Origin: Endomicrobiales bacterium
Lineage (GTDB): Bacteria > Elusimicrobiota > Endomicrobiia > Endomicrobiales > JALOBY01
DNA: 64,000 bases
Assembly (NCBI GenBank): GCA_963796955.1
Contig: CAWCNJ010000008.1
Location: 352,001 to 416,000 of the forward strand
Direction: 5' to 3'
This document shows positions 1 through 64,000 of this stretch, piece after piece. The notes beneath the pieces were generated by a model. It was given only the letters and a program-made list of their open reading frames with translations, did no database searches and was not told the origin of the DNA. The number at the start of each line of letters is the position of its first letter. Within the stretch, counting starts at the first letter, position 1. The translations under genes and the position numbers were made by a program.

Positions 1-1269
1 TTCGTCGCGCTACTTACGTTCCAGAACCCTGAGAACGGAATTATCTTCCTGGTTTATTCCATGCTGCTTTCACCAGAAATCCCTGTCGGCAATGTTCCAG
101 GCAGAGCAGTGGCCATCCGGGTAGACGATGTACTCATCATTATAGTTTTTGTTGCATGGCTAGCTCATATAAGCGTTCAAAAAGACTGGAAGGGATTCCT
201 TATCACCCCTTTCGACAAACTAATGCTGGCCCTCTGTGGCATATATATTCTCAGCACAAGTTGGGGAATGCTCGAGGGGCGCATTAACCCCGTGAAAGGC
301 ATGTTTTACGCGTTAAAATATATCGAATATTTTATACTTTACTGGATCACTGTAAATACGCTCATTACTGAGACCGCTATCTACAGGTCTGTCCGTGCCG
401 GCTTAATTACCTGCCTTATTGTAACGATTTACGCCTGGTCCATGATGCCAACTCACGCCAGGGTTTCCGCCCCGTTTGACAAGGTGGGCGGAGAGCCGGC
501 ATCCCTGGGCGGCTATTATCTGGTAATATTTTCTGTCCTTATCGCAGCTATTTTGCACGCAGAGACAACATCTTCGGCGCTAATACCTGCCGCGGTTCTG
601 CTTTTCAGCTTCACGCCTTTCGTGCGCACCCTTTCAAGGGCATCCTATTTAGCTTTGATCCCGCTGACTTTGTCAATTTTGGTATTCACCAAAAAGAAAA
701 AGATAATTTACGGGCTCTCTTTGATCGGCAGTATAATATTTATACCTCTGATAGCCCCATCGCTCGTTCACGATGCAATGGCCCGCGTAAATCAGACTTT
801 TACAGCAGGCTCCTCGGCACAGTATAAAGCCGTTGGAAGCATAACAGACCAGTCAGCTCTGGAGCGCATTACCAGCTGGAAAACGATCGTAACAGAAAAA
901 TTGATGCGTACCCCATTCACATTCTTGTTCGGCAACGGCATTACAGGGGTCGGCTTTATTGACGGCCAATTTTTTTCGACCCTCGGAGAAACAGGGGTTA
1001 TGGGCATAATTTTATTTTACGGGCTGATAATTAAAATTTTTCTATTCGCTAAAAAAGTTTACCACGAAAGCTCACGTCCGCTTGCACAGAGTTTATCCCT
1101 TGGGCTTATGACAGCAGTGCCTGCGGTGCTGGCACAGTCTTTTACCACAAACTCATTTATTATTGTACGCATTATGGAGCCGTTCTGGTTCCTTACGGGT
1201 TTGGTGGTCGCGATCCACACTCTTTCAGAACGACAGACAGACGTACCACTGGAGAGCGGCGCACAATGA
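1..1269 (+). CDS. O-antigen ligase/polymerase (Wzy_C/WaaL-like) family membrane protein, 5'-truncated by window edge
   Basis: Frame is open from base 1 (FVALLTFQNPENGIIFLVYSM...); many TM helices; TLSRASY and ETGVMG motifs; lies next to wzx. Confidence 0.8.
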   Translation, partial: FVALLTFQNPENGIIFLVYSMLLSPEIPVGNVPGRAVAIRVDDVLIIIVFVAWLAHISVQKDWKGFLITPFDKLMLALCGIYILSTSWGMLEGRINPVKGMFYALKYIEYFILYWITVNTLITETAIYRSVRAGLITCLIVTIYAWSMMPTHARVSAPFDKVGGEPASLGGYYLVIFSVLIAAILHAETTSSALIPAAVLLFSFTPFVRTLSRASYLALIPLTLSILVFTKKKKIIYGLSLIGSIIFIPLIAPSLVHDAMARVNQTFTAGSSAQYKAVGSITDQSALERITSWKTIVTEKLMRTPFTFLFGNGITGVGFIDGQFFSTLGETGVMGIILFYGLIIKIFLFAKKVYHESSRPLAQSLSLGLMTAVPAVLAQSFTTNSFIIVRIMEPFWFLTGLVVAIHTLSERQTDVPLESGAQ

Positions 1270-2807
1270 CAAAACATTCTGTGTCGCATGGGATATTAAA
1301 GAACGTCACCTGGAATTTTATCGGCAGCGGGTGGCTGATATTTTTAATGTTTTTCTCTACACCATACATCGTGCGCTCGTTCAATGTTGACCTTTATGGT
1401 ATATACACGCTTGTCTTCGTAGTTATCAGTTACCTTTCATTCCTCCAGTTTGGTCTCACGCAGGCCACTATCAGGGCTATCGCTCAGCACCTTGCGTTAA
1501 ACGATACCGAGAACGCCAGGATATCCTTCTGGGCCTGTATGCTTTTTTATATATGCATTGGCCTATTTGGCATGACGGCCATCATGCTTTTTGCGCGATA
1601 TATTCTGGTGACGTTCGCAAAGATCGCCCCGCAATACCAGTCTATCGCGATCGTATCCCTTCGTATAAGCTCTACGGCATTCCTTTTCGGCGTTACGACA
1701 GGCGCCCTCACCGGCGTGCTGCGGGCGCTGGGACGCTTTGATATCGCGAACAGGATATCTATCGGCACAGGTACAGCCCAGATCGGCGGTACAGTAGCGT
1801 TATTAACTTTCCATTATTCCCTGATCCATATAGTCTCTTTTGTCGCACTGGTACAACTCAGCGGTCTGCTGGTCTACTCCTATGAGGTGTACAAACTGGT
1901 TCCCTGGATATTGCACCCCTCCTGGGACAAAAACGCTTTCGTAAAACTCTTCAAATTCGGCGGTTTTGTTTCAATCATATCCATAACCGATCCTATTATG
2001 ATAAACAGTGACAAGATCTTTATTACATCCTTACGCTCTGTAGCGAGCCTGACTTACTACTCTATACCTTATACGATCGTTTCACGCCTTACTATAATAC
2101 CTTCTGCGTTCATGGCTGTCATGTTCCCGATGTTCAGCAAAATGAACCAGATCAAAGATACGAACGCCAACCGCGAATTATATATTCGGAGCATACTGTA
2201 CATGATGTATATATATCTGATAATGATGTTTTTTATTATCACTTTCGGTAAGCAGTTTCTCAACCTCTGGATCGGAGAGGATTTCGCGGTGCGCTCCTCA
2301 ATTCCTCTATATATTTTAACTATCTCGGGCTTTATAAGCACATCGGCAACACCCTCATCAACCCTGCTGCTTGCAGTCGGAAGACCTCACTACCTCGCGT
2401 TACTAAGCGTCATTGAAACAATAATATATGTGCCTGTAAGCTATATGTTGATCCACAAATATGGTAGCACCGGTGCGGCTTCGGCATTGCTACTGTGTAC
2501 CTTTCTTTACGCCACCGCCTTGCAACTCACTACGCTGAAAGTTGTGGGGATCGGACGTTTTACGTTCTTAAGGAAGATCTTTATACCCATGGTGCTCCCA
2601 TTAATTACCGGCGGAACGTTGTTCTTTATACTTCACCGTCTGCATATGAAGTTGACTGCACCCCTCAACCTGCTCAGCCTTATGATCATTTTTATCATTT
2701 ATGGAGCGGTTGTCTGGCACACCGGACTCGATGAATTCGCCAGATGCCGCCTGCGCGAATTTATAGCGTCTATTTTTTCACGTTCGAAGGAGGACAGTCC
2801 TTCATGA
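1266..2807 (+). CDS. wzx: Wzx flippase (polysaccharide biosynthesis export protein)
   Basis: About 14 TM helices; KN..WN start, YG.Y, DK..I, FP.FS and YG..GAA motifs; ATGA overlaps on both sides. Confidence 0.88.
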   Translation: MTKHSVSHGILKNVTWNFIGSGWLIFLMFFSTPYIVRSFNVDLYGIYTLVFVVISYLSFLQFGLTQATIRAIAQHLALNDTENARISFWACMLFYICIGLFGMTAIMLFARYILVTFAKIAPQYQSIAIVSLRISSTAFLFGVTTGALTGVLRALGRFDIANRISIGTGTAQIGGTVALLTFHYSLIHIVSFVALVQLSGLLVYSYEVYKLVPWILHPSWDKNAFVKLFKFGGFVSIISITDPIMINSDKIFITSLRSVASLTYYSIPYTIVSRLTIIPSAFMAVMFPMFSKMNQIKDTNANRELYIRSILYMMYIYLIMMFFIITFGKQFLNLWIGEDFAVRSSIPLYILTISGFISTSATPSSTLLLAVGRPHYLALLSVIETIIYVPVSYMLIHKYGSTGAASALLLCTFLYATALQLTTLKVVGIGRFTFLRKIFIPMVLPLITGGTLFFILHRLHMKLTAPLNLLSLMIIFIIYGAVVWHTGLDEFARCRLREFIASIFSRSKEDSPS

Positions 2808-3733
2808 TAACTAAAACACCTTCCGTCGGAGCGGTCATAGTAACCTACAAAAACACTGTCAACGTATTGAGTCTTGTAAATGATCTTGTTAAACAGACCG
2901 TGCCGCCGCGAGAAATATTCATTATCGATAACGGCGGCGGAAAATGCACACCGGCTTTCGATGGATTCCCCGGAGTACGTTACATCACGATGGTGGAAAA
3001 CACAGGAAGCGCAGGCGGCTACAGCGAAGGGCTTCGTCTGGCCAGCGCCGATAACGATTACGTATTCACGCTTGACGACGATCTGAGACTGATGCCCGAC
3101 GCGATCGGAAAACTGCTTGCAGGATTTACCGCCGCAAAAGGACACACCCGCGCCGCTATTTTAGCCGGACGCGAACGTACTTTTGATACCGGATCATTTA
3201 ACGACCTGTCCCATAAAACTGCGATGGCTGATGCTGAAACTCCCAAATATACGTTCCCAGAGTTGAAAAGATATATGAATTTCGCCTGGAGGGGAAAGTT
3301 ATTTTTGTCAGAGGCCATCAAAACGGCCGGCCTGCCGCGTATAGACTACTTCCTCTACGGCGACGATGCTGAATACTGTTTTCGCCTCGCTAATTTCGGG
3401 TATACCTTTTATCTCATTCCAGATCTGATCTTTTTTGACAGCCGTAAATCGAACAAGTCACAACTATCCCTTTTCCTTACGTCAATTCCAGTATATCGGG
3501 ACTATTTTCGCACTTATTACGCCTTACGAAACGACCTGAACATACACCTCGAATATAAACAATATCCTAAAGTCGTCATAGTCATCGGACATTCTATAAA
3601 AATGATTATCGGACTACTGCTTAATCCTGCATCGTGCAGTAAACGTTACCTGATGGCGATTGCAGCAGGTTTGCTGGACGGTTTCAGATATCGTCTCGGT
3701 AAAAATGCGCGCTATCTGCCGGAGAACAAATGA
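2804..3733 (+). CDS. GT2 glycosyltransferase (rhamnosyltransferase-like)
   Basis: VIVTYK, IIDN, ENTGSAGG, LDDD, FLYGDD motifs; start moved to ATG 2804 (AGGAGG RBS, ATGA overlap). Confidence 0.85.
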   Translation: MITKTPSVGAVIVTYKNTVNVLSLVNDLVKQTVPPREIFIIDNGGGKCTPAFDGFPGVRYITMVENTGSAGGYSEGLRLASADNDYVFTLDDDLRLMPDAIGKLLAGFTAAKGHTRAAILAGRERTFDTGSFNDLSHKTAMADAETPKYTFPELKRYMNFAWRGKLFLSEAIKTAGLPRIDYFLYGDDAEYCFRLANFGYTFYLIPDLIFFDSRKSNKSQLSLFLTSIPVYRDYFRTYYALRNDLNIHLEYKQYPKVVIVIGHSIKMIIGLLLNPASCSKRYLMAIAAGLLDGFRYRLGKNARYLPENK

Positions 3734-4752
3734 AGATCCTTTTTGCAGGGTGGCATAATCCTAATTTCAGATCTATAACTGAGTACTGCGAGAGCGCGCT
3801 AGTGGATCTCGGGCACGATGTTATACCTTTTGAATACCGGCAGTACATGGCCCCGGGGGTATTGAGAAATGCGCTGCCGTTCGTTGATGCCCTCGATAAC
3901 GCAAGGATAAACACAAAGCTCATAAACACGGTAAAAAAGATCAAGCCCGCACTTGTATTTGTGCTCCAGGGCGCCAACATTCTGCCGGGTACGATCGACC
4001 ATATCCGCGAGACGTACAAAATCCCCTGTGTAAATTGGTTCATAGACTATCCTCCCAATTTCGATATTTCGCAGAAAATCGTTAAACACTATGACCACTT
4101 TTTTGTAAGCACCTCTCACGCGACGTTAAGACATCATAATCTCGGTAATACCGGTGTCAAAACACTCGATTTTGCCTGCGACCCAGACGTTCATAAAAAG
4201 ATATCGTTATCGGAAGCGGAAGTAAGCAAATACGGGAATGATGTCGTATTTGTAGGTTCTTACTATCCCGAAAGGGAAAACGCGCTTTCGGCGCTTGGCG
4301 GCTTTGATGTTGGTTTATGGGGCCCTGCCTGGGAGAAACTTTCATCAAACCCTACCGTAAGAAGCTTCATTAAGGGCGGACAGACCACACCCGAAGAGTG
4401 GGTAAAGATCTACAACGCTTCAAAGATAGTGCTGAACATTAATTACGGCTTCGGCAGGCTTCCTGAGCTGGACTGCAACCCGGGCAGCACTAAACTTTTC
4501 GAGATCCAGGCCTGCGGGGCCTTCGAGCTTGTCGACAATAAAAAGGCCATAACCGATAAATTCGAGAACGGCAGGCACCTGGTAACATTTAACGACAACG
4601 CGGAGCTCAAACAAATGATACGGTATTACCTTGACCACGCCGATGACAGGGAAAGAATCGCGGACAACGGCAGAAAGGAGGTTTTGGCAAAACACACCTA
4701 CAAAGACCGGATGAAGCAGATGCTTTCCACGGTTTTTCCGTGTAATGCCTGA
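3730..4752 (+). CDS. CgeB-like glycosyltransferase (Glyco_trans_1_2)
   Basis: FACDP..H, VFVGSYYPER, YNASKIVLN, FEIQACG, HTY..R motifs. Confidence 0.85.
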   Translation: MKILFAGWHNPNFRSITEYCESALVDLGHDVIPFEYRQYMAPGVLRNALPFVDALDNARINTKLINTVKKIKPALVFVLQGANILPGTIDHIRETYKIPCVNWFIDYPPNFDISQKIVKHYDHFFVSTSHATLRHHNLGNTGVKTLDFACDPDVHKKISLSEAEVSKYGNDVVFVGSYYPERENALSALGGFDVGLWGPAWEKLSSNPTVRSFIKGGQTTPEEWVKIYNASKIVLNINYGFGRLPELDCNPGSTKLFEIQACGAFELVDNKKAITDKFENGRHLVTFNDNAELKQMIRYYLDHADDRERIADNGRKEVLAKHTYKDRMKQMLSTVFPCNA

Positions 4753-4766
4753 TTTGCCAATTAACT

Positions 4767-5378
4767 ATGAAAAAAGAACAAAGTGCTTTTTATAAAACTT
4801 TTATTAAACATCCAGCTAAAAGACTCATCTGCTGGCTGCGCGGTATAAAAGCAGGGGAAAATACGTTCATATCATTTAAAGCGGGACTAAAAAGGCCATC
4901 GAATATGACTTTAGGGTCGGATGTGGTAGTGGAGAATTATGCACGTCTGGAATGCGTTAACAAATCATCACATTTATCTATTGGCAATGGAACCTTCATA
5001 AGGCCATACGCCTATTTAAAAGCGGACAACGGCACCGTGCGGATAGGGACAAATTGCGCGTTTAACGATTTCTGTGTATTGAATGGGGTCGGTGATATCA
5101 CGATTGGAAATGATGTGCACATAGCTTCCCATACCGTTATCGTGTCCATGAACCATGTATACGCCGACCCCGGCAAATGCATTTTTGATCAGGGAACCAG
5201 CCACAAGGGTATCTCAATCGGCAACGATGTCTGGATAGGATCTTCGGTGGTCATACTGGATGGCGCCAAGATAGGCAGCGGCTCTGTCATCGGCGCAGGT
5301 TCCGTTGTGACAAAGGAAATACCGCCGTTCTCGATTGCCGTCGGCGTTCCGGCAAAGGTAATTAAACAACGTAAATGA
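4767..5378 (+). CDS. Left-handed beta-helix O-acetyltransferase
   Basis: Hexapeptide repeats; IGNDVWIG...IGAGSVVTK...GVPAK. Confidence 0.9.
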   Translation: MKKEQSAFYKTFIKHPAKRLICWLRGIKAGENTFISFKAGLKRPSNMTLGSDVVVENYARLECVNKSSHLSIGNGTFIRPYAYLKADNGTVRIGTNCAFNDFCVLNGVGDITIGNDVHIASHTVIVSMNHVYADPGKCIFDQGTSHKGISIGNDVWIGSSVVILDGAKIGSGSVIGAGSVVTKEIPPFSIAVGVPAKVIKQRK

Positions 5379-6478
5379 AAAACGTACTCATTCAATCAAA
5401 CTTCGCGTCCCTGACAAGGGGCGGTCAGAGGAGTATCTCTTACATCCTGCGCGACATAGACCGCGCGCGCTATGCACCCGTCCTTATTTGCCAGGAAGAG
5501 GGGGATATAACAGAACAGGCCCGCAGGCTGAATATACCAGTGTACATATTCCCTTTGCCTCACCTCCGCCCCGGTAATTTCGTGGCCGTGTTAAAAACCG
5601 TCGCGCGCCTGAGAGATATTATCATTAAACACCAGATTACCATCTGCCACAACGAAGATCTTCTGGCGGCATTTCTAGCATGGGTCGCGAAAACCTTTCT
5701 TCGGCCAAAAGTCTCGGTTATATGGCACGTAAGGGTTTTGGATCCCACCCCCATACGAAAAATGTTGTCACTGCTTTTCCTCGACGGAGTCATCGGGGTT
5801 TCAGGAGCTGTCGCGAATTCGTTCCCTCGGTCAAACAAAGTCAAAGTTGTATACAACGGCATCGACGCCTGTGAATTTGATCCGGCCAAAGTGAAGCCTT
5901 TTAGCTCGCGTCTATTTCCAGAAAATGTTCCGATCATAGGATACCTGGGGGCCCTTAATGAATTCAAAGGCGCTCACATAGTGATAGCTGCCTTACAGAA
6001 AGTTTTTAAAGAAAATGCTGACACACTGTGCGTACTGGTCGGCACGGGCGACGAAGCCTACACCCGGCGACTTATCTCAACAGCAAAAGACACAGGCATT
6101 TCCAACCGAGTAATTTTCCTCGGGCAGGCGCTGCCCGCAGTCACACAGTCCATCATGCGCAGATTCACTATTTTCACAATGCCGTCGCTGGCAGCCGAAG
6201 GTTTTTCGCGCAGCCTGCTGGAGGCGCTGGTGCTCGAACGCCCCGTCGTTGCCGCTGCCATACCAACAACTGCAGAAGCAATTATCCATAAAAAAACAGG
6301 ATTGTTGTATGAGCCGAAAAACCCCGATTCCTGCGCACAAGCGATACTTACTCTTTTAAACGATCCGGTGCAGGCCGGCATATTGGGCAAACAGGCCAGG
6401 CTTGATGTTATTGAACGTTTCCCGTTAACAAACACTATAAAAGGTATTCACTCTATTTACGAATCATTTGAGAAATGA
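5375..6478 (+). CDS. GT4 glycosyltransferase
   Basis: GGQ, YNGID, EGFSRSLLEA (EX7E) motifs. Confidence 0.9.
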   Translation: MKNVLIQSNFASLTRGGQRSISYILRDIDRARYAPVLICQEEGDITEQARRLNIPVYIFPLPHLRPGNFVAVLKTVARLRDIIIKHQITICHNEDLLAAFLAWVAKTFLRPKVSVIWHVRVLDPTPIRKMLSLLFLDGVIGVSGAVANSFPRSNKVKVVYNGIDACEFDPAKVKPFSSRLFPENVPIIGYLGALNEFKGAHIVIAALQKVFKENADTLCVLVGTGDEAYTRRLISTAKDTGISNRVIFLGQALPAVTQSIMRRFTIFTMPSLAAEGFSRSLLEALVLERPVVAAAIPTTAEAIIHKKTGLLYEPKNPDSCAQAILTLLNDPVQAGILGKQARLDVIERFPLTNTIKGIHSIYESFEK

Positions 6479-6503
6479 GATCAGGCCGCAAGTCGGAGAA
6501 TCA

Positions 6504-7598
6504 ATGAAAACAGTCATCATTCAATCGAACTATGCGACACTCGCCCGCGGCGGGCAAAAAAGCATCTCGTATATTTTGCGGGATATCGACCGCACGCGCT
6601 TTTTTCCCGTTCTTATGTGTCAGGAGGAAGGTGAGCTAACGGAGATCGCGCGCAAGATGGACATCCCGGTCGTAATTTTTAGATTGCCACGCTTACTCCC
6701 ATGGCATTTACTGTCTTTACTACGCTCATGTTTCCGCATACGAAAGCTGGTAAGGCAATACCGCGCAGATATCTGTCACTGCGAAGATTTTTCTGCTTTT
6801 TTTCTTTTCCGGACTGTAAAATATTGTATGGCCGGCAAATTCAAGGTACTCTGGCACGTGCGCGTGATAGAACATACGCCAGTACGCAAATGGCTGGCAT
6901 TGCATGTTGGCGACGGAGTGATCACCGTCTCCAGGGCGGTGGCCGATACCTTCCCGCCATCCACTGATATCCATATTATCCCTAACGGTATTGATCCACT
7001 TGAACTTGATCCTGAGAAGGTTAAGCCATTTATATCTCCGCGTTTTCCTGACAACGTTCCCATTATAGGCTATCTTGGCGCGCTCGTCGAGCAAAAAGGC
7101 GCCCACATACTGATGGCTGCCCTTCCGGCTGTATTTGCTGAGAACCCGACAGCTCTCTGTGTTTTAGTCGGTTCGGGAGAGGCTGCTTATATTCGCGCTC
7201 TCTCGTCCTTGGCCACGGAGCGGGGCATCACTAAGAATATCATTTTCTGGGGCGAGGCTCACGGAGCCGAAACAACAGCTCTACTAAGAAGCTTTACGGT
7301 GTTTTTGATGCCCTCATTTTCTGAAGGCTTTTCCAGGAGCCTGCTTGAAGCCATGTCCCTTGAACGGCCGACGGTTGCCTCCAACATAGCCGCGCACAGG
7401 GAACTGGTAGTCGCAGGTGTGACAGGTTTATTGTACGACGTTTACAGTCCCGCCGGTTGCGCAGCTGCGATCAATTCGGTGCTTGCTGACCCGGCCAAAG
7501 CCGCCAGCTACGGCAAAATGGGCAAAGAACGCACCTTGGCTTTCTACACCGTAGAGAAAACTATGAAAGGAATTCAAAAACTCTATGATTCGCTCTGA
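6504..7598 (+). CDS. GT4 glycosyltransferase, paralog of the preceding gene
   Basis: Start ATG 6504 (GGAG RBS); N-terminus aligns to the 5375 gene; EGFSRSLLEA motif. Confidence 0.9.
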   Translation: MKTVIIQSNYATLARGGQKSISYILRDIDRTRFFPVLMCQEEGELTEIARKMDIPVVIFRLPRLLPWHLLSLLRSCFRIRKLVRQYRADICHCEDFSAFFLFRTVKYCMAGKFKVLWHVRVIEHTPVRKWLALHVGDGVITVSRAVADTFPPSTDIHIIPNGIDPLELDPEKVKPFISPRFPDNVPIIGYLGALVEQKGAHILMAALPAVFAENPTALCVLVGSGEAAYIRALSSLATERGITKNIIFWGEAHGAETTALLRSFTVFLMPSFSEGFSRSLLEAMSLERPTVASNIAAHRELVVAGVTGLLYDVYSPAGCAAAINSVLADPAKAASYGKMGKERTLAFYTVEKTMKGIQKLYDSL

Positions 7599-8697
7599 AA
7601 CCGGCAACAAAAGGGTTTTGTACGTCGATTTTCCCCTGGTACCTTCCGGAGGGGGACAATTCAGTCTGGCCGCGATGGTCTGCAACCTGAGATCATGGTC
7701 TCCGGTCATGGCTGTCAGCTGTTACAGCGATGCCTACGATATCGCAAAAGCAAAGGGCGTGCCCATCGCTATCAGCCCGATAAGGAAACGGAACCTGCCC
7801 GTAGACCTGTTGAGGGCTTTATTACTGGTTAACAGGATCAAGCCGGCTGTCATCCATTGTAATTCAGCTACGACATTTTTTACATTTGTCTATGCCTTTA
7901 TCGCCCGGATCAATAAAATACCTTTCCTGTGGCATTCCAGAGTATTAGAGACAGCCGGCTGGAAAGATGATGTCATCGTCCGCCTCGCCTGCAGGACGAT
8001 AGCAATATCCGAGGCCGTCAAGAATAAGTTCGGGCGTAACACCGATAAAAGCAGCATATCGGTGCTCTATAATGCCGTGGATACAAAACGTTTTTGTTGC
8101 AACATGGATACGACCAAGCAGCGCGAAATGCTTGGGCTGCCTGCGGACCAGCTGCTGATCGGCGTATTTTCAAGGCTTGATTGGTGGAAAGGACATATAG
8201 TGCTTATAGATGCCGTGCAAAAAACCATCAGGCGCATCAACAGCGATAAAGTTACTCTGCTGATCGCCGGCGATGGGCCTTGCAGGGAAGAAATTAAAGC
8301 CAGAGCGCGCACGACTTTGGGCGCAAGAGCTGTTTTTATCGACCACAGGGCAGATGTCGCGGAGCTTATGAACCTGTGCGATATTATCGTAAACCCTTCA
8401 ACGGAACCTGAACCGTTTGGAAGAACCATCATTGAGGCCATGGCCTGCGGCAAGCCGGTGATCGCCACAGGGATCGGAGGTCCGCTTGAAATAATCAGCC
8501 ACGAACGCGACGGCTTTCTGTGCGAACCCTCAGCAGAACCTATGGCCTTGATATTAGAAAAACTGCTGATTGATCCGGCTCTGCGCGCTGCTACCGGATC
8601 CAGGGCCCGCGAAACCGTCCTCAAAAGATTCATGGTTCAGTCGCAGATAGCTGCGCTTGAAGATATTTACGACTCAATAACAAAAGGGGCGGTATGA
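7585..8697 (+). CDS. GT4 glycosyltransferase
   Basis: GGGQ, RLDWWKG, EPFGRTIIEAMACG motifs. Confidence 0.9.
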   Translation: MIRSETGNKRVLYVDFPLVPSGGGQFSLAAMVCNLRSWSPVMAVSCYSDAYDIAKAKGVPIAISPIRKRNLPVDLLRALLLVNRIKPAVIHCNSATTFFTFVYAFIARINKIPFLWHSRVLETAGWKDDVIVRLACRTIAISEAVKNKFGRNTDKSSISVLYNAVDTKRFCCNMDTTKQREMLGLPADQLLIGVFSRLDWWKGHIVLIDAVQKTIRRINSDKVTLLIAGDGPCREEIKARARTTLGARAVFIDHRADVAELMNLCDIIVNPSTEPEPFGRTIIEAMACGKPVIATGIGGPLEIISHERDGFLCEPSAEPMALILEKLLIDPALRAATGSRARETVLKRFMVQSQIAALEDIYDSITKGAV

Positions 8698-9218
8698 ATA
8701 ACCACAAAAGCTGCAGACTGAACCTTGGTTCCGGCGGAAAACCTCTGGAGGGTTATATTAATGTCGACATCAACCCGAAAGCGCCGGGGGTCGCCATTGT
8801 GCATAATCTGGATGTCTATCCCTGGCCTTTTGAAGATAACACCGCATCCGAGATAGTTTTAGACCAGTGCCTCGAACATATAACAGACCATAATAGAGCC
8901 ATGAAAGAGATACACCGTATACTTACACCGGGCGGGATCGCGAATATATCGGTGCCGCACTTTACCTGGCAATTTGCTTTCCACGACCCCACCCATAAAC
9001 ATTTCTTCGGCTATAACACATTTTTTTATTATGCCAGGGATTGTGGGTATTTCGATTTTCAGTTCTCAAAATGCAGGGTTAAGATCATTTTCGGGAAAAG
9101 ACTTTCCTTATGGAACTTCCTTTTAGAACCATTCGCTAATCTCTTCCCGAATGCCTACGAACAAAGTCCATTGCGTATATTTCCCGCGATCAGTATTGAC
9201 GCCGTACTGGAGAAATAA
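8694..9218 (+). CDS. Class I SAM-dependent methyltransferase (type 11)
   Basis: LNLGSG, LEH, EIHRILTPGG, DPTH motifs. Confidence 0.85.
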   Translation: MNNHKSCRLNLGSGGKPLEGYINVDINPKAPGVAIVHNLDVYPWPFEDNTASEIVLDQCLEHITDHNRAMKEIHRILTPGGIANISVPHFTWQFAFHDPTHKHFFGYNTFFYYARDCGYFDFQFSKCRVKIIFGKRLSLWNFLLEPFANLFPNAYEQSPLRIFPAISIDAVLEK

Positions 9219-9221
9219 TTG

Positions 9222-10314
9222 ATGGCGCTAAGGTCTCTGATCAAGAGTATCACGCTGCCCGCCTATTTTTTCATCAGGGGTCTTGCCCTCTTTTTTTTTG
9301 CGTGTCAGAAAAATCACGTGCGCGGCCGGCCCTGAGCCGCGCATTTTGATACTACGTTTAGACCGTATCGGCGACCTGGTGCTTACGACACCGCTCTTTA
9401 AAATTTTAAAGCATAATTTTCCAGCGGCTAAGATAACGGTGCTCATAAGACCCGGAGCCAAAGATATCCTGGAAAACAACCCCTTCATCGAAAACGTCGT
9501 AATTCACAGCTCTTTCCTGGACGATATGCACGCACTGAAAGGCAGGTTTGATATCGTGATCGATCCGTTGATGAATTACGATCTGGCGCCTGCGCTTTTA
9601 GCCCGCTTTATTAACGCTGAATGCTCAATAGGCTTCGATATTGGGAACAGGGGTTTACTATTTTCATCGCCGGTTCAACTTTCAAGGGACAAGAAGCATT
9701 TTACAGCTCACTTTGCCGAGCTGTTGTCCCCGTTGAATATTGTTGTTGACCCCGCGCAGCTTACACCTGAAATATACCTTAATGAAAAAAATGCGAGGCC
9801 GCCATTCCCTGCGGATCAGGAGGAACCTCTCATTTGCATCCATCCCGGTGGATTTTACCCTTCACAACGCTGGCCGGAGGATTCTTTCGCGCAGCTGATC
9901 ACCTTGTGTTCACAGAAATATCCTGCGGCGCACTTCGCGCTTCTCGGCACCGAAAATGATGTTATAACCTTGATAATGAATAGACTGCCCCCAAACACAC
10001 TGCACAATATCCTGTCCCTGAAAGCCGGCAGCCTGCAGGACACGATTCGCATGATAAACCGCTCCGTACTTTTTATAGGGAATAATTCGGGTCTGCTGCA
10101 CATCGCCACCGCCCTGAAAGTACCGACGGTTTCAACAATGGGACCTACTATCCAATGGCTCTGGCATCCGTGTGGGGTGCCGGAAAGAAATATTGTTGTA
10201 AGGTCGCCTGCACTTTGCCTGTCCTGCCTTAATGGTTACAGCGAGCACCATACCTGTTTAACTTCGATCGGTGTCGATGAAATGTTTTCAGCGGTTCAAA
10301 GGATCCTGGCATAA
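9222..10314 (+). CDS. GT9 (ADP-heptose:LPS heptosyltransferase family), +1 frameshift in T9 tract 9291-9299
   Basis: ATG 9222 reads MALRSLIKSITLPAYFFIRGLALFF and joins the 9283 ORF (LRLDRIGDLV, IHPG, GNNSGLLHIA) if the tract is T8. Confidence 0.8.
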
Positions 10315-11210
10315 TGGGAACAACAAGCGCGCTTCCCGGTATAACGATTATTATTCCTTCCTGCAACGGCTTGGAGCTTTTAAAACAGTGCCTGCCCGCT
10401 GTCCTTGACGAAAGAGCGGCTTACGGCGGTCAGACCGAAATATTGATTGTCGACGATGGGGGGAAGGACGGAACGGCGGAAAAGATACCGCAACTGTTCG
10501 CGGGTGTTAAGACCATAAAGAACAGCAGGAATTTTGGCTATGCCCGCTCAATAAATGCAGCTATCAGGAAATCCGGCTGTCCGCTGGTTCTTCTCCTGAA
10601 CAACGATATGGAGATAAGCCATCCCCTGCTGCAGCCCATGTCTAGATTATTCACTGATAAGAACCTGTTCGCGGCACAGCCGAACATCGTCTCAGGAACA
10701 AGCGACAAAAATGAACATTACCTGGCGCATTTCAGGCAGTTGCCCGGCTTTTTCATATACAGCTATAGTAAGACCGAATTAAAATCAACGGAGCCGGTAA
10801 GAATGGACTTCGTTTCTGGCGGCTGCTCGATGTTCGACAAGGAAAAGTTCATTTTCCTCGGTCTGTTCGATGAACTATTTTCTCCGGTCTATTTCGAGGA
10901 TATAGACATCTGCTTCAGAGCTCAGCAGTTCAACTGGAAGTCTCTCTATTACCCTGAGACGACCGTTTACCACCGACATCCCGGCGCGACGGTAAACGGC
11001 ATGTATTCCTCTTTTAAGAAACAGTTCATCCACAAGAAAAATTATTTCGCTTTTCTTTTAAAGAATTTTATCTTTTTCAGATCGCCATTTCTTTATCCAT
11101 TTACACTTGTTCCTTATGCTTTAATGAAGACATTCGCAAACCCCGCCTTTCTTCCTGGTTTCGCGTCAGCTTTGAAAGCGTACTTGTTCAATCGGAGGCA
11201 GCATGTGTAA
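10314..11210 (+). CDS. GT2 glycosyltransferase
   Basis: IVDDG, NFGYA, LLNND, FDELFSPVYFEDID motifs. Confidence 0.88.
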   Translation: MGTTSALPGITIIIPSCNGLELLKQCLPAVLDERAAYGGQTEILIVDDGGKDGTAEKIPQLFAGVKTIKNSRNFGYARSINAAIRKSGCPLVLLLNNDMEISHPLLQPMSRLFTDKNLFAAQPNIVSGTSDKNEHYLAHFRQLPGFFIYSYSKTELKSTEPVRMDFVSGGCSMFDKEKFIFLGLFDELFSPVYFEDIDICFRAQQFNWKSLYYPETTVYHRHPGATVNGMYSSFKKQFIHKKNYFAFLLKNFIFFRSPFLYPFTLVPYALMKTFANPAFLPGFASALKAYLFNRRQHV

Positions 11211-11892
11211 TGCGGATTGTATAACCTTTGGCGCGATGAATTTAACGACAAAGGATGTCGAAGGAAAAAGGATCCTGGAAGTCGGTTCCTGCAACGTTAA
11301 TGGCAGCTTAAAGACCCTCCTTTCACATCTGCAGCCTGCAGTTTACACCGGTGTTGATATTTGCGAAGGCCCCGGAGTCGATCGGGTGTGTGAGGTGGGA
11401 GACCTTGCGAAAGAATTTGGGAACGAGTCGTTCGATATTGTCATTTCCACTGAGATGATCGAGCATGTCCGCGACTGGAAAACCGCAATTACCAATATCA
11501 AAGCCGTCCTGAGCCCCGGCGGCAAGCTTATACTGACAACACGCTCAAAGGGCTTCAGTTATCATGGCTTCCCATATGATTTCTGGCGCTTTGAAATTGA
11601 GGATATGAAAGCCATTTTTCCCGACTTTGAAATCCTGAACCTTATTAAAGATGATACTTCTCCCGGTGTACTGCTGGCGGCGACAAAGCGCGGAACGGCC
11701 CCGGTTAATTTAGCCGATATCGCTCTTTATTCCGTTGTCCTATCAAGGATCGCGCCCGAAGTCTCAGACCGCGACATCGCCGTGTTCCGTTTTAAAAGAG
11801 CCATCTTTATAATGGTAGAGAGCATAATTTTTTTCCCCGCAAAGTCTGTTCGGAGGCTATTAAAAAAACTATTGCAACTGAATTCTATCTAA
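11203..11892 (+). CDS. Class I SAM-dependent methyltransferase
   Basis: ILEVGS, EMIEH, HGFPYDFWRF motifs. Confidence 0.85.
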   Translation: MCNADCITFGAMNLTTKDVEGKRILEVGSCNVNGSLKTLLSHLQPAVYTGVDICEGPGVDRVCEVGDLAKEFGNESFDIVISTEMIEHVRDWKTAITNIKAVLSPGGKLILTTRSKGFSYHGFPYDFWRFEIEDMKAIFPDFEILNLIKDDTSPGVLLAATKRGTAPVNLADIALYSVVLSRIAPEVSDRDIAVFRFKRAIFIMVESIIFFPAKSVRRLLKKLLQLNSI

Positions 11893-11904
11893 GGAGCTAA
11901 CGCA

Positions 11905-12708
11905 ATGAAAGGAATTTCTGCAGTACTTATCGTCCGCAATGAAGAAAGAAATATCGAGCCCTGCCTTGAATCGATCAAATGGGTCGACGAAATAATAGTA
12001 ATAGACCAGTCCTCTACAGATAGAACCGTTGAACTTGCGAAAAAATACACGAATAACATACATATCACGGCGAATAAGAATATCTGCAACCCTGACAGGG
12101 AATTCGGCGCTGAGATCGCTACAGGCGAATGGATACTGCTTATTGAAGCTGATGAAAGGATAACCCCGGACCTTAAAGCCGAACTGGCAGCAGCAGCCGT
12201 TGCGACAAATCCGATAGATATATTTTTCATGCCGGTGAAAACATATTTTAACGGCAAATGGATACGCACCTGCGGGTGGTTCCCGGCCTACATTCCGCGT
12301 TTGTTCAGAAAAGGGATCATAAAATTCGGGGCCGGAATACATACCAACGGCCTTTTTCTTTCCCAGAAGACAGCCTACCTGAAGTGCACGCTCGACCACT
12401 TTTCTTACGATTCAATTAACGGTTGGATCGCCAAGTTCATGAGGTACACGACCCAGCGGGCGGATGAGGATTTTGCGAACGGAAAGCGGCCTAACCTGAA
12501 AAACACTGTAATGTCATTTTTTTTACGACCCGTTTATTACTTCTTTCGAAAATACATCATTCAGCAGGGTTTCAGGGATGGATGGCGCGGCCTCTTCATA
12601 AGCATGTCATCACCCATGACAATCATTATGGAATATTTTAAGCTCATCGAGCTTGCTGACAGGGCAAAGAACAGCACAACGGCGGCCGCCATGAGCCAGG
12701 GCAAATGA
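11905..12708 (+). CDS. GT2 beta-glucosyltransferase-like (WaaE/KdtX type)
   Basis: NEE.NI..CL.S, S.DRT, ADE motifs and C-terminal GF.DG..G. Confidence 0.85.
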   Translation: MKGISAVLIVRNEERNIEPCLESIKWVDEIIVIDQSSTDRTVELAKKYTNNIHITANKNICNPDREFGAEIATGEWILLIEADERITPDLKAELAAAAVATNPIDIFFMPVKTYFNGKWIRTCGWFPAYIPRLFRKGIIKFGAGIHTNGLFLSQKTAYLKCTLDHFSYDSINGWIAKFMRYTTQRADEDFANGKRPNLKNTVMSFFLRPVYYFFRKYIIQQGFRDGWRGLFISMSSPMTIIMEYFKLIELADRAKNSTTAAAMSQGK

Positions 12709-13779
12709 AGGTTTGCTATTTCGGCGCCTACGACCCGAAATACGTCAGAAACAGAGTAATACGAAAGGGTTCTTGTTCAAAACGGCATTCAGTATGTTGA
12801 ATGCCACATATCGCAAAGTATATATCACTGGACAATCATTAATTTCCTGCTATTGTTAAAGTGGTTCACCGTAAAGAAAGATTTCTCTACAGTCATTGTC
12901 AGCGAGACCGAGTATGTTTTTGTTCCGCTTGCCAGACTATTGTGCTCGATATGGAAGAAGTCCCTTGTTTTTGACGCCTTCTTTTCATACTACGACATGA
13001 CAGTCAATGACAGAAAAACGGTAAGGCCGAACAGCCTTACGGCACGCAGATATCATTATTTCGATGAGCTCGGGTGCAGGCTTGCGGACCGTATCATGGT
13101 AGACACCGAGCAGCATGCGCAATTTTTCATCAGTGAATTTAACGTACCCGGGAATAAAATCGATGTTATCAGGGTTGGCGCCGATGAGTCGATATATTTT
13201 CCCGTCGAAGCCACTAAGTCGGAAAAACATTTTTCAGTGCTTTTTACCGGCACCTATATTCCTTTGCACGGGGTTGAAATTATCATCAAGGCAGCAGAGA
13301 TACTTAAGGATGAACCTATTGATTTTCTGCTTATAGGAGATGGCCAGACGAGATCGGACACAACGTCTTTGGCGAGAAGCCTTAAGCTTAACAACATTAA
13401 ATTCATGGACTACCTTCCTGAAAACGAGCTCGCAAGATATGTCAATGCAGCAGATCTGTGTCTCGGTATTTTTGGAAGCTCGCAAAAATCAACGCGAGTG
13501 ATCCCCTGCAAGATCTATAGTGCCATAGCCTGCGCCAAACCCGTTTTGACGATGGATTCGCCTGCTATCAGAGAATGTTTTATCGATGGTGTCAACATAG
13601 CGCTTTGCAAACCGTCAAAACCCGAATCGTTGGCGGAGAAGATACTTGAGCTAAAGAACGACCCGAGCTTAAGGAAAACTATCGCACGCAACAGCTACAA
13701 ACTTTTCAACGATACTTTTACACCAGCTCATCTCGTAAAGCCTCTCGTTGAACGTCTCAATTCTGGTGTAAACAAATGA
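12705..13779 (+). CDS. GT4 glycosyltransferase with +1 frameshift near 12770
   Basis: ATG 12705 (ATGA overlap) reads MKVCYFGAYDPKYVRNRVIRKG and continues LVQNGIQYVECH in the +1 frame into the 12853 ORF (GTYIPLHG, VIPCKIY). Confidence 0.8.
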
Positions 13780-14810
13780 AGATGGAAAATAACCCTCATT
13801 GCCTGCTTTGCGATGTGGAAGGTTTCATGCGCTACCGCGATCTGCCTGACCGCCTTTTCGGCGTTCCCGGGCAATTCTCCCACAGGGAGTGCCCCCAATG
13901 CGGCATGGTTTGGCTGGATCCCAGACCCACACCGGATGCTATTGGCCAGTGTTATCAGCAGTACTACACTCACGTTTCGAACACAAGCACAACAACGGAC
14001 CGGTCGAACACACGCAGACCGCTGGGCTTGTTGCGGGATTGGCTGCGGACGCAAATACTTTGCGGTCATTACGGCTACGGGAACATTCTTCACAGACATG
14101 GTTTATGTTTCCTGGGCCGTGCACTTGGCTCATTTTCATTTTTAAGACGTCGCGCCGTCAATGACGCTATGGGCGAATTGTTGCCTCACTTCAAGCCCGG
14201 AGGAACTATTCTAGATATAGGCTGCGGCGCCGGCGACTACCTGGCTGCCATGCAGAATCTTGGCTGGCACGTATCAGGGGTAGAGCCTGATCCGGTTTCC
14301 GCTGAACGGGCAAGAGCGCGCGGTCTGGAGATAAAAACAGGCTCACTCGCGCAGGCCCGTATCGCGGATCACAGCTTTGATCAGGTAACAATGCGCCATG
14401 TTCTTGAACACCTGCACGACCCGGTCGCGGTGATCAAAGAATGTTTCAGGATACTGAAAAAAGGCGGCAGGCTGGTGCTGCTGACACCGAACAAAGACAG
14501 TCTGGGGCACAAACACTTCAGGGAAACATATTTTCATTTGGACCCGCCCAGACATCTTACTTTGTTTTCTACAAAAGCCATCGTACGGCTCTTCCAAAAG
14601 TCGCAGTTTACCGACGTTCGAATTAATACTCTTACCAGGGCCGCCGTGGGCAGTTATAATGCAAGTTCGATAATCAGGGATACAGGAAAGCTTGTTGACT
14701 CGAATATCCTGCCTCAAAAGGGCAGGCTTCTATTTTATACCAAAGAGATATTTCTTAATATGCTCGGCAAAGAATGCGGAGAGGAAATAGAAGTAGTGGC
14801 TGTCAAATAA
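13776..14810 (+). CDS. SAM-dependent methyltransferase with N-terminal CxxC..CxxC zinc-ribbon
   Basis: CLLC/CPQC, LDIGCG, HVLEH, PPRH motifs. Confidence 0.87.
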   Translation: MKMENNPHCLLCDVEGFMRYRDLPDRLFGVPGQFSHRECPQCGMVWLDPRPTPDAIGQCYQQYYTHVSNTSTTTDRSNTRRPLGLLRDWLRTQILCGHYGYGNILHRHGLCFLGRALGSFSFLRRRAVNDAMGELLPHFKPGGTILDIGCGAGDYLAAMQNLGWHVSGVEPDPVSAERARARGLEIKTGSLAQARIADHSFDQVTMRHVLEHLHDPVAVIKECFRILKKGGRLVLLTPNKDSLGHKHFRETYFHLDPPRHLTLFSTKAIVRLFQKSQFTDVRINTLTRAAVGSYNASSIIRDTGKLVDSNILPQKGRLLFYTKEIFLNMLGKECGEEIEVVAVK

Positions 14811-14834
14811 TGACCTTACAGGAGAGGATGACAA

Positions 14835-15671
14835 ATGGCTATTACAAATGACTTATTGCTTACCGAGCTGCTGCAGCAAAGGCTCGTGAAAATGAAATCA
14901 TTTTGTGTCGATAAAACCATAGCCAATTTCACACATCAATACGAGCTGCATAAACGTGTGAACAATCTTCTTAAGAGCGTCCAACAGTTGGTTGATACGC
15001 TTGGATCTTCTAAAAAGCTCAGGGTCCTTGACCTGGGGTGCGGTGACGGATTCAATTCCTTCAATCTTTATTACAATCTGAAGAATGCGAACATTGTAAT
15101 CGACGGCGTAGACTTTATAGAAATGGACATTTATATCGCGAACAAGACAAAAGAGTACTTACAGATCGACAACGACAAGATCGTTTTTTCAATAGGTGAC
15201 GCCTGTGATCTGAAATTGAGCCCAGAGCTTTTCGACATTGTAGTATTCAGCGAGGTTATCGAGCATCTGCCCGAACCTGAAAAGTCTATAAGAGAAATTT
15301 CAAAAGTCCTTAAAAAAGGCGGCTTTCTGGTATTAAGCACACCGAACGCGCACAACCCGGTCGTTGATGTGGCGCAAAAGCTCAAAGAGGTTCTCGGGAA
15401 AGTGGAACGCAAAAAAAGCGCGGTGGGATGGCAGGGAAAGTATCCCGGACATATTTCCACAATGAGCGTGGCGCAGCTGAAAGAACTGGTAACCAGGAAC
15501 GGCTTCAGGACCGTGAACCTTAAGCGCGGCAGTATTTTATACGGCTCGAACAACCTGGACCGGCACCCGGTAATTTCAGCGCTGATAATTATCTTCGACA
15601 GAATACTTGACCATTTACCGTTCACCCGTTCAATTACGGAAAACATCACGATGGTCCTGGCAAAAGAGTAA
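14835..15671 (+). CDS. Class I SAM-dependent methyltransferase
   Basis: VLDLGCGDG, SEVIEH, STPN motifs; AGGAG RBS. Confidence 0.87.
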   Translation: MAITNDLLLTELLQQRLVKMKSFCVDKTIANFTHQYELHKRVNNLLKSVQQLVDTLGSSKKLRVLDLGCGDGFNSFNLYYNLKNANIVIDGVDFIEMDIYIANKTKEYLQIDNDKIVFSIGDACDLKLSPELFDIVVFSEVIEHLPEPEKSIREISKVLKKGGFLVLSTPNAHNPVVDVAQKLKEVLGKVERKKSAVGWQGKYPGHISTMSVAQLKELVTRNGFRTVNLKRGSILYGSNNLDRHPVISALIIIFDRILDHLPFTRSITENITMVLAKE

Positions 15672-15695
15672 CTGGAAAGGGAGAATAAGTAAACC

Positions 15696-18600
15696 ATGTG
15701 CGGAATTTGCGGATTTGCAGGCACACATAACCCGGAACTGCTTAGACGTATGGCCACGAGCATTTTCCATCGAGGTCCTGATGGCGAGGGGTTATTCGAG
15801 GATGGAGAACGGGTCGGTCTGGGTATGCGCCGCCTTGCCATCATTGATATTGCCGGCGGAAATCAACCGATATACAATGAGGATAAGACCTTAGCCGTTG
15901 TTTTTAACGGCGAGATATACAACTATAGGGAATTGCGCGACAGGCTGATCTCAAAAGGTCACAGGTTCTCAACGAATTCCGACACCGAGACGATCGTGCA
16001 CGCATACGAGGAATATGGCGACAGCTGTTCATCGCATTTTCGCGGTATGTTCGCTTTCGCCATATGGGACACCCGCAATAAAAGACTTTTTATCGGACGA
16101 GATCATTTCGGCATTAAACCTCTCTACTACGCAGAGCTGGGCGGTCAACTATATTTCGGTTCCGAGATCAAATGCCTTCTGCAGCACGCTCCGCTCAACA
16201 CCGGCATGGATTACAACGCCCTGGACAATTATTTTTCTCTCACCTACATTCCCGAACCTCTTTCGGCTTTTAAGGGGGTTCGCAAGCTTCCACCGGCGCA
16301 CAACCTGATCTGGCAAAACGGCAAGATTACCATTAAGAGCTACTGGTCTGTACCAGCATACAGCCCCGGCCCGCGTTTGAGCGACAAGGAACATGCCGCT
16401 GCCGTAACACAGATGTTGATAAATTCTCTGGCAGAACAAAAGGTGGCGGATGTTCCACTTGGCGTATTCCTTTCTGGGGGTCTGGACTCAAGCGCGATAG
16501 TGGCTTTTCTTTTCCAGCAACTGAAAATACCGGTCAAATCATTTTCGATCGGATATCAGTCGGCGGATATGTCCTACGACGAGACAGCAAAGGCGCGCCT
16601 GATCGCGCGTTACTTCGGTTGCGAGCATCATGAACATATCGTAAACCCCAATGCATGTGAAATACTCCCGCTGCTTGCGGCCCATTTCGACGAGCCTTTT
16701 GCAGATTCATCCGCGATCCCTACCTATTTAGTTTCACGGGAGGCCCGCAAGCATATTACCGTAGCCCTTACCGGCATCGGAGGCGACGAGATCTTTGCCG
16801 GCTACCCGCGCTACATGGGCGCCCAGTTATCGCAAGACTACGCCCGGTTGCCGCTCTTTCTACGGCGCGGCATAGCCTCTGCAAGTAGATTGGTACCGGA
16901 AACAAGAGCCAGCCGCAATATCGGCGGGTGGATCAGGCGTTTCGCTGCCGGCGGCACCATGCCATTTTCGCAGCGGTACGCATTTTGGGTTACGTTCCTG
17001 CACGAAAAAGATAAACAGGCTCTCTACACCCCACAATTTTCCGAACAATGCGCTGGCAACGACTACCTTTCATCCGCCTTTGTCAGTGGTCTTAACGACC
17101 CTGATGATCTTTTCAAGCACGATATCAATACTTATTTAAGCGACGATCTGCTGTGCCTTGCGGACCGCTCTTCCATGGCCGCCTCACTTGAACTGCGCGT
17201 TCCATTTCTCGATGTGCGTTTAGTGGAGTACATGAGCCGCATCTCACTCGCCGACAAAACGCACGGGAGGCGACTTAAGAACCTGCTTAAGATCGCGCTC
17301 TCTGATGTTTTACCGCAATCAATATTACAGCAAAAAAAACAGGGCTTTCAGATACCTATCGGACGCTGGATAAATACAGACCTTAAGGATATGGTTGACG
17401 ACCTGCTGAGCCCCGCCATGCTGGCTCGCGACGGTTTCTTTAATTCATCGGCTGTCATGAAAATGCTCTCAGACCACAGGAGCGGTTACCGCAACTTCAC
17501 GGACCAGATATATTCCCTTGTAATGTTTCAGCTTTGGCAGATAAACATGAAAAAGCTGTATGCATCGTCAGGCAGAACCTCGCCGGCAGAGACTTACACA
17601 TGCGCCACAAACAAAATATCACTTGACGCGCAGCTCAATACCAATCCGCGTAACAATATTCTGCTGATAAATATCGCCGGCATCGGCGACTTCCTCGAAT
17701 CGCAAAAAAGCATCGCCGCTATCCGTGAAAGTTACCCTTCTGCACATATAACGCTGTTGGTTTCCACAAAAGTTGCTGAGTATGCCGCAGCCTGTAAACT
17801 TGCCGATGAAATACGAGTATTCCCGGTAAGGCACGGACGTGGCCACGGCAGGCTTTTCAGCAGGGAGACGCTTAAGCTTATCAAGCTTATCGGCATCCTT
17901 AAAGAACGGCGCTATAACACTGCCATCAATTTTTCGGAGATCAGCACATGGGCCGGCGCGCTGCGTATGTACATACTGCTGCTGGTGCTTGGTATCAAGG
18001 AAACCTACGGCCGCAATACTAATGGGCGGGGTTTCTTCATGAAATACGCCATCCCCGATATGCCTGACGATAATCACGGTCAGCACTGGTACTTTGCAAA
18101 ACTGGTGGAGCTATTCACGGGCAGACAATCACTCAGAGAGCACAAAACGTGTATAACCGCTACAGACACAGGATCCGTTGGAACTTTTCTAAAAAGACAC
18201 AACGTTGATGCCTCAGCTCGACTGCTTATAATCAGCCCGGGTTCTGACCGGCTTACCAGGCGCTGGCAGGCCGATCGGTTCGCAAAAGCCGCAGATAGTA
18301 TTGCCGTCAAACATGACCTCACTACTATTATTGTCGGCAGTGCGAACGAACGGCAAACAGCCGAGGAGGTCCGCTCCGCCATGAAAACGACTTCGATCAA
18401 TGGGGCAGGTGAGTTTTCCATAAGCGGCACCCTTGCTTTAATAGCTGGCGCAAAATTAGTTATCTGCACTAACAGCGCACTCATGCACATGGCTGGCATA
18501 ATGTCCGTGCCATTCGTGGCGATAGCAGGCTCCGGCGACATACCGCGGGACACCCCGGACGGCGATGAAAACCATATGAGGCTGTTAAAAATACCCATAC

Positions 18601-18713
18601 CCTGCAGTCCCTGCTATAATTATAGCTGCCGGCGTCTTAAAACCAATGAGTGCATGCAAATGATAACTGTCGAGCAGGTAATTGCCGCATGCGAAGAGGT
18701 GCTTCGATCATGA
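15696..18713 (+). CDS. asnB: Asparagine synthase-like glutamine amidotransferase (AsnB) fused to a C-terminal GT9 domain
   Basis: MCGICG, HRGPD, NGEIYN, LSGGLDSS, DRSSMA.SLELRVPFLD; from about 17655 NIAGIGDF, SPG....RRW, NSALMHMA, CSPC (GT9). Confidence 0.88.
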   Translation: MCGICGFAGTHNPELLRRMATSIFHRGPDGEGLFEDGERVGLGMRRLAIIDIAGGNQPIYNEDKTLAVVFNGEIYNYRELRDRLISKGHRFSTNSDTETIVHAYEEYGDSCSSHFRGMFAFAIWDTRNKRLFIGRDHFGIKPLYYAELGGQLYFGSEIKCLLQHAPLNTGMDYNALDNYFSLTYIPEPLSAFKGVRKLPPAHNLIWQNGKITIKSYWSVPAYSPGPRLSDKEHAAAVTQMLINSLAEQKVADVPLGVFLSGGLDSSAIVAFLFQQLKIPVKSFSIGYQSADMSYDETAKARLIARYFGCEHHEHIVNPNACEILPLLAAHFDEPFADSSAIPTYLVSREARKHITVALTGIGGDEIFAGYPRYMGAQLSQDYARLPLFLRRGIASASRLVPETRASRNIGGWIRRFAAGGTMPFSQRYAFWVTFLHEKDKQALYTPQFSEQCAGNDYLSSAFVSGLNDPDDLFKHDINTYLSDDLLCLADRSSMAASLELRVPFLDVRLVEYMSRISLADKTHGRRLKNLLKIALSDVLPQSILQQKKQGFQIPIGRWINTDLKDMVDDLLSPAMLARDGFFNSSAVMKMLSDHRSGYRNFTDQIYSLVMFQLWQINMKKLYASSGRTSPAETYTCATNKISLDAQLNTNPRNNILLINIAGIGDFLESQKSIAAIRESYPSAHITLLVSTKVAEYAAACKLADEIRVFPVRHGRGHGRLFSRETLKLIKLIGILKERRYNTAINFSEISTWAGALRMYILLLVLGIKETYGRNTNGRGFFMKYAIPDMPDDNHGQHWYFAKLVELFTGRQSLREHKTCITATDTGSVGTFLKRHNVDASARLLIISPGSDRLTRRWQADRFAKAADSIAVKHDLTTIIVGSANERQTAEEVRSAMKTTSINGAGEFSISGTLALIAGAKLVICTNSALMHMAGIMSVPFVAIAGSGDIPRDTPDGDENHMRLLKIPIPCSPCYNYSCRRLKTNECMQMITVEQVIAACEEVLRS

Positions 18714-18737
18714 GAACTATTATCCAACGACTACCAC

Positions 18738-19592
18738 ATGAAAAATAAGGAGACTTTTATGACACCCTGCCCTTTTTGCGACTCAACTACTTCGAAAACG
18801 ATTGCTTTCTCCTGGGTGCGTTGTTGCGGTTGCGGACTTGGGTTTAACCCCACCGGCTACGTGCCAACCAACGTCGCAACATCCGATGAAGACAGACAAG
18901 TCGTCTGGCATGATTCAGTCGATAAAATTAATATCAACGGCCTCTCAAAAATAGAATCAGTATTGGGACACAAAGGCAAACTTTTGGACCTTGGCTGTGG
19001 TCATGGTAATTTCATGAAAATGGCGATTGAAAACGGATGGGAAGCGGAAGGCATAGAGGTTTCAGAGCCGGCCATCCGTCAGGCACGTGACGTGTTTAAG
19101 CTGAAGGTTTACGACAAACCGCTCGAGTTCCTTTCCATACCGGAAAAAACCTACGACGCCGTTACTCTATGGCGTGTTCTGGACCTGCTGCCTGAACCGA
19201 GAAAAGAACTTGAAAGGATCAACAAGATACTCAAGCCCGGCGGAGTTATCTGGCTGCGTATCAACAATTTTGATTTCCACTACCCTGCATTCCGTTTAGG
19301 ACAACTACCGTTGCTCAAGGGAAACGTTCACCCGGGCGTGGTTCACCGTTATGGAATTAATGCCCGTGCATTACGGACCGTACTTGCTAACACTGGATTT
19401 ACCGGCATAACTATTTTGAATTCAGAACTGAGCAGCGGAGACCCGTATTCTTCAGGCGGCAATTTCGGGACCGCCCTGGTAGTTGTAACAAAGAAATTTC
19501 TCTTTGCCTTCTGGCAATTGGCAGCAAAGCTTTCGGCCAACCGTATACTGTGGTCATCTTCATTAAAGTGCTGGGCGCGGAGACCTAAATGA
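18738..19592 (+). CDS. SAM-dependent methyltransferase with N-terminal Cys pairs
   Basis: CPFC, CCGC, LLDLGCGHG, LKPGG motifs. Confidence 0.85.
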   Translation: MKNKETFMTPCPFCDSTTSKTIAFSWVRCCGCGLGFNPTGYVPTNVATSDEDRQVVWHDSVDKININGLSKIESVLGHKGKLLDLGCGHGNFMKMAIENGWEAEGIEVSEPAIRQARDVFKLKVYDKPLEFLSIPEKTYDAVTLWRVLDLLPEPRKELERINKILKPGGVIWLRINNFDFHYPAFRLGQLPLLKGNVHPGVVHRYGINARALRTVLANTGFTGITILNSELSSGDPYSSGGNFGTALVVVTKKFLFAFWQLAAKLSANRILWSSSLKCWARRPK

Positions 19593-20743
19593 CTGTTAAA
19601 CTACTTCATCTTATAACCCGTCTCGACACAGGCGGATCCGCCGAAAATGCTGTTATCACCAGCACATGCCTGAACAGAGAAAAATATGACATGCTTCTAA
19701 TTTACGGTCGCTCTGAAGAAACCCCGCGAGATTTTCAATTTCGTTCTATGGAGATGCCAAACCTTGTACGTAATATTTCACCAATAACCGATATAGGGGC
19801 ATTTATAAGTCTTTACAAGCTGTTCAAAAAAGAAAAACCCGACATCCTGCATACCCATTCATCAAAAGCAGGCTTTCTGGGACGCTGGGCAGGATGGCTT
19901 GCAGGTGTCCCGCGCATTATACACACGCCGCACGGCCATGTTTTCTACGGCTACGAATTTGGCCCGTTAAAGGCCGCCTTCTATTTGTGGCTGGAACGCA
20001 TCAGCGCGCTCATTACCTATAAGCTTGTTGCCCTTACCGACGGCGAGAAACAGGAATCTCTTGCCTGCGGCGTAGGCAAAGACGAACAGTGGACGATCAT
20101 CCATAGCGGTGTTGATACGCATGTCTGCCTTCCCTGTGGCGATGCTGCGGCAAGAAAAGAAATGGGTATACCGCAAAACGCCCTGGTGATAGGCACTGTG
20201 GCACGGCTGGAACCGGTCAAAGGCGTACGGTTCCTTATTGAATGTTTTCCGACGGTCATGTATGCCGGCAATCCCAACGTGCATCTGGTCATCGCCGGTG
20301 ATGGACAGGAACGCAAGATGCTTGAAGCACTCACAAAGAAATTGGATATTTTCCGCAGTGTAACATTCCTCGGTATGCGCTCCGACATCAGTAAAGTAAT
20401 GTCGACGATGGACATCTACGTTCAGCCGTCGTTGAACGAAGGTATGGGAAAAACCATTATCCAGGCACAAGCCTCCGGTTTACCGGTAGTCGCGACCAGA
20501 GTGCAGGGAATACCGAACGCCGTTAAGGAACATGAAACGGCGATACTTGTGGCACCCGGTGATGCACAGGCTCTGGCACGAGGCATACTTGCCCTTGTAA
20601 ACGCCCCGGAAACCAGAAAATGTTATGGAATACGCGCGAAGGAATGGGTGAATGAAGAACCCGAGCCGGGTTTTGAACGCTTCTGTTCGCCCTACATGGT
20701 AGCACTTCAGGAAAGGCTTTATGACTCAGCGACCATACGCTAA
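19589..20743 (+). CDS. GT4 glycosyltransferase (CapM-like)
   Basis: HTHSSKAG, HTPHGH, RLEPVKG, NEGMG motifs. Confidence 0.9.
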   Translation: MTVKLLHLITRLDTGGSAENAVITSTCLNREKYDMLLIYGRSEETPRDFQFRSMEMPNLVRNISPITDIGAFISLYKLFKKEKPDILHTHSSKAGFLGRWAGWLAGVPRIIHTPHGHVFYGYEFGPLKAAFYLWLERISALITYKLVALTDGEKQESLACGVGKDEQWTIIHSGVDTHVCLPCGDAAARKEMGIPQNALVIGTVARLEPVKGVRFLIECFPTVMYAGNPNVHLVIAGDGQERKMLEALTKKLDIFRSVTFLGMRSDISKVMSTMDIYVQPSLNEGMGKTIIQAQASGLPVVATRVQGIPNAVKEHETAILVAPGDAQALARGILALVNAPETRKCYGIRAKEWVNEEPEPGFERFCSPYMVALQERLYDSATIR

Positions 20744-22034
20744 TTTTTTTCACATTTCACTTTTTTCTTTGTTCACCGCTCTGATTATTTCTGTGGTGTC
20801 ACCCGGCGCAGGCGGTGCTACAAAAGAGTACATTGTTCTTTCCTGCGCCGTGCACATTCATTCAACTTTCAGCGGCAAAGAGTTCAGCCTGGAGAGAATT
20901 GTGAAGGATGCTCGTGCGGCCAATATAGACTCTCTCATATTTACCGACCACGACATTATGCGCTGGGAATACGGCATTTGGCCGCTTACGTCGCTGCTGA
21001 AGCGCACGATAGAGCGGCCTTCGGTCATCTCGGCGGGTCCCGAACGCTACCTGGGCGAAATTAAGAACCTACAGGAAAAGAACCCTGATATCATACTGAT
21101 CCCCGGCGTTGAATCCACCGCGTTCTATTACTGGACAGGCAGCCCGTTCGATAAAAGCCTTGTGCTTAACAGCTGGCACAAGCATATCCTCGTCCTGGGA
21201 ATGCCCGAGCCGGAACAATACCGGCTGCTACCGGTGGTTTCCAACTCTCACGCGAAAAACAATCCATTCGACCAATATCACGGCGACCAGGGGGACAAAC
21301 CATACCAGGCTCTGATAGATTATGCCAATGCTAATGACGCGCTTACCTACTGGGCTCATCCTGAAGCACCGAACTGGGAAAAACCTATTCAGATAGGACC
21401 TATCAAGATCGAGACGAAGCAATATGCTTCATCCCTGATGCACACAAAAGAATATACGGGCTTCGCTATTTTCGCTGAAGGTATGCGCAAAGCAGGCCAG
21501 CCTGGCAATGAGTGGGACAAAACACTTCAGGAATATTGCCGTGGCGCAAGGACACAACCCGTTTTTGTGATTGGCGAGCTGGACTACGGCGAAGATAAAT
21601 CGTACCGGCTTGATGAAATAACTAACATGATCTACGTTAAGGACAGATCCGCCAAAGATATCATCGCATCATTGAAGGGCGGGAAAAACTATGTACGATG
21701 GGCTCCGCATGGCGCGAAGTGGAACCTGGATATGCCTTCGTTTTTTACACAGTCCGGAGAGATCAAGGCGCTCTGTGGTGAAACAATACACGCCGCAGGC
21801 CGGCCGAAGATCTTTATAACACTCTCAGCATCCGACTTCAAACAGCACCCGGTAACGATACGCATTGTCCGTAATGGGAAACTTTACACTACGCTTGAAG
21901 GGTCAGCGCCGAACACAATAATATATGAAGACCCTGCCTCGCTGGATCAGAAATTGAGTTATTACCGCGTATTAATAGATGACCCCGCAGGCAACCGCAT
22001 TGCCACAAACCCCGTCTTCATTTCAAAAAACTAA
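20721..22034 (+). CDS. Exported PHP-fold metallohydrolase (CehA/McbA-like) with C-terminal beta domain
   Basis: N-terminal hydrophobic segment; HIHS, FTDHD, GVE, HIL, AHP motifs; ends TNPVF. Confidence 0.7.
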   Translation: MTQRPYANFFHISLFSLFTALIISVVSPGAGGATKEYIVLSCAVHIHSTFSGKEFSLERIVKDARAANIDSLIFTDHDIMRWEYGIWPLTSLLKRTIERPSVISAGPERYLGEIKNLQEKNPDIILIPGVESTAFYYWTGSPFDKSLVLNSWHKHILVLGMPEPEQYRLLPVVSNSHAKNNPFDQYHGDQGDKPYQALIDYANANDALTYWAHPEAPNWEKPIQIGPIKIETKQYASSLMHTKEYTGFAIFAEGMRKAGQPGNEWDKTLQEYCRGARTQPVFVIGELDYGEDKSYRLDEITNMIYVKDRSAKDIIASLKGGKNYVRWAPHGAKWNLDMPSFFTQSGEIKALCGETIHAAGRPKIFITLSASDFKQHPVTIRIVRNGKLYTTLEGSAPNTIIYEDPASLDQKLSYYRVLIDDPAGNRIATNPVFISKN

Positions 22035-22053
22035 TGCGATTTTGTATGATTTT

Positions 22054-22062
22054 TGTTATACT
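22054..22062 (+). promoter_or_regulatory. Extended -10 promoter (TGnTATACT), probably leaderless wbqC transcript
   Basis: TGT-TATACT ends 6 nt before ATG 22069; no SD sequence. Confidence 0.5.
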
Positions 22063-22068
22063 ATCAGT

Positions 22069-22755
22069 ATGATAGTAGCAGTACATCAACCTCAGTACCT
22101 TCCATGGCTTGGCTACTTCCACAAAATCGCTCGATGCGATCTCTTCATTTTTCTGGATGACGTGCAGTACAAAAAACGCGAGTTCCAGAACCGTAACAAA
22201 ATTAAAACACCGGGCGGGCCCCTGTGGCTTACCGTGCCGGTGCTTACCAAGGGCGCCTACTCTCAAAATATAATGGAAGTAAAAACGGACCCCACTGAAA
22301 CACACTGGGAAACCAGCCATTGGAAATCGATAGAACTTAATTATAGACACAGCCCCTTCTTTAACGAACATGCACAGTTCTTTTCCGACCTTTACACAAA
22401 AAAATGGGATTCTCTTATGAACATTTCCCTGGAGATCATCCGCTACACTTCAAACTATCTCGGCATAAAAACACCGGTCAGAATGTCCTCTGAATTCGCC
22501 GTAACCACCACCTCAACCCAACGCATTATAGACCTTTGCAAGGCAACGAAAGCAGATACCTATCTTTCCGGAGCGGGCGGCAGGGACTATATGGACACCG
22601 GCCTGTTCGCCGCCCAGGAACTAGGCCTGGAGTTCCAGCAGTTTACACACCCCGAATACGCTCAGCAGCACGGAAAATTCGAGCCGTATCTTTCAATAAT
22701 AGACCTGTTGTTCAACTGCGGGCCGGACAGCAGAAAACTACTACTGGGAAACTAA
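22069..22755 (+). CDS. wbqC: WbqC-family protein
   Basis: HQPQYLPWLGYF.KI, QNRN.IK, YLSG.GG, LSIIDLLFN.G; start moved to 22069. Confidence 0.9.
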   Translation: MIVAVHQPQYLPWLGYFHKIARCDLFIFLDDVQYKKREFQNRNKIKTPGGPLWLTVPVLTKGAYSQNIMEVKTDPTETHWETSHWKSIELNYRHSPFFNEHAQFFSDLYTKKWDSLMNISLEIIRYTSNYLGIKTPVRMSSEFAVTTTSTQRIIDLCKATKADTYLSGAGGRDYMDTGLFAAQELGLEFQQFTHPEYAQQHGKFEPYLSIIDLLFNCGPDSRKLLLGN

Positions 22756-22756
22756 C

Positions 22757-23557
22757 ATGTACGAAAAGTATTGGAACTTCAGAGAAAAGCCGTTCGAGAA
22801 TACGCCCGACTACAGATTCCTTTTCAATTCTCCACAGCACGAAGAAGGCTTCAGCCGTATGATGTATGTGGTCAAGGAATCTAAGGGCGCAGGCCTGCTT
22901 ACCGGCGTGTACGGCTGCGGAAAGACCATGCTCGCACGCACGCTGATGAAAGAGCTGGAAAATTCTATCTATAAAGTAGCACTGCTTACCAACCCACGGC
23001 TGGACGATATAGAAATGCTGCGCATGATCGCCTATTACCTCGGAGTTTCCACACCGCCGACCCGCAAAGCCGACATCCTGATTGCCCTTGAGACCGCGCT
23101 GATGAACAACCTTAACGACGGCAAGAAAACCGTTATCGTGATAGACGAAGCCCACGCCATAGAAGACCGTAATATTTTCGAAGAGATACGCCTGCTGCTG
23201 AACTTTCAGAAAGACGATAAATTCCTGCTGACGCTGTTGATACTGGGCCAGCCGGAGCTGCGGGAAAAAGTGGAAAGCAACAAACAGCTGAACCAGCGCA
23301 TCGCGATGCGCTTTTATCTGGAAGCCCTTAACCGCACTGAAACCGCGCAGTATATTAAACACCGCCTCACTATCGGTTCAGGCAACCCGGCGATATTCAA
23401 CGAAGAAGCGATAGACCTGATCCACGAACGTTCAGGCGGCATTCCCCGGCGTATCAACCAGCTGTGCGATACCTGCCTGCTGACAGGCTTCGGCCTTGGG
23501 GCCCCGGGCATAGACCGCAAGATAGTCGACGAAACGATAAAGAGCATGTCCCTTTAA
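22757..23557 (+). CDS. ExeA/GspA-like AAA ATPase (stand-alone)
   Basis: MY..YW....PF..TPD, G.YG.GKT, IDEAH, GQPEL, GIPR.IN.LCD motifs. Confidence 0.88.
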   Translation: MYEKYWNFREKPFENTPDYRFLFNSPQHEEGFSRMMYVVKESKGAGLLTGVYGCGKTMLARTLMKELENSIYKVALLTNPRLDDIEMLRMIAYYLGVSTPPTRKADILIALETALMNNLNDGKKTVIVIDEAHAIEDRNIFEEIRLLLNFQKDDKFLLTLLILGQPELREKVESNKQLNQRIAMRFYLEALNRTETAQYIKHRLTIGSGNPAIFNEEAIDLIHERSGGIPRRINQLCDTCLLTGFGLGAPGIDRKIVDETIKSMSL

Positions 23558-23575
23558 CCTGCAAGGAGATCGATA

Positions 23576-24202
23576 ATGAAGATCATTGCTATCGGCGCGC
23601 ACCCTGATGATCTGGAGTATGGCTGTGGCGGCACGTTGATCAAGATGGCAAAGAAAAAATTCGAGATCAATTTAATGATCATGACCCGCGGCGAGATGGG
23701 CGGTAACCCCGACCTGCGCCAAAAAGAGCAGGAACAGGTGGCAAAAAAGCTTCACGCGAACCTTTTCTGGGGCCGTTTTAACGACACGCAGATACCTCTT
23801 GAAAAACAAACCATCAACACGATCGAATATTTTATAAAACGCCTAAAACCCGACCTGATATTCTGCCTTCATCCGCAGGACACCCATCAGGACCATCGCA
23901 CCGTCGCGCAGGCAACCATTACGGCCACTCGCTATGTAAAGAACGTGCTTTTCTATGAAGTGCCCACCAGCACGGATTTCAGGCCAGCCAGCATATTCTC
24001 CGATCTGACCGGTGTTATCAACCAGAAGGTAGAACTATTGAAATTACACAAATCACAGGTTTTTTCCACTCGTATCGCCGACTTAAGCATTCTGGACGCG
24101 GCAAAATCCACCGCGCAGTTCCGCGGTATGCAAAACCGGGTGCGCTACGCCGAAGCTTTTGTGCCGCTGAGAATTTCACTGGACACCTTGAGGCCCTTTT
24201 AA
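23576..24202 (+). CDS. PIG-L/LmbE-family deacetylase
   Basis: AHPDDLE and HQDH motifs. Confidence 0.9.
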   Translation: MKIIAIGAHPDDLEYGCGGTLIKMAKKKFEINLMIMTRGEMGGNPDLRQKEQEQVAKKLHANLFWGRFNDTQIPLEKQTINTIEYFIKRLKPDLIFCLHPQDTHQDHRTVAQATITATRYVKNVLFYEVPTSTDFRPASIFSDLTGVINQKVELLKLHKSQVFSTRIADLSILDAAKSTAQFRGMQNRVRYAEAFVPLRISLDTLRPF

Positions 24203-24204
24203 CA

Positions 24205-25353
24205 ATGATGATGAAAACGCCGGCCTGGCTGAAAGCCTATCTGATGCTGGTAGCGGTTGTTCTTCTGTTCCTGTTGCAGCCCTCGGGCGGCACGTGGGCA
24301 TGGCTGCACAATGTACGCTGGCTGTACGTATTCATAGTAGCCTTCCTTGTCACGCAGCTGCTGGTGCCTGTCTCCATAAAGATCGCCTGGCGCTTCGGGA
24401 TATTGGACAGACCCGGCGAAGCGCGCAAACTGCAGGACCATCCAATACCGCGTATCGGCGGCCTTGCTATATTCATCGCGATAATTATCGCCGTAGGAAG
24501 GAACTTATATTTCTCGCCCCAGCTGCAGGCTCTCATGATAGCCGGCTGCATGATATATATCGTCGGATTTTTTGACGATATACGTCCCTTAAGCGCAACA
24601 TTACGCCTCGCGATACAGTTGCTTGCCTGTTTCATAGTGGTCAACAGCGGTATACTGATCACCTCCGTCCCTGACTTTCCGGGGCACCATTACATACAGG
24701 CGCTGGTAACGGTTATCTGGCTGCTGGGCATGGCGAACGCAATAAATTTTCTAGACGGGATAGACGGTCTTGTTTCCAGCATGAGCGTGGTATGCGCCCT
24801 GTTGTTCTTTGTCATAGGCTGGCACACAAGACAAAGTTACCTTTCGTACCTGACTATCGCCATAGCGGGCGGCTGCGCGGGCTTTATACCCTATAACTGG
24901 CGGCCGGCGACCGTTTACCTGGGTGATGCGGGCGCCACTTTTCTCGGCTTCATGCTGGGCGGGGTAGCGGTGCTGGGTTCCTGGGGACATAATGACCCTA
25001 TAGTCGCTGTCTCCACCCCTTTACTGATCCTCGGTATACCGATCTTCGATATGATCTACACGACCGTGGCCCGCATCAATAATGGTTGTGTTAAAAATTT
25101 TAAACAGTGGCTGGAATACGCAGGCCGGGACCACTTTCACCACCGGCTGATGAACCTGGGGCTTAATGTTCCTCAATCCGTCTTCTTTATACTGCTACTG
25201 AATATATGCCTCGGCCTCGGCGCGATCGTGATGCGCGGCACGAACACAACGCACTGCGTTCTGCTGGGCGTGCAGGGCGTATTGGTATTTGTTATAATTG
25301 TTGTCCTGATGGTCCGCGGCGCCGAGACAGCGCGCGGTTCTGACGGAGAATAA
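24205..25353 (+). CDS. WecA/MraY-family undecaprenyl-phosphate sugar-1-phosphate transferase
   Basis: PRIGG, GFFDD, NFLDGIDG, YLGDAG, HFHH motifs. Confidence 0.9.
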   Translation: MMMKTPAWLKAYLMLVAVVLLFLLQPSGGTWAWLHNVRWLYVFIVAFLVTQLLVPVSIKIAWRFGILDRPGEARKLQDHPIPRIGGLAIFIAIIIAVGRNLYFSPQLQALMIAGCMIYIVGFFDDIRPLSATLRLAIQLLACFIVVNSGILITSVPDFPGHHYIQALVTVIWLLGMANAINFLDGIDGLVSSMSVVCALLFFVIGWHTRQSYLSYLTIAIAGGCAGFIPYNWRPATVYLGDAGATFLGFMLGGVAVLGSWGHNDPIVAVSTPLLILGIPIFDMIYTTVARINNGCVKNFKQWLEYAGRDHFHHRLMNLGLNVPQSVFFILLLNICLGLGAIVMRGTNTTHCVLLGVQGVLVFVIIVVLMVRGAETARGSDGE

Positions 25354-25390
25354 CTGAATTTTTAAACGTCTCTCCCTGGAGGTAGCGAAC

Positions 25391-26689
25391 ATGAAGACCT
25401 TTGTGCTGGATACCAACGTACTGCTGCACGACCCGGAAGCGCTGTTCGGTTTTGAAGATAACAGGGTTGTGATACCGATAACGGTTATCGAAGAATTAGA
25501 CGGTTTTAAACGCCTTACCGACGAGCGCGGGCGCAGCGCACGCATGATCTCGCGCCGGCTGGATGAATTTCGCAAATGCGGCAAGCTTTCGGAAGGCATA
25601 AAGATGAAGAACGGCGGCACCTTCAAGATAGAGTTCGAGGCGCACGGTGAAGCTATACCTGATTTTGTCACCTCAAAAGCCGACAACCGTATTCTCGGCA
25701 TCGCGCTTTCCATAAAGAAAACCAACGGGCCGGTGTACCTTATCACCAAAGACATAAACCTGCGCATAAAAGCAGAGGCCCTGGGCCTTGAAGCGCAGGA
25801 CTACGAGAGGGAAAAAGTAAAGATTGATGAGCTCTACGTCGGCTGGCATGAAATGAAGGCCACCGTTGAGCAGATAGATTCTTTTTACAAAACCCAGAAG
25901 ATGACGGTCACGGAGGATTTTTATCCAAACGAGTTCGCCATTATCAAAGATATCGCCGGCTCCTCAAAAAGCGCGCTCGCGAAATACAGTTCCCAGCAGA
26001 AATGCCTTATCCCGCTGTTCCACACCAACGCCCAACCGTGGGGCCTGAAGCCGCTTAACACCACGCAGCGCTTCGCCATAGAACTCCTTCTGTGCAACGA
26101 TATCAGTCTGGTAACGCTGGTCGGTGTTCCGGGCGCCGGTAAAACGCTGTTGGCGCTTGCGGCCGGCCTGCAAAAGACGATAGAAGAAAAACAGTTCAGG
26201 AGACTTTTCATCGCTCGCCCGATCATACCCGTGGGCCGCGATATCGGCTTCCTGCCGGGATCGAAAGACGACAAACTGGCCTCCTGGATGGGAGCTATTA
26301 CCGACAACCTTGAATACCTTATTGACAAGAACACACCCGACGATAAAACAAACGAAAAGATCCAATATCTTTATGACACCGGCAAGATAGAGATCGAATC
26401 GCTTACCTACATCCGAGGCAGATCGCTGCCCAGCCAGTACATCATTATCGACGATTCGCAAAACCTTACGCCGCATGAGATCAAGACCATCGTTTCGCGC
26501 GCGGGCAAAGACACAAAGATCGTGCTGACCGGCGACCCCTACCAGATAGATAATCCCTACCTGGATGCCTCATCTAACGGCCTTACCTATCTTGTGGAAC
26601 GTTTTAAAGGCCAGGAAATGTTCGGCCACCTTAACTTCCCCAAGAGCGAACGCTCCAAAATGGCGGCGCTTGCATCGGAGCTGTTATAG
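25391..26689 (+). CDS. phoH: PIN-PhoH (PhoH2-type) protein
   Basis: VLDTNVLLHD (PIN), TKDINLR, GAGKT, RGRS, QNLT motifs. Confidence 0.92.
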   Translation: MKTFVLDTNVLLHDPEALFGFEDNRVVIPITVIEELDGFKRLTDERGRSARMISRRLDEFRKCGKLSEGIKMKNGGTFKIEFEAHGEAIPDFVTSKADNRILGIALSIKKTNGPVYLITKDINLRIKAEALGLEAQDYEREKVKIDELYVGWHEMKATVEQIDSFYKTQKMTVTEDFYPNEFAIIKDIAGSSKSALAKYSSQQKCLIPLFHTNAQPWGLKPLNTTQRFAIELLLCNDISLVTLVGVPGAGKTLLALAAGLQKTIEEKQFRRLFIARPIIPVGRDIGFLPGSKDDKLASWMGAITDNLEYLIDKNTPDDKTNEKIQYLYDTGKIEIESLTYIRGRSLPSQYIIIDDSQNLTPHEIKTIVSRAGKDTKIVLTGDPYQIDNPYLDASSNGLTYLVERFKGQEMFGHLNFPKSERSKMAALASELL

Positions 26690-26690
26690 A

Positions 26691-27533
26691 ATGGCTGAAC
26701 GCACCGCGGACTTACATGTCCATACCAACCTTTCGGACGGTACATTTACACCCGAGGAAACGGTACAATACGCGAAAAGCGTCGGTCTGAGCGCCATCGC
26801 TATCACCGACCATGATACCACTGAAGGTGTTGCACGGGCGATCATTGAGGGTGAAAAGCAGGGTATAGAAATAATACCCGGCATTGAACTTTCCTGTGAG
26901 ATCTCGGCCAGCGGCTCAGGTGAAATGCATATCCTGGGCTACTATATCGACTGGAAAGACGCCACCTTCCAGGGCTTCCTTACGGAGTTTCGCCAGGCGC
27001 GCCACACCCGTGCGCTGAAGATAGTTGAAAAGCTTGCCAACCTGGGCGTCACCGTTGACCCGGCCAGGATATTCGAGATCGCGGGGGAAGGCGCCGTGGG
27101 CCGCCTGCACGTGGCAAAAGCACTTATTGAAGAAAGCGTTGTCCCGAACATCGAAACGGCCTTCGGCAGATACCTGGGCATAGGCAAAGCGGCCTATGTC
27201 CCGAAAATAAAGTTGGAGCCGGAAGAGGCGATCGGCATGCTGCTGAAAATAGGCGGCGTGCCGGTACTGGCGCACCCCTACTACGCCCACTACAGCGATG
27301 AAACCGTTTTACAAAAACTCGTCGACTCAGGTCTGAAAGGCATTGAAGTCTGGCATACCAAACATCCCAAACACGCGGTTAAGCGTTTCCAGGAAATAGC
27401 CGAACGCTACAACCTTATCTCTACCGGCGGTTCAGATTGTCACGGCCCTTTCGGCGAACAAGGTGCCATCATGGGTCACCTGAAGATCCCTTACACCGTA
27501 GTGGAAGATCTAAAAAAAGTCAAGGCAGCCTGA
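26691..27533 (+). CDS. PHP-domain phosphoesterase (TrpH/YciV-like)
   Basis: DLHVHT..SDG, ITDHD, HILGY, AHP, GGSDCHG; start moved to 26691. Confidence 0.9.
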   Translation: MAERTADLHVHTNLSDGTFTPEETVQYAKSVGLSAIAITDHDTTEGVARAIIEGEKQGIEIIPGIELSCEISASGSGEMHILGYYIDWKDATFQGFLTEFRQARHTRALKIVEKLANLGVTVDPARIFEIAGEGAVGRLHVAKALIEESVVPNIETAFGRYLGIGKAAYVPKIKLEPEEAIGMLLKIGGVPVLAHPYYAHYSDETVLQKLVDSGLKGIEVWHTKHPKHAVKRFQEIAERYNLISTGGSDCHGPFGEQGAIMGHLKIPYTVVEDLKKVKAA

Positions 27534-27545
27534 AAGCCCTGGTTT

Positions 27546-27574
27546 TTGCCTAATTCCTTCAATTTTTGTATTAT
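27546..27574 (+). promoter_or_regulatory. Sigma70-type promoter for the nadC-birA-rex cluster
   Basis: TTGCCT-17 nt-TATTAT in an AT-rich intergenic gap. Confidence 0.5.
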
Positions 27575-27583
27575 ATGGATATA

Positions 27584-28462
27584 ATGAAATCCCCAAATGA
27601 TCGTATTGTCTCGGGCGTTATTTCGCTCGCCCTTAAAGAAGACGCGGTTCTCTGTGATGTTACTACTCTGCCGGTCATAGGGTCCAAACGAAAAACCAGC
27701 GCACGCTTTTTAGCAAAACAACCGGGGGTGGTCTGCGGCCTGAATTTCGCGGCTAAAGTTTTTAAGACACTGGATCCGCGCGTTACCACAAGGCTGCTGG
27801 TAAAGGATGGGGCGCAGGTAAAAGCGGGTGATGTGCTGGCAGTAGTCAAAGGCCCCGCCCGAGCCATTATTTCGGGTGAGCGCACAGCCCTTAACTTTTT
27901 GCAGCACCTGTCCGGTATAGCAACCTGCACCCGGCGGTTCGTTGACGCGGTCAAAGGAACCGGTGTTAAGATCTATGACACAAGAAAAACCGTTCCCGGC
28001 CTGCGCGTACTGGAAAAATACGCGGTTGTCTGCGGCGGCGGCACGAACCACCGCATGGACCTTGCCGCAATGGCGATGCTGAAAGACAATCATCTTGCCT
28101 TAATGGACGGCTCCTCAAAGTATTCGTTCTCCGAAAACCTTTCCAATGCAGTTCGCGCTATCAGAAAGAAATATCCTAAGGTCAAAGTAGAAGTGGAATG
28201 CGACACTATCCAACAGCTGAAAGATGCCCTGTTAACAAAACCCGACGTGGTGATGCTGGACAACATGCGACCGGCAGAGATACACCGGGCCGTAAAAATA
28301 GTAGACGGCTTCAAGCCCAGACCTTTGATAGAGATATCAGGCGGCATAAACCTGAAAACCGTTCGAAAATTCGCCATAAAGGGCGCGGACTATATTTCGG
28401 TCGGCGCTATAACGCATTCAGCGCCCGCGCTGGACATTTCGCTTGACATCGGTGACTGGTAA
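27584..28462 (+). CDS. nadC: Nicotinate-nucleotide pyrophosphorylase (QPRTase)
   Basis: ER.ALN, DTRKT.PG, NHR, KDNH, LDN, SGG motifs. Confidence 0.95.
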   Translation: MKSPNDRIVSGVISLALKEDAVLCDVTTLPVIGSKRKTSARFLAKQPGVVCGLNFAAKVFKTLDPRVTTRLLVKDGAQVKAGDVLAVVKGPARAIISGERTALNFLQHLSGIATCTRRFVDAVKGTGVKIYDTRKTVPGLRVLEKYAVVCGGGTNHRMDLAAMAMLKDNHLALMDGSSKYSFSENLSNAVRAIRKKYPKVKVEVECDTIQQLKDALLTKPDVVMLDNMRPAEIHRAVKIVDGFKPRPLIEISGGINLKTVRKFAIKGADYISVGAITHSAPALDISLDIGDW

Positions 28463-29457
28463 TGGAACTGCTTAAGATATTGGAAGAAAATAGATTCGTT
28501 TCAGGTCAGCTTATTGCCGAGAAGCTCTCCATTTCCCGCGCGGCGGTGCATAAGCAGATCGGCTGCCTGCGGGCCAAAGGGTATAAAATAGTCGGCCACA
28601 GAAATCTCGGCTATTGCATTGTCTCAAAGCCCGACGCGCTAACCCCCGACGAAATAAAGGCATTGCTGCCCGCGCAATGCGTTATGGGCAGAAAAATACT
28701 TTGTTTTGACCGCATCGCCTCCACCCAGCTTAAGGCCAGGGAAGCTGCTGAAAACGCCGAAGAGGGTACCGTTATAATCGCCGAGGAACAAAGCGCCGGC
28801 TTTGGCCGCCTGGGCCGCGAATGGCACTCAGGCAAAGGCGGGCTATGGTTTTCAGTGATCTTAAAACCGGTATGCGCACCTTCAAGCGTGGCGCAAATAC
28901 CACTGCTGATAGCGATCGCACTTTGTCGGACGATCGAGAACAAGTCCGCGCAGAAAGCTTTGATCAAATGGCCGAACGATGTCTATGTCGACGGAAAAAA
29001 AGTTTCCGGTATTATTACTGATATGGCTGCCGATATAGACCGTGTGCACTGGGCGGTAGCCGGTATCGGCTTGAACGTCAACAATGAGATACCGGCCGAT
29101 CTTCAGGGAACCGCCGCATCCCTTTCGATGCTCTGTTCAGCGAAACAGGAAAGGGCGGCCTTGCTTGCGGCACTGCTTATTGAACTGGATGCCGTGTATA
29201 CTGAGTTTACCAAAAACGGCTTCAGCGGCTTTGGCGGAGAGTTTACCGACCGCTCCTTGCTGATTGGCAAAGCGATTACCGTTCATAGCGCGGGTTCAAC
29301 GCTTAAAGGAACCGTGAAAGGCTTCACCGCCGAAGGCGCGCTCCTGCTGGCCACCGGCTCCAGAATTGAGACGATACTGGCCGGCGATGTGACGATAGAA
29401 AAGCCGGCAGCCGAAAAGACCCCGGCGCAACCCTCCTTATTCGGAGATACATTATGA
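28462..29457 (+). CDS. birA: Bifunctional biotin ligase/repressor (type II BirA)
   Basis: N-terminal HTH (SG..IA..L.ISR.AV.K), G.GR.GR.W, KWPND motifs. Confidence 0.95.
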   Translation: MELLKILEENRFVSGQLIAEKLSISRAAVHKQIGCLRAKGYKIVGHRNLGYCIVSKPDALTPDEIKALLPAQCVMGRKILCFDRIASTQLKAREAAENAEEGTVIIAEEQSAGFGRLGREWHSGKGGLWFSVILKPVCAPSSVAQIPLLIAIALCRTIENKSAQKALIKWPNDVYVDGKKVSGIITDMAADIDRVHWAVAGIGLNVNNEIPADLQGTAASLSMLCSAKQERAALLAALLIELDAVYTEFTKNGFSGFGGEFTDRSLLIGKAITVHSAGSTLKGTVKGFTAEGALLLATGSRIETILAGDVTIEKPAAEKTPAQPSLFGDTL

Positions 29458-30077
29458 AACGGAACGAGAAGATACCGCCCCGCGTCATACCGCGGTTGTC
29501 GCGCTATTACCGCATTTTGCGCGAATACGACCAGAAAACCTGGATATCTTCGCGTGAGCTTTCTCTGGACACCGGTTTTACCGATGCACAGATACGTCGT
29601 GACCTGGCCTATTTCGGCCAGTTCGGCCAGGCGGGCAAAGGCTACATCATTGAAGAACTTAAAAAAAGTATCAAAGCGATCCTGGGCCTCGATAAACAAT
29701 GGAAAGTATTGCTGGTCGGCGTCGGCAACCTTGGCACCGCGCTGCTGCGCTATAAGGGGTTCCGGGAACAGGGTTTTGAAATAGTCGCGGCCGTTGACGC
29801 GGACGAGACTAAGTCCGGCAAGGTGGTCAATGGCGTCAAGATCTACCCGTTAAACGAGATAGCAAGCCTGGTAAAGACCAAAAACATTCAAATGGGCATA
29901 CTGACCGTTCCCGAAGAGGTCGCGCAAAAAGCCGCCGAAGCGGTGGTTGCCGCCGGCATTCGATCGATCTTCAATTTTGCTCCTATTCATTTGAAGCTGC
30001 CGCCGCAGGTGCAGGTTCGCCATATTGACATGACCATTGAGCTGGAAAGACTTTCATTTATGAGCTCGCGGGACTGA
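29454..30077 (+). CDS. rex: Redox-sensing transcriptional repressor Rex
   Basis: RL..Y.R, QIRRDL.YFG.FG..G.GY, GVGNLG, NFAP motifs. Confidence 0.95.
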   Translation: MKRNEKIPPRVIPRLSRYYRILREYDQKTWISSRELSLDTGFTDAQIRRDLAYFGQFGQAGKGYIIEELKKSIKAILGLDKQWKVLLVGVGNLGTALLRYKGFREQGFEIVAAVDADETKSGKVVNGVKIYPLNEIASLVKTKNIQMGILTVPEEVAQKAAEAVVAAGIRSIFNFAPIHLKLPPQVQVRHIDMTIELERLSFMSSRD

Positions 30078-30087
30078 AAAAAATACC

Positions 30088-31392
30088 ATGGCAAAAAAGA
30101 TAAAGCTCTACCCTATAACAGGCGGTATAACGCCACCGTTCATTAACCCCTCTGATGTAGGTATTGAAACACTGCCGCTGCCGAAACGCGTCGTGCTGCC
30201 GCTGGTCGATACTTTTGGCCGCAAAGCGACACTTACCGTCCGTTCCGGCGACAGAGTTCTTACCGGCCAGGTAATAGCCGAATCTACCGGTAAAACAGGC
30301 AATCCTGTTTGCGCCTCGCTATCGGGAACCGTATCGATCGAACCATTTCTGCACCCGCTCTTCGGCTGCCCGGTTGAGTCCGCCGTGATCACTTCAGACT
30401 CCTTGGACCGGGCCGCGCCGCCGCAAAAGACCAGGGGAGACTATTACCGTTACCCTGCACCCGAATTGATAACCGCCATACGTAATGCCGCTATTACCGG
30501 CTACGGCGGAGCAGCCCTTCATGACCAGCTTACGGAAGGGTGCCGCCATGAAGCCTCTGTGCTTATTGTTGACGCGACCGACGCGGAACCCTACGTCTTT
30601 GCTGAACCACGGCTCCTTATCGAGCGGGCAAAGGACGTAACGGACGGCATTCGCGTACTGATGTATATACTTGATGCCTTTAAATGCGTGATAACCGTTA
30701 CCGCGCAGACAGCGCAGACGGCAACCGCGCTTAAAACTGTTTTATTCGACGAGCCTAACATTTTTCTAGCAACCCTGCCGCGCGTTCACCCGACGGGTTT
30801 TTCGCACCAGCTTATCAGAGCTGTTACCGGTGCGAAAACAATTCCTGTACGCGGCGGTGCCGTTTTCATAACGCCCTCAGCGGTGATCGCCGTCAATGAT
30901 GCGATAAAAGAAGGCCGGCCTGCCATAAGCCGGGCAGTCAGTCTGGGCGGTAAAGGTCTGTCAACGTTCAAAACAGTACTGGTTCGCAACGGCACGCTGC
31001 TGTCTGATATAATGGCTTTTGCCGCCGGGAAAGATGACGACCTGTCCATGCCTGTTGCGGGCGGTCCCTTAAGCGGCAAAACCTTACCGTCGCTTGAAGT
31101 ACCTGTACTACCCGAAACCGCGGCTATCACGTTCCTTTCAAAAGATGAGCTCAGTACTACGCCGTCAAAACAATGCGTTCGCTGCGGCGCCTGCGTACGG
31201 ATATGCCCGGAATCAATTAACCCGGCTTTGCTCAGCGTGTCGGCCCAGCATAAAGACTGGCGGGAATTTGCACGGTACCGTCCGGATGCCTGCACGGAAT
31301 GCGGCTGCTGCGCCTATGTGTGCCCCGCAAACAGGCCCATAGTCCGCCAGATCCGCGAAGGGAAAACCCATTCGCAAAGAGACAAAATATGA
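30088..31392 (+). CDS. rnfC: RnfC/RsxC-like protein (divergent)
   Basis: V..GD.V..GQ.IA, EPY, GGP..G and two CxxCxxCxxxCP motifs; flavin/NADH motifs are degenerate. Confidence 0.8.
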   Translation: MAKKIKLYPITGGITPPFINPSDVGIETLPLPKRVVLPLVDTFGRKATLTVRSGDRVLTGQVIAESTGKTGNPVCASLSGTVSIEPFLHPLFGCPVESAVITSDSLDRAAPPQKTRGDYYRYPAPELITAIRNAAITGYGGAALHDQLTEGCRHEASVLIVDATDAEPYVFAEPRLLIERAKDVTDGIRVLMYILDAFKCVITVTAQTAQTATALKTVLFDEPNIFLATLPRVHPTGFSHQLIRAVTGAKTIPVRGGAVFITPSAVIAVNDAIKEGRPAISRAVSLGGKGLSTFKTVLVRNGTLLSDIMAFAAGKDDDLSMPVAGGPLSGKTLPSLEVPVLPETAAITFLSKDELSTTPSKQCVRCGACVRICPESINPALLSVSAQHKDWREFARYRPDACTECGCCAYVCPANRPIVRQIREGKTHSQRDKI

Positions 31393-32318
31393 GCCATCAC
31401 CATAAACGCAAACCGGTACAGGGAGACCTGTTCATACCGCACCAGGCCGAGCCGCATAAGCCAGAGCCGGGCAAAACAGAGCCGACACGGACTATTGAAC
31501 CTGAGGTCACACTGAAGACAGTGCCTCCCCATGTTGTAAAAGAAATCTTCAGCACAGCGGTCTGGCCATACATTCACAACGGCTCGTCGACAAAAGAACT
31601 GGCCTTTGTATGGCTTGCAGCCCTGATACCCGGGTTCGCCATTTACATTTACAGCGGTACCGCGCATCTAGCAACGGCTCTGTGCGCGGTAGCAGGAAGC
31701 GTCCTGGCAAAAATAGTGTGGCAAAAAATGAGTTTCGTTGAAAATGACCGTCCGTTCGTTCACGCGGTTTATAACGGGCTTCTGGCCTCATTGTTAATAC
31801 CGCCGGACATACCGTTATGGGTTACCTTATCCGGCATGATACTTGCCGTATCACTGACGAACGCCGCGTTATACAAGCTGCATGCGCGCTTAATCAATCC
31901 GGCGCTTTTGACCGGAGCGGTACTGTCATTAATATATCCCGCCAGCTTTCAGGCGATGCCGGCTATCGGCATGCCGCTGCTGCTGGCGCTGGCAGTCGGC
32001 GGGGTCTTTCTTGCGACTTCGAAATTGATAACACTGTTCCCGTCGCTGATACTCTTTTTAACACAGATGATAGCCAGATGGCTCAATTCATCGGCGACGA
32101 CCGCGGTAACGGCCCTTACCGTGACCGCCATGCTGTTCCTGGTTCCCGACTATGATAACAGCCCGCTGTTCGCGCGCACCAAGCTTTTACAGGCGATGAT
32201 CATTGCGGTGCTGATGCTGGCTCTGGGATCGTGGACACCCCTTGCGGCCCCGCTGCTTATTGCCATGCTTATCGCCTCACTTTTAACGCCTGTGCTGGAT
32301 CGTATACATGCAAAATAA
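31389..32318 (+). CDS. rnfD: RnfD/NqrB-like membrane protein (divergent, shortened)
   Basis: P.IH, ALIP, LLIPP..PLW, NPAL, GG.FL motifs; start ATG 31389 (ATGA overlap). Confidence 0.7.
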   Translation: MSHHHKRKPVQGDLFIPHQAEPHKPEPGKTEPTRTIEPEVTLKTVPPHVVKEIFSTAVWPYIHNGSSTKELAFVWLAALIPGFAIYIYSGTAHLATALCAVAGSVLAKIVWQKMSFVENDRPFVHAVYNGLLASLLIPPDIPLWVTLSGMILAVSLTNAALYKLHARLINPALLTGAVLSLIYPASFQAMPAIGMPLLLALAVGGVFLATSKLITLFPSLILFLTQMIARWLNSSATTAVTALTVTAMLFLVPDYDNSPLFARTKLLQAMIIAVLMLALGSWTPLAAPLLIAMLIASLLTPVLDRIHAK

Positions 32319-32970
32319 ATCCGGTTTACTTATTTTCGATCTGGACGGTACGCTGATTGATTCTGTCGTTGACCTGACCAGTACGCTGAATTTCGCGCTT
32401 GGCCGGCAAAAAATAGGATCACTCGGCGTCGATAACGTCAAATTACTGATCGGCGACGGGATAGACGACCTGCTGATAAAAGCGGTTTCAACCATAAAAC
32501 ATGCCGATGTTGTCAAACTAAAAGGAGATTTCACGTACTACTACATGGACCACCTGACCGACAAGACACGGCTGTACCCGAATATTGTTGATATACTTGA
32601 GAATGTCACGTTTGATAAAGCCATCTTGACCAACAAAAGGATCGGCCCCACTGAAAAGATATGTTCGATGCTTGCTATAACAAAATATTTCAAGACCATC
32701 ATCGGCGGGGCGGAAGGCATTAAGCTTAAACCGGATCCGGAACAAATTTTAAAACTTACCGCCGGCTATGATCGTGAGAAATGCTACATGATCGGCGACG
32801 GCATAAACGACATCCTGGCGGCCCGCGCGGCGGGGATACGCTCTATTTCGGCCGGCTACGGCTACACCAATAAAGAAAGATTACTGGAACTGAAACCCGA
32901 TATATTCGTTGAAGATACGGCTTCGCTGAAAACATTCTTATCAGGATTAAAGGGAGAGGCTTATGCTTGA
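32308..32970 (+). CDS. HAD-family phosphatase (phosphoglycolate phosphatase-like)
   Basis: FDLDGTL.DS, TNK, KPDP, IGD...D motifs. Confidence 0.9.
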   Translation: MQNKSGLLIFDLDGTLIDSVVDLTSTLNFALGRQKIGSLGVDNVKLLIGDGIDDLLIKAVSTIKHADVVKLKGDFTYYYMDHLTDKTRLYPNIVDILENVTFDKAILTNKRIGPTEKICSMLAITKYFKTIIGGAEGIKLKPDPEQILKLTAGYDREKCYMIGDGINDILAARAAGIRSISAGYGYTNKERLLELKPDIFVEDTASLKTFLSGLKGEAYA

Positions 32971-33521
32971 AAAACTAAAGCAGGTAGCGGAAAGGATCAG
33001 ATCATTAAGAGAGATAACCGGTTTATCGGTCGCGACAATAGCTGGAAAACTAAAGATCAATAAGGCTCTGCTTGAGGGCTATGAAAAGCGGCGCCAGCGA
33101 CATACCGGTCAGCATTCTCTATGAGCTTGCCGGCATATATAACGTTGAATTGACCGCGCTGCTCACGGGCGAAGAACCCAGGATGCACGAATACTCGTTG
33201 GTACGCAAAGGCAAGGGGGCGCGCGTGGAACGGCGCAAGGAATATGACTACCAGGACCTGGCCTATAATTTTAAGGGCAAGAAAGCGGAGATTTTTTATA
33301 TTACCGTAAACCCGAGGGATGCCTCCCACAAACACGCACCCTACGCGCACGAGGGTCAGGAGTTCGCCTACATGCTCGAAGGTTCCATGAAGGTGCTGCT
33401 GGACAACCACGAGCTTGAACTGAACCCCGGCGATTCATTCTATTTTGACCCGCGGCATGCGCACGCCATGGCCGCGCTGCATAATAAGCCCGCGACGTTT
33501 CTGGCGGTTATCATAAAATAA
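32963..33521 (+). CDS. XRE HTH-cupin transcriptional regulator, +1 frameshift in A4 at 33084-33087
   Basis: ATG 32963 reads MLEKLKQVAERIRSLRE...EGYE and joins SGASDIPVS...HEGQEF if one A is removed. Confidence 0.85.
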
Positions 33522-33533
33522 CCCGGAGGGAAT

Positions 33534-35198
33534 ATGGCCGCGATATTGGACAAGTATCTTAAGAAAACAACATTCGGTTCCTATGAGCAGTTCATTCAAG
33601 ATTTTAAGATAGAAGTGCCGCCGTCATTTAACTTCGCCTTTGATATTGTCGATGAGATCGCTAAAAGATCGCCGGAAAAGACCGCGCTGGTCTGGTGCGA
33701 CGAAACGGGAGCCGAAGAAAAATTCACGTTCGCACAAATGAAGGAATACAGCGACAAGGCCGCCAACTTTCTAGTCTCCATCGGCATCAGGAAAGGCGAC
33801 CCGGTCATGCTGATCCTGAAGCGCAGATATGAGTTCTGGTTCGCAAGCCTTGCGCTCCACAAGATCGGTGCGATATGCATCCCCGCCACGCACCTGCTGA
33901 CGGTTAAAGACATTGTGTACCGCAACAACGCGGCAAAGATCAAAATGATAATCTCCGTCGCGGACCAGGAAGTGATCAACCGCGTTGACGAAGCCGCAGC
34001 GCATTCCCCGACACTGCAGCACAAAGCCACCCTGGGAGACTTTAACGGGTGGCTTAACTTCAACACACGCTCCGCTGCCGCATCGGGAAAATTTGAAAGG
34101 CCGACGGGGAAACTTGCATCTAAGAACAGCGATATATTCCTGTTGTATTTCACCTCCGGCACTACCGCGATGCCGAAAATGGTGCGTCATGATTTCACCT
34201 ATCCGTTAGGACACATTATTACCGCGAAATACTGGCAGAATGTCACCACGGACGGTCTGCACCTTACGGTCGCCGATACCGGCTGGGCGAAATCGGCATG
34301 GGGGAAGATCTACGGCCAGTGGATAGCCGAAACGGCGATCTTCGTGTATGACTACAACAGATTCGTTCCGAAGGATATGCTGAACGTGATCACGAAGCAC
34401 GGCGTAACCACTTTTTGTGCGCCCCCCACCATATTCCGCTATTTGATAAAAGAAGATCTTTCGAAATTCGATTTCTCAAAATTAAGCTATTGCATGGTCG
34501 CAGGAGAGCCGCTTAACCCCGAAGTCTACAACCAGTTCCTGAAGGCGACCGGCATAAAACTGATGGAAGGGTACGGCCAGACAGAAACAGTAGTACTGGT
34601 AGCCACCTACCCATGGATGGAACCTAAACCAGGATCCATGGGCAAACCTTCACCGGGTTTTGACGTGGATATCGTCGATGAAAATTATAAATCCTGTGAA
34701 GCAGGCGAAGAAGGCCAGGTTATAATTCGCACCGGCAAAAAACCGCCGGTGGGCATGTTCGGTGGTTATTACGGTGATGACGCGCTTACCGGCAAGGTCT
34801 GGCACGACGGCATGTATTTCACGGGAGATATGGCTTACCGCGACGAAGACGGCTATTTCTGGTACGTGGGCCGCGCCGATGACGTCTTCAAAAGTTCCGG
34901 CTACCGCATAGGGCCCTTTGAGGTAGAAAGCGCCCTGCTTGAACACAAAGCCGTTCTTGAATGCGCCATAACCGCTGTCCCCGACCCGGACCGCGGCCAG
35001 ATAATCAAAGCCACGATCGTTCTTGCCAAAGGCTACACAGGCAGTGACGAACTGGCGAAAGAACTCCAGGAACACGTAAAGAAAGTAACCGCCCCGTATA
35101 AGTACCCGAGGATCGTGGAATTCGTGACCGAACTCCCCAAAACCATCAGCGGCAAGATCCGCAGGGTGGAAATACGAAACAACGACAAGAAAAAGTAG
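33534..35198 (+). CDS. AMP-forming acyl-CoA synthetase (ACSM-like)
   Basis: YFTSGTT..PK, YGQTET, TGD, GRADD, PKTISGK motifs. Confidence 0.93.
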
Positions 35199-35206
35199 CC
35201 TCTATA

Positions 35207-35235
35207 TTGAATTATTAACATAAATATGTTATATT
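35207..35235 (+). promoter_or_regulatory. Sigma70 promoter of the rpsB operon
   Basis: TTGAAT-17 nt-TATATT with extended TG. Confidence 0.7.
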
Positions 35236-35246
35236 CTTTCAACTAA

Positions 35247-35385
35247 GCGGCCGAAAGGCCGCGATCTCGCACGCTTCCGGATTGCTCTTGGTCCCCGCCT
35301 CGGCGGGGTAAGAGATAAGTAAGGAAGCGGAGGTCCGCCGTAGCTTTAGCGAAGGCGGAAAAAAACCAAAAGGAGTCGTAACCAC
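35247..35385 (+). ncRNA. rpsB (S2) leader RNA / t44-like autoregulatory element
   Basis: GCGGCC-GAAA-GGCCGC hairpin; CGCTTCC pairs with GGAAGCG followed by GAGG; TTGGT/ACCAA pseudoknot; lies directly upstream of rpsB. Confidence 0.75.
35334..35359. repeat. 26-bp REP-like palindromic element
   Basis: TCCGCCGTAGCTTTAGCGAAGGCGGA; related copies at 46492-46547. Confidence 0.75.
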
Positions 35386-36195
35386 ATGGCAAACATTTCC
35401 ATGAAGGCGTTGTTGGAAGCCGGCGTTCATTTCGGTCATCAGACCAGGCGCTGGAACCCCAAGATGGCGAAGTACATTTTCGGCACCCGTAACAAGATCC
35501 ACATTATCGACCTGCAGAAAACCGTCAAAGAACTGAAAAAATGCTACAAAGTCGTTCGCGATGCCGTCACCGAGAACCGCACGATCCTTTTCGTCGGCAC
35601 CAAGAAACAGGCTCAGACCCCCGTTAAGGAAGAAGCGATACGCTGCGGAGCATTCTTCGTCAGCGACAGATGGCTCGGCGGAACGCTCACCAACTTCGAA
35701 ACCCTGAAAAAATCAATCGCCCGCCTGAATGAACTTGAAAGAATGAAGGCTGACGGCATATTCGGCGTACTCTCCAAAAAAGAAGTTTCCATGAAAGAAA
35801 GAGAACGCGCGCGTCTGGTGAAATCCCTTGAAGGCATCAAGGACATGAAGAACCTGCCGGGCATGCTCTTCATCGTAGATCCTACCGAAGAAGCGACAGC
35901 GGTAGCAGAAGCACGCAAACTTAACATTCCTATAGTCGCCATTTGCGATACCAACTGTGACCCCGACCTTATAGACCATCCGATCCCGGGTAACGACGAC
36001 GCCATCCGTGCGGTAAAGCTGTTCTGCTCGCTGATCGCCGACGCGGTGCTTGAAGGAAAGGGCATGAGCCAGAAATCAGCCGAAGGTGAGGCAGCGGCAG
36101 CCGCTGCAGCGCCGAACGCCACCATAGAACAAGTTGTTGCCGCCGCTGAAATGAACACACCAGCAGCAACCAAAGAAAGCGAGGTACTTAAATAA
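35386..36195 (+). CDS. rpsB: 30S ribosomal protein S2
   Basis: [34 protein letters not shown]. Confidence 0.99.
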
Positions 36196-36800
36196 TGCCT
36201 ACCATGGAACTTATTTCTAAACTGCGCGGGATGACCGGTGCAGGAATAGCTGATTGTAAAGTTGCGCTTGTTGAATCAAAAGATGATATAGACCTTGCGA
36301 TCAAATGGCTTCGCGAAAAAGGCATTTCCTCTGCCGTAAAACGCGCCGAGAGAAAGGCCAATCAGGGCCTGGTGCACTCCTACATCCACGCCGGCGGAAA
36401 ACTTGGCGTGCTGGTGGAAGTTAACTGCGAAACGGACTTCGTAGCCCGCACGGATGATTTCCAGAACCTTGTTAAAGAGATCGCCATGCAGGTAGCGGCC
36501 GCCAACCCGTTGTATGTGCGCCGTGAAGACGTGCCGGGCGAAGTTATCGAAAAAGAAAAAGAGATCTATAAGAACCAGCTGAAGGAAGAGGGCAAACCCA
36601 AACCCGAAGCGGTAATGGAAAAAATAATAGTCGGTAAACTTGAAAAATTCTACAGCGAAGTCTGCCTGCTGGAACAGCCGTCCATACGAGACACATCCGG
36701 CAAAGAAAAAATCAAAGATAACGTCGCAGCGGCTATCGGCAAGATCGGCGAGAACATAGTAGTGCGCCGCTTCGCCCGCTTCCGTCTAGGGGAAGAATGA
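36195..36800 (+). CDS. tsf: Elongation factor Ts (short form)
   Basis: EVNCETDFVA, GENIVVRRF.RF. Confidence 0.98.
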   Translation: MPTMELISKLRGMTGAGIADCKVALVESKDDIDLAIKWLREKGISSAVKRAERKANQGLVHSYIHAGGKLGVLVEVNCETDFVARTDDFQNLVKEIAMQVAAANPLYVRREDVPGEVIEKEKEIYKNQLKEEGKPKPEAVMEKIIVGKLEKFYSEVCLLEQPSIRDTSGKEKIKDNVAAAIGKIGENIVVRRFARFRLGEE

Positions 36801-37507
36801 CCTACAAAAGGGTTTTGCTTAAACTTTCAGGCGAATCATTATCCGGCGGGAACAGCGCCGGAGGGATAACGCCTGAAGGTTTGTCTAAGGTAACAACAGA
36901 GATCAAGGAAGCCGCAAAAAACGGCGTCCAGATGGCTATAGTTATCGGCGGCGGCAACTTCTGGCGCGGCGCTACAAAAGATATGGACAGGGTCACCGCC
37001 GACTATATCGGTATGCTTGCGACGGTAATGAACGCCCTTGCATTGGCGGACGCGCTGTCCGCTAAAGGCATACCTGCTGTGGCACTCAGCGCGTTTAACG
37101 TATCGAAGATCGCGCAGCTCTATACCAGGGAAAAAGCGGTCGCCTATCTTAATGAAGGCAGCGTCGTTATATTATGCGGCGGTACCGGCAATCCCTTCTT
37201 CACCACGGACACCACCTCAGCGCTGCGCGCGCTTGAAATAAGCGCTGAAGTCGTTTTAAAAGCGACCCAGGTAGACGGTGTTTACGACGCGGACCCTAAA
37301 AAGAACCCGTCGGCCAAACGATACGATACGCTGAGTTTCAGTGAAGCAATAGAAAAGAACCTTAAGATAATGGATCTGGCCGCGTTCTCTCTCTGTCGCG
37401 AGAACGAACTTCCCGTGATGGTCTTTGATTTTCATAAGACCGGCAATCTGGCCAAAGCCGTTGCCGGCGAAAAGATCGGAACTATAGTTAATGGAGGGAA
37501 CGCTTGA
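36797..37507 (+). CDS. pyrH: UMP kinase
   Basis: RVLLKLSGE, GGGNFWRG, NPFFTTD. Confidence 0.98.
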   Translation: MTYKRVLLKLSGESLSGGNSAGGITPEGLSKVTTEIKEAAKNGVQMAIVIGGGNFWRGATKDMDRVTADYIGMLATVMNALALADALSAKGIPAVALSAFNVSKIAQLYTREKAVAYLNEGSVVILCGGTGNPFFTTDTTSALRALEISAEVVLKATQVDGVYDADPKKNPSAKRYDTLSFSEAIEKNLKIMDLAAFSLCRENELPVMVFDFHKTGNLAKAVAGEKIGTIVNGGNA

Positions 37508-38064
37508 GTTACGCACAGATGATAAAGAACGGCGAAGAACCGATGAAAAAAGTTATAGACCGAATGCAGACGGAATTCTCATCTCTGCGTACCGGCAGGG
37601 CGAATGTGGCTCTGCTCGCTAATGTCAAAGTTGAAAGCTATGGATCCATGATGGCCCTTAATCAGGTCGCCGGTCTCTCTGTCCCGGACGGCCGCACCAT
37701 AGAGATACGCCCCTGGGACGCCTCACAGCTGTCGGCTATCGAAAAAGCGTTGCAGAAAGCGGATCTGGGCATGGCACCGATCAACGACGGCAAACTTATA
37801 CGGCTTGCGGTGCCCATGATGACCGAAGAACGCCGCAAAGAAATGGTTAAATCCATTCACAAAATGGCCGAAGAATTCCGTATCTCCATACGCAATGAAA
37901 GGCGCAAGATAAATGATGAGATCAAACAGGCCGAAAAAGACAAAAAGCTTACCGAAGACGAACGCAAAAAAGGCGAGCAGGAGCTGAACAAATTCACGGA
38001 CGCCTACATACATAAGATAGACGAACTGATAAAAACAAAAGAAAAAGACATAATGGAAGTATAG
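37504..38064 (+). CDS. frr: Ribosome recycling factor
   Basis: RTGRAN, TEERRK, KEKDIMEV; TTG start. Confidence 0.98.
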   Translation: MSYAQMIKNGEEPMKKVIDRMQTEFSSLRTGRANVALLANVKVESYGSMMALNQVAGLSVPDGRTIEIRPWDASQLSAIEKALQKADLGMAPINDGKLIRLAVPMMTEERRKEMVKSIHKMAEEFRISIRNERRKINDEIKQAEKDKKLTEDERKKGEQELNKFTDAYIHKIDELIKTKEKDIMEV

Positions 38065-38085
38065 TTCATAACAGGAGAGAACAAA

Positions 38086-38262
38086 ATGGCATTCAAGATC
38101 GATTCAGATGCGTGTGCGCAGTGCGGAGTATGCGAAGGGACGTGCGGAGTTCAGGCTATAGCACAAATTGACGGCAAATATACGATCGATGCTGAAAAGT
38201 GCGTGGATTGCGGCGCGTGCGCCGAAGCCTGCCCGGTGAACGCGATCAGCGCGGTAAAATAA
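38086..38262 (+). CDS. 2[4Fe-4S] clostridial-type ferredoxin (58 aa, absent from ORF track)
   Basis: MAFKIDSDACAQCGVCEGTCGVQAI...CVDCGACAEACPVNAI; AGGAG RBS. Confidence 0.93.
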   Translation: MAFKIDSDACAQCGVCEGTCGVQAIAQIDGKYTIDAEKCVDCGACAEACPVNAISAVK

Positions 38263-38287
38263 GAATTCTTTTTTTAACACCTCCCCT

Positions 38288-38992
38288 GTGATAAAAGAAC
38301 TTGAAGGTCAGCGGCTGCCGCGCCACATAGCTATCATTATGGATGGCAACGGTCGTTGGGCGAAAAAACGCGGGCTGCCCAGGATAATGGGCCACAGGGA
38401 AGGCGCTAAAACAGTTAAGGAAATAGTTACGGCCTGCGCGGAACTTGGCATAGAGGTGCTTACGCTCTATGCCTTTTCTACGGAAAACTGGTCCCGGCCG
38501 AAAACCGAGATCGCGGGCCTGATGAAGATCCTTGAGACGTACCTTAAATGCGAGCTCAGAACTTTCCAGGACAATAATGTGCGCCTTGCAGTTATTGGCG
38601 ATATGAACGCCCTGCCTGAAAGTTCGGTGAATGCTTTGCGCAAAGTTACCGCGGCCACGGATAAGAACACCGGCATGGTGCTTAACCTGGCCCTTAATTA
38701 CGGCGGTCGTCAGGACATAGTGAACGCGGTCAACCAGGCGCTGAAGAACGGCGCTACAAAGATCACAGAAGAACTAATTACGGGAAACCTTTATACGGCC
38801 GGTCAGCCGGATCCCGATCTCCTTATCAGAACATCGGGCGAAATGCGGATATCGAATTTCCTTTTGTGGCAGACAGCGTACAGTGAATTTTTTGTTACCC
38901 AAGTCCTTTGGCCGGATTTTAAAAAGAAACATCTGTATAGCGCACTTGAAGAATATCAAAATCGTGAACGCCGTTTCGGGGGCCTGAAATAA
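38288..38992 (+). CDS. uppS: Undecaprenyl diphosphate synthase
   Basis: HIAIIMDGNGRWA, FSTENW.RP, RTSGE.R.SNFL. Confidence 0.97.
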   Translation: MIKELEGQRLPRHIAIIMDGNGRWAKKRGLPRIMGHREGAKTVKEIVTACAELGIEVLTLYAFSTENWSRPKTEIAGLMKILETYLKCELRTFQDNNVRLAVIGDMNALPESSVNALRKVTAATDKNTGMVLNLALNYGGRQDIVNAVNQALKNGATKITEELITGNLYTAGQPDPDLLIRTSGEMRISNFLLWQTAYSEFFVTQVLWPDFKKKHLYSALEEYQNRERRFGGLK

Positions 38993-39816
38993 TGCTGCTA
39001 CCACGTTTAATTACCGCGATCATCGGCATACCGTTAATACTCCTTTCGGTGTTCTGGGGGGGCATACCCTTCTTTCTTCTCATCATGGTAGTAATGCTGT
39101 TCTCTCTATGGGAATTTTTGCTTATGGCGGAGGCAGCGGGGTATCAGACACTGAAAGTGACCGGCATGGCAACCGGCTTCGTGCTTTTTGTGTCTATATT
39201 CCTGAACAGCGCCATGTCCTGGTCTGTCGCCGACAATCAGGGAACACCCGCGATACTATCCATTTTGTTGATCCCTTTTTTCGCAGTTGAATTTTTCCGC
39301 AGAAAACCTGAAAGGGCGATAGAACGGGTCGCTATAACGTTCTTCGGCGCATTTCTTATTCCCTGGTCGCTGGGACACCTGCTGTTGATCCGAGACCTCC
39401 GCCCGGCGGGCATGGGCTATGTGTACCTGTTATTCATCACCACCTGGTTCCTGGACACCGGCGCCTACGCCGTGGGCCGCAAATGGGGGCGTATACCGTT
39501 ATTGCCTGCGGTCAGCCCCAAGAAAACGGTGGAAGGTTTCGTCGGCGGCCTGGTTACGGGCTGTCTTACGGCAATACTTTGTAAATATGTTTTCTTGAAG
39601 GATTCCTTAACAGTAAGCGAAGCTGCCTTTATAGGTATACTGCTTGCATTGGTGGGTCAGTTCTCAGATCTCGCCGAGTCGCTGCTAAAACGCGACGCGG
39701 GCATAAAAGATTCCGCGAACCTTCTGCCCGGGCACGGCGGCATGCTGGACCGTTTCGACTCTTACCTTTTTGCCGCCCCGGTCCTGTACTACTTCCTTAC
39801 CATCCTGCATAAATAA
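38992..39816 (+). CDS. cdsA: Phosphatidate cytidylyltransferase
   Basis: SPKKT.EG, KD....PGHGG.LDRFDS. Confidence 0.96.
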   Translation: MLLPRLITAIIGIPLILLSVFWGGIPFFLLIMVVMLFSLWEFLLMAEAAGYQTLKVTGMATGFVLFVSIFLNSAMSWSVADNQGTPAILSILLIPFFAVEFFRRKPERAIERVAITFFGAFLIPWSLGHLLLIRDLRPAGMGYVYLLFITTWFLDTGAYAVGRKWGRIPLLPAVSPKKTVEGFVGGLVTGCLTAILCKYVFLKDSLTVSEAAFIGILLALVGQFSDLAESLLKRDAGIKDSANLLPGHGGMLDRFDSYLFAAPVLYYFLTILHK

Positions 39817-39827
39817 CCAAGGTCATC

Positions 39828-40985
39828 ATGAAAAAAATAGCAATTCTGGGTTCTACCGGCTCTATTGGCAAACAAGCTCTGGAAGTCGTGCGGGCAATGC
39901 CCGGCAGCTTTAAAGTAGCGGCGCTTACCGGCCATTCAAATCTCAGCGAATTAAAACGCCAGGCATCCGAATTCCGCCCTTCCTGCGTCGCGGTTAATGA
40001 CGAACATTCTGCCTTAGATCTCAGGGTTTGGTGCAAAGAGAACAGCTTAAAGATAGATATCGTCTCAGGAATAGAAGGGATCATTCACGCGGCTACCCTG
40101 CCTGACGTGGACCTGGTACTGTCCTCTGTTGTGGGTGCCGTTGGTCTGAGGCCGCTTTCCGCCGCCATAAAGGCGAGAAAGACGATAGCGCTGGCAAACA
40201 AGGAAGCACTGGTTGTGGCCGGCTCTATTATAATGAAGCTTGCCGCAGAATACGGCGTGAACATTCTGCCTGTCGATTCGGAGCATTCGGCGATCTTCCA
40301 GTGCCTGAAAGGGGAGAACGTAAAGCAGGTAAACCGTATATTTCTAACCGCTTCAGGCGGACCCTTCTACCGTTGCGAAGACCTTTCACGCATTACCGTA
40401 GCGCAGGCGCTGGCCCACCCGACATGGAAGATGGGCAAAAAGATAACTATTGATTCGGCTACCCTGATGAACAAAGGCCTTGAGGCGATAGAAGCGCACC
40501 ACCTATTCGCCGTACCGATAGAGAAAATAGAGATCGTGATACACCCCCAATCCATAGTTCATTCCATGGTAGAATACATAGACGGCTCAACGATAGCCCA
40601 GCTCTCCAACCCGGATATGAAACTGCCGATACAGTACGCTCTTACCTGGCCGGACCGCGCGGCAGCGCCCGGCATAAAGCTGCTGGATTTCTCAAAAACA
40701 ACGCAACTTAATTTCGACACGCCGGATTTTAATAAGTTTTCCTGCCTGCGACTGGCCCTGGAGGCTGCAAGGATCGGCGGCACCATGCCAGCCGTCATGA
40801 ACGCGGCGAATGAAGCGGCGGTTGAATTATTCCTTAAAGAAAAGATACAATTTACTGACATAGCTAAAATAGTAGAGGAAGCTATGTCCGCTCATCACAG
40901 CATACAGGCGCCTGGGATCGAAGATATAATCGAAGTTGACGCCGCCACAAGAGCACGGGTACATGAGCACTGGAGAACAAAATGA
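39828..40985 (+). CDS. dxr: 1-deoxy-D-xylulose-5-phosphate reductoisomerase
   Basis: LGSTGSIG, LANKE, PVDSEH, HPTW.MG.KITIDSA. Confidence 0.98.
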   Translation: MKKIAILGSTGSIGKQALEVVRAMPGSFKVAALTGHSNLSELKRQASEFRPSCVAVNDEHSALDLRVWCKENSLKIDIVSGIEGIIHAATLPDVDLVLSSVVGAVGLRPLSAAIKARKTIALANKEALVVAGSIIMKLAAEYGVNILPVDSEHSAIFQCLKGENVKQVNRIFLTASGGPFYRCEDLSRITVAQALAHPTWKMGKKITIDSATLMNKGLEAIEAHHLFAVPIEKIEIVIHPQSIVHSMVEYIDGSTIAQLSNPDMKLPIQYALTWPDRAAAPGIKLLDFSKTTQLNFDTPDFNKFSCLRLALEAARIGGTMPAVMNAANEAAVELFLKEKIQFTDIAKIVEEAMSAHHSIQAPGIEDIIEVDAATRARVHEHWRTK

Positions 40986-42058
40986 CCATGCATATGTTCG
41001 GTTTTGAAATAACAATCGTACAGATACTTTCGACGGTTATCGGCATAGGGATGCTGGTGTTCGTTCACGAACTGGGCCATTTCACTATGGCAAAACTTTT
41101 CAAGATCAAGGTGGAGCTGTTCGCCCTTGGTTTCGGCCCCGAACTGTTCGGCTTCACTATCGGTGAAACCCGTTACTCTATTTGCGCCATTCCTCTCGGC
41201 GGCATGGTAAAAATGCCGGGAGAAGACATAAACTCGGCCTCCGGATCAAAAGATGAGTTCCTGTCGCAGCCCTGGTATAAAAGACTGCTCGTCGCGATCT
41301 GCGGGCCGCTTATGAATTACGCTTTGGCGGTCCTGATATTCACGGTCATCATTTTTCACTGGGGCCTTTCCAATCCCTCTGATAAACCGGTTATCGGTGA
41401 AGTGGTGCCGGGAATGCCTGCGCAGACAGCCGGCCTTATACCGGGCGACAAGGTAATGAAGGTCGACCAGGCGACAGTCTCCACCTGGGAAGATCTGGCA
41501 AAATATATCCACAGCAAAGCGAACGTCATCAATCTTGTGATAGAACGCGCCGGTAAACAGTTGAACGTCGCGGTCACCCCGAAGTTCGACGCGGCATCCG
41601 GCATGAACCTGGTGGGCATAGCGCCGGAATTTGTTATGGAGAAAGCCAGCCTTTTCAAGTCCGTTGACCTGAGCGTTAGATACGCGGTCTTCCAATCGGT
41701 GTTCACGCTGCGGTATCTGGGAGAAAAGATAACCCGCTTTGAAAAGCCCGAACTATCGGGACCTATCGGCGTCGTGCAGTATCTCGCCAAGGCCGCGAAA
41801 ACCGGCCCTGAGCAGTTATTGCACCTGCTCGGTGTCATCTCCGTAGCGCTGGGCCTGTTCAACCTGCTACCCATACCTATACTGGACGGCGGCCTGATAT
41901 TTTTCTCGCTCATAGAGGGCATAATCCGCAAACCACTCAACAAAAAAATAGTCGCGACAGCTAACCTGGTCGGGCTCTGCATAATCATCGGCATATTTCT
42001 TTTCGCGACATACAGCGATATCGCACGGATCAGTTCAGGGTTCGATAAAATAAAATAA
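40982..42058 (+). CDS. rseP: RIP metalloprotease RseP
   Basis: HELGH, PDZ domain, NLLPIP.LDGG. Confidence 0.95.
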   Translation: MTMHMFGFEITIVQILSTVIGIGMLVFVHELGHFTMAKLFKIKVELFALGFGPELFGFTIGETRYSICAIPLGGMVKMPGEDINSASGSKDEFLSQPWYKRLLVAICGPLMNYALAVLIFTVIIFHWGLSNPSDKPVIGEVVPGMPAQTAGLIPGDKVMKVDQATVSTWEDLAKYIHSKANVINLVIERAGKQLNVAVTPKFDAASGMNLVGIAPEFVMEKASLFKSVDLSVRYAVFQSVFTLRYLGEKITRFEKPELSGPIGVVQYLAKAAKTGPEQLLHLLGVISVALGLFNLLPIPILDGGLIFFSLIEGIIRKPLNKKIVATANLVGLCIIIGIFLFATYSDIARISSGFDKIK

Positions 42059-43155
42059 TGCATACCAAAAGAAATTCCACTAAAAAGATAACGATCGGAT
42101 CATTGACGATAGGAGGCGGTACTCCTATCGCTGTGCAGTCCATGTGCAACAGCGATACGCGCGATGTTAAAGCGACCGTCAGGCAAATAAGAACCTTGCA
42201 GGATGTCGGCTGCGAGATAATACGGGTCGGCGTTCTGGATATGGAAGCGGCCCGGGCGCTGGGCAGGATAAAAAAACAGATAACCATTCCTTTAGTGGCA
42301 GATATTCATTTTGACCATCAGCTGGCGCTTGAAGCGATACGGCAGGGCGTTGATAAACTACGCCTCAATCCCGGCAACATCGCCGACAAGTCTAAGGTTG
42401 AGGCCGTGGTAAAAGCTGCAAAAGAACGCCGGATACCGATACGCATAGGCGTTAATGCCGGTTCTTTAAAAGCCGTAAGGGCGGTGCATACCGCAAAAGA
42501 TAAAGCCTCGGCCCTGGTGAAAGGGGCTCTGTCGCATATAAAGATACTGGAAGAACTTAATTTCGCAGACATCGTTATTTCGCTGAAAGCCTCGGATGTG
42601 GAGACGACAACGCTGGCCTATGCACTGATGGCCGGCAAAAGAGATTATCCACTGCACCTCGGCATAACGGAAGCAGGCTCCACTTTTCGCGGCACCATAA
42701 AGTCTTCAGTCGGCCTTGGCATTATGCTGGCCCAGGGGCTTGGCGATACCGTACGGGTCTCTCTTACTGCCGACCCCGTGGAAGAAGTTGCCGTTGCCTA
42801 CCAGATATTGCAGGCGTTGCGCCTGAGATCCACCGGGATAGAAGTGATATCATGCCCGACCTGCACACGCACTGAAGTTGATCTGATAGGCATAGCGAAC
42901 AAGCTTGAAACAGAATTATCTAAAATACAGAATTTAACTAAAGTTGCCTTTGCGAAAAAACCGCTTAAGATAGCCGTTATGGGCTGCGTGGTGAACGGCC
43001 CGGGCGAAGCCGCTGAAGCCGATTTTGGCATCGCCGGCGGAAAAGGAACAGGATTACTTTTCAAGAACGGCAAGGTGATCGGTAAAGTGGCACCTTCAAA
43101 ATGGGTAAAGACTTTAATAGCTATGGTGCGTGCAGAAATTAAAATACAGGGGTAA
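42058..43155 (+). CDS. ispG: HMBPP synthase
   Basis: VQSM, ADIHFD, R.NPGN, CPTC, GCVVNGPGE. Confidence 0.97.
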   Translation: MHTKRNSTKKITIGSLTIGGGTPIAVQSMCNSDTRDVKATVRQIRTLQDVGCEIIRVGVLDMEAARALGRIKKQITIPLVADIHFDHQLALEAIRQGVDKLRLNPGNIADKSKVEAVVKAAKERRIPIRIGVNAGSLKAVRAVHTAKDKASALVKGALSHIKILEELNFADIVISLKASDVETTTLAYALMAGKRDYPLHLGITEAGSTFRGTIKSSVGLGIMLAQGLGDTVRVSLTADPVEEVAVAYQILQALRLRSTGIEVISCPTCTRTEVDLIGIANKLETELSKIQNLTKVAFAKKPLKIAVMGCVVNGPGEAAEADFGIAGGKGTGLLFKNGKVIGKVAPSKWVKTLIAMVRAEIKIQG

Positions 43156-43158
43156 TGT

Positions 43159-43629
43159 ATGGCAGAAGTGATCTATTTGACCCGCGAGGGCCGGCAGAAA
43201 ATGCTCGACGAGCTTGAAAACCTCAAGACCGTTCGCAAACCCGAAACAACTAACGAACTGGTACGTGCCAGAGAACACGGCGACCTGAAAGAAAATTTTG
43301 AGTATCACGCCGCCAAGGAAGCGCTTGGCAATATTATGCGCCGCATCGGCGAATTGGAATCGAAGCTGAGCCGGGTGCAGCTGATAGAAGACCAGGGCCT
43401 GGATGTGAACACAATTTTCATCGGCGCCAAGGTAACTGTTAAAGATGAGGACGGCGACACATCTCAATACACGATAGTCGATACCGAGGAGTCAGATCCC
43501 ACCGTCGGCAAGATTTCGGTGCAATCGCCGCTCGCGCAGGGCCTTATGGGACACAAAGCTGGAGAAACGGTAAAGATAACCCTGCCCACAGCCAAGATCG
43601 AACTAAAAATAATTAAAATAGAGAGATAA
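43159..43629 (+). CDS. greA: Transcription elongation factor GreA
   Basis: GDLKENFEYHAAKE, KIS..SPLA. Confidence 0.96.
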   Translation: MAEVIYLTREGRQKMLDELENLKTVRKPETTNELVRAREHGDLKENFEYHAAKEALGNIMRRIGELESKLSRVQLIEDQGLDVNTIFIGAKVTVKDEDGDTSQYTIVDTEESDPTVGKISVQSPLAQGLMGHKAGETVKITLPTAKIELKIIKIER

Positions 43630-43630
43630 C

Positions 43631-45355
43631 ATGCGCTATTCAAAATTCTTTGTACCCACGCTCCGCGAAGCACCGTCTGACGCCGACATTATTTCAGCCA
43701 AGCTTATGTTGAGAGCCGGAATGATACGCAAAGTCGCCTCAGGCCTGTATGAATGGCTGCCACTCGGCCTTCGGGTACTAAAGAATGTTGAACAAATTAT
43801 CCGTGAAGAGATGAACAGTATAGACGGTCAGGAAATTTGGATGCCAATAGTGCAGCCCAAAGAACTGTGGGAAGAGACCGGCAGGTGGGGATTTTACGGC
43901 AAAGAACTGTGCCGGCTCAAAGACCGCAAAGGCGCCGAGTACTGCCTTGGACCCACTCACGAGGAAGTCGTGACAGATCTTGTACGCCGCGAAGTTAGAA
44001 GCTACCGCCAGCTGCCGTTAATGCTCTACCAGTTCGGCACAAAGTTCCGCGACGAGATCCGCCCGAGGTTCGGCGTAATGCGCGCCAGAGAATTTTTGAT
44101 GAAGGACGCCTATTCTTTCCACGCCGATGAAGCTGACGCCGAAACATACTACAAACGCGCCTATGATGCTTACAACAAAATATGTACCCGCTGCGGCTTT
44201 AAGTTCCGTGCCGTTGAAGCAACCACCGGCGCGATAGGCGGCTCGTTCTCTCACGAATTCATGGTACTTGCCGACACCGGCGAAGAAACCATAGCCAACT
44301 GCGAATGCGGATACGGCGCCAACCTTGAAAAAGCAGAGTGCAAACTACCTGAACCCTGGCCATCCAAGCAGGAACCGCTTCCTATGGAAGAAGTTCACAC
44401 ACCCAACCTGAAGAGCGTTGAGGAAGTTGGAAAGTTCATGAAAGCAAAACCTAATAAATTTATTAAAACACTTGTTTATGTTGCCGACGGCATACCCGTT
44501 ATAGCCCTTGTAAGAGGCGACTACGAAGTAAATGAACATAAACTAAAAAACATACTGGACGCTAAAGAGCTGAACCTGGCCGACGAAACCGTGATAACAA
44601 AAGTCACCGGCGCCCCCTGCGGCTTTGCAGGCCCGCACAGCCTGGTTGATCAAACTGTAAAAATAGTTGCCGACCATTCCGTAACCGACATGGTTAACGC
44701 CGTCGTTGGCGCCAACAAGCATGATTACCACTGCAAGAACATAAACATAAACCGTGACTACAAACCCACCGTTGTCGCCGACATCCGTAACGTGGTAGAA
44801 GGCGACCTGTGCAAAGTCTGCGGCAAAAAAATAAACTTCTGCCGCGGCATTGAAGTTGGCCATACTTTCAAACTTGGCACCAAATACTCCAAATCTATGA
44901 ACGCCGTATACCTGAACCCCGAAGGCAAAGAAAACCTTATGATCATGGGCTGCTACGGCATAGGCGTTTCCCGTATTCTTGCCGCGACAATTGAACAATC
45001 CCACGACGACAACGGCATAATATGGCCCCTGGCCCTTGCACCCTTTAAGGTAAGCATAGTAGCCGTAGACCTCAACCACGCCCCAACAAAAGAAGCCGCT
45101 GAAAAACTGTATTCAGAACTTTCCACTCTCGGCATTGAAGTGCTGCTGGATGACCGGGATGAGCGCGCCGGCGTAAAATTTAAAGATGCCGACCTGATGG
45201 GCATACCCCTGCGCGTAACCATAAGCGAAAAGACCCTGGCGCAAAACAGCGTAGAATTCAAACTCCGCCACGAAGATTTCAAAAGCGCCAAACTTATCGC
45301 CCTCGACAAGATAATCGAAGAGATCAATACTCGCTGTAAAACCTTTGGATTGTAA
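43631..45355 (+). CDS. proS: Prolyl-tRNA synthetase (with editing domain)
   Basis: GPTHEE, FRDE.RPRFG.MR.REF.MKD, MGCYGIG. Confidence 0.98.
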   Translation: MRYSKFFVPTLREAPSDADIISAKLMLRAGMIRKVASGLYEWLPLGLRVLKNVEQIIREEMNSIDGQEIWMPIVQPKELWEETGRWGFYGKELCRLKDRKGAEYCLGPTHEEVVTDLVRREVRSYRQLPLMLYQFGTKFRDEIRPRFGVMRAREFLMKDAYSFHADEADAETYYKRAYDAYNKICTRCGFKFRAVEATTGAIGGSFSHEFMVLADTGEETIANCECGYGANLEKAECKLPEPWPSKQEPLPMEEVHTPNLKSVEEVGKFMKAKPNKFIKTLVYVADGIPVIALVRGDYEVNEHKLKNILDAKELNLADETVITKVTGAPCGFAGPHSLVDQTVKIVADHSVTDMVNAVVGANKHDYHCKNININRDYKPTVVADIRNVVEGDLCKVCGKKINFCRGIEVGHTFKLGTKYSKSMNAVYLNPEGKENLMIMGCYGIGVSRILAATIEQSHDDNGIIWPLALAPFKVSIVAVDLNHAPTKEAAEKLYSELSTLGIEVLLDDRDERAGVKFKDADLMGIPLRVTISEKTLAQNSVEFKLRHEDFKSAKLIALDKIIEEINTRCKTFGL

Positions 45356-45365
45356 GGAACTGGAC

Positions 45366-45707
45366 ATGAAGATAGTAACCGATTCAATCTCTCTCGAAGA
45401 ACTTAAACAAATGGCCGCAGGCTTATTCGGTGACATGGTAAAAGCCGTCGTTGATATTGAACGCAGCGTTATTGCAGTTGACGCCGAACTGCATTCTGAC
45501 CTTGAGGCATTGCTATTAGAAAATGGTTCAAAACAGAAAGATGTGTGGGGTATTAACCTCTATCCTGAACTAAATGGAGAGGATTTTGTTGAATTTTCCT
45601 CTATGATAAATATGCGCCCATCGCAAGACAATATGAGCCGTGGCGTTGATGATGAGAAAACCCGTAAACGCATTGTCGACGTCGTTACAAAAAGGGTGAC
45701 AAAGTGA
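45366..45707 (+). CDS. DUF5674-like protein
   Basis: VKAVVD, H.DLE..LLE.GS.Q..VWG.N.YP, IN.RP motifs; AAGGA RBS. Family recognised from memory. Confidence 0.7.
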   Translation: MKIVTDSISLEELKQMAAGLFGDMVKAVVDIERSVIAVDAELHSDLEALLLENGSKQKDVWGINLYPELNGEDFVEFSSMINMRPSQDNMSRGVDDEKTRKRIVDVVTKRVTK

Positions 45708-46036
45708 CAACCCAACACGCCCAGCTAGCCGAAGGGCGCTGGTTCCAGATGTCATTTTTAGACCAGATGGCGAACATCGGCAGCGAAGTTGAACGCGCCC
45801 TGAACTGGAAAACCAGGAACAACGCTGCATACACGCAAAAAGCCTTTATACGCACACTTGAACTACTAGACCTTACGTTAGAAGATGCAAGAAATAATCG
45901 ACGATTAAAAGAACTTGCCCGCGTCCGAGAAGCCATAGTAGATTATTTCAGCGGTTCCAATGAGTTCGCCTCAACAGAAGTATCATGGAAAAAATACTTC
46001 CTAAACTTCGCCTACGCTGCACGTAAGAACCACTAA
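45704..46036 (+). CDS. Small helical hypothetical protein coupled to the DUF5674-like gene
   Basis: GTGA overlap; RW..MS...QMANIGSEVERA...ELAR.RE...DYF. Confidence 0.75.
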   Translation: MTTQHAQLAEGRWFQMSFLDQMANIGSEVERALNWKTRNNAAYTQKAFIRTLELLDLTLEDARNNRRLKELARVREAIVDYFSGSNEFASTEVSWKKYFLNFAYAARKNH

Positions 46037-46309
46037 GCCATAATTGCTCAACTACCGGCTTCAAGCTCCGATGAAATAGCTAAACTCTTACTGTATAATG
46101 AAATCATGCTAGCACTGAACAGTCCACTTGCTGACAATAGCGATGTTGCGTCTGTTCATTTGATTCATTATCACGATAAGCATTATTATGATAACATGCC
46201 TTGTATTGATATAAATGGAAATATTTATGAGTGGGAATCGATGCTTCCAGTTGGGATCAAAATTATTAAGTGGGAGAATACAACCAATGGACCGCAGAAC
46301 GTACGTTAG
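46037..46309 (+). pseudogene. Low-GC gene remnant/orphan
   Basis: 90 open codons starting directly after the previous TAA in the same frame; AT-rich; no RBS. Confidence 0.4.
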
Positions 46310-46428
46310 GGAAAGGCGTCCGGGGCATCCTTGAAAAGTGACGTGAAACATATGACGCAGATGGTTTGTGATGCCGTTATTCTGGGATATTCGCTGTTAG
46401 AAGAAAAATGAGACAGGTATCATTTTTC

Positions 46429-46457
46429 TTGACACTGAAAACATAATGTACTAGAAT
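46429..46457 (+). promoter_or_regulatory. Sigma70 promoter of the corrinoid operon
   Basis: TTGACA-17 nt-TAGAAT. Confidence 0.8.
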
Positions 46458-46488
46458 TCGGTTAGTTAATTGCTCTTTCGTTAGATAT

Positions 46489-46548
46489 TTGCCGCTCGAA
46501 ACTTCAGCACAGGAGGGCTTGCCCTCCGAAGCTTTAGCGTAGGAGGGG
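46489..46548. repeat. Two tandem 30-bp units of the REP-like palindromic element (first degenerate)
   Basis: TTGCCGCTCGAAACTTCAGCACAGGAGGGC followed by TTGCCCTCCGAAGCTTTAGCGTAGGAGGGG. Confidence 0.75.
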
Positions 46549-46551
46549 CCC

Positions 46552-46673
46552 CGCATCGTGAGGAAGTCCCGTGAAATCCGGGCACTGCCCCGCAACGGTA
46601 ATAGTCGCCAAGGCGACTTAGTCCGGTCTATACGATGCGACGGAATAACTTTCGCGGGAAAGATGAGGTATCC
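46552..46673 (+). ncRNA. Cobalamin riboswitch (compact form)
   Basis: CGCATCGTG/TACGATGCG closing stem; GAGGAAG, GTGAAATCC, CTGCCCCGCAACGGTAA, AGTCCGG core; loop CCCGC complementary to downstream GCGGG hairpin; lies upstream of cob/btu genes. Confidence 0.88.
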
Positions 46674-46686
46674 ACTATTATTTTTC

Positions 46687-46723
46687 AACCCTTGCTTTCT
46701 TCGAAAGCAGGGGTTTTTCTTTT
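46687..46723 (+). terminator. Intrinsic terminator/attenuator of the riboswitch leader
   Basis: AACCCTTGCTTTC-TTC-GAAAGCAGGGGTT followed by TTTCTTTT, just before the GGAGG RBS. Confidence 0.85.
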
Positions 46724-46732
46724 GGAGGTAAA

Positions 46733-47251
46733 ATGCTTTACATCAACACAGGGAACGGGAAGGGGAAGAGTACCGCGGCTATGGGGCAGATGTTGCGCTC
46801 TATCGGGCAGGGGTGGAAGGTTTGCCTGGTGCAGCTTTTTAAGGGGAAGAGCTTTTACGGGGAGCAAAAAACCTTTGGGAAGTTCAAAAAACAGCTTGAT
46901 TTTTACTCTTTTGCCCCCAAACACCCGGGGTGTTTTCCAAAAACTGATAGAAAATTGGTGCGGAAACAGTGTTTGGAGGCTCTTTCGTTTATCCACAAGT
47001 TACTCACAGGCAGAAAACGATACCAATTATTAGTGATGGAAGAGTTCAATATAGCCATCCGGGATGGCTATATGACCACTAAAGAAGTACTTGAAGTAGT
47101 CAACGATTTTTACAGTATATCGGACATTGTAATAACAGGCAGAGGCGCGCCAAAGGCTTTGATCGAACGGGCTGACCTTGTTACCGAGATGAAGGAAATA
47201 AAGCACCCCTTCCGTAAAGGCATAAAATCTCGCAGAGGGATAGAATTTTAA
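46733..47251 (+). CDS. cobO: Cob(I)yrinic acid diamide adenosyltransferase (CobA/CobO/BtuR)
   Basis: TGNGKGKSTAA.G, TGR.AP, ADLVTEM..IKHPF..G....GIEF. Confidence 0.93.
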   Translation: MLYINTGNGKGKSTAAMGQMLRSIGQGWKVCLVQLFKGKSFYGEQKTFGKFKKQLDFYSFAPKHPGCFPKTDRKLVRKQCLEALSFIHKLLTGRKRYQLLVMEEFNIAIRDGYMTTKEVLEVVNDFYSISDIVITGRGAPKALIERADLVTEMKEIKHPFRKGIKSRRGIEF

Positions 47252-47252
47252 C

Positions 47253-47771
47253 ATGGGAACCCTTATTTTCATAACCGGTGGAGCTCGTTCCGGCAAAAGC
47301 AGACTGGCGACAGACCTGGCGGGGCAGGCTGGTAAGCACGTGGCCTTTATTGCCACCGGGCAGGCCCTGGACAAGGAGATGGCGGAGCGCATAAAGAAGC
47401 ACCAAAGCGACCGGCCTGCCGGTTGGAAAACCGTTGAGGAACCCTTAAATATTGCATCGGCTATAGCGAAACTACCGAAAAATACACAGGCAGTGATCAT
47501 CGATTGCCTTACCTTATTGGTAACGAACCTGATGCTTTCAGGAAAAACCGATAAGCAAATTAAAGATGCGATTAAAAACGTTATAACGACAGCGAAGAGT
47601 ATCAAAGCTACCGTGATCGTGGTTTCTAACGAAGTTGGGGCAGGAATTGTGCCAGAGAACAAAATGGCACGGGATTTCAGGGATATAGCAGGGATAGCAA
47701 ATCAAATAGTTGCAAAAGCAAGCGACAAAGCCTACGCAATGTTTGCCGGTTATCCGGTGAAGTTAAAATAA
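47253..47771 (+). CDS. cobU: Adenosylcobinamide kinase/guanylyltransferase
   Basis: GGARSGKS, EM..RI..H...R, SNEVG.G, FRD..G. Confidence 0.96.
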   Translation: MGTLIFITGGARSGKSRLATDLAGQAGKHVAFIATGQALDKEMAERIKKHQSDRPAGWKTVEEPLNIASAIAKLPKNTQAVIIDCLTLLVTNLMLSGKTDKQIKDAIKNVITTAKSIKATVIVVSNEVGAGIVPENKMARDFRDIAGIANQIVAKASDKAYAMFAGYPVKLK

Positions 47772-47784
47772 AGGAGCAACGACC

Positions 47785-48855
47785 ATGACACTTAAAGAAG
47801 CGATCTCAAAGATCACCGACCTGGATGTGACGCTGATGAACAAAGCGCAGGAGAAACTGGATAGCTTAACAAAACCTCAGGGCAGCCTTGGGCGCCTGGA
47901 AGAACTGGCCAAACAGATCGTCGCTATCAGCGGCAATATAAAACCTGAGATAACCAACAAATATATCGTCACAGTTGCTGGCGACCATGGCGTAGCAAAG
48001 GAAGGCGTCAGCGCATTCCCGCAGGAAGTTACACCGCAGATGGTACATAACTTCCTTACCGGCGGGGCCGCTATCAATGTTCTCGCCCGCAACATCGGAG
48101 CGAAAGTTATGGTCGTGGATGCAGGCGTTGCATCAGACATTCCGGCTCACCCCGACCTCCTGATCAGGAAGATCGGTTATGGGACAGCAAACATAGCCAA
48201 AGGTCCCGCGATGAGCAGGGAAGACGCTATTAAGGCTCTTGAAACCGGCATAGAATTAGTCGCCCAGCTTAAGAGCAAAGGTGCGCACATAATAGGAACC
48301 GGTGATATGGGGATAGCCAACACCACTCCCTCCAGCGCGATAGTTGCTGCGATAACGGGCGCGGCAGTGGAGAGCCTTACGGGCAGGGGCACCGGCATTG
48401 ACGATAAGGGCCTTGATTTGAAGATAAGCGTGATAAAAAAAGCTCTCTCGCTTAATGCTCCCGACAAAAACGATGGGATCGATGTGCTCAGCAAAGTCGG
48501 CGGCTTTGAGATCGGCGTTATTGCCGGTATATTTATAGGCGGCGCCGCGAACCGCATTCCCGTAGTTATCGACGGTTTCATTTCCGGCGCAGGCGCGCTC
48601 ATCGCCTCAATTATCGCCCCAAAAGCAAAACAATATATGATCCCTTCGCACTGTTCAGTAGAGGCAGGCCACGCCGTAACACTTACTTTCATGGGTTTAA
48701 AACCTCTATTCAATATGAATATGCGCCTTGGCGAAGGAACCGGTGCCGCTCTTGGGATCCAGTTCGTTGAGGCCTCAGTAAAAATACTGAACGAAATGGC
48801 AACGTTCGCTCAGGCAGGAGTTTCTGAAAAATCGGAAGAATCGAAGGTCAACTAA
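47785..48855 (+). CDS. cobT: Nicotinate-nucleotide:DMB phosphoribosyltransferase
   Basis: TKP.GSLG.LE, GDHG, MGIANTT, RLGEGTG. Confidence 0.97.
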   Translation: MTLKEAISKITDLDVTLMNKAQEKLDSLTKPQGSLGRLEELAKQIVAISGNIKPEITNKYIVTVAGDHGVAKEGVSAFPQEVTPQMVHNFLTGGAAINVLARNIGAKVMVVDAGVASDIPAHPDLLIRKIGYGTANIAKGPAMSREDAIKALETGIELVAQLKSKGAHIIGTGDMGIANTTPSSAIVAAITGAAVESLTGRGTGIDDKGLDLKISVIKKALSLNAPDKNDGIDVLSKVGGFEIGVIAGIFIGGAANRIPVVIDGFISGAGALIASIIAPKAKQYMIPSHCSVEAGHAVTLTFMGLKPLFNMNMRLGEGTGAALGIQFVEASVKILNEMATFAQAGVSEKSEESKVN

Positions 48856-49602
48856 ATGCTCGGATTCCTTACTGCTCTGCAGTTCCTAACGATCATCCCT
48901 TTACGATTATCTCGCGTTCCTGCAAAGCGTGATTTTGCGACTGCTATTGCGACATTTCCTTTAGCGGGAATTTGCATAGGACTGATCGTGCTGTTATCCA
49001 GGGCTGTATTTTCGTACGTACTTTCCGGGACTGCGCTCAGTGTGGTTATGGTGATAACTCTTATGGTAATCACCGGCGGGCTGCATTTGGACGGGCTTGC
49101 AGATACTGCCGACGGGATCGGAGCCCGCGCAGACCGTGAAAGGACGCTTGAGATAATGCGTGACAGCAGGATCGGTACCATGGGCGTTTTGGCGCTGATT
49201 TCTGTCATATTACTGAAGGTCTATCTGTTCGCGTATCTACCGACGCATAGAATGTTTGCGGCTATTGTTTGCACTATGGCGGTAAGCCGCGCATGCCAAC
49301 TGATACCAATGTATTTTTTTCCGTATGCCAGAAGCAGTGGGAAAGCTTCTTCCTTCATTGAAGCGCTTTCAAAACCGGCGGTCTTTGCGGCACTGTGCAT
49401 TTCAGCTATTCTGGCAGGCAGCTTGCTGCATTACGCAGGTATTATCGCACTGTTGGTTACCGGAATCACGGCTTATATAATCAGCCGGGCAGTAAGCAAT
49501 AAACTGGGAGGTATCACCGGTGATGTTATTGGCGCTGTCAGCGAAATATCCGAAATAGTTTTTTTGGTAACGATAATTGCCTTGCAAGGGGTGCCTCTGT
49601 GA
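48856..49602 (+). CDS. cobS: Adenosylcobinamide-GDP ribazoletransferase
   Basis: TGGLHLDGLADT.DG, IMRDSRIG, GGITGDV.GA..E. Confidence 0.96.
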   Translation: MLGFLTALQFLTIIPLRLSRVPAKRDFATAIATFPLAGICIGLIVLLSRAVFSYVLSGTALSVVMVITLMVITGGLHLDGLADTADGIGARADRERTLEIMRDSRIGTMGVLALISVILLKVYLFAYLPTHRMFAAIVCTMAVSRACQLIPMYFFPYARSSGKASSFIEALSKPAVFAALCISAILAGSLLHYAGIIALLVTGITAYIISRAVSNKLGGITGDVIGAVSEISEIVFLVTIIALQGVPL

Positions 49603-50051
49603 ACAAACCCGGTGTATTAAAACAGCTAAAGCCTTTCGGTGTCACGCTTGATGTGCTGGTCGCAACGGGCATGATGATGTACATTTATGACCCGGCGATA
49701 GGCAAGCCGGCCTCTGTCAGAAAGACAGTTGAGAAAGAAACGATAAAAGCGCTTAACGATATTAATATCGCGGCGCTCATAACCGCCGGCGTCGAGCTGG
49801 AAAGGCTTGGCCTGGAAGGCAGGCTGCCAAACATTTCGAAAAAGAAGTTCGAGACCGATCCCGTTGACCTTATCGCTGATGAGATACTCGGGCAGGGCAT
49901 CGCGATGTATCTGGCAGGAACACGGGCGCTCTTTGAGTTCGAACGCCTGGATAAAAAGAAGCCTGGAATAATCGCGAAGCTGCCTCCATTCATGGACGAT
50001 ATTGTGGCAGGATTAATAGCCGGGGTAATGGTAAAAGTATGCTCAAATTGA
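49599..50051 (+). CDS. cobZ: PgpA-fold alpha-ribazole phosphatase (CobZ type)
   Basis: DPV.LIADE..G..IA.Y.AG..A.FEF.R.D.KKPGI...L.PF.DD...GL.AG; directly follows cobS. Confidence 0.8.
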   Translation: MNKPGVLKQLKPFGVTLDVLVATGMMMYIYDPAIGKPASVRKTVEKETIKALNDINIAALITAGVELERLGLEGRLPNISKKKFETDPVDLIADEILGQGIAMYLAGTRALFEFERLDKKKPGIIAKLPPFMDDIVAGLIAGVMVKVCSN

Positions 50052-50887
50052 CAACGTCCGGCGTTCAGCGTTTAGCGTATAGTGTAACTGCCCTACTGCT
50101 GATAATTTCAGGAACTGCATTTGCGTATGAACGGATCATTTCGCTTGCACCGTCTTTGACGCGCGACGTGTATCTGCTTGGGATACAGGACAAACTGGTT
50201 GGCGTCACCATGTATTGCCCGGATTTCGCGAAAGGAAAAGAGAATGTCGGTTCCGTTCAAGCTCCGAATCTGGAACGTATCGCTGCGCTTAAACCCGACG
50301 TTGTGCTTGCCACCAAAGACGGCAACGATCGCCGGACGGTAGACAAGCTGCGGTCGATGGGCATAAACGTGTATGTTTTAGGTTCGCCATCGACGATTGA
50401 TACTATTTGTTCTGAATTCATTGAACTCGGCAAATATCTTGGAGTTGAGGCAACGGCGAAAACGATAGTTAAGCAGGCTCGGGAAAAGATACAGACCGTC
50501 CGTACGCATATACCGGCAAACGGGCAGAAAAAAGTATTCTGGCAGGTAGGCGCTCACCCGATATTCACGGTCAGCAAGAACAGCTTCGTAAATGAATTCA
50601 TGGCGTTGAGCGGGGTCAAAAATGTATTCCAAGATCTGAAAGCCCGTTACCCGCAGATCACCAGGGAAGCCGTTATAGCCGCTGATCCGGACATAATAAT
50701 AATCGTTACCATGGACGGCGAAATGTCCACCGAAAAAGCTAACTGGGCACAGTTCGCTCAGTTAAGCGCCGTAAAGAACAACCGTGTGTTTTTCATACGC
50801 GATATGATGTTCGACAACCCGACACCCCTTGCCCTAGCCGAGGGAATAGAGAAACTCCAAACGATCTTTTATCCGACGACAAAATGA
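50039..50887 (+). CDS. btuF: Cobalamin ABC transporter periplasmic binding protein
   Basis: Signal peptide; RIISLAPS, NLE.I.ALKPD.VL. Confidence 0.88.
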   Translation: MLKLTTSGVQRLAYSVTALLLIISGTAFAYERIISLAPSLTRDVYLLGIQDKLVGVTMYCPDFAKGKENVGSVQAPNLERIAALKPDVVLATKDGNDRRTVDKLRSMGINVYVLGSPSTIDTICSEFIELGKYLGVEATAKTIVKQAREKIQTVRTHIPANGQKKVFWQVGAHPIFTVSKNSFVNEFMALSGVKNVFQDLKARYPQITREAVIAADPDIIIIVTMDGEMSTEKANWAQFAQLSAVKNNRVFFIRDMMFDNPTPLALAEGIEKLQTIFYPTTK

Positions 50888-51879
50888 AACGTAATGTACC
50901 AACCTTCCTGATACTTATATTTGCGCTGCTTTGCAGCGCCATGGCATCGCTGCTTGTAGGGGCGGCGGACATAACGCCCGCGCAGCTTTTTAACGCCCTG
51001 CTGCACCCGCATGCCGGCGGTACCGTTTCAACTATAGTCTGGCACCTGCGTATGACCCGCACCGCAATGGCCATAATAACCGGCATGGGTCTTGCCGGCT
51101 GCGGCTGCGTCTTTCAGGGAGTGCTGCGAAACCCGCTTGCAGACCCGTACACGCTTGGTGTTTCGGGCGGCGCCGCTTTCGGCGCTACCCTGGCTATCGC
51201 TTCCGGTATTGCTGCCATGGGAATGTTTTTCCTGCCTATCGCCGCTTTTGCAGGCGCTCTGTTTTGCGTCAGCCTGGTATATGCCGCGGCATCACGGCGC
51301 GGTTTTTCGCAAAGCTCTTTGATACTCGGGGGTGTAGTGCTTGGCTTTGTGTTTTCCTCCATGGTGCTGCTGGTAATAGCTCTGGCAGACGCGCAAAAAG
51401 TGCAGTCAACGGTTTTGTGGCTTATGGGCGATCTTGCAACGGCGAGCGGTACGATGGTAATGCTAACCGGACTGTGCGTATTTTTCGGAATAGCGGCCTT
51501 ATCATTTTTTGCCAGCGATCTGAACATTCTGACCCTCGGTGAGGAAAAGGCGATGCACCTGGGCCTTGAACCGATGAAACTCAAAAAAGTGCTTTTCGCC
51601 ATAGCTTCGCTGGTGACCGGTGCGGTTGTCGCGGCGACCGGCATAATCGGGTTCGTGGGGCTGATAATACCTCACGCCGTGCGGCGTTTCACCGGTCCTG
51701 ACCACAGGGTATTGATCCCGGCATCTGCACTTGCCGGCGCGGCATTCCTGCTGGTTTGCGACACGATAGCCCGCACTATCATCGCACCTACGGAATTGCC
51801 CGTGGGCGTAATAACAGGGCTTACCGGCGGCATATTCTTTCTGGGATATTTAATGACCTCCCGCAATAAGGTGTTTTAA
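50884..51879 (+). CDS. btuC: Cobalamin ABC transporter permease (FecCD family)
   Basis: RNPLADPY.LG.S.GA, GEE.A..LG, IGFVGL..PH. Confidence 0.9.
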   Translation: MKRNVPTFLILIFALLCSAMASLLVGAADITPAQLFNALLHPHAGGTVSTIVWHLRMTRTAMAIITGMGLAGCGCVFQGVLRNPLADPYTLGVSGGAAFGATLAIASGIAAMGMFFLPIAAFAGALFCVSLVYAAASRRGFSQSSLILGGVVLGFVFSSMVLLVIALADAQKVQSTVLWLMGDLATASGTMVMLTGLCVFFGIAALSFFASDLNILTLGEEKAMHLGLEPMKLKKVLFAIASLVTGAVVAATGIIGFVGLIIPHAVRRFTGPDHRVLIPASALAGAAFLLVCDTIARTIIAPTELPVGVITGLTGGIFFLGYLMTSRNKVF

Positions 51880-51882
51880 CGA

Positions 51883-52695
51883 ATGATACTGGAACTGCGT
51901 AACATAACAGCAGGCTACGGCGGAATAACTGCGCTTAACAATATTAACTGCTCCATAGCAGAGGGTGAGATAACCGGTATTATCGGGCCCAACGGCGCCG
52001 GCAAAACGACCTTGTTCCGCGCTATTACAGGCACGCTCCGCCCGCGCTCGGGAAACGTATATTTTAACGGCATAGACATTCACAGCATCCCGCGCAGGGA
52101 GTTCGCCAGGCAGGTCGCCGCCATGCCGCAGATGCTTGAATCCTTCTTTCCATTTTCTGTTGAAGATTTTGTGGCTATGGGCAGGTTCCCGCACCACTCC
52201 CGTTTTGAGGGAACGACGGCCCAGGACGAACAGGCCACGGAACAAGCCCTTACCGATACCGAAACCGCTTCCTTCAGAACGCGTCAGATGAATGAGCTTT
52301 CCGGCGGGGAACGTCAGCGCGTGATGCTGGCGCAGGCACTGGCTCAATCGCCGAAATTGCTGCTGCTTGACGAACCTACCGCCCACCTGGACATAGGCCA
52401 CCAGGTGCAGATGCTTGAGCTTATCCGTTCGCTTAACCGTGAAAAGGGCATAACCGTCGTGACCGTACTGCATGACCTCACCCTGGCCGGAGAATACTGC
52501 GACCAGCTACTAATGCTGAAGAAAGGCGCTGTGCACGCCCTTGGCATACCAGCCGACGTTCTCACCTATCAAAACATTGAATCCGTCTATAATACTGTCG
52601 TGGTAGTCAAAGAAAATCCGTTCTCGCACAAGCCGTATATTATCGCCGTGCCCGAAGAATACCGGAGCAAAAGGTATAACAATGAAACCCGGTAA
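51883..52695 (+). CDS. btuD: Cobalamin ABC transporter ATPase
   Basis: GPNGAGKT, LSGGE, LLLDEPT, LHDL. Confidence 0.9.
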   Translation: MILELRNITAGYGGITALNNINCSIAEGEITGIIGPNGAGKTTLFRAITGTLRPRSGNVYFNGIDIHSIPRREFARQVAAMPQMLESFFPFSVEDFVAMGRFPHHSRFEGTTAQDEQATEQALTDTETASFRTRQMNELSGGERQRVMLAQALAQSPKLLLLDEPTAHLDIGHQVQMLELIRSLNREKGITVVTVLHDLTLAGEYCDQLLMLKKGAVHALGIPADVLTYQNIESVYNTVVVVKENPFSHKPYIIAVPEEYRSKRYNNETR

Positions 52696-54220
52696 AACGA
52701 TTATGATCCAGGGGACCGGCTCCGGCGTCGGCAAAAGTGTGATCACTTCCGCCCTGTGCCGGATATTCAGACAGGACGGCCATTCGGTCGCGCCTTTTAA
52801 GGCCCAAAACATGGCCTTAAATTCCTTCGTGACCGAGACCGGCGGGGAAATAGGCAGGGCCCAGGCAGTACAGGCGCAGGCCGCAAAAGTTAAGCCTACC
52901 GTTGATATGAACCCTGTTTTAATAAAACCTTCCTCCGACATGATGGCGCAAATAATAGTGCTTGGCAAACCGCTCGGCAACAAATCGGCGGCCGGCTACA
53001 CGAACTACAAAGGCAGGCTTTTTGGTACGGTCAAGAATTCGCTCCGCAATTTACGCAAAGAACACGATATAGTCGTTTTGGAAGGCGCGGGCAGCCCGGC
53101 CGAAGTGAACCTGCGCAAGAACGACATCGTGAACATGAGCATAGCACTGGCCAGCAAAACGCCCGTGATACTTGTAGGCGACATCGACAAGGGCGGCGTG
53201 CTCGCGTCAATAGTCGGCACATTGGACCTGATAAACAAAAAAGAATGCGCTCTTATAAAAGGCTTTATCATCAACAAATTTCGAGGCGATATCAAATTGT
53301 TCAGGGACGGCGTAAGGTTCCTTGAACGGCGTACGGGCAAAAAGGTGCTGGGCGTGATACCGTACTACCGCGAGATAGATATCCCGGAAGAAGATGCCAT
53401 ACCGTGGGAAAAGAAAAACGCCGCAAAAGACGGCAGGCGCGTTGTGAAGATCGCGGTGATCTGCCTTCCGCATTTGTCGAATTTTACGGACTTCGATGTT
53501 CTGGAGCAGGAGCCGGATGTTGAGCTTACCTATGTCAGAAAAGCAGCTGAACTCGGACAACCTGATGCGGTAATAATACCCGGCACAAAAAGTACGATCG
53601 CCGACCTTATGTGGTTGAAGCGGGAAGGCCTGGCCGAAAAAATACAAGTTCTTGCGCAAAACCGCGCCACGGAGGTTATCGGTATCTGCGGCGGTTTTCA
53701 GATGCTGGGGGATGAAATTATCGACAGCAACCGTCTTGAATCTAAGACCGGATCCGCACAAGGGCTTGGTCTTTTACCGGTAAAAACAAAGTTGGAACCC
53801 GCAAAGACATTACGGCAGGTCACGGGCCTGCACATTCCGACAAATACTAAAGTCACAGGATATGAGATCCACCACGGCCTGACAACACGGCACCATGGCT
53901 GCAAACCAGCCTTCAGGCTATCCGGGATACAAACCCTTGACGGCGCGATCAACAAAAACGGTTCTGTATGGGGAACCTACATCCACGGGGTTTTTGATAA
54001 TTTTGCTATGCGCAATTCATTTATCAATACTCTTCGAAAGAAGAGGGGACTCGCACCGCGCTCTGTAAAGGAACGCGACACTGATATTGAATTCGATAAA
54101 CTCGCGGACCATGTGCGGGGGAATATTGATATGAAAGCTTTATATAAGATCGCAGGAGCAGCAATGCCTGCTGGTGTCGGGAAGCTCGTGAGAATAAAAT
54201 CAAGGAGAAATTTAAAATGA
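52682..54220 (+). CDS. cobQ: Cobyric acid synthase
   Basis: QGT.S..GKS, PFKAQNM, EGAGSP.E.NL, SNFTD, GICGG.QMLG, GTY.HG. Confidence 0.97.
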   Translation: MKPGKTIMIQGTGSGVGKSVITSALCRIFRQDGHSVAPFKAQNMALNSFVTETGGEIGRAQAVQAQAAKVKPTVDMNPVLIKPSSDMMAQIIVLGKPLGNKSAAGYTNYKGRLFGTVKNSLRNLRKEHDIVVLEGAGSPAEVNLRKNDIVNMSIALASKTPVILVGDIDKGGVLASIVGTLDLINKKECALIKGFIINKFRGDIKLFRDGVRFLERRTGKKVLGVIPYYREIDIPEEDAIPWEKKNAAKDGRRVVKIAVICLPHLSNFTDFDVLEQEPDVELTYVRKAAELGQPDAVIIPGTKSTIADLMWLKREGLAEKIQVLAQNRATEVIGICGGFQMLGDEIIDSNRLESKTGSAQGLGLLPVKTKLEPAKTLRQVTGLHIPTNTKVTGYEIHHGLTTRHHGCKPAFRLSGIQTLDGAINKNGSVWGTYIHGVFDNFAMRNSFINTLRKKRGLAPRSVKERDTDIEFDKLADHVRGNIDMKALYKIAGAAMPAGVGKLVRIKSRRNLK

Positions 54221-56052
54221 AATTTTTTGCATACATAATGACCGCCTTTGCATTTACCGTATCGGCCTTTGCCGCTGATAGCGGTGTATTCCTCTCGCTA
54301 ACCAGGAAAGCTGAAGATATCGCAAGCCTGCCCACCAATGTTTCAACTATTTCAGGCAGCGATATCGCTGAAAAACACGCCCGAAACCTTGGGGAGGCCC
54401 TTCAGTCTGAATTGGGGTTTAACATCAATCAATATGGCACGCTTGGCTCAAATAGCAATATTACGATAAGGGGATCTAAAACCGAGCAGGTATTGGTGCT
54501 CATTGACGGCCGCCGTATAAATGACATAGCACTTGGCCTTGTGGACCTGAGTTCTATCCCGACAGATAACATTAAGCGCATTGAAGTGATCCGCGGAGCG
54601 GCTTCGGCGATCTACGGAGCCAATGCCTTTGGCGGTGTCATTAACGTAATAACGGAAAAGGCTGATGAGGCAGCGCCGGTCGCAACTCTCGCAGCGCGAT
54701 CAGGATCGTTTGGTGAACAGACATACAGCTCGAAGCTCAATCTGAATAAAAATGAAAGATCGTTACTTGTCACTCTGGAGAAACAGCATCTTGACGGCTG
54801 GAGACAAAACAGCGACTACAATAATATCAATAGTTCGCTACGGCTTGGCCTGAACACATCGCGCTACGGTAATTTCGACTTTTCCAGCCAGATCCTTAAT
54901 AGCGAGCTTGGAATACCGGGCGGAAATTTTTCGGCAGACCCCAATACTTTTACCGACCCGACCGCCGCTTCATCACCCCGGGCTCGCCAGAAAGAGAATA
55001 ACAGATATGCCCGTATGGAAAATACATTTAACACTGGTGAGCACTCCCTGAAAACGTCGATATACGGATCCAATGACTCAAGGGATTACAGCGATCCAGA
55101 CTCTGTATTGGACGCCCGTTACGGCACGATGGTTTTCGGCGGACAGGAGCAATATACAGGACCTTACAACATTACCGCGGGGACCGAATGGTGGGAGGAA
55201 CAATATAAACAGACAGATCTGGAGCTTTCAGAGGTTGTCCTTAATAAGAGCCGCGTGAACACCGACATATTCCTGCAACGGCAAACCTTTGTCGGTAAAT
55301 TCATGTTTTTGCCCGGTCTCCGCTTTGACTCCAACTCGTCATTTGGATCGGAAGCGTGCCCCAGCCTGAGCGTGGTTTATAAACAAAGTGATTCTTTCAA
55401 AATCTCTGCCAATACCGGTAAAGCGTGGCGAGCCCCGACATTCAGCGACCTGTATTTCCCTATGGACGCCTACGGAGACGTTGGCAACCCCGCGCTAAAA
55501 CCGGAGGAAGGTATTTCCAGCGACCTTGGTGTTGAGGTCAAGTCGGGCAAAACCTCTGTTTCCGTAACGGGATTTCGTACCGACAATAGAAATCTTATAA
55601 GCTGGGTGCCGAATTCTACGGGCATGCTTTTCTCTCCGCAAAATATCAATACGAGCCGCAGCTCCGGCATAGAAGCCGGTTTCGATCAAACACTGGCCGC
55701 CGGCCTTGCCCACTCAATTAACTACACATACCTGTGGGCTGAAGACACAGACACAAAACAAGTGCTGATATATTCGCCGTGCAACACGCTTAACTACCAG
55801 ATCAACTGGCTGATGCCGTGCGGCACTCTCCTGGGTATTTCTGCCAAATACGTAAGCCAGCAGATGGCAACCGCGACAACAACCCTGAACGATTACACGA
55901 CCATTGGCGCACAACTTTCGCATAATTTCGAGAATATTGACATTTGGGTCAAGGGGTCGAATTTAACCGACAGAAAATATGTTACCCGCCAATACTACCC
56001 GCTCCCGGGCGCAACCTGGCAGGCAGGAGTCACTTACAAGTTCTGGAACTGA
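54217..56052 (+). CDS. btuB: TonB-dependent receptor (BtuB-like)
   Basis: Signal peptide; plug IRG....VLVLIDG, RIEVIRGA.S..YG..A.GGVIN.IT; RAPTF.DLY, GNP.LKPE; terminal aromatic strand. Confidence 0.85.
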   Translation: MKFFAYIMTAFAFTVSAFAADSGVFLSLTRKAEDIASLPTNVSTISGSDIAEKHARNLGEALQSELGFNINQYGTLGSNSNITIRGSKTEQVLVLIDGRRINDIALGLVDLSSIPTDNIKRIEVIRGAASAIYGANAFGGVINVITEKADEAAPVATLAARSGSFGEQTYSSKLNLNKNERSLLVTLEKQHLDGWRQNSDYNNINSSLRLGLNTSRYGNFDFSSQILNSELGIPGGNFSADPNTFTDPTAASSPRARQKENNRYARMENTFNTGEHSLKTSIYGSNDSRDYSDPDSVLDARYGTMVFGGQEQYTGPYNITAGTEWWEEQYKQTDLELSEVVLNKSRVNTDIFLQRQTFVGKFMFLPGLRFDSNSSFGSEACPSLSVVYKQSDSFKISANTGKAWRAPTFSDLYFPMDAYGDVGNPALKPEEGISSDLGVEVKSGKTSVSVTGFRTDNRNLISWVPNSTGMLFSPQNINTSRSSGIEAGFDQTLAAGLAHSINYTYLWAEDTDTKQVLIYSPCNTLNYQINWLMPCGTLLGISAKYVSQQMATATTTLNDYTTIGAQLSHNFENIDIWVKGSNLTDRKYVTRQYYPLPGATWQAGVTYKFWN

Positions 56053-56068
56053 CAAGGAGGTGGAAATA

Positions 56069-56176
56069 ATGAAAAAAAGTAAAAGTAGCCCTAAGAAAGA
56101 CGTGATTGCATCAAGGAAGAAATGCGTAGCCAAAGGCACCGGACTTTCGCATTACGTTCTTTTGGACAAGAAATAA
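56069..56176 (+). CDS. cbpA: CbpA-like RiPP precursor peptide (35 aa)
   Basis: MKKSKSSPKKDVIASRKKCVAKGTGLSHYVLLDKK; strong AAGGAGGT RBS; the VIA.R..C...GTGLSHY.L motif matches my recollection of CbpA. Confidence 0.85.
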   Translation: MKKSKSSPKKDVIASRKKCVAKGTGLSHYVLLDKK

Positions 56177-56196
56177 TCAACAGAAAAACCTCAATC

Positions 56197-56233
56197 AGCG
56201 GAGAAAGCTATTCTTACAACGGCTTTCTCCGCT
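56197..56233 (+). other. Strong hairpin between precursor and maturase genes
   Basis: AGCGGAGAAAGCT-N11-GGCTTTCTCCGCT with a weak U tail. Confidence 0.7.
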
Positions 56234-56256
56234 TTAGAAAACACAACAAGGAAACA

Positions 56257-57654
56257 ATGAAAAACATTAATAAATTCGCCAACAACGCCTCCTCCAGCGG
56301 CAAATACTTGAACACCGGCAACGGTTCTTCCCTGCAAATAATCGACATAAAACACAAAGAATATATCGGAGTGGTAGCACCTGACACCGCCTTCTGGGCC
56401 CTTGTCAAGAAAGATCAGCTGCACAAAGTATTTGACGATCCCAAATATATTTCCAGCTATTTAAAGAAAAGCGGACAATTCAAAAAGGAAATAGACGATC
56501 TCAGGTTCAACCTGAAACCGTCGGCTGTCTACTTTAACCCGACCGACCGCTGCAACTTGAACTGTTCTTACTGTTATATCCCTGAAAAGCTAAGAAAGAA
56601 TGGCGACAACATGACACCGAAAAGGCTTTTACAGGCACTGGAAATATTGAAAAGATATTTTACCGAAAGCCTCGGAAAAGAACACAGGCCGCAGATAGTC
56701 TTCCATGGCGCGGAACCGATGGTCAACCACGAGGCAATGTTCCCTGCGATCGACAAGTTCGGAGATTATTTCCGTTTCGGCATACAGTCTAATGGTACTC
56801 TGCTTGACGATACTGCGCTGAAATTCCTTACTTCGCGCGGGATCAGCATCGGCCTTTCGCTTGATGGACCCACAGCAGGTATAGCAGACAAGACCCGCAA
56901 AACGTGGGCAGGAAAAGGTGTATCGCACACAACGATCGATCTGATAAAACGTTTAAAAGGCTACCGCAATTATTCAGTTATCTGCACGGTAACCAAAGAA
57001 AATATGCGTTCGCTCAATGAGACGGTTGAATTACTGCATAAATTGGAAGTGCCCACCTGCATGCTTAATCAGGTCCGGTGCACTCTACCCGGCGGGCAAA
57101 AGGCAAAACCCGCGGACGCCGACATGGCAGCCTACTACATGAAGGCGCTTGATCATGCGCATTCACTTTACAAAAAGACGGGAAGAAAAATAGTGGTGGC
57201 TAATTTTGCAAACATCCTGCTTAGCATTCTTGCGCCGAGCGGGCGCAAGCTGATGTGCGACATATCACCTTGCGGCGGCGGGCGCTGTTTTTTTGCTGTT
57301 TCCGCTCAGGGGAATATGTTCCCTTGCAGCGAATTTATAGGCCTGAAAAAATTTCAGGGCGGGAATCTCTTCAAAGATAACATACAAGATGTGCTGAGAT
57401 CAGAACCATTCAAGCTGGTGACCAGACGGAAGGTTGAAGACATTGAACCCTGCGCACATTGTGCTATACGCCATTTTTGCGGCTCACCCTGCCCGGCAGA
57501 GGCCCATGAGATTCATGGATCTATGCAAAAACCAGGAGCCTTCTGCGAACTTTATGAAGAACAGGCACGTTATGCATTCCGCGTTATCGCAGACGGCAAA
57601 GAAGACGCCTACTTATGGGACAACTGGAAAAGCGGCATGACAGAAGCCCTTTAG
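56257..57654 (+). CDS. cbpB: Peptide-modifying radical SAM/SPASM enzyme (CbpB-like)
   Basis: CNLNCSYC, FHGAEP; SPASM-type CGGGRC..PC...CAHC.....CGSPC....C; N-terminal PDTAFW; start ATG 56257 with AAGGA RBS. Confidence 0.88.
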   Translation: MKNINKFANNASSSGKYLNTGNGSSLQIIDIKHKEYIGVVAPDTAFWALVKKDQLHKVFDDPKYISSYLKKSGQFKKEIDDLRFNLKPSAVYFNPTDRCNLNCSYCYIPEKLRKNGDNMTPKRLLQALEILKRYFTESLGKEHRPQIVFHGAEPMVNHEAMFPAIDKFGDYFRFGIQSNGTLLDDTALKFLTSRGISIGLSLDGPTAGIADKTRKTWAGKGVSHTTIDLIKRLKGYRNYSVICTVTKENMRSLNETVELLHKLEVPTCMLNQVRCTLPGGQKAKPADADMAAYYMKALDHAHSLYKKTGRKIVVANFANILLSILAPSGRKLMCDISPCGGGRCFFAVSAQGNMFPCSEFIGLKKFQGGNLFKDNIQDVLRSEPFKLVTRRKVEDIEPCAHCAIRHFCGSPCPAEAHEIHGSMQKPGAFCELYEEQARYAFRVIADGKEDAYLWDNWKSGMTEAL

Positions 57655-57681
57655 GATACATGACCAACTAGTGTATTCTCA

Positions 57682-57710
57682 TTGACATTTAAACGATAAC
57701 CCGTTAGACT
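57682..57710 (+). promoter_or_regulatory. Sigma70 promoter for the FN3/CTD gene
   Basis: TTGACA-17 nt-TAGACT. Confidence 0.65.
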
Positions 57711-57742
57711 TGTAACGTCGCTATGTTTTCTGTCTAACGGGT
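57699..57742. repeat. 11-bp perfect inverted repeat overlapping the -10 box
   Basis: ACCCGTTAGAC-N22-GTCTAACGGGT. Confidence 0.75.
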
Positions 57743-57750
57743 ATTTAAGT

Positions 57751-60700
57751 ATGCGCGTTGATAAATTATTGAAATGTTCGATCGCGTCTCTGACACTCTC
57801 TCTTTTTTCACTGTGTTCAGCCGTGTACGCGGCGCTACCGGTGCCGGAGATAACCGGTGTAGCCCTTTCCACGACTTCTATTCAATGGAATTGGACTGAT
57901 GAATCTGCCGCCTTGGTTGATGGTTACCATCTCTATTCAACGACCGCCCCTACCTTTATAATAATCAATGCAACCTATTACATCGAGACCGGGCTTCGTC
58001 CGAACCAGCAGGTAGACCGTTATGTAACAACATATCTCGGCCCGCAGGAAAGCAATGCCTCTGAGGACGATGCAGTATACAGTTATGCCTTTCCACCAGA
58101 CGGCTTTACAACCGTCTCAACGGTCACGGTTTCGTCGGCATACATAGAATTCAGGTTCTCAAGCGCGACCTCATATGCTCTTGAGATCTCCACTGACAAC
58201 GGAAACACCTACAACTTCTTCCGTCAGATATTTGTACCGTGGCAGACCCTTGCGCCATTGGAATGTAATAAACAATATATGATACGACTTGGCGCCGTTA
58301 ACGGCGACGATGAACAAACGCCTGGAATTTACAGCTCAACATCAGTTTTTATTACACCTCCGCCTGACCCGGTGTTTTTTGCGACCGCGGTCTCTTCCTG
58401 TTCCCTGTGCTGGCAATGGACATCCACCTCGGCCTTTGCCGCCGCCGGGGTTACAGGATATAACCTTTATCATTCTACTACGACCATTGACGGCACTATA
58501 CCTAACGATGGACTGGACGGACAACTTGTTGGCTCGGTGCCGGATGTTTCCATCAGCTCTTATACCATGGTATTTACAGACAGCGTTACGTTCATAAGCG
58601 CCAATTCGCCGCATACTTTCTGGCTTAGAGCTGCAGGCCTTATAGAAAGCGTCGGCAAGAAAGCCGTGACCAGATTCACGTATGCCACCGCTCCCTCTAC
58701 GTGCACGCTTACCGAATATGATTTCCTGCATGTATTTGAAACCGGCATGGACCTGTCTTTTGCGGAAAATGGGCACGCCAGCTCCTACATAGTTGAATAC
58801 TCCACCACCGGCGGTTTTTCCTCCGCGGTTAACAAAAAACCGGCAGGAGGACCGTCCAGTTCGCTATCCCAGCTTACGAATGACACTAAATACGATATCA
58901 GAATAGGGGCTGTCAACGGTGACAACATACAAACCCCGCTTAATGCTGAAAACCCTATGGCATATAGTGCGACTTACAAGGTAGCCACACGGCTGCCCGT
59001 TCCTGATAATCTTCATGCTTCACCCGTGACAGATACCATTATAGACTGGTCCTGGTCTACCGGTACGTATACGAACACCGCCAGCGCGACAGGGTACACT
59101 ATCTATATCTCGTCTTTCTGGGTGCAAATAAACCAAACGGTGCTGCTGCCCGTTGCCCACATCGCCGGTAAAGAGAATAGTTCTTATCAGTTCGGCGCCG
59201 GTCCGGAAGGCCCGCTTATGACCAACAGCGTACATACCAGATATGTAGGCGCGACCCAGTTTTATGCAGGCTACGCATGTTACGGCAGCCTTGCCCCGGC
59301 GACGACAGGATGCACGTTTGCGACCCCGCCTAACGATGTGTTTTTTGATACGGTCACTGCCCGTACCATAAGCTTATGGTGGAAAGAACCGGAGATTCCT
59401 GCGACGATGTACCGCATAGAACGGTCAACGGTCATCGCCGAGTCCGGTCCATGGCTATTTGTTTCGTCCGTCACAGGAACGCGATTCATCGATACCGGAC
59501 TTCAACCGATGACCACATACGCTTATCGCCTTGGAGCCTATAACCAGCTGGGGCAGTTAACAAATGGACTTGCAGCGGCAACAAACAATAATAGAAGGGA
59601 TTACAGCTTTGTAAGCGGAACTGAAACGATTCACGTCGGGCCGCAGTTCTACGGCGTGGCGGTGGGGACATCCAGCATCTGCTGGAACTGGGTTGAAGTA
59701 GTGCCGGGAGTTTTGCGCTACAATATACTTTCTTCAACCAACACCATGTTAAATCCCGGGCTTAGTGTACCAGCTACTTCCTGGATAGAGACGGGTCTCA
59801 ATGGAGCGGATACAGGATTCTCCCGTCGGATACAATCACAAACCGCCTTTGGCTGGGGCGATTATACGGATGCGACCTGCTATACTTTGGCCAATGCACC
59901 GTCAAACCCTGCCACCAGTTCTGTCGGTACCCACTCGCTCACGCTCTCGTGGAACGCCAACGGCAGCACCAGGTTCCTTGTACAACGGTCAACAGATAAT
60001 GCGACATGGGCAATGATCCTTGCCCCAACAGTACTTACGATAGTACCTACGCTAAACGACATTCATTTACACTATCTTACGACGTACTACTATATGATAT
60101 ATGCCTACAATCAGAACTCGATCATGTCACCGGCATCTGTTCTTACTCAAACGATAACTACCGACGTGCCCTCATATGCAACTATTGTGAAACCAGGCTA
60201 TTCAAATGCAATTGACTTGACCGCCTCCCTAACCGGTTTTGGACAAGTGCGCGTTACCATACCTGCAGGGGCAGCGCCTGTTGACGGCTATATTTTCGCG
60301 AATACCGCCGCAGGAACAAATCCAACTGACACTACAACGGGAAATATCAGCATCGCCACAAACAAGCTTAAACCCTCGATCTTATTAGAAAGTTCTATCA
60401 TGGAACTTCACTATTACGATGCCTACGGGTCGACCGTAACGCAAACTTTTAACTCGCCCGTCAGACTATACATGCCGTACCCAGACGTAAACGGCGATGA
60501 TCTGGTCGACAATGTCTTAACCAAAATGCACGCGCATACGCTGCGCATATATACTATGGACACTTTAAACATAACCTGGTCGCTTATGCCGACATCGGTG
60601 GTTGACGTTGCCTCGACAAGGGTCTATGCCGATCTCAATCATTTTTCAATGTACGCACTTGGAAGTCTGATTGCAATGAATTCGAGCGTAAAAGATGCGC

Positions 60701-60990
60701 TGGCCTTCCCAAACCCCTATAAACCGGGGAGTGGCACGCAATTTGACAGTTCAGCCCTCGGCGAAGGTATAGTTTTTCAAGGTCTGACACCGCGCGCCCA
60801 TATCAGGATCTTCAGTATCGCCGGTGATCTAGTCGCTGACTCTCTTATCGAGAGCGACGATGGCCGTTATCTTTGGGACATTCGCAACACACAGGGCGAT
60901 AAAGTCGCATCAGGACTCTATATTTACCTTATTAACAATGCTGACGATCCTTCTGACAAACTGAGCGGCAAACTGGCGGTCATAAAATGA
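57751..60990 (+). CDS. Large secreted FN3-repeat protein with C-terminal FlgD-Ig/T9SS-like sorting domain
   Basis: Signal peptide; four repeated SI.W.W...GY..Y / L....Y..R.GA.N domain pairs; DVNGDD; C-terminal FPNPYKP...IRIFS..G.LV...WD..N..G..VASG.Y.Y...GKLAVIK. Confidence 0.85.
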   Translation: MRVDKLLKCSIASLTLSLFSLCSAVYAALPVPEITGVALSTTSIQWNWTDESAALVDGYHLYSTTAPTFIIINATYYIETGLRPNQQVDRYVTTYLGPQESNASEDDAVYSYAFPPDGFTTVSTVTVSSAYIEFRFSSATSYALEISTDNGNTYNFFRQIFVPWQTLAPLECNKQYMIRLGAVNGDDEQTPGIYSSTSVFITPPPDPVFFATAVSSCSLCWQWTSTSAFAAAGVTGYNLYHSTTTIDGTIPNDGLDGQLVGSVPDVSISSYTMVFTDSVTFISANSPHTFWLRAAGLIESVGKKAVTRFTYATAPSTCTLTEYDFLHVFETGMDLSFAENGHASSYIVEYSTTGGFSSAVNKKPAGGPSSSLSQLTNDTKYDIRIGAVNGDNIQTPLNAENPMAYSATYKVATRLPVPDNLHASPVTDTIIDWSWSTGTYTNTASATGYTIYISSFWVQINQTVLLPVAHIAGKENSSYQFGAGPEGPLMTNSVHTRYVGATQFYAGYACYGSLAPATTGCTFATPPNDVFFDTVTARTISLWWKEPEIPATMYRIERSTVIAESGPWLFVSSVTGTRFIDTGLQPMTTYAYRLGAYNQLGQLTNGLAAATNNNRRDYSFVSGTETIHVGPQFYGVAVGTSSICWNWVEVVPGVLRYNILSSTNTMLNPGLSVPATSWIETGLNGADTGFSRRIQSQTAFGWGDYTDATCYTLANAPSNPATSSVGTHSLTLSWNANGSTRFLVQRSTDNATWAMILAPTVLTIVPTLNDIHLHYLTTYYYMIYAYNQNSIMSPASVLTQTITTDVPSYATIVKPGYSNAIDLTASLTGFGQVRVTIPAGAAPVDGYIFANTAAGTNPTDTTTGNISIATNKLKPSILLESSIMELHYYDAYGSTVTQTFNSPVRLYMPYPDVNGDDLVDNVLTKMHAHTLRIYTMDTLNITWSLMPTSVVDVASTRVYADLNHFSMYALGSLIAMNSSVKDALAFPNPYKPGSGTQFDSSALGEGIVFQGLTPRAHIRIFSIAGDLVADSLIESDDGRYLWDIRNTQGDKVASGLYIYLINNADDPSDKLSGKLAVIK

Positions 60991-61991
60991 AAAAAACCAG
61001 AACGGCGCTTATTATCTGCTTCACTCTTGTTACGGTGCGCAGCGCTTATTGCGTGACAGCGGGGACTTCAGGAGCGGACTTCCTGCGCATAGGTGTCAGC
61101 GCCCGGCCCTCAGCCATGGGGGAAACAGCCGCAACCCTTGACGGCGCAAGCGCCCTGTTCTATAATCCTGCCGGACTTTCAACCGTTGACAACGCCGAAT
61201 TCACGGCGGCTCAGGTTAACTGGATAGAGAACATCAGTTACTCAAATTTCGGGGCCGCTAAAACATTTTCGTTCGGCACGCTGGCCCTGGGCGCGAATTA
61301 CCTCAGTGTCCCGCCGATACAGATGGTGGACAATACCGGTACAAAATTGAACGATAACTACACGGTTAATAATATGTGTCTTACGCTTGGATATGCCAGA
61401 ACGCTGGCGGCCGGTTTACGGGCCGGCGTCACGGCAAGCCGTATAAACAGCTCTATTGCGGATTATTCGGCGACCGCTTTTGCGGCAAGCGCCGGCATGC
61501 AGTATGAGATCTCCAGACCGCTCACCTTGGGCGTTGCGATCCAGAATCTCGGCAGTACCATGAAGTTTAACCAGGAAGGTGACCCGCTACCAACGAATTA
61601 CAAGGCAGGCGCAGCCTATACGATATCTTTTGAAAATGAAGGTGATACCAGGGAAACATCCTTAGCGAATGAGCGCACGCTGACGATAGCCGGCGATGCG
61701 AATATGTCCCGGGAGGTCGGATTGTACGGGAACGCAGGGCTTGAATATTCCATGGTATTCAACGAAGCCATGAAACTGAGCTTACGCGGTGGTTACCGCT
61801 CGGACCTTAACGAAAAAGTGAACGGCTTCTCGCTGGGGCTCGGCACAAACCTCGGCGCTTTCACCGTAGATTATGCTTACTCCGGCCTTGGCGATCTTGG
61901 CATGGCACACCGCCTCACCGTCTCCTATCGAATAGCAACACCCGCCCAGAAAAGCAGGCGTTCCGCCCGGAAAAATAACTACCTGAATTAA
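60987..61991 (+). CDS. PorV/PorQ-family outer-membrane beta-barrel
   Basis: A.FL.IG.SAR..AMGE, YNPAGL, LP...K.G, LRGGY, DYAY...GDLG..HR. Confidence 0.85.
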   Translation: MKKTRTALIICFTLVTVRSAYCVTAGTSGADFLRIGVSARPSAMGETAATLDGASALFYNPAGLSTVDNAEFTAAQVNWIENISYSNFGAAKTFSFGTLALGANYLSVPPIQMVDNTGTKLNDNYTVNNMCLTLGYARTLAAGLRAGVTASRINSSIADYSATAFAASAGMQYEISRPLTLGVAIQNLGSTMKFNQEGDPLPTNYKAGAAYTISFENEGDTRETSLANERTLTIAGDANMSREVGLYGNAGLEYSMVFNEAMKLSLRGGYRSDLNEKVNGFSLGLGTNLGAFTVDYAYSGLGDLGMAHRLTVSYRIATPAQKSRRSARKNNYLN

Positions 61992-62007
61992 AAGATTCGT
62001 GAAGTGA

Positions 62008-64000
62008 TCAGTGCGCTTTAGCGGACTGACGCAGCAGGAAGGAATTGTACTTAATGCAGGCTACCGCGACAGCGCTGCCTATAATGGCGCCGGCAACGAC
62101 ATCCACCGGAAAATGCGCACCGACATAAATCCGCGACACACCCATCAGCGCGGCAATAATGAAATACGCGTACCAAAACCTTTTGAACCGGTAGGCCATG
62201 TAAACAGCCGACCCAAAAGCCGTCTGGGTGTGGCCGGAAGGGAAAGAGGCGTTGTAGAACATAAGCCCGAGCGTGTGCACACTGGGGCCGAATAACATCG
62301 GCGGGCGCAGACGTCCGAACATACGCTTAAGTATCTGGACCAGAATACCGCCTATCAAAAGTATAAGCACCAGTAGCAGTAATTCCCGCCAGAAAACATC
62401 CCTGCGTTTAAACCACAACAAGATACCTATCAAAACAACCAGCGGCGGCCCGGTGGCTATCCAGGTAAGCGTGCCGAAAAAAATGTCGCTCACCGGGTTG
62501 CATTTTGCCAGATTGCATTGCCTGAAAAGTTTCCAATCAAGCTTCCGCAGGGCCCAGGTCATATCTAAATGCTTCCCAAGCGCCGCGTCGGTATAGGCAG
62601 GGGCAAGTTTGGAGAGGTCGAACCGGTGGCATACGGTAATCTGGAATACCCTGATCTTACGACCGTTGCGGTATATCTCCAGTGGTATCGACGCGTCACA
62701 TTTGCTGAAGGGATAATCAGCCGCGGGATCGGTCACGAAACGGTTGTCCGTCACAAAGACCGCATCTTTTCCGTCAAGAGCCGACAGATCCCTTTGCCAA
62801 AAGTCGTAGGCATCGGTTCGCTCGCTCAGGCAATAGATAGGCAGATCGCCGGGCACGTAAAAGCTGAGCTGGCTTGCGATATAGTGGCGATGCGCCAGCA
62901 CGAATGTGCCGGGTTTCTGTTGCCCAACGATCTCAGCCACTTTCATACCGACGGTCTTCCAACCGTACAACTCATTCGTTACATCCACTTTTTCCGGCTT
63001 GCCGACACCGTCTTCTACTTTAGCCGCATCGGCGGCGCTTAAAAATGCCTCCGGCGGCAGTATTTTATAAACGGCCTGCAGCGGGACCAGAACGGTCAGG
63101 AACAAACCAAAACCCCATGCGAGATACGTGCTCCACTTACGCCAGGGCCGGTCTATCCACGATAGTGTGTAATGCGCGAGCAATGGTACCAGCATAAGAT
63201 AACCCATGGCGGGCCAGTGAGGAAGGATCTCATTGAAGCTCGCTATGCCGTTAAAAAGCAGCAGCGTGGGTAGCGCGAAAGAAAGAGCAAATAGTTTATC
63301 GAATGAACGTGTGCTCAGCCAATTACGCAGTCCCGTTATCAAGGCAGCCCAATAAAAAAAGAACAGGAAGGGGGAAATATACCCGGCCTGGGCCCCCAGG
63401 CAGCGACCCAGCAATTCCGGTTTGAACTTAGGCAGACCGCCGCCTGAACCGAAGCCATGATGCAGCTGAAAACCGAACGAGGCCCAGCCGTTCTCCATGT
63501 TCCACAAGATCACCGGCGTGAACAACACAAAAGCCGTTAAAAGCATCGCGTACGGTTCTACCCGTGAAAGCCATTTTCGGTCTTTCGGCGAAAATGCGAG
63601 CACAGCGAAAACACCGGGCACCAGCAATATCGCGTTGTATTTGCTGAGAAGACCCAGACCGAGGATCAATCCTGAGGCATACCACCAGAAGGGTTTTTCC
63701 GTCGTCAGAGCGCGCTCGAAAGTCGAAAGGAAGGCCATCCAGAAAAAAGCAAGCAGCGCGTCGGGCACCGTAAGCACCGCCCCAAGGAAGGAGAAAACGG
63801 GGGTAACGTTCAGCAGCACGACCGACCAAAAGGCTGTCTTTTCGCCGTAGAACCTGCGGGCCAGTTGCCACAGGAGCAGGCTTGTTCCGACGAACAACAA
63901 CACTGTCGGCAGCCTGACCGCGAACTCGCTATGGCCGAATAGTGAAACGAAAAGTTTGATAATATAACCGACCGCAGGGGGGTGGTCGAAGTAAGAAAGG
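62008..64000 (-). CDS. GT-C (ArnT/PMT_2, GT39/83-like) glycosyltransferase fused to a C-terminal PAP2 phosphatase, 5'-truncated by window edge
   Basis: Frame open to the edge (SYFDHPP..EFAVRLP); PD, LLSKY, HW motifs; C-terminal K....R.RP, SFPSGH, SRIYVGAHFPVDV. Confidence 0.85.
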   Translation of the reverse strand, partial: LSYFDHPPAVGYIIKLFVSLFGHSEFAVRLPTVLLFVGTSLLLWQLARRFYGEKTAFWSVVLLNVTPVFSFLGAVLTVPDALLAFFWMAFLSTFERALTTEKPFWWYASGLILGLGLLSKYNAILLVPGVFAVLAFSPKDRKWLSRVEPYAMLLTAFVLFTPVILWNMENGWASFGFQLHHGFGSGGGLPKFKPELLGRCLGAQAGYISPFLFFFYWAALITGLRNWLSTRSFDKLFALSFALPTLLLFNGIASFNEILPHWPAMGYLMLVPLLAHYTLSWIDRPWRKWSTYLAWGFGLFLTVLVPLQAVYKILPPEAFLSAADAAKVEDGVGKPEKVDVTNELYGWKTVGMKVAEIVGQQKPGTFVLAHRHYIASQLSFYVPGDLPIYCLSERTDAYDFWQRDLSALDGKDAVFVTDNRFVTDPAADYPFSKCDASIPLEIYRNGRKIRVFQITVCHRFDLSKLAPAYTDAALGKHLDMTWALRKLDWKLFRQCNLAKCNPVSDIFFGTLTWIATGPPLVVLIGILLWFKRRDVFWRELLLLVLILLIGGILVQILKRMFGRLRPPMLFGPSVHTLGLMFYNASFPSGHTQTAFGSAVYMAYRFKRFWYAYFIIAALMGVSRIYVGAHFPVDVVAGAIIGSAVAVACIKYNSFLLRQSAKAH

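Follow-up and report, generated by a model that had tools for sequence, protein, structure and literature searches.

In the genomes searched, the cbpB gene of the CbpA/CbpB peptide and radical SAM enzyme pair is confined to those that carry cobT, the gene for activation of the lower-ligand base of B12. Among 602 genomes of two phyla, which are related to one another and incomplete (G000 81%), cobT is present in 31/31 genomes with cbpB, and cbpB occurs in 0/468 genomes without cobT. This genome pattern and the apparently mostly activating riboswitches found ahead of the pair in relatives are the new observations of this work. The pair studied here lies in a 64,000-nt stretch of DNA (the window) and is, by its sequence, one more copy of an already named family. 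The gene company of cbpAB suggests a role in finishing B12 inside the cell rather than in capturing cobalt or B12 outside it. The preferred reading, held tentatively at somewhat less than an even chance, is that CbpA/CbpB may assist the attachment of the lower ligand inside the cell, probably by means of a His-bearing cross-linked peptide that would hold base-less corrinoids. The genome pattern narrows the question from B12 or cobalt in general to the lower-ligand attachment stage and, if the reading is true, a corrinoid-holding peptide would represent a novel type of cofactor chaperone.

In the last stage of cobamide synthesis, CobU, CobT, CobS and CobC/CobZ join the lower ligand to cobinamide. 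Genes of this stage open the 12-gene corrinoid salvage operon (46733-57654) whose 3' end is formed by cbpA and cbpB: cobA, cobU, cobT, cobS and a cobZ-like gene are followed by btuF-, btuC- and btuD-like genes, cobQ and a receptor gene (Table 1). The first-pass annotation had placed a TonB receptor, a Lys-rich 35-aa peptide and a SPASM enzyme in a row at the end of a tightly coupled corrinoid operon. This arrangement is confirmed at 54217-57654. The intergenic gaps of the operon are at most 16 nt as far as cbpA, and 80 nt separate cbpA from cbpB. The top-scoring models of the receptor are TIGR01779 and PRK10641 (BtuB), with TIGR01779 at 226 bits not reaching its cut-off of 599.7. Operon context fits, and the protein is probably the operon's own corrinoid/B12 receptor. 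By profile annotation, the window operon holds no dedicated protease or exporter, as had been noted before. No ring genes were found in the source genome's assembly, which encodes 8 B12-binding domains, 6 of them within radical SAM proteins.

Table 1. Features of the cbpAB operon and its leader in the window
Feature	Position	Strand	Evidence
Sigma-70-type promoter-like site, upstream of riboswitch	46429..46457	+	11/12 consensus positions; consensus match alone
Cobalamin riboswitch aptamer RF01482, short form	46552..46639	+	50.9 bits vs gathering 50
Riboswitch loop L5	about 46588-46595	+	sequence reading
P13 hairpin	46649..46662	+	loop GCGG complements CCGC of L5
Antiterminator strand (P13 3' side + next bases)	46656..46668	+	alternative pairing with terminator 5' arm
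Intrinsic terminator of expression platform	46687..46715	+	13 pairs, U tail
cobA/btuR-like corrinoid adenosyltransferase	46733..47251	+	profile scores under cut-offs
cobU	47253..47771	+	above cut-off
cobT, lower-ligand base activation	47785..48855	+	above cut-off
cobS	48856..49602	+	above cut-off
cobZ-like alpha-ribazole phosphatase	49599..50051	+	142.7 vs cut-off 152.5 bits
btuF-, btuC-, btuD-like ABC importer (3 genes)	50039..52695	+	top models B12/corrinoid, all under cut-off
cobQ cobyric acid synthase	52682..54220	+	above cut-off
TonB-dependent receptor	54217..56052	+	PF07715 + PF00593
cbpA, 35-aa precursor peptide	56069..56176	+	TIGR04164 match
Strong hairpin, cbpA-cbpB spacer	56197..56231	+	-21.3 kcal/mol, z -6.57, 0/200 shuffles
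cbpB, radical SAM/SPASM enzyme, 465 aa	56257..57654	+	TIGR04163 match

The proposed family membership was checked with the NCBIfam models and holds for both proteins, which are encoded by adjacent genes, score over the curated cut-offs and cover nearly the full models. CbpA reaches 48.3 bits against TIGR04164 (cobo_pep; cut-off 35) over model positions 1-24 of 25, and CbpB reaches 696 bits against TIGR04163 (rSAM_cobopep; cut-off 375) over all positions 1-428 of 428. Relatives in RefSeq and GenBank are already annotated under the CbpA/CbpB family names, and the original family paper is reportedly that of Haft and Basu in 2011, cited in PMC13692751. A search of openly accessible literature by family or model name found no study of the chemistry of the pair among the entries inspected, which for one query were the top 20 of 115.

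The cbpA gene has a strong Shine-Dalgarno sequence immediately 5' of its start, and the core of its product is RKKCVAKGTGLSHYVL. Arg16, Cys19, Gly25, Leu26, His28 and Tyr/Phe29 are kept across the family. The His is invariant, with the invariance of G, L and H being in part a product of the search motif, and the Cys is absent in 2/83 distinct cores. A matching peptide lies 5' of cbpB in 84/90 loci. Of the six exceptions, three offer less than 100 nt of upstream sequence, a fourth contains no peptide in its 294 nt, and the other two entries are a single locus with a frameshifted peptide. The same order is found in 19/20 additional loci, the remaining one beginning at a contig end, and thus in 103/110 loci overall. 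Moreover, the invariant residues are drawn from many synonymous codons (His: CAC 44, CAT 39 in 83 distinct cores). The upstream peptides and the codon variety together show that cbpA is not a chance reading frame. Where the cbpA-cbpB spacer is at least 45 nt long, 34/37 spacers fold at -12 or better, a count made without shuffle control, and the spacer hairpin probably sets CbpA in excess over CbpB.

For cbpB, the longest open reading frame begins at 56122 (510 aa) and overlaps cbpA. The likely start is the ATG at 56257, which has a ribosome site and gives 465 aa, equal to the database protein P0001. The enzyme has an N-terminal domain of about 85 aa, possibly peptide-binding, a radical SAM motif CX3CX2C at residues 99-106 and eight conserved SPASM cysteines (334, 339, 357, 399, 402, 408, 412 and 430). 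As to a PqqD-like RiPP recognition element, residues 1-90 have no Pfam match, and the N-terminal region has an Atlas lead of 0.85 to a cluster where 14% of members have PqqD.

PapB is the top non-self model of CbpB at E 4e-40, but the score of 138 bits lies far under the cut-off of 340; the SCIFF maturase model gives 105.6 against 425 bits, and the best solved relative is 5WGG (E 1.7e-34). CbpB shares with PapB and CteB an N-terminal extension, the radical SAM core, the SPASM domain and a Cys-bearing peptide. In contrast to them, it has an eighth invariant SPASM cysteine, and the CbpA Cys is dispensable in one genus. The eighth cysteine, C334, is invariant in 110/110 sequences and aligns with anSME C255. 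According to the accessible part of PMC6231123, Aux I is left open in CteB, and such a SPASM cysteine need not ligate a cluster in SkfB. A further comparison is offered by the cofactor pathways. In PqqA/PqqE and MftA/MftC, a short, highly conserved peptide and one SPASM enzyme serve a cofactor pathway, and the likeness of cbpAB to them lies in this combination and in a link to cofactor synthesis rather than antibiosis. However, these systems depend on additional dedicated enzymes and on proteases, and cbpAB is accompanied by none of them.

Control of the operon by a B12 riboswitch, also claimed earlier, is supported by an RF01482 aptamer, the sole Rfam match within the window; the same element scores 21.8 bits against RF00174, under the gathering threshold of 31.5. 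The antiterminator duplex (-11.0 kcal/mol) is present in prefix folds that end at 46700-46710. P13 is separate from the terminator, with its 3' side pairing with the terminator 5' arm as in the metE type, and it does not share bases with the terminator as an activating layout would. On folding and on the model of the available text of PMC10653944, the window riboswitch would have a repress-on-ligand layout. That text describes a repressing metE corrinoid riboswitch in Priestia megaterium and a cobT riboswitch of Alkalihalobacillus halodurans that is activated by cobinamide, presented as the first known of its kind.

The riboswitches directly upstream of cbpAB in relatives are mostly different: 35/51 have the cobT-type layout by folding in silico, in which the P13 3' arm is the terminator 5' arm. 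In their alignment, 281/328 stem cells are paired compared with 241 +/- 4 in column shuffles, a test inflated by related sequences. Whereas the window copy closes a repress-type salvage operon, most riboswitch-led copies in relatives are stand-alone units with the activating layout, and a corrinoid appears to turn them on. The earlier statement that the peptide is made under B12 limitation therefore fits the source genome with its repressing layout, but limitation is not the general trigger. With so many corrinoid riboswitches that seem to be activating, this collection would be useful beside the single example above.

The pair is inserted between cobU and cobT in two loci (L107, L108), lies immediately 5' of cobT in two others (L033, L094) and immediately 3' of bluB in genome G277. 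Among loci with at least 6 kb of flank, cobT/S/U/C are nearby in 33/64, Btu-type genes in 19/64 and ring genes in 10/64. Among the genes tested, only cobT is constant: in 22 cbpB genomes, cobQ is found in 13, cbiB in 16 and a Dph6-like gene in 13, and five genomes (G331, G490, G504, G527, G532) lack cbiD, cobQ and cbiB alike. A B12 riboswitch is carried by 58/80 cobT-less genomes, so that B12 use alone does not bring cbpAB. The confinement to cobT genomes, the adjacency to cobT, cobU and bluB, the apparently mostly activating riboswitches, the invariant His of CbpA and, in the source genome, the lack of ring genes and the 8 B12-binding domains speak for the helper reading. Against it, 103/134 cobT genomes are without the pair, which is thus dispensable, and a Methylovirgula plasmid copy has no riboswitch match and is free of corrinoid genes for 15 kb around.

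Under the helper reading, cbpAB would be a two-gene cytoplasmic accessory to the final cobamide assembly stage. CbpA would be made in excess, and its VIAxRK strand would be held by the N-terminal domain of CbpB. The enzyme would then put a radical cross-link into the C-x5-GLSH(Y/F) core, more likely at the His or the aromatic residue than as a CteB-type thioether. A thioether from Cys to Gly(i+4) or Thr(i+5) is weakened as a candidate, since a second clade has Ala and Asn in place of these residues. The step that follows is the most speculative: CbpA, basic and made rigid, may offer its invariant His as a substitute lower axial ligand and so reserve cobinamide, or the phosphate or GDP form of it, for the enzymes of loop assembly while keeping it off B12 enzymes. 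A window pair under a B12-repressed salvage operon and corrinoid-activated stand-alone pairs would match the double logic reported for cobT. Of the options in the first-pass annotation, the intracellular chaperone or ligand precursor is the best supported, with the binding and modification being putative.

Alternatively, CbpA could be a ribosomal precursor of the lower-ligand base, cross-linked or cleaved by CbpB at the invariant His, possibly together with the Leu two residues before, with housekeeping proteases freeing an imidazole-type base for CobT, which would add a third pathway to those of BluB and Bza. PqqA and MftA are likewise peptide precursors of their cofactors. Though unlikely overall, this account would be consistent with the absolute cobT link, the positions beside cobT or bluB and the activating switches, one of which precedes cbpA-cbpB-cobT (L094). 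Furthermore, no BluB scores over the cut-off in 27/31 cbpB genomes, and none has a second ThiC-family gene, two G247 matches being halves of one gene. Among 80 genomes, seven have cbiD; six of these have cbpAB and lack BluB, whereas the seventh, G370, lacks cbpAB and carries bluB within the cobT operon. However, BluB is present in 4/31 cbpB genomes, three of them de novo producers, and 56/58 cobT genomes without cbpB likewise have a single ThiC-family gene, so that the exclusion with bza is uninformative. No second enzyme or protease accompanies the pair, and a single enzyme is little for making an aromatic base. The accessible part of PMC6461909 counts 42% of predicted producers without known lower-ligand genes, a part of which a base precursor would help to explain, but purines or scavenged bases account for such genomes there. 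The specific form in which a base is carved from the His (perhaps with Leu) under a cobinamide-activated switch and handed to CobT is slightly less probable still.

Modified CbpA might also be an intracellular cobalt chaperone or store for a chelatase and the CbiMNQO importer, which is improbable to a similar degree. Its Cys/His content, cbiX/cbiK or cbiM directly 3' of cbpB in six loci (L023, L028, L062, L044, L054, L057) and the enrichment of cbpAB in de novo producers (cbiD in 6/22 genomes with and 1/58 without cbpB, related and not independent) suit a cobalt role, and the latter two count against the helper reading. Yet cbiD is present in 9/31 cbpB genomes and absent from 22/31, the source genome included, and these would import cobalt already inserted. 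Additionally, a corrinoid-activated switch has the wrong sign, and one Cys, lost in one genus, with one His makes a poor chelator. Slightly less probable is that CbpA serves as a small subunit or activator that is not consumed, and that the substrate of CbpB is a corrinoid or ribazole, in the way that AhbD and certain other SPASM enzymes act on tetrapyrroles in the available text of PMC10452713. Neither a site for leader cleavage nor a protease or exporter was seen, CbpA has two beta-strand-like conserved segments, and the eight SPASM cysteines are as in anSME; but the nearest models and structures are the peptide maturases PapB, DynA and CteB, and the strong cbpA-cbpB hairpin suggests peptide excess. 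It is very improbable that the product is exported, binds cobalt or a corrinoid outside the cell and is taken up again by the adjacent receptor and ABC importer. The receptor and the Btu-type neighbours recall such a cycle, but a TonB receptor is directly 5' of cbpAB in just 3/110 loci (the window copy, L013 and L020), and its place in the cassette, as proposed earlier, is not supported. No exporter or peptidase is found among 54 annotated neighbour representatives and 31 further proteins, single-locus neighbours being mostly unannotated. The lack of cbpB from all cobT-less genomes, many with B12 riboswitches, and the activating switches further weaken this earlier option, as the cbiD-less genomes weaken the cobalt one.

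Two ideas on the Dph6-like protein were rejected. A diphthamide-like amidase on a modified His does not follow cbpB (13/22 genomes with against 38/58 without) and has no match in the source genome; and the neighbouring protein is not CbiR, a TIM barrel in the accessible part of PMC7733943. CbpB has no match in the phage collection and one in the plasmid collection, and a scan of genome contigs with CbpB as lone query gave 2 loci. A look-up of the protein cluster for carriers in culture returned names from metagenomes only. The family is widespread, and 2525 proteins, not necessarily all CbpB, are related to CbpB at E 1e-50 or better.

The TonB receptor, Lys-rich 35-aa peptide and radical SAM/SPASM enzyme singled out by the first-pass annotation are all encoded in the window, and they close a tight corrinoid operon, as proposed, with the order cobA-cobU-cobT-cobS-cobZ-btuF-btuC-btuD-cobQ-receptor-cbpA-cbpB. 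The cbpAB pair belongs to the curated CbpA/CbpB family, whose names already stand in RefSeq and GenBank annotation; this assignment, made at first pass, was borne out by HMM search, with both proteins above the family cut-offs. Additionally, cobU, cobT, cobS and cobQ exceed theirs, and the remaining corrinoid operon genes are named by best matches below cut-off. The listed start of cbpB is most likely the true one, not that of a 510-aa ORF overlapping the peptide. The closest titled relative is a record of an uncultured Elusimicrobiales bacterium (78% identity). No study of CbpA/CbpB was found in a literature search whose reach excluded most subscription journals, and the available part of PMC13692751 does not discuss them. 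The value of the finding is a sharpened, testable question about this family, rather than the locus itself.

Features of the cbpAB-bearing operon in the window
Feature	Position	Strand	Description
Promoter-like site	46429-46457	+	ahead of aptamer
Cobalamin aptamer	46552-46639	+	Rfam match
13-pair terminator	46687-46715	+	behind aptamer
TonB-dependent receptor	54217-56052	+	plug and barrel domains
cbpA	56069-56176	+	35-aa Lys-rich ORF; starts 16 nt past receptor; TIGR04164 48.3 bits (cut-off 35)
cbpB	likely start 56257	+	radical SAM/SPASM, 465 aa; 80 nt past cbpA; TIGR04163 696 bits (cut-off 375)

The Rfam search of the window gave no match besides the one cobalamin aptamer. Downstream of it lies a P13 hairpin whose loop is complementary to L5. 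Since the 3' side of P13 can instead pair with the terminator 5' arm (-11.0 kcal/mol; present in prefix folds), ample cobamide probably shuts the operon off. Judging from gene spacing, transcription would read through 9.4 kb to cbpA; cbpB is followed by a hairpin and by a new promoter-like site. A promoter-like site at 57682-57710, separate from that of the operon, precedes genes at 57751-61991 for a fibronectin-III protein of 1079 aa, whose C-terminal domain is type IX secretion-like, and then a PorV/PorQ-family protein. On the other flank, between proS and the riboswitch, 45345-46036 holds a DUF5674 gene with an overlapping 110-aa ORF lacking a Pfam match.

Comparison with relatives marks cbpA as a real, selected gene. 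Of 90 loci, 84 have the peptide upstream of cbpB, as do 19 of 20 further loci; three of the six misses among the 90 have less than 100 nt upstream, one (locus L014) has 294 nt but no peptide, and the other two (L018 and L022) represent a single locus whose peptide is frameshifted and which lacks a riboswitch. Across 83 distinct cores, Ala, Arg, two Gly, Leu and His never vary and use mixed synonymous codons, the invariance of Gly, Leu and His being partly built in by the search motif, though nearly all loci matched it. Cys is retained in 81 of these cores, and Tyr likewise in 81, with Phe in the other 2. Another clade, at about 41% identity, differs at Ala, at the first Gly and at Thr; Arg, Cys, Gly-Leu, His and an aromatic residue are conserved in both. 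In the window, the cbpA-cbpB spacer folds into a hairpin well outside the range of shuffled sequences (z -6.57); it would raise the yield of peptide relative to enzyme. At L018:9200-9700 (genome G105) and L022, cbpB is intact behind thiamine genes despite the frameshift and absent riboswitch, possibly a decaying cassette. Two CbpA variants (L017:10659-10772 in G200; L019:10819-10932 in G112) show Cys to Ser and Ser to Thr changes; their cbpAB has an activating-layout riboswitch and sits between cytochrome genes and moaA/cytochrome oxidase genes. BluB and cbiD are present in both genomes, and the enzyme invariants are unaltered.

The eight SPASM cysteines of CbpB are retained in 109 or 110 of 110 sequences. 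The extra SPASM cysteine aligns with the cluster ligand C255 of anSME, whereas the corresponding site is left open in the thioether enzyme CteB (PMC6231123). Such alignment leans against CteB-type thioether chemistry; the extra cysteine does not settle the question, because SkfB leaves such a cysteine unused (PMC6231123).

Corrinoid linkage of homologs, on which the first-pass annotation had made its reading depend, was found: of the 64 loci flanked by 6 kb or more (near-duplicates included), 33 have cobT/S/U/C near cbpAB, 39 have other late genes, 19 Btu genes, 10 ring genes and 7 cobalt transport genes. Membership of the receptor in the cassette, as had been supposed, is not supported, since it stands directly upstream in just 3 of 110 loci. 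The anticipated co-occurrence with B12 riboswitches was seen in 51 of the 73 loci whose upstream sequence sufficed, at 300 nt or less from cbpA, 20 chosen loci matching by construction as their Rfam matches built the profile. In L040, L050, L058, L085, L092, L097 and similar loci, cbpAB with its own riboswitch diverges from a cobC-cobU-cobT-cobS-cobQ/D-cbiB operon, and back-to-back riboswitches occur at L025, L046 and L085. On a Methylovirgula plasmid, cbpAB is flanked by a second SPASM maturase (L120:11325-12734), which matches TIGR04463 best but under the cut-off, and by a pqqA-pqqD-pqqE set.

The P13 3' arm serves as terminator 5' arm in 35 of the 51 riboswitches; P13 is separate in 3 and was not called in 13. 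A 9-nt loop motif is common to 45, and its flanking stem is paired in 281 of 328 cells, compared with 241 +/- 4 when the columns were shuffled 2000 times, with related sequences together in the alignment and two mis-anchored rows kept. Of the six riboswitches that lack the motif, four stand at the front of cob or cbi operons. According to PMC10653944, the cobinamide-activated cobT switch of A. halodurans has the layout of those 35, while other cobT switches repress; for this reason cbpAB control would, by folding, show the same two signs as cobT.

Genome searches covered two phyla with 301 genomes each: that of the host, and a second one for which the set was centred on the L002 genome (titled Omnitrophota). 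cbpB occurs in 9 and 22 of them, and cobT in 42 and 92, respectively. All 31 cbpB genomes contain cobT, and cbpB was found in 0 of 468 cobT-less genomes; the nine host-phylum carriers span seven families, and kin within the counts are not independent, so Fisher values are given no weight. In a control search of 80 cobT-less second-phylum genomes, the first of 209, 58 contained a cobalamin riboswitch that exceeds the gathering score. cbiD is not constant (9 of 31). The 22 second-phylum carriers include cobQ in 13, cbiB in 16 and a Dph6-like gene in 13, compared with 17, 19 and 38 in 58 of the 70 second-phylum cobT genomes without cbpB.

The most economical account is that cbpAB is a cytoplasmic helper of nucleotide-loop assembly. 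The identity, conservation and co-occurrence of the genes are established; we infer peptide modification and binding, as well as riboswitch sign. In the leading but tentative reading, a cross-linked, basic CbpA peptide might hold base-less corrinoids through its His. Against such a helper count the 103 of 134 cobT genomes without cbpAB, and the Methylovirgula plasmid copy with no riboswitch match and no corrinoid gene within 15 kb. That cbpAB is enriched among de novo producers, occurring in 6 of the 7 cbiD genomes of a set of 80, also counts against it. In that set, the sole cbiD genome without cbpAB has bluB inside its cobT operon, and bluB is absent from the six that have cbpAB, which favours CbpA as a peptide precursor of the lower-ligand base; this is nonetheless unlikely, with BluB present in 4 of the 31 cbpB genomes. 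In six loci cbpAB lies immediately ahead of cobalt chelatase or cbiM, again counting against a loop-assembly helper; a cobalt chaperone as the CbpA product is judged slightly less likely than a base precursor. It is improbable that CbpA is a subunit of an enzyme acting on a corrinoid, and an exported scavenger is very improbable. The absence of protease and exporter noted at first pass extends to relatives, with none among 54 annotated representatives chosen from 852 neighbouring ORFs or among 31 further proteins.

Searches of the source genome, which is 81% complete, found neither BluB nor any of cbiA, C, D, E/T, F, G, cbiQ, cbiB and cbiZ. It has one ThiC-family gene, best called ThiC, TonB and ExbB-family genes located elsewhere, and 8 B12-binding domains, of which 6 belong to radical SAM proteins and one to an 805-aa frame that has a DxHxxG motif. 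The window cobQ (52682-54220) is retained although the assembly shows no cbiB or ring gene; the alternatives are an unassembled cbiB and re-amidation of scavenged corrinoids by CobQ. A bacterial Dph6-like (PF01902) ATP pyrophosphatase occurs in 51 of 80 cobT genomes searched, independently of cbpAB, and its gene usually adjoins cobS/cobT or cbiB in salvage operons. Furthermore, corrinoid salvage operons at L109, L111, L115, L119, L016 and L021 carry an asparagine-synthase-like gene (C-terminal part, about 307 aa); cobQ is absent from the genomes of the first four (G369, G441, G355 and G532), and the encoded protein may replace CobQ as corrin amidase.
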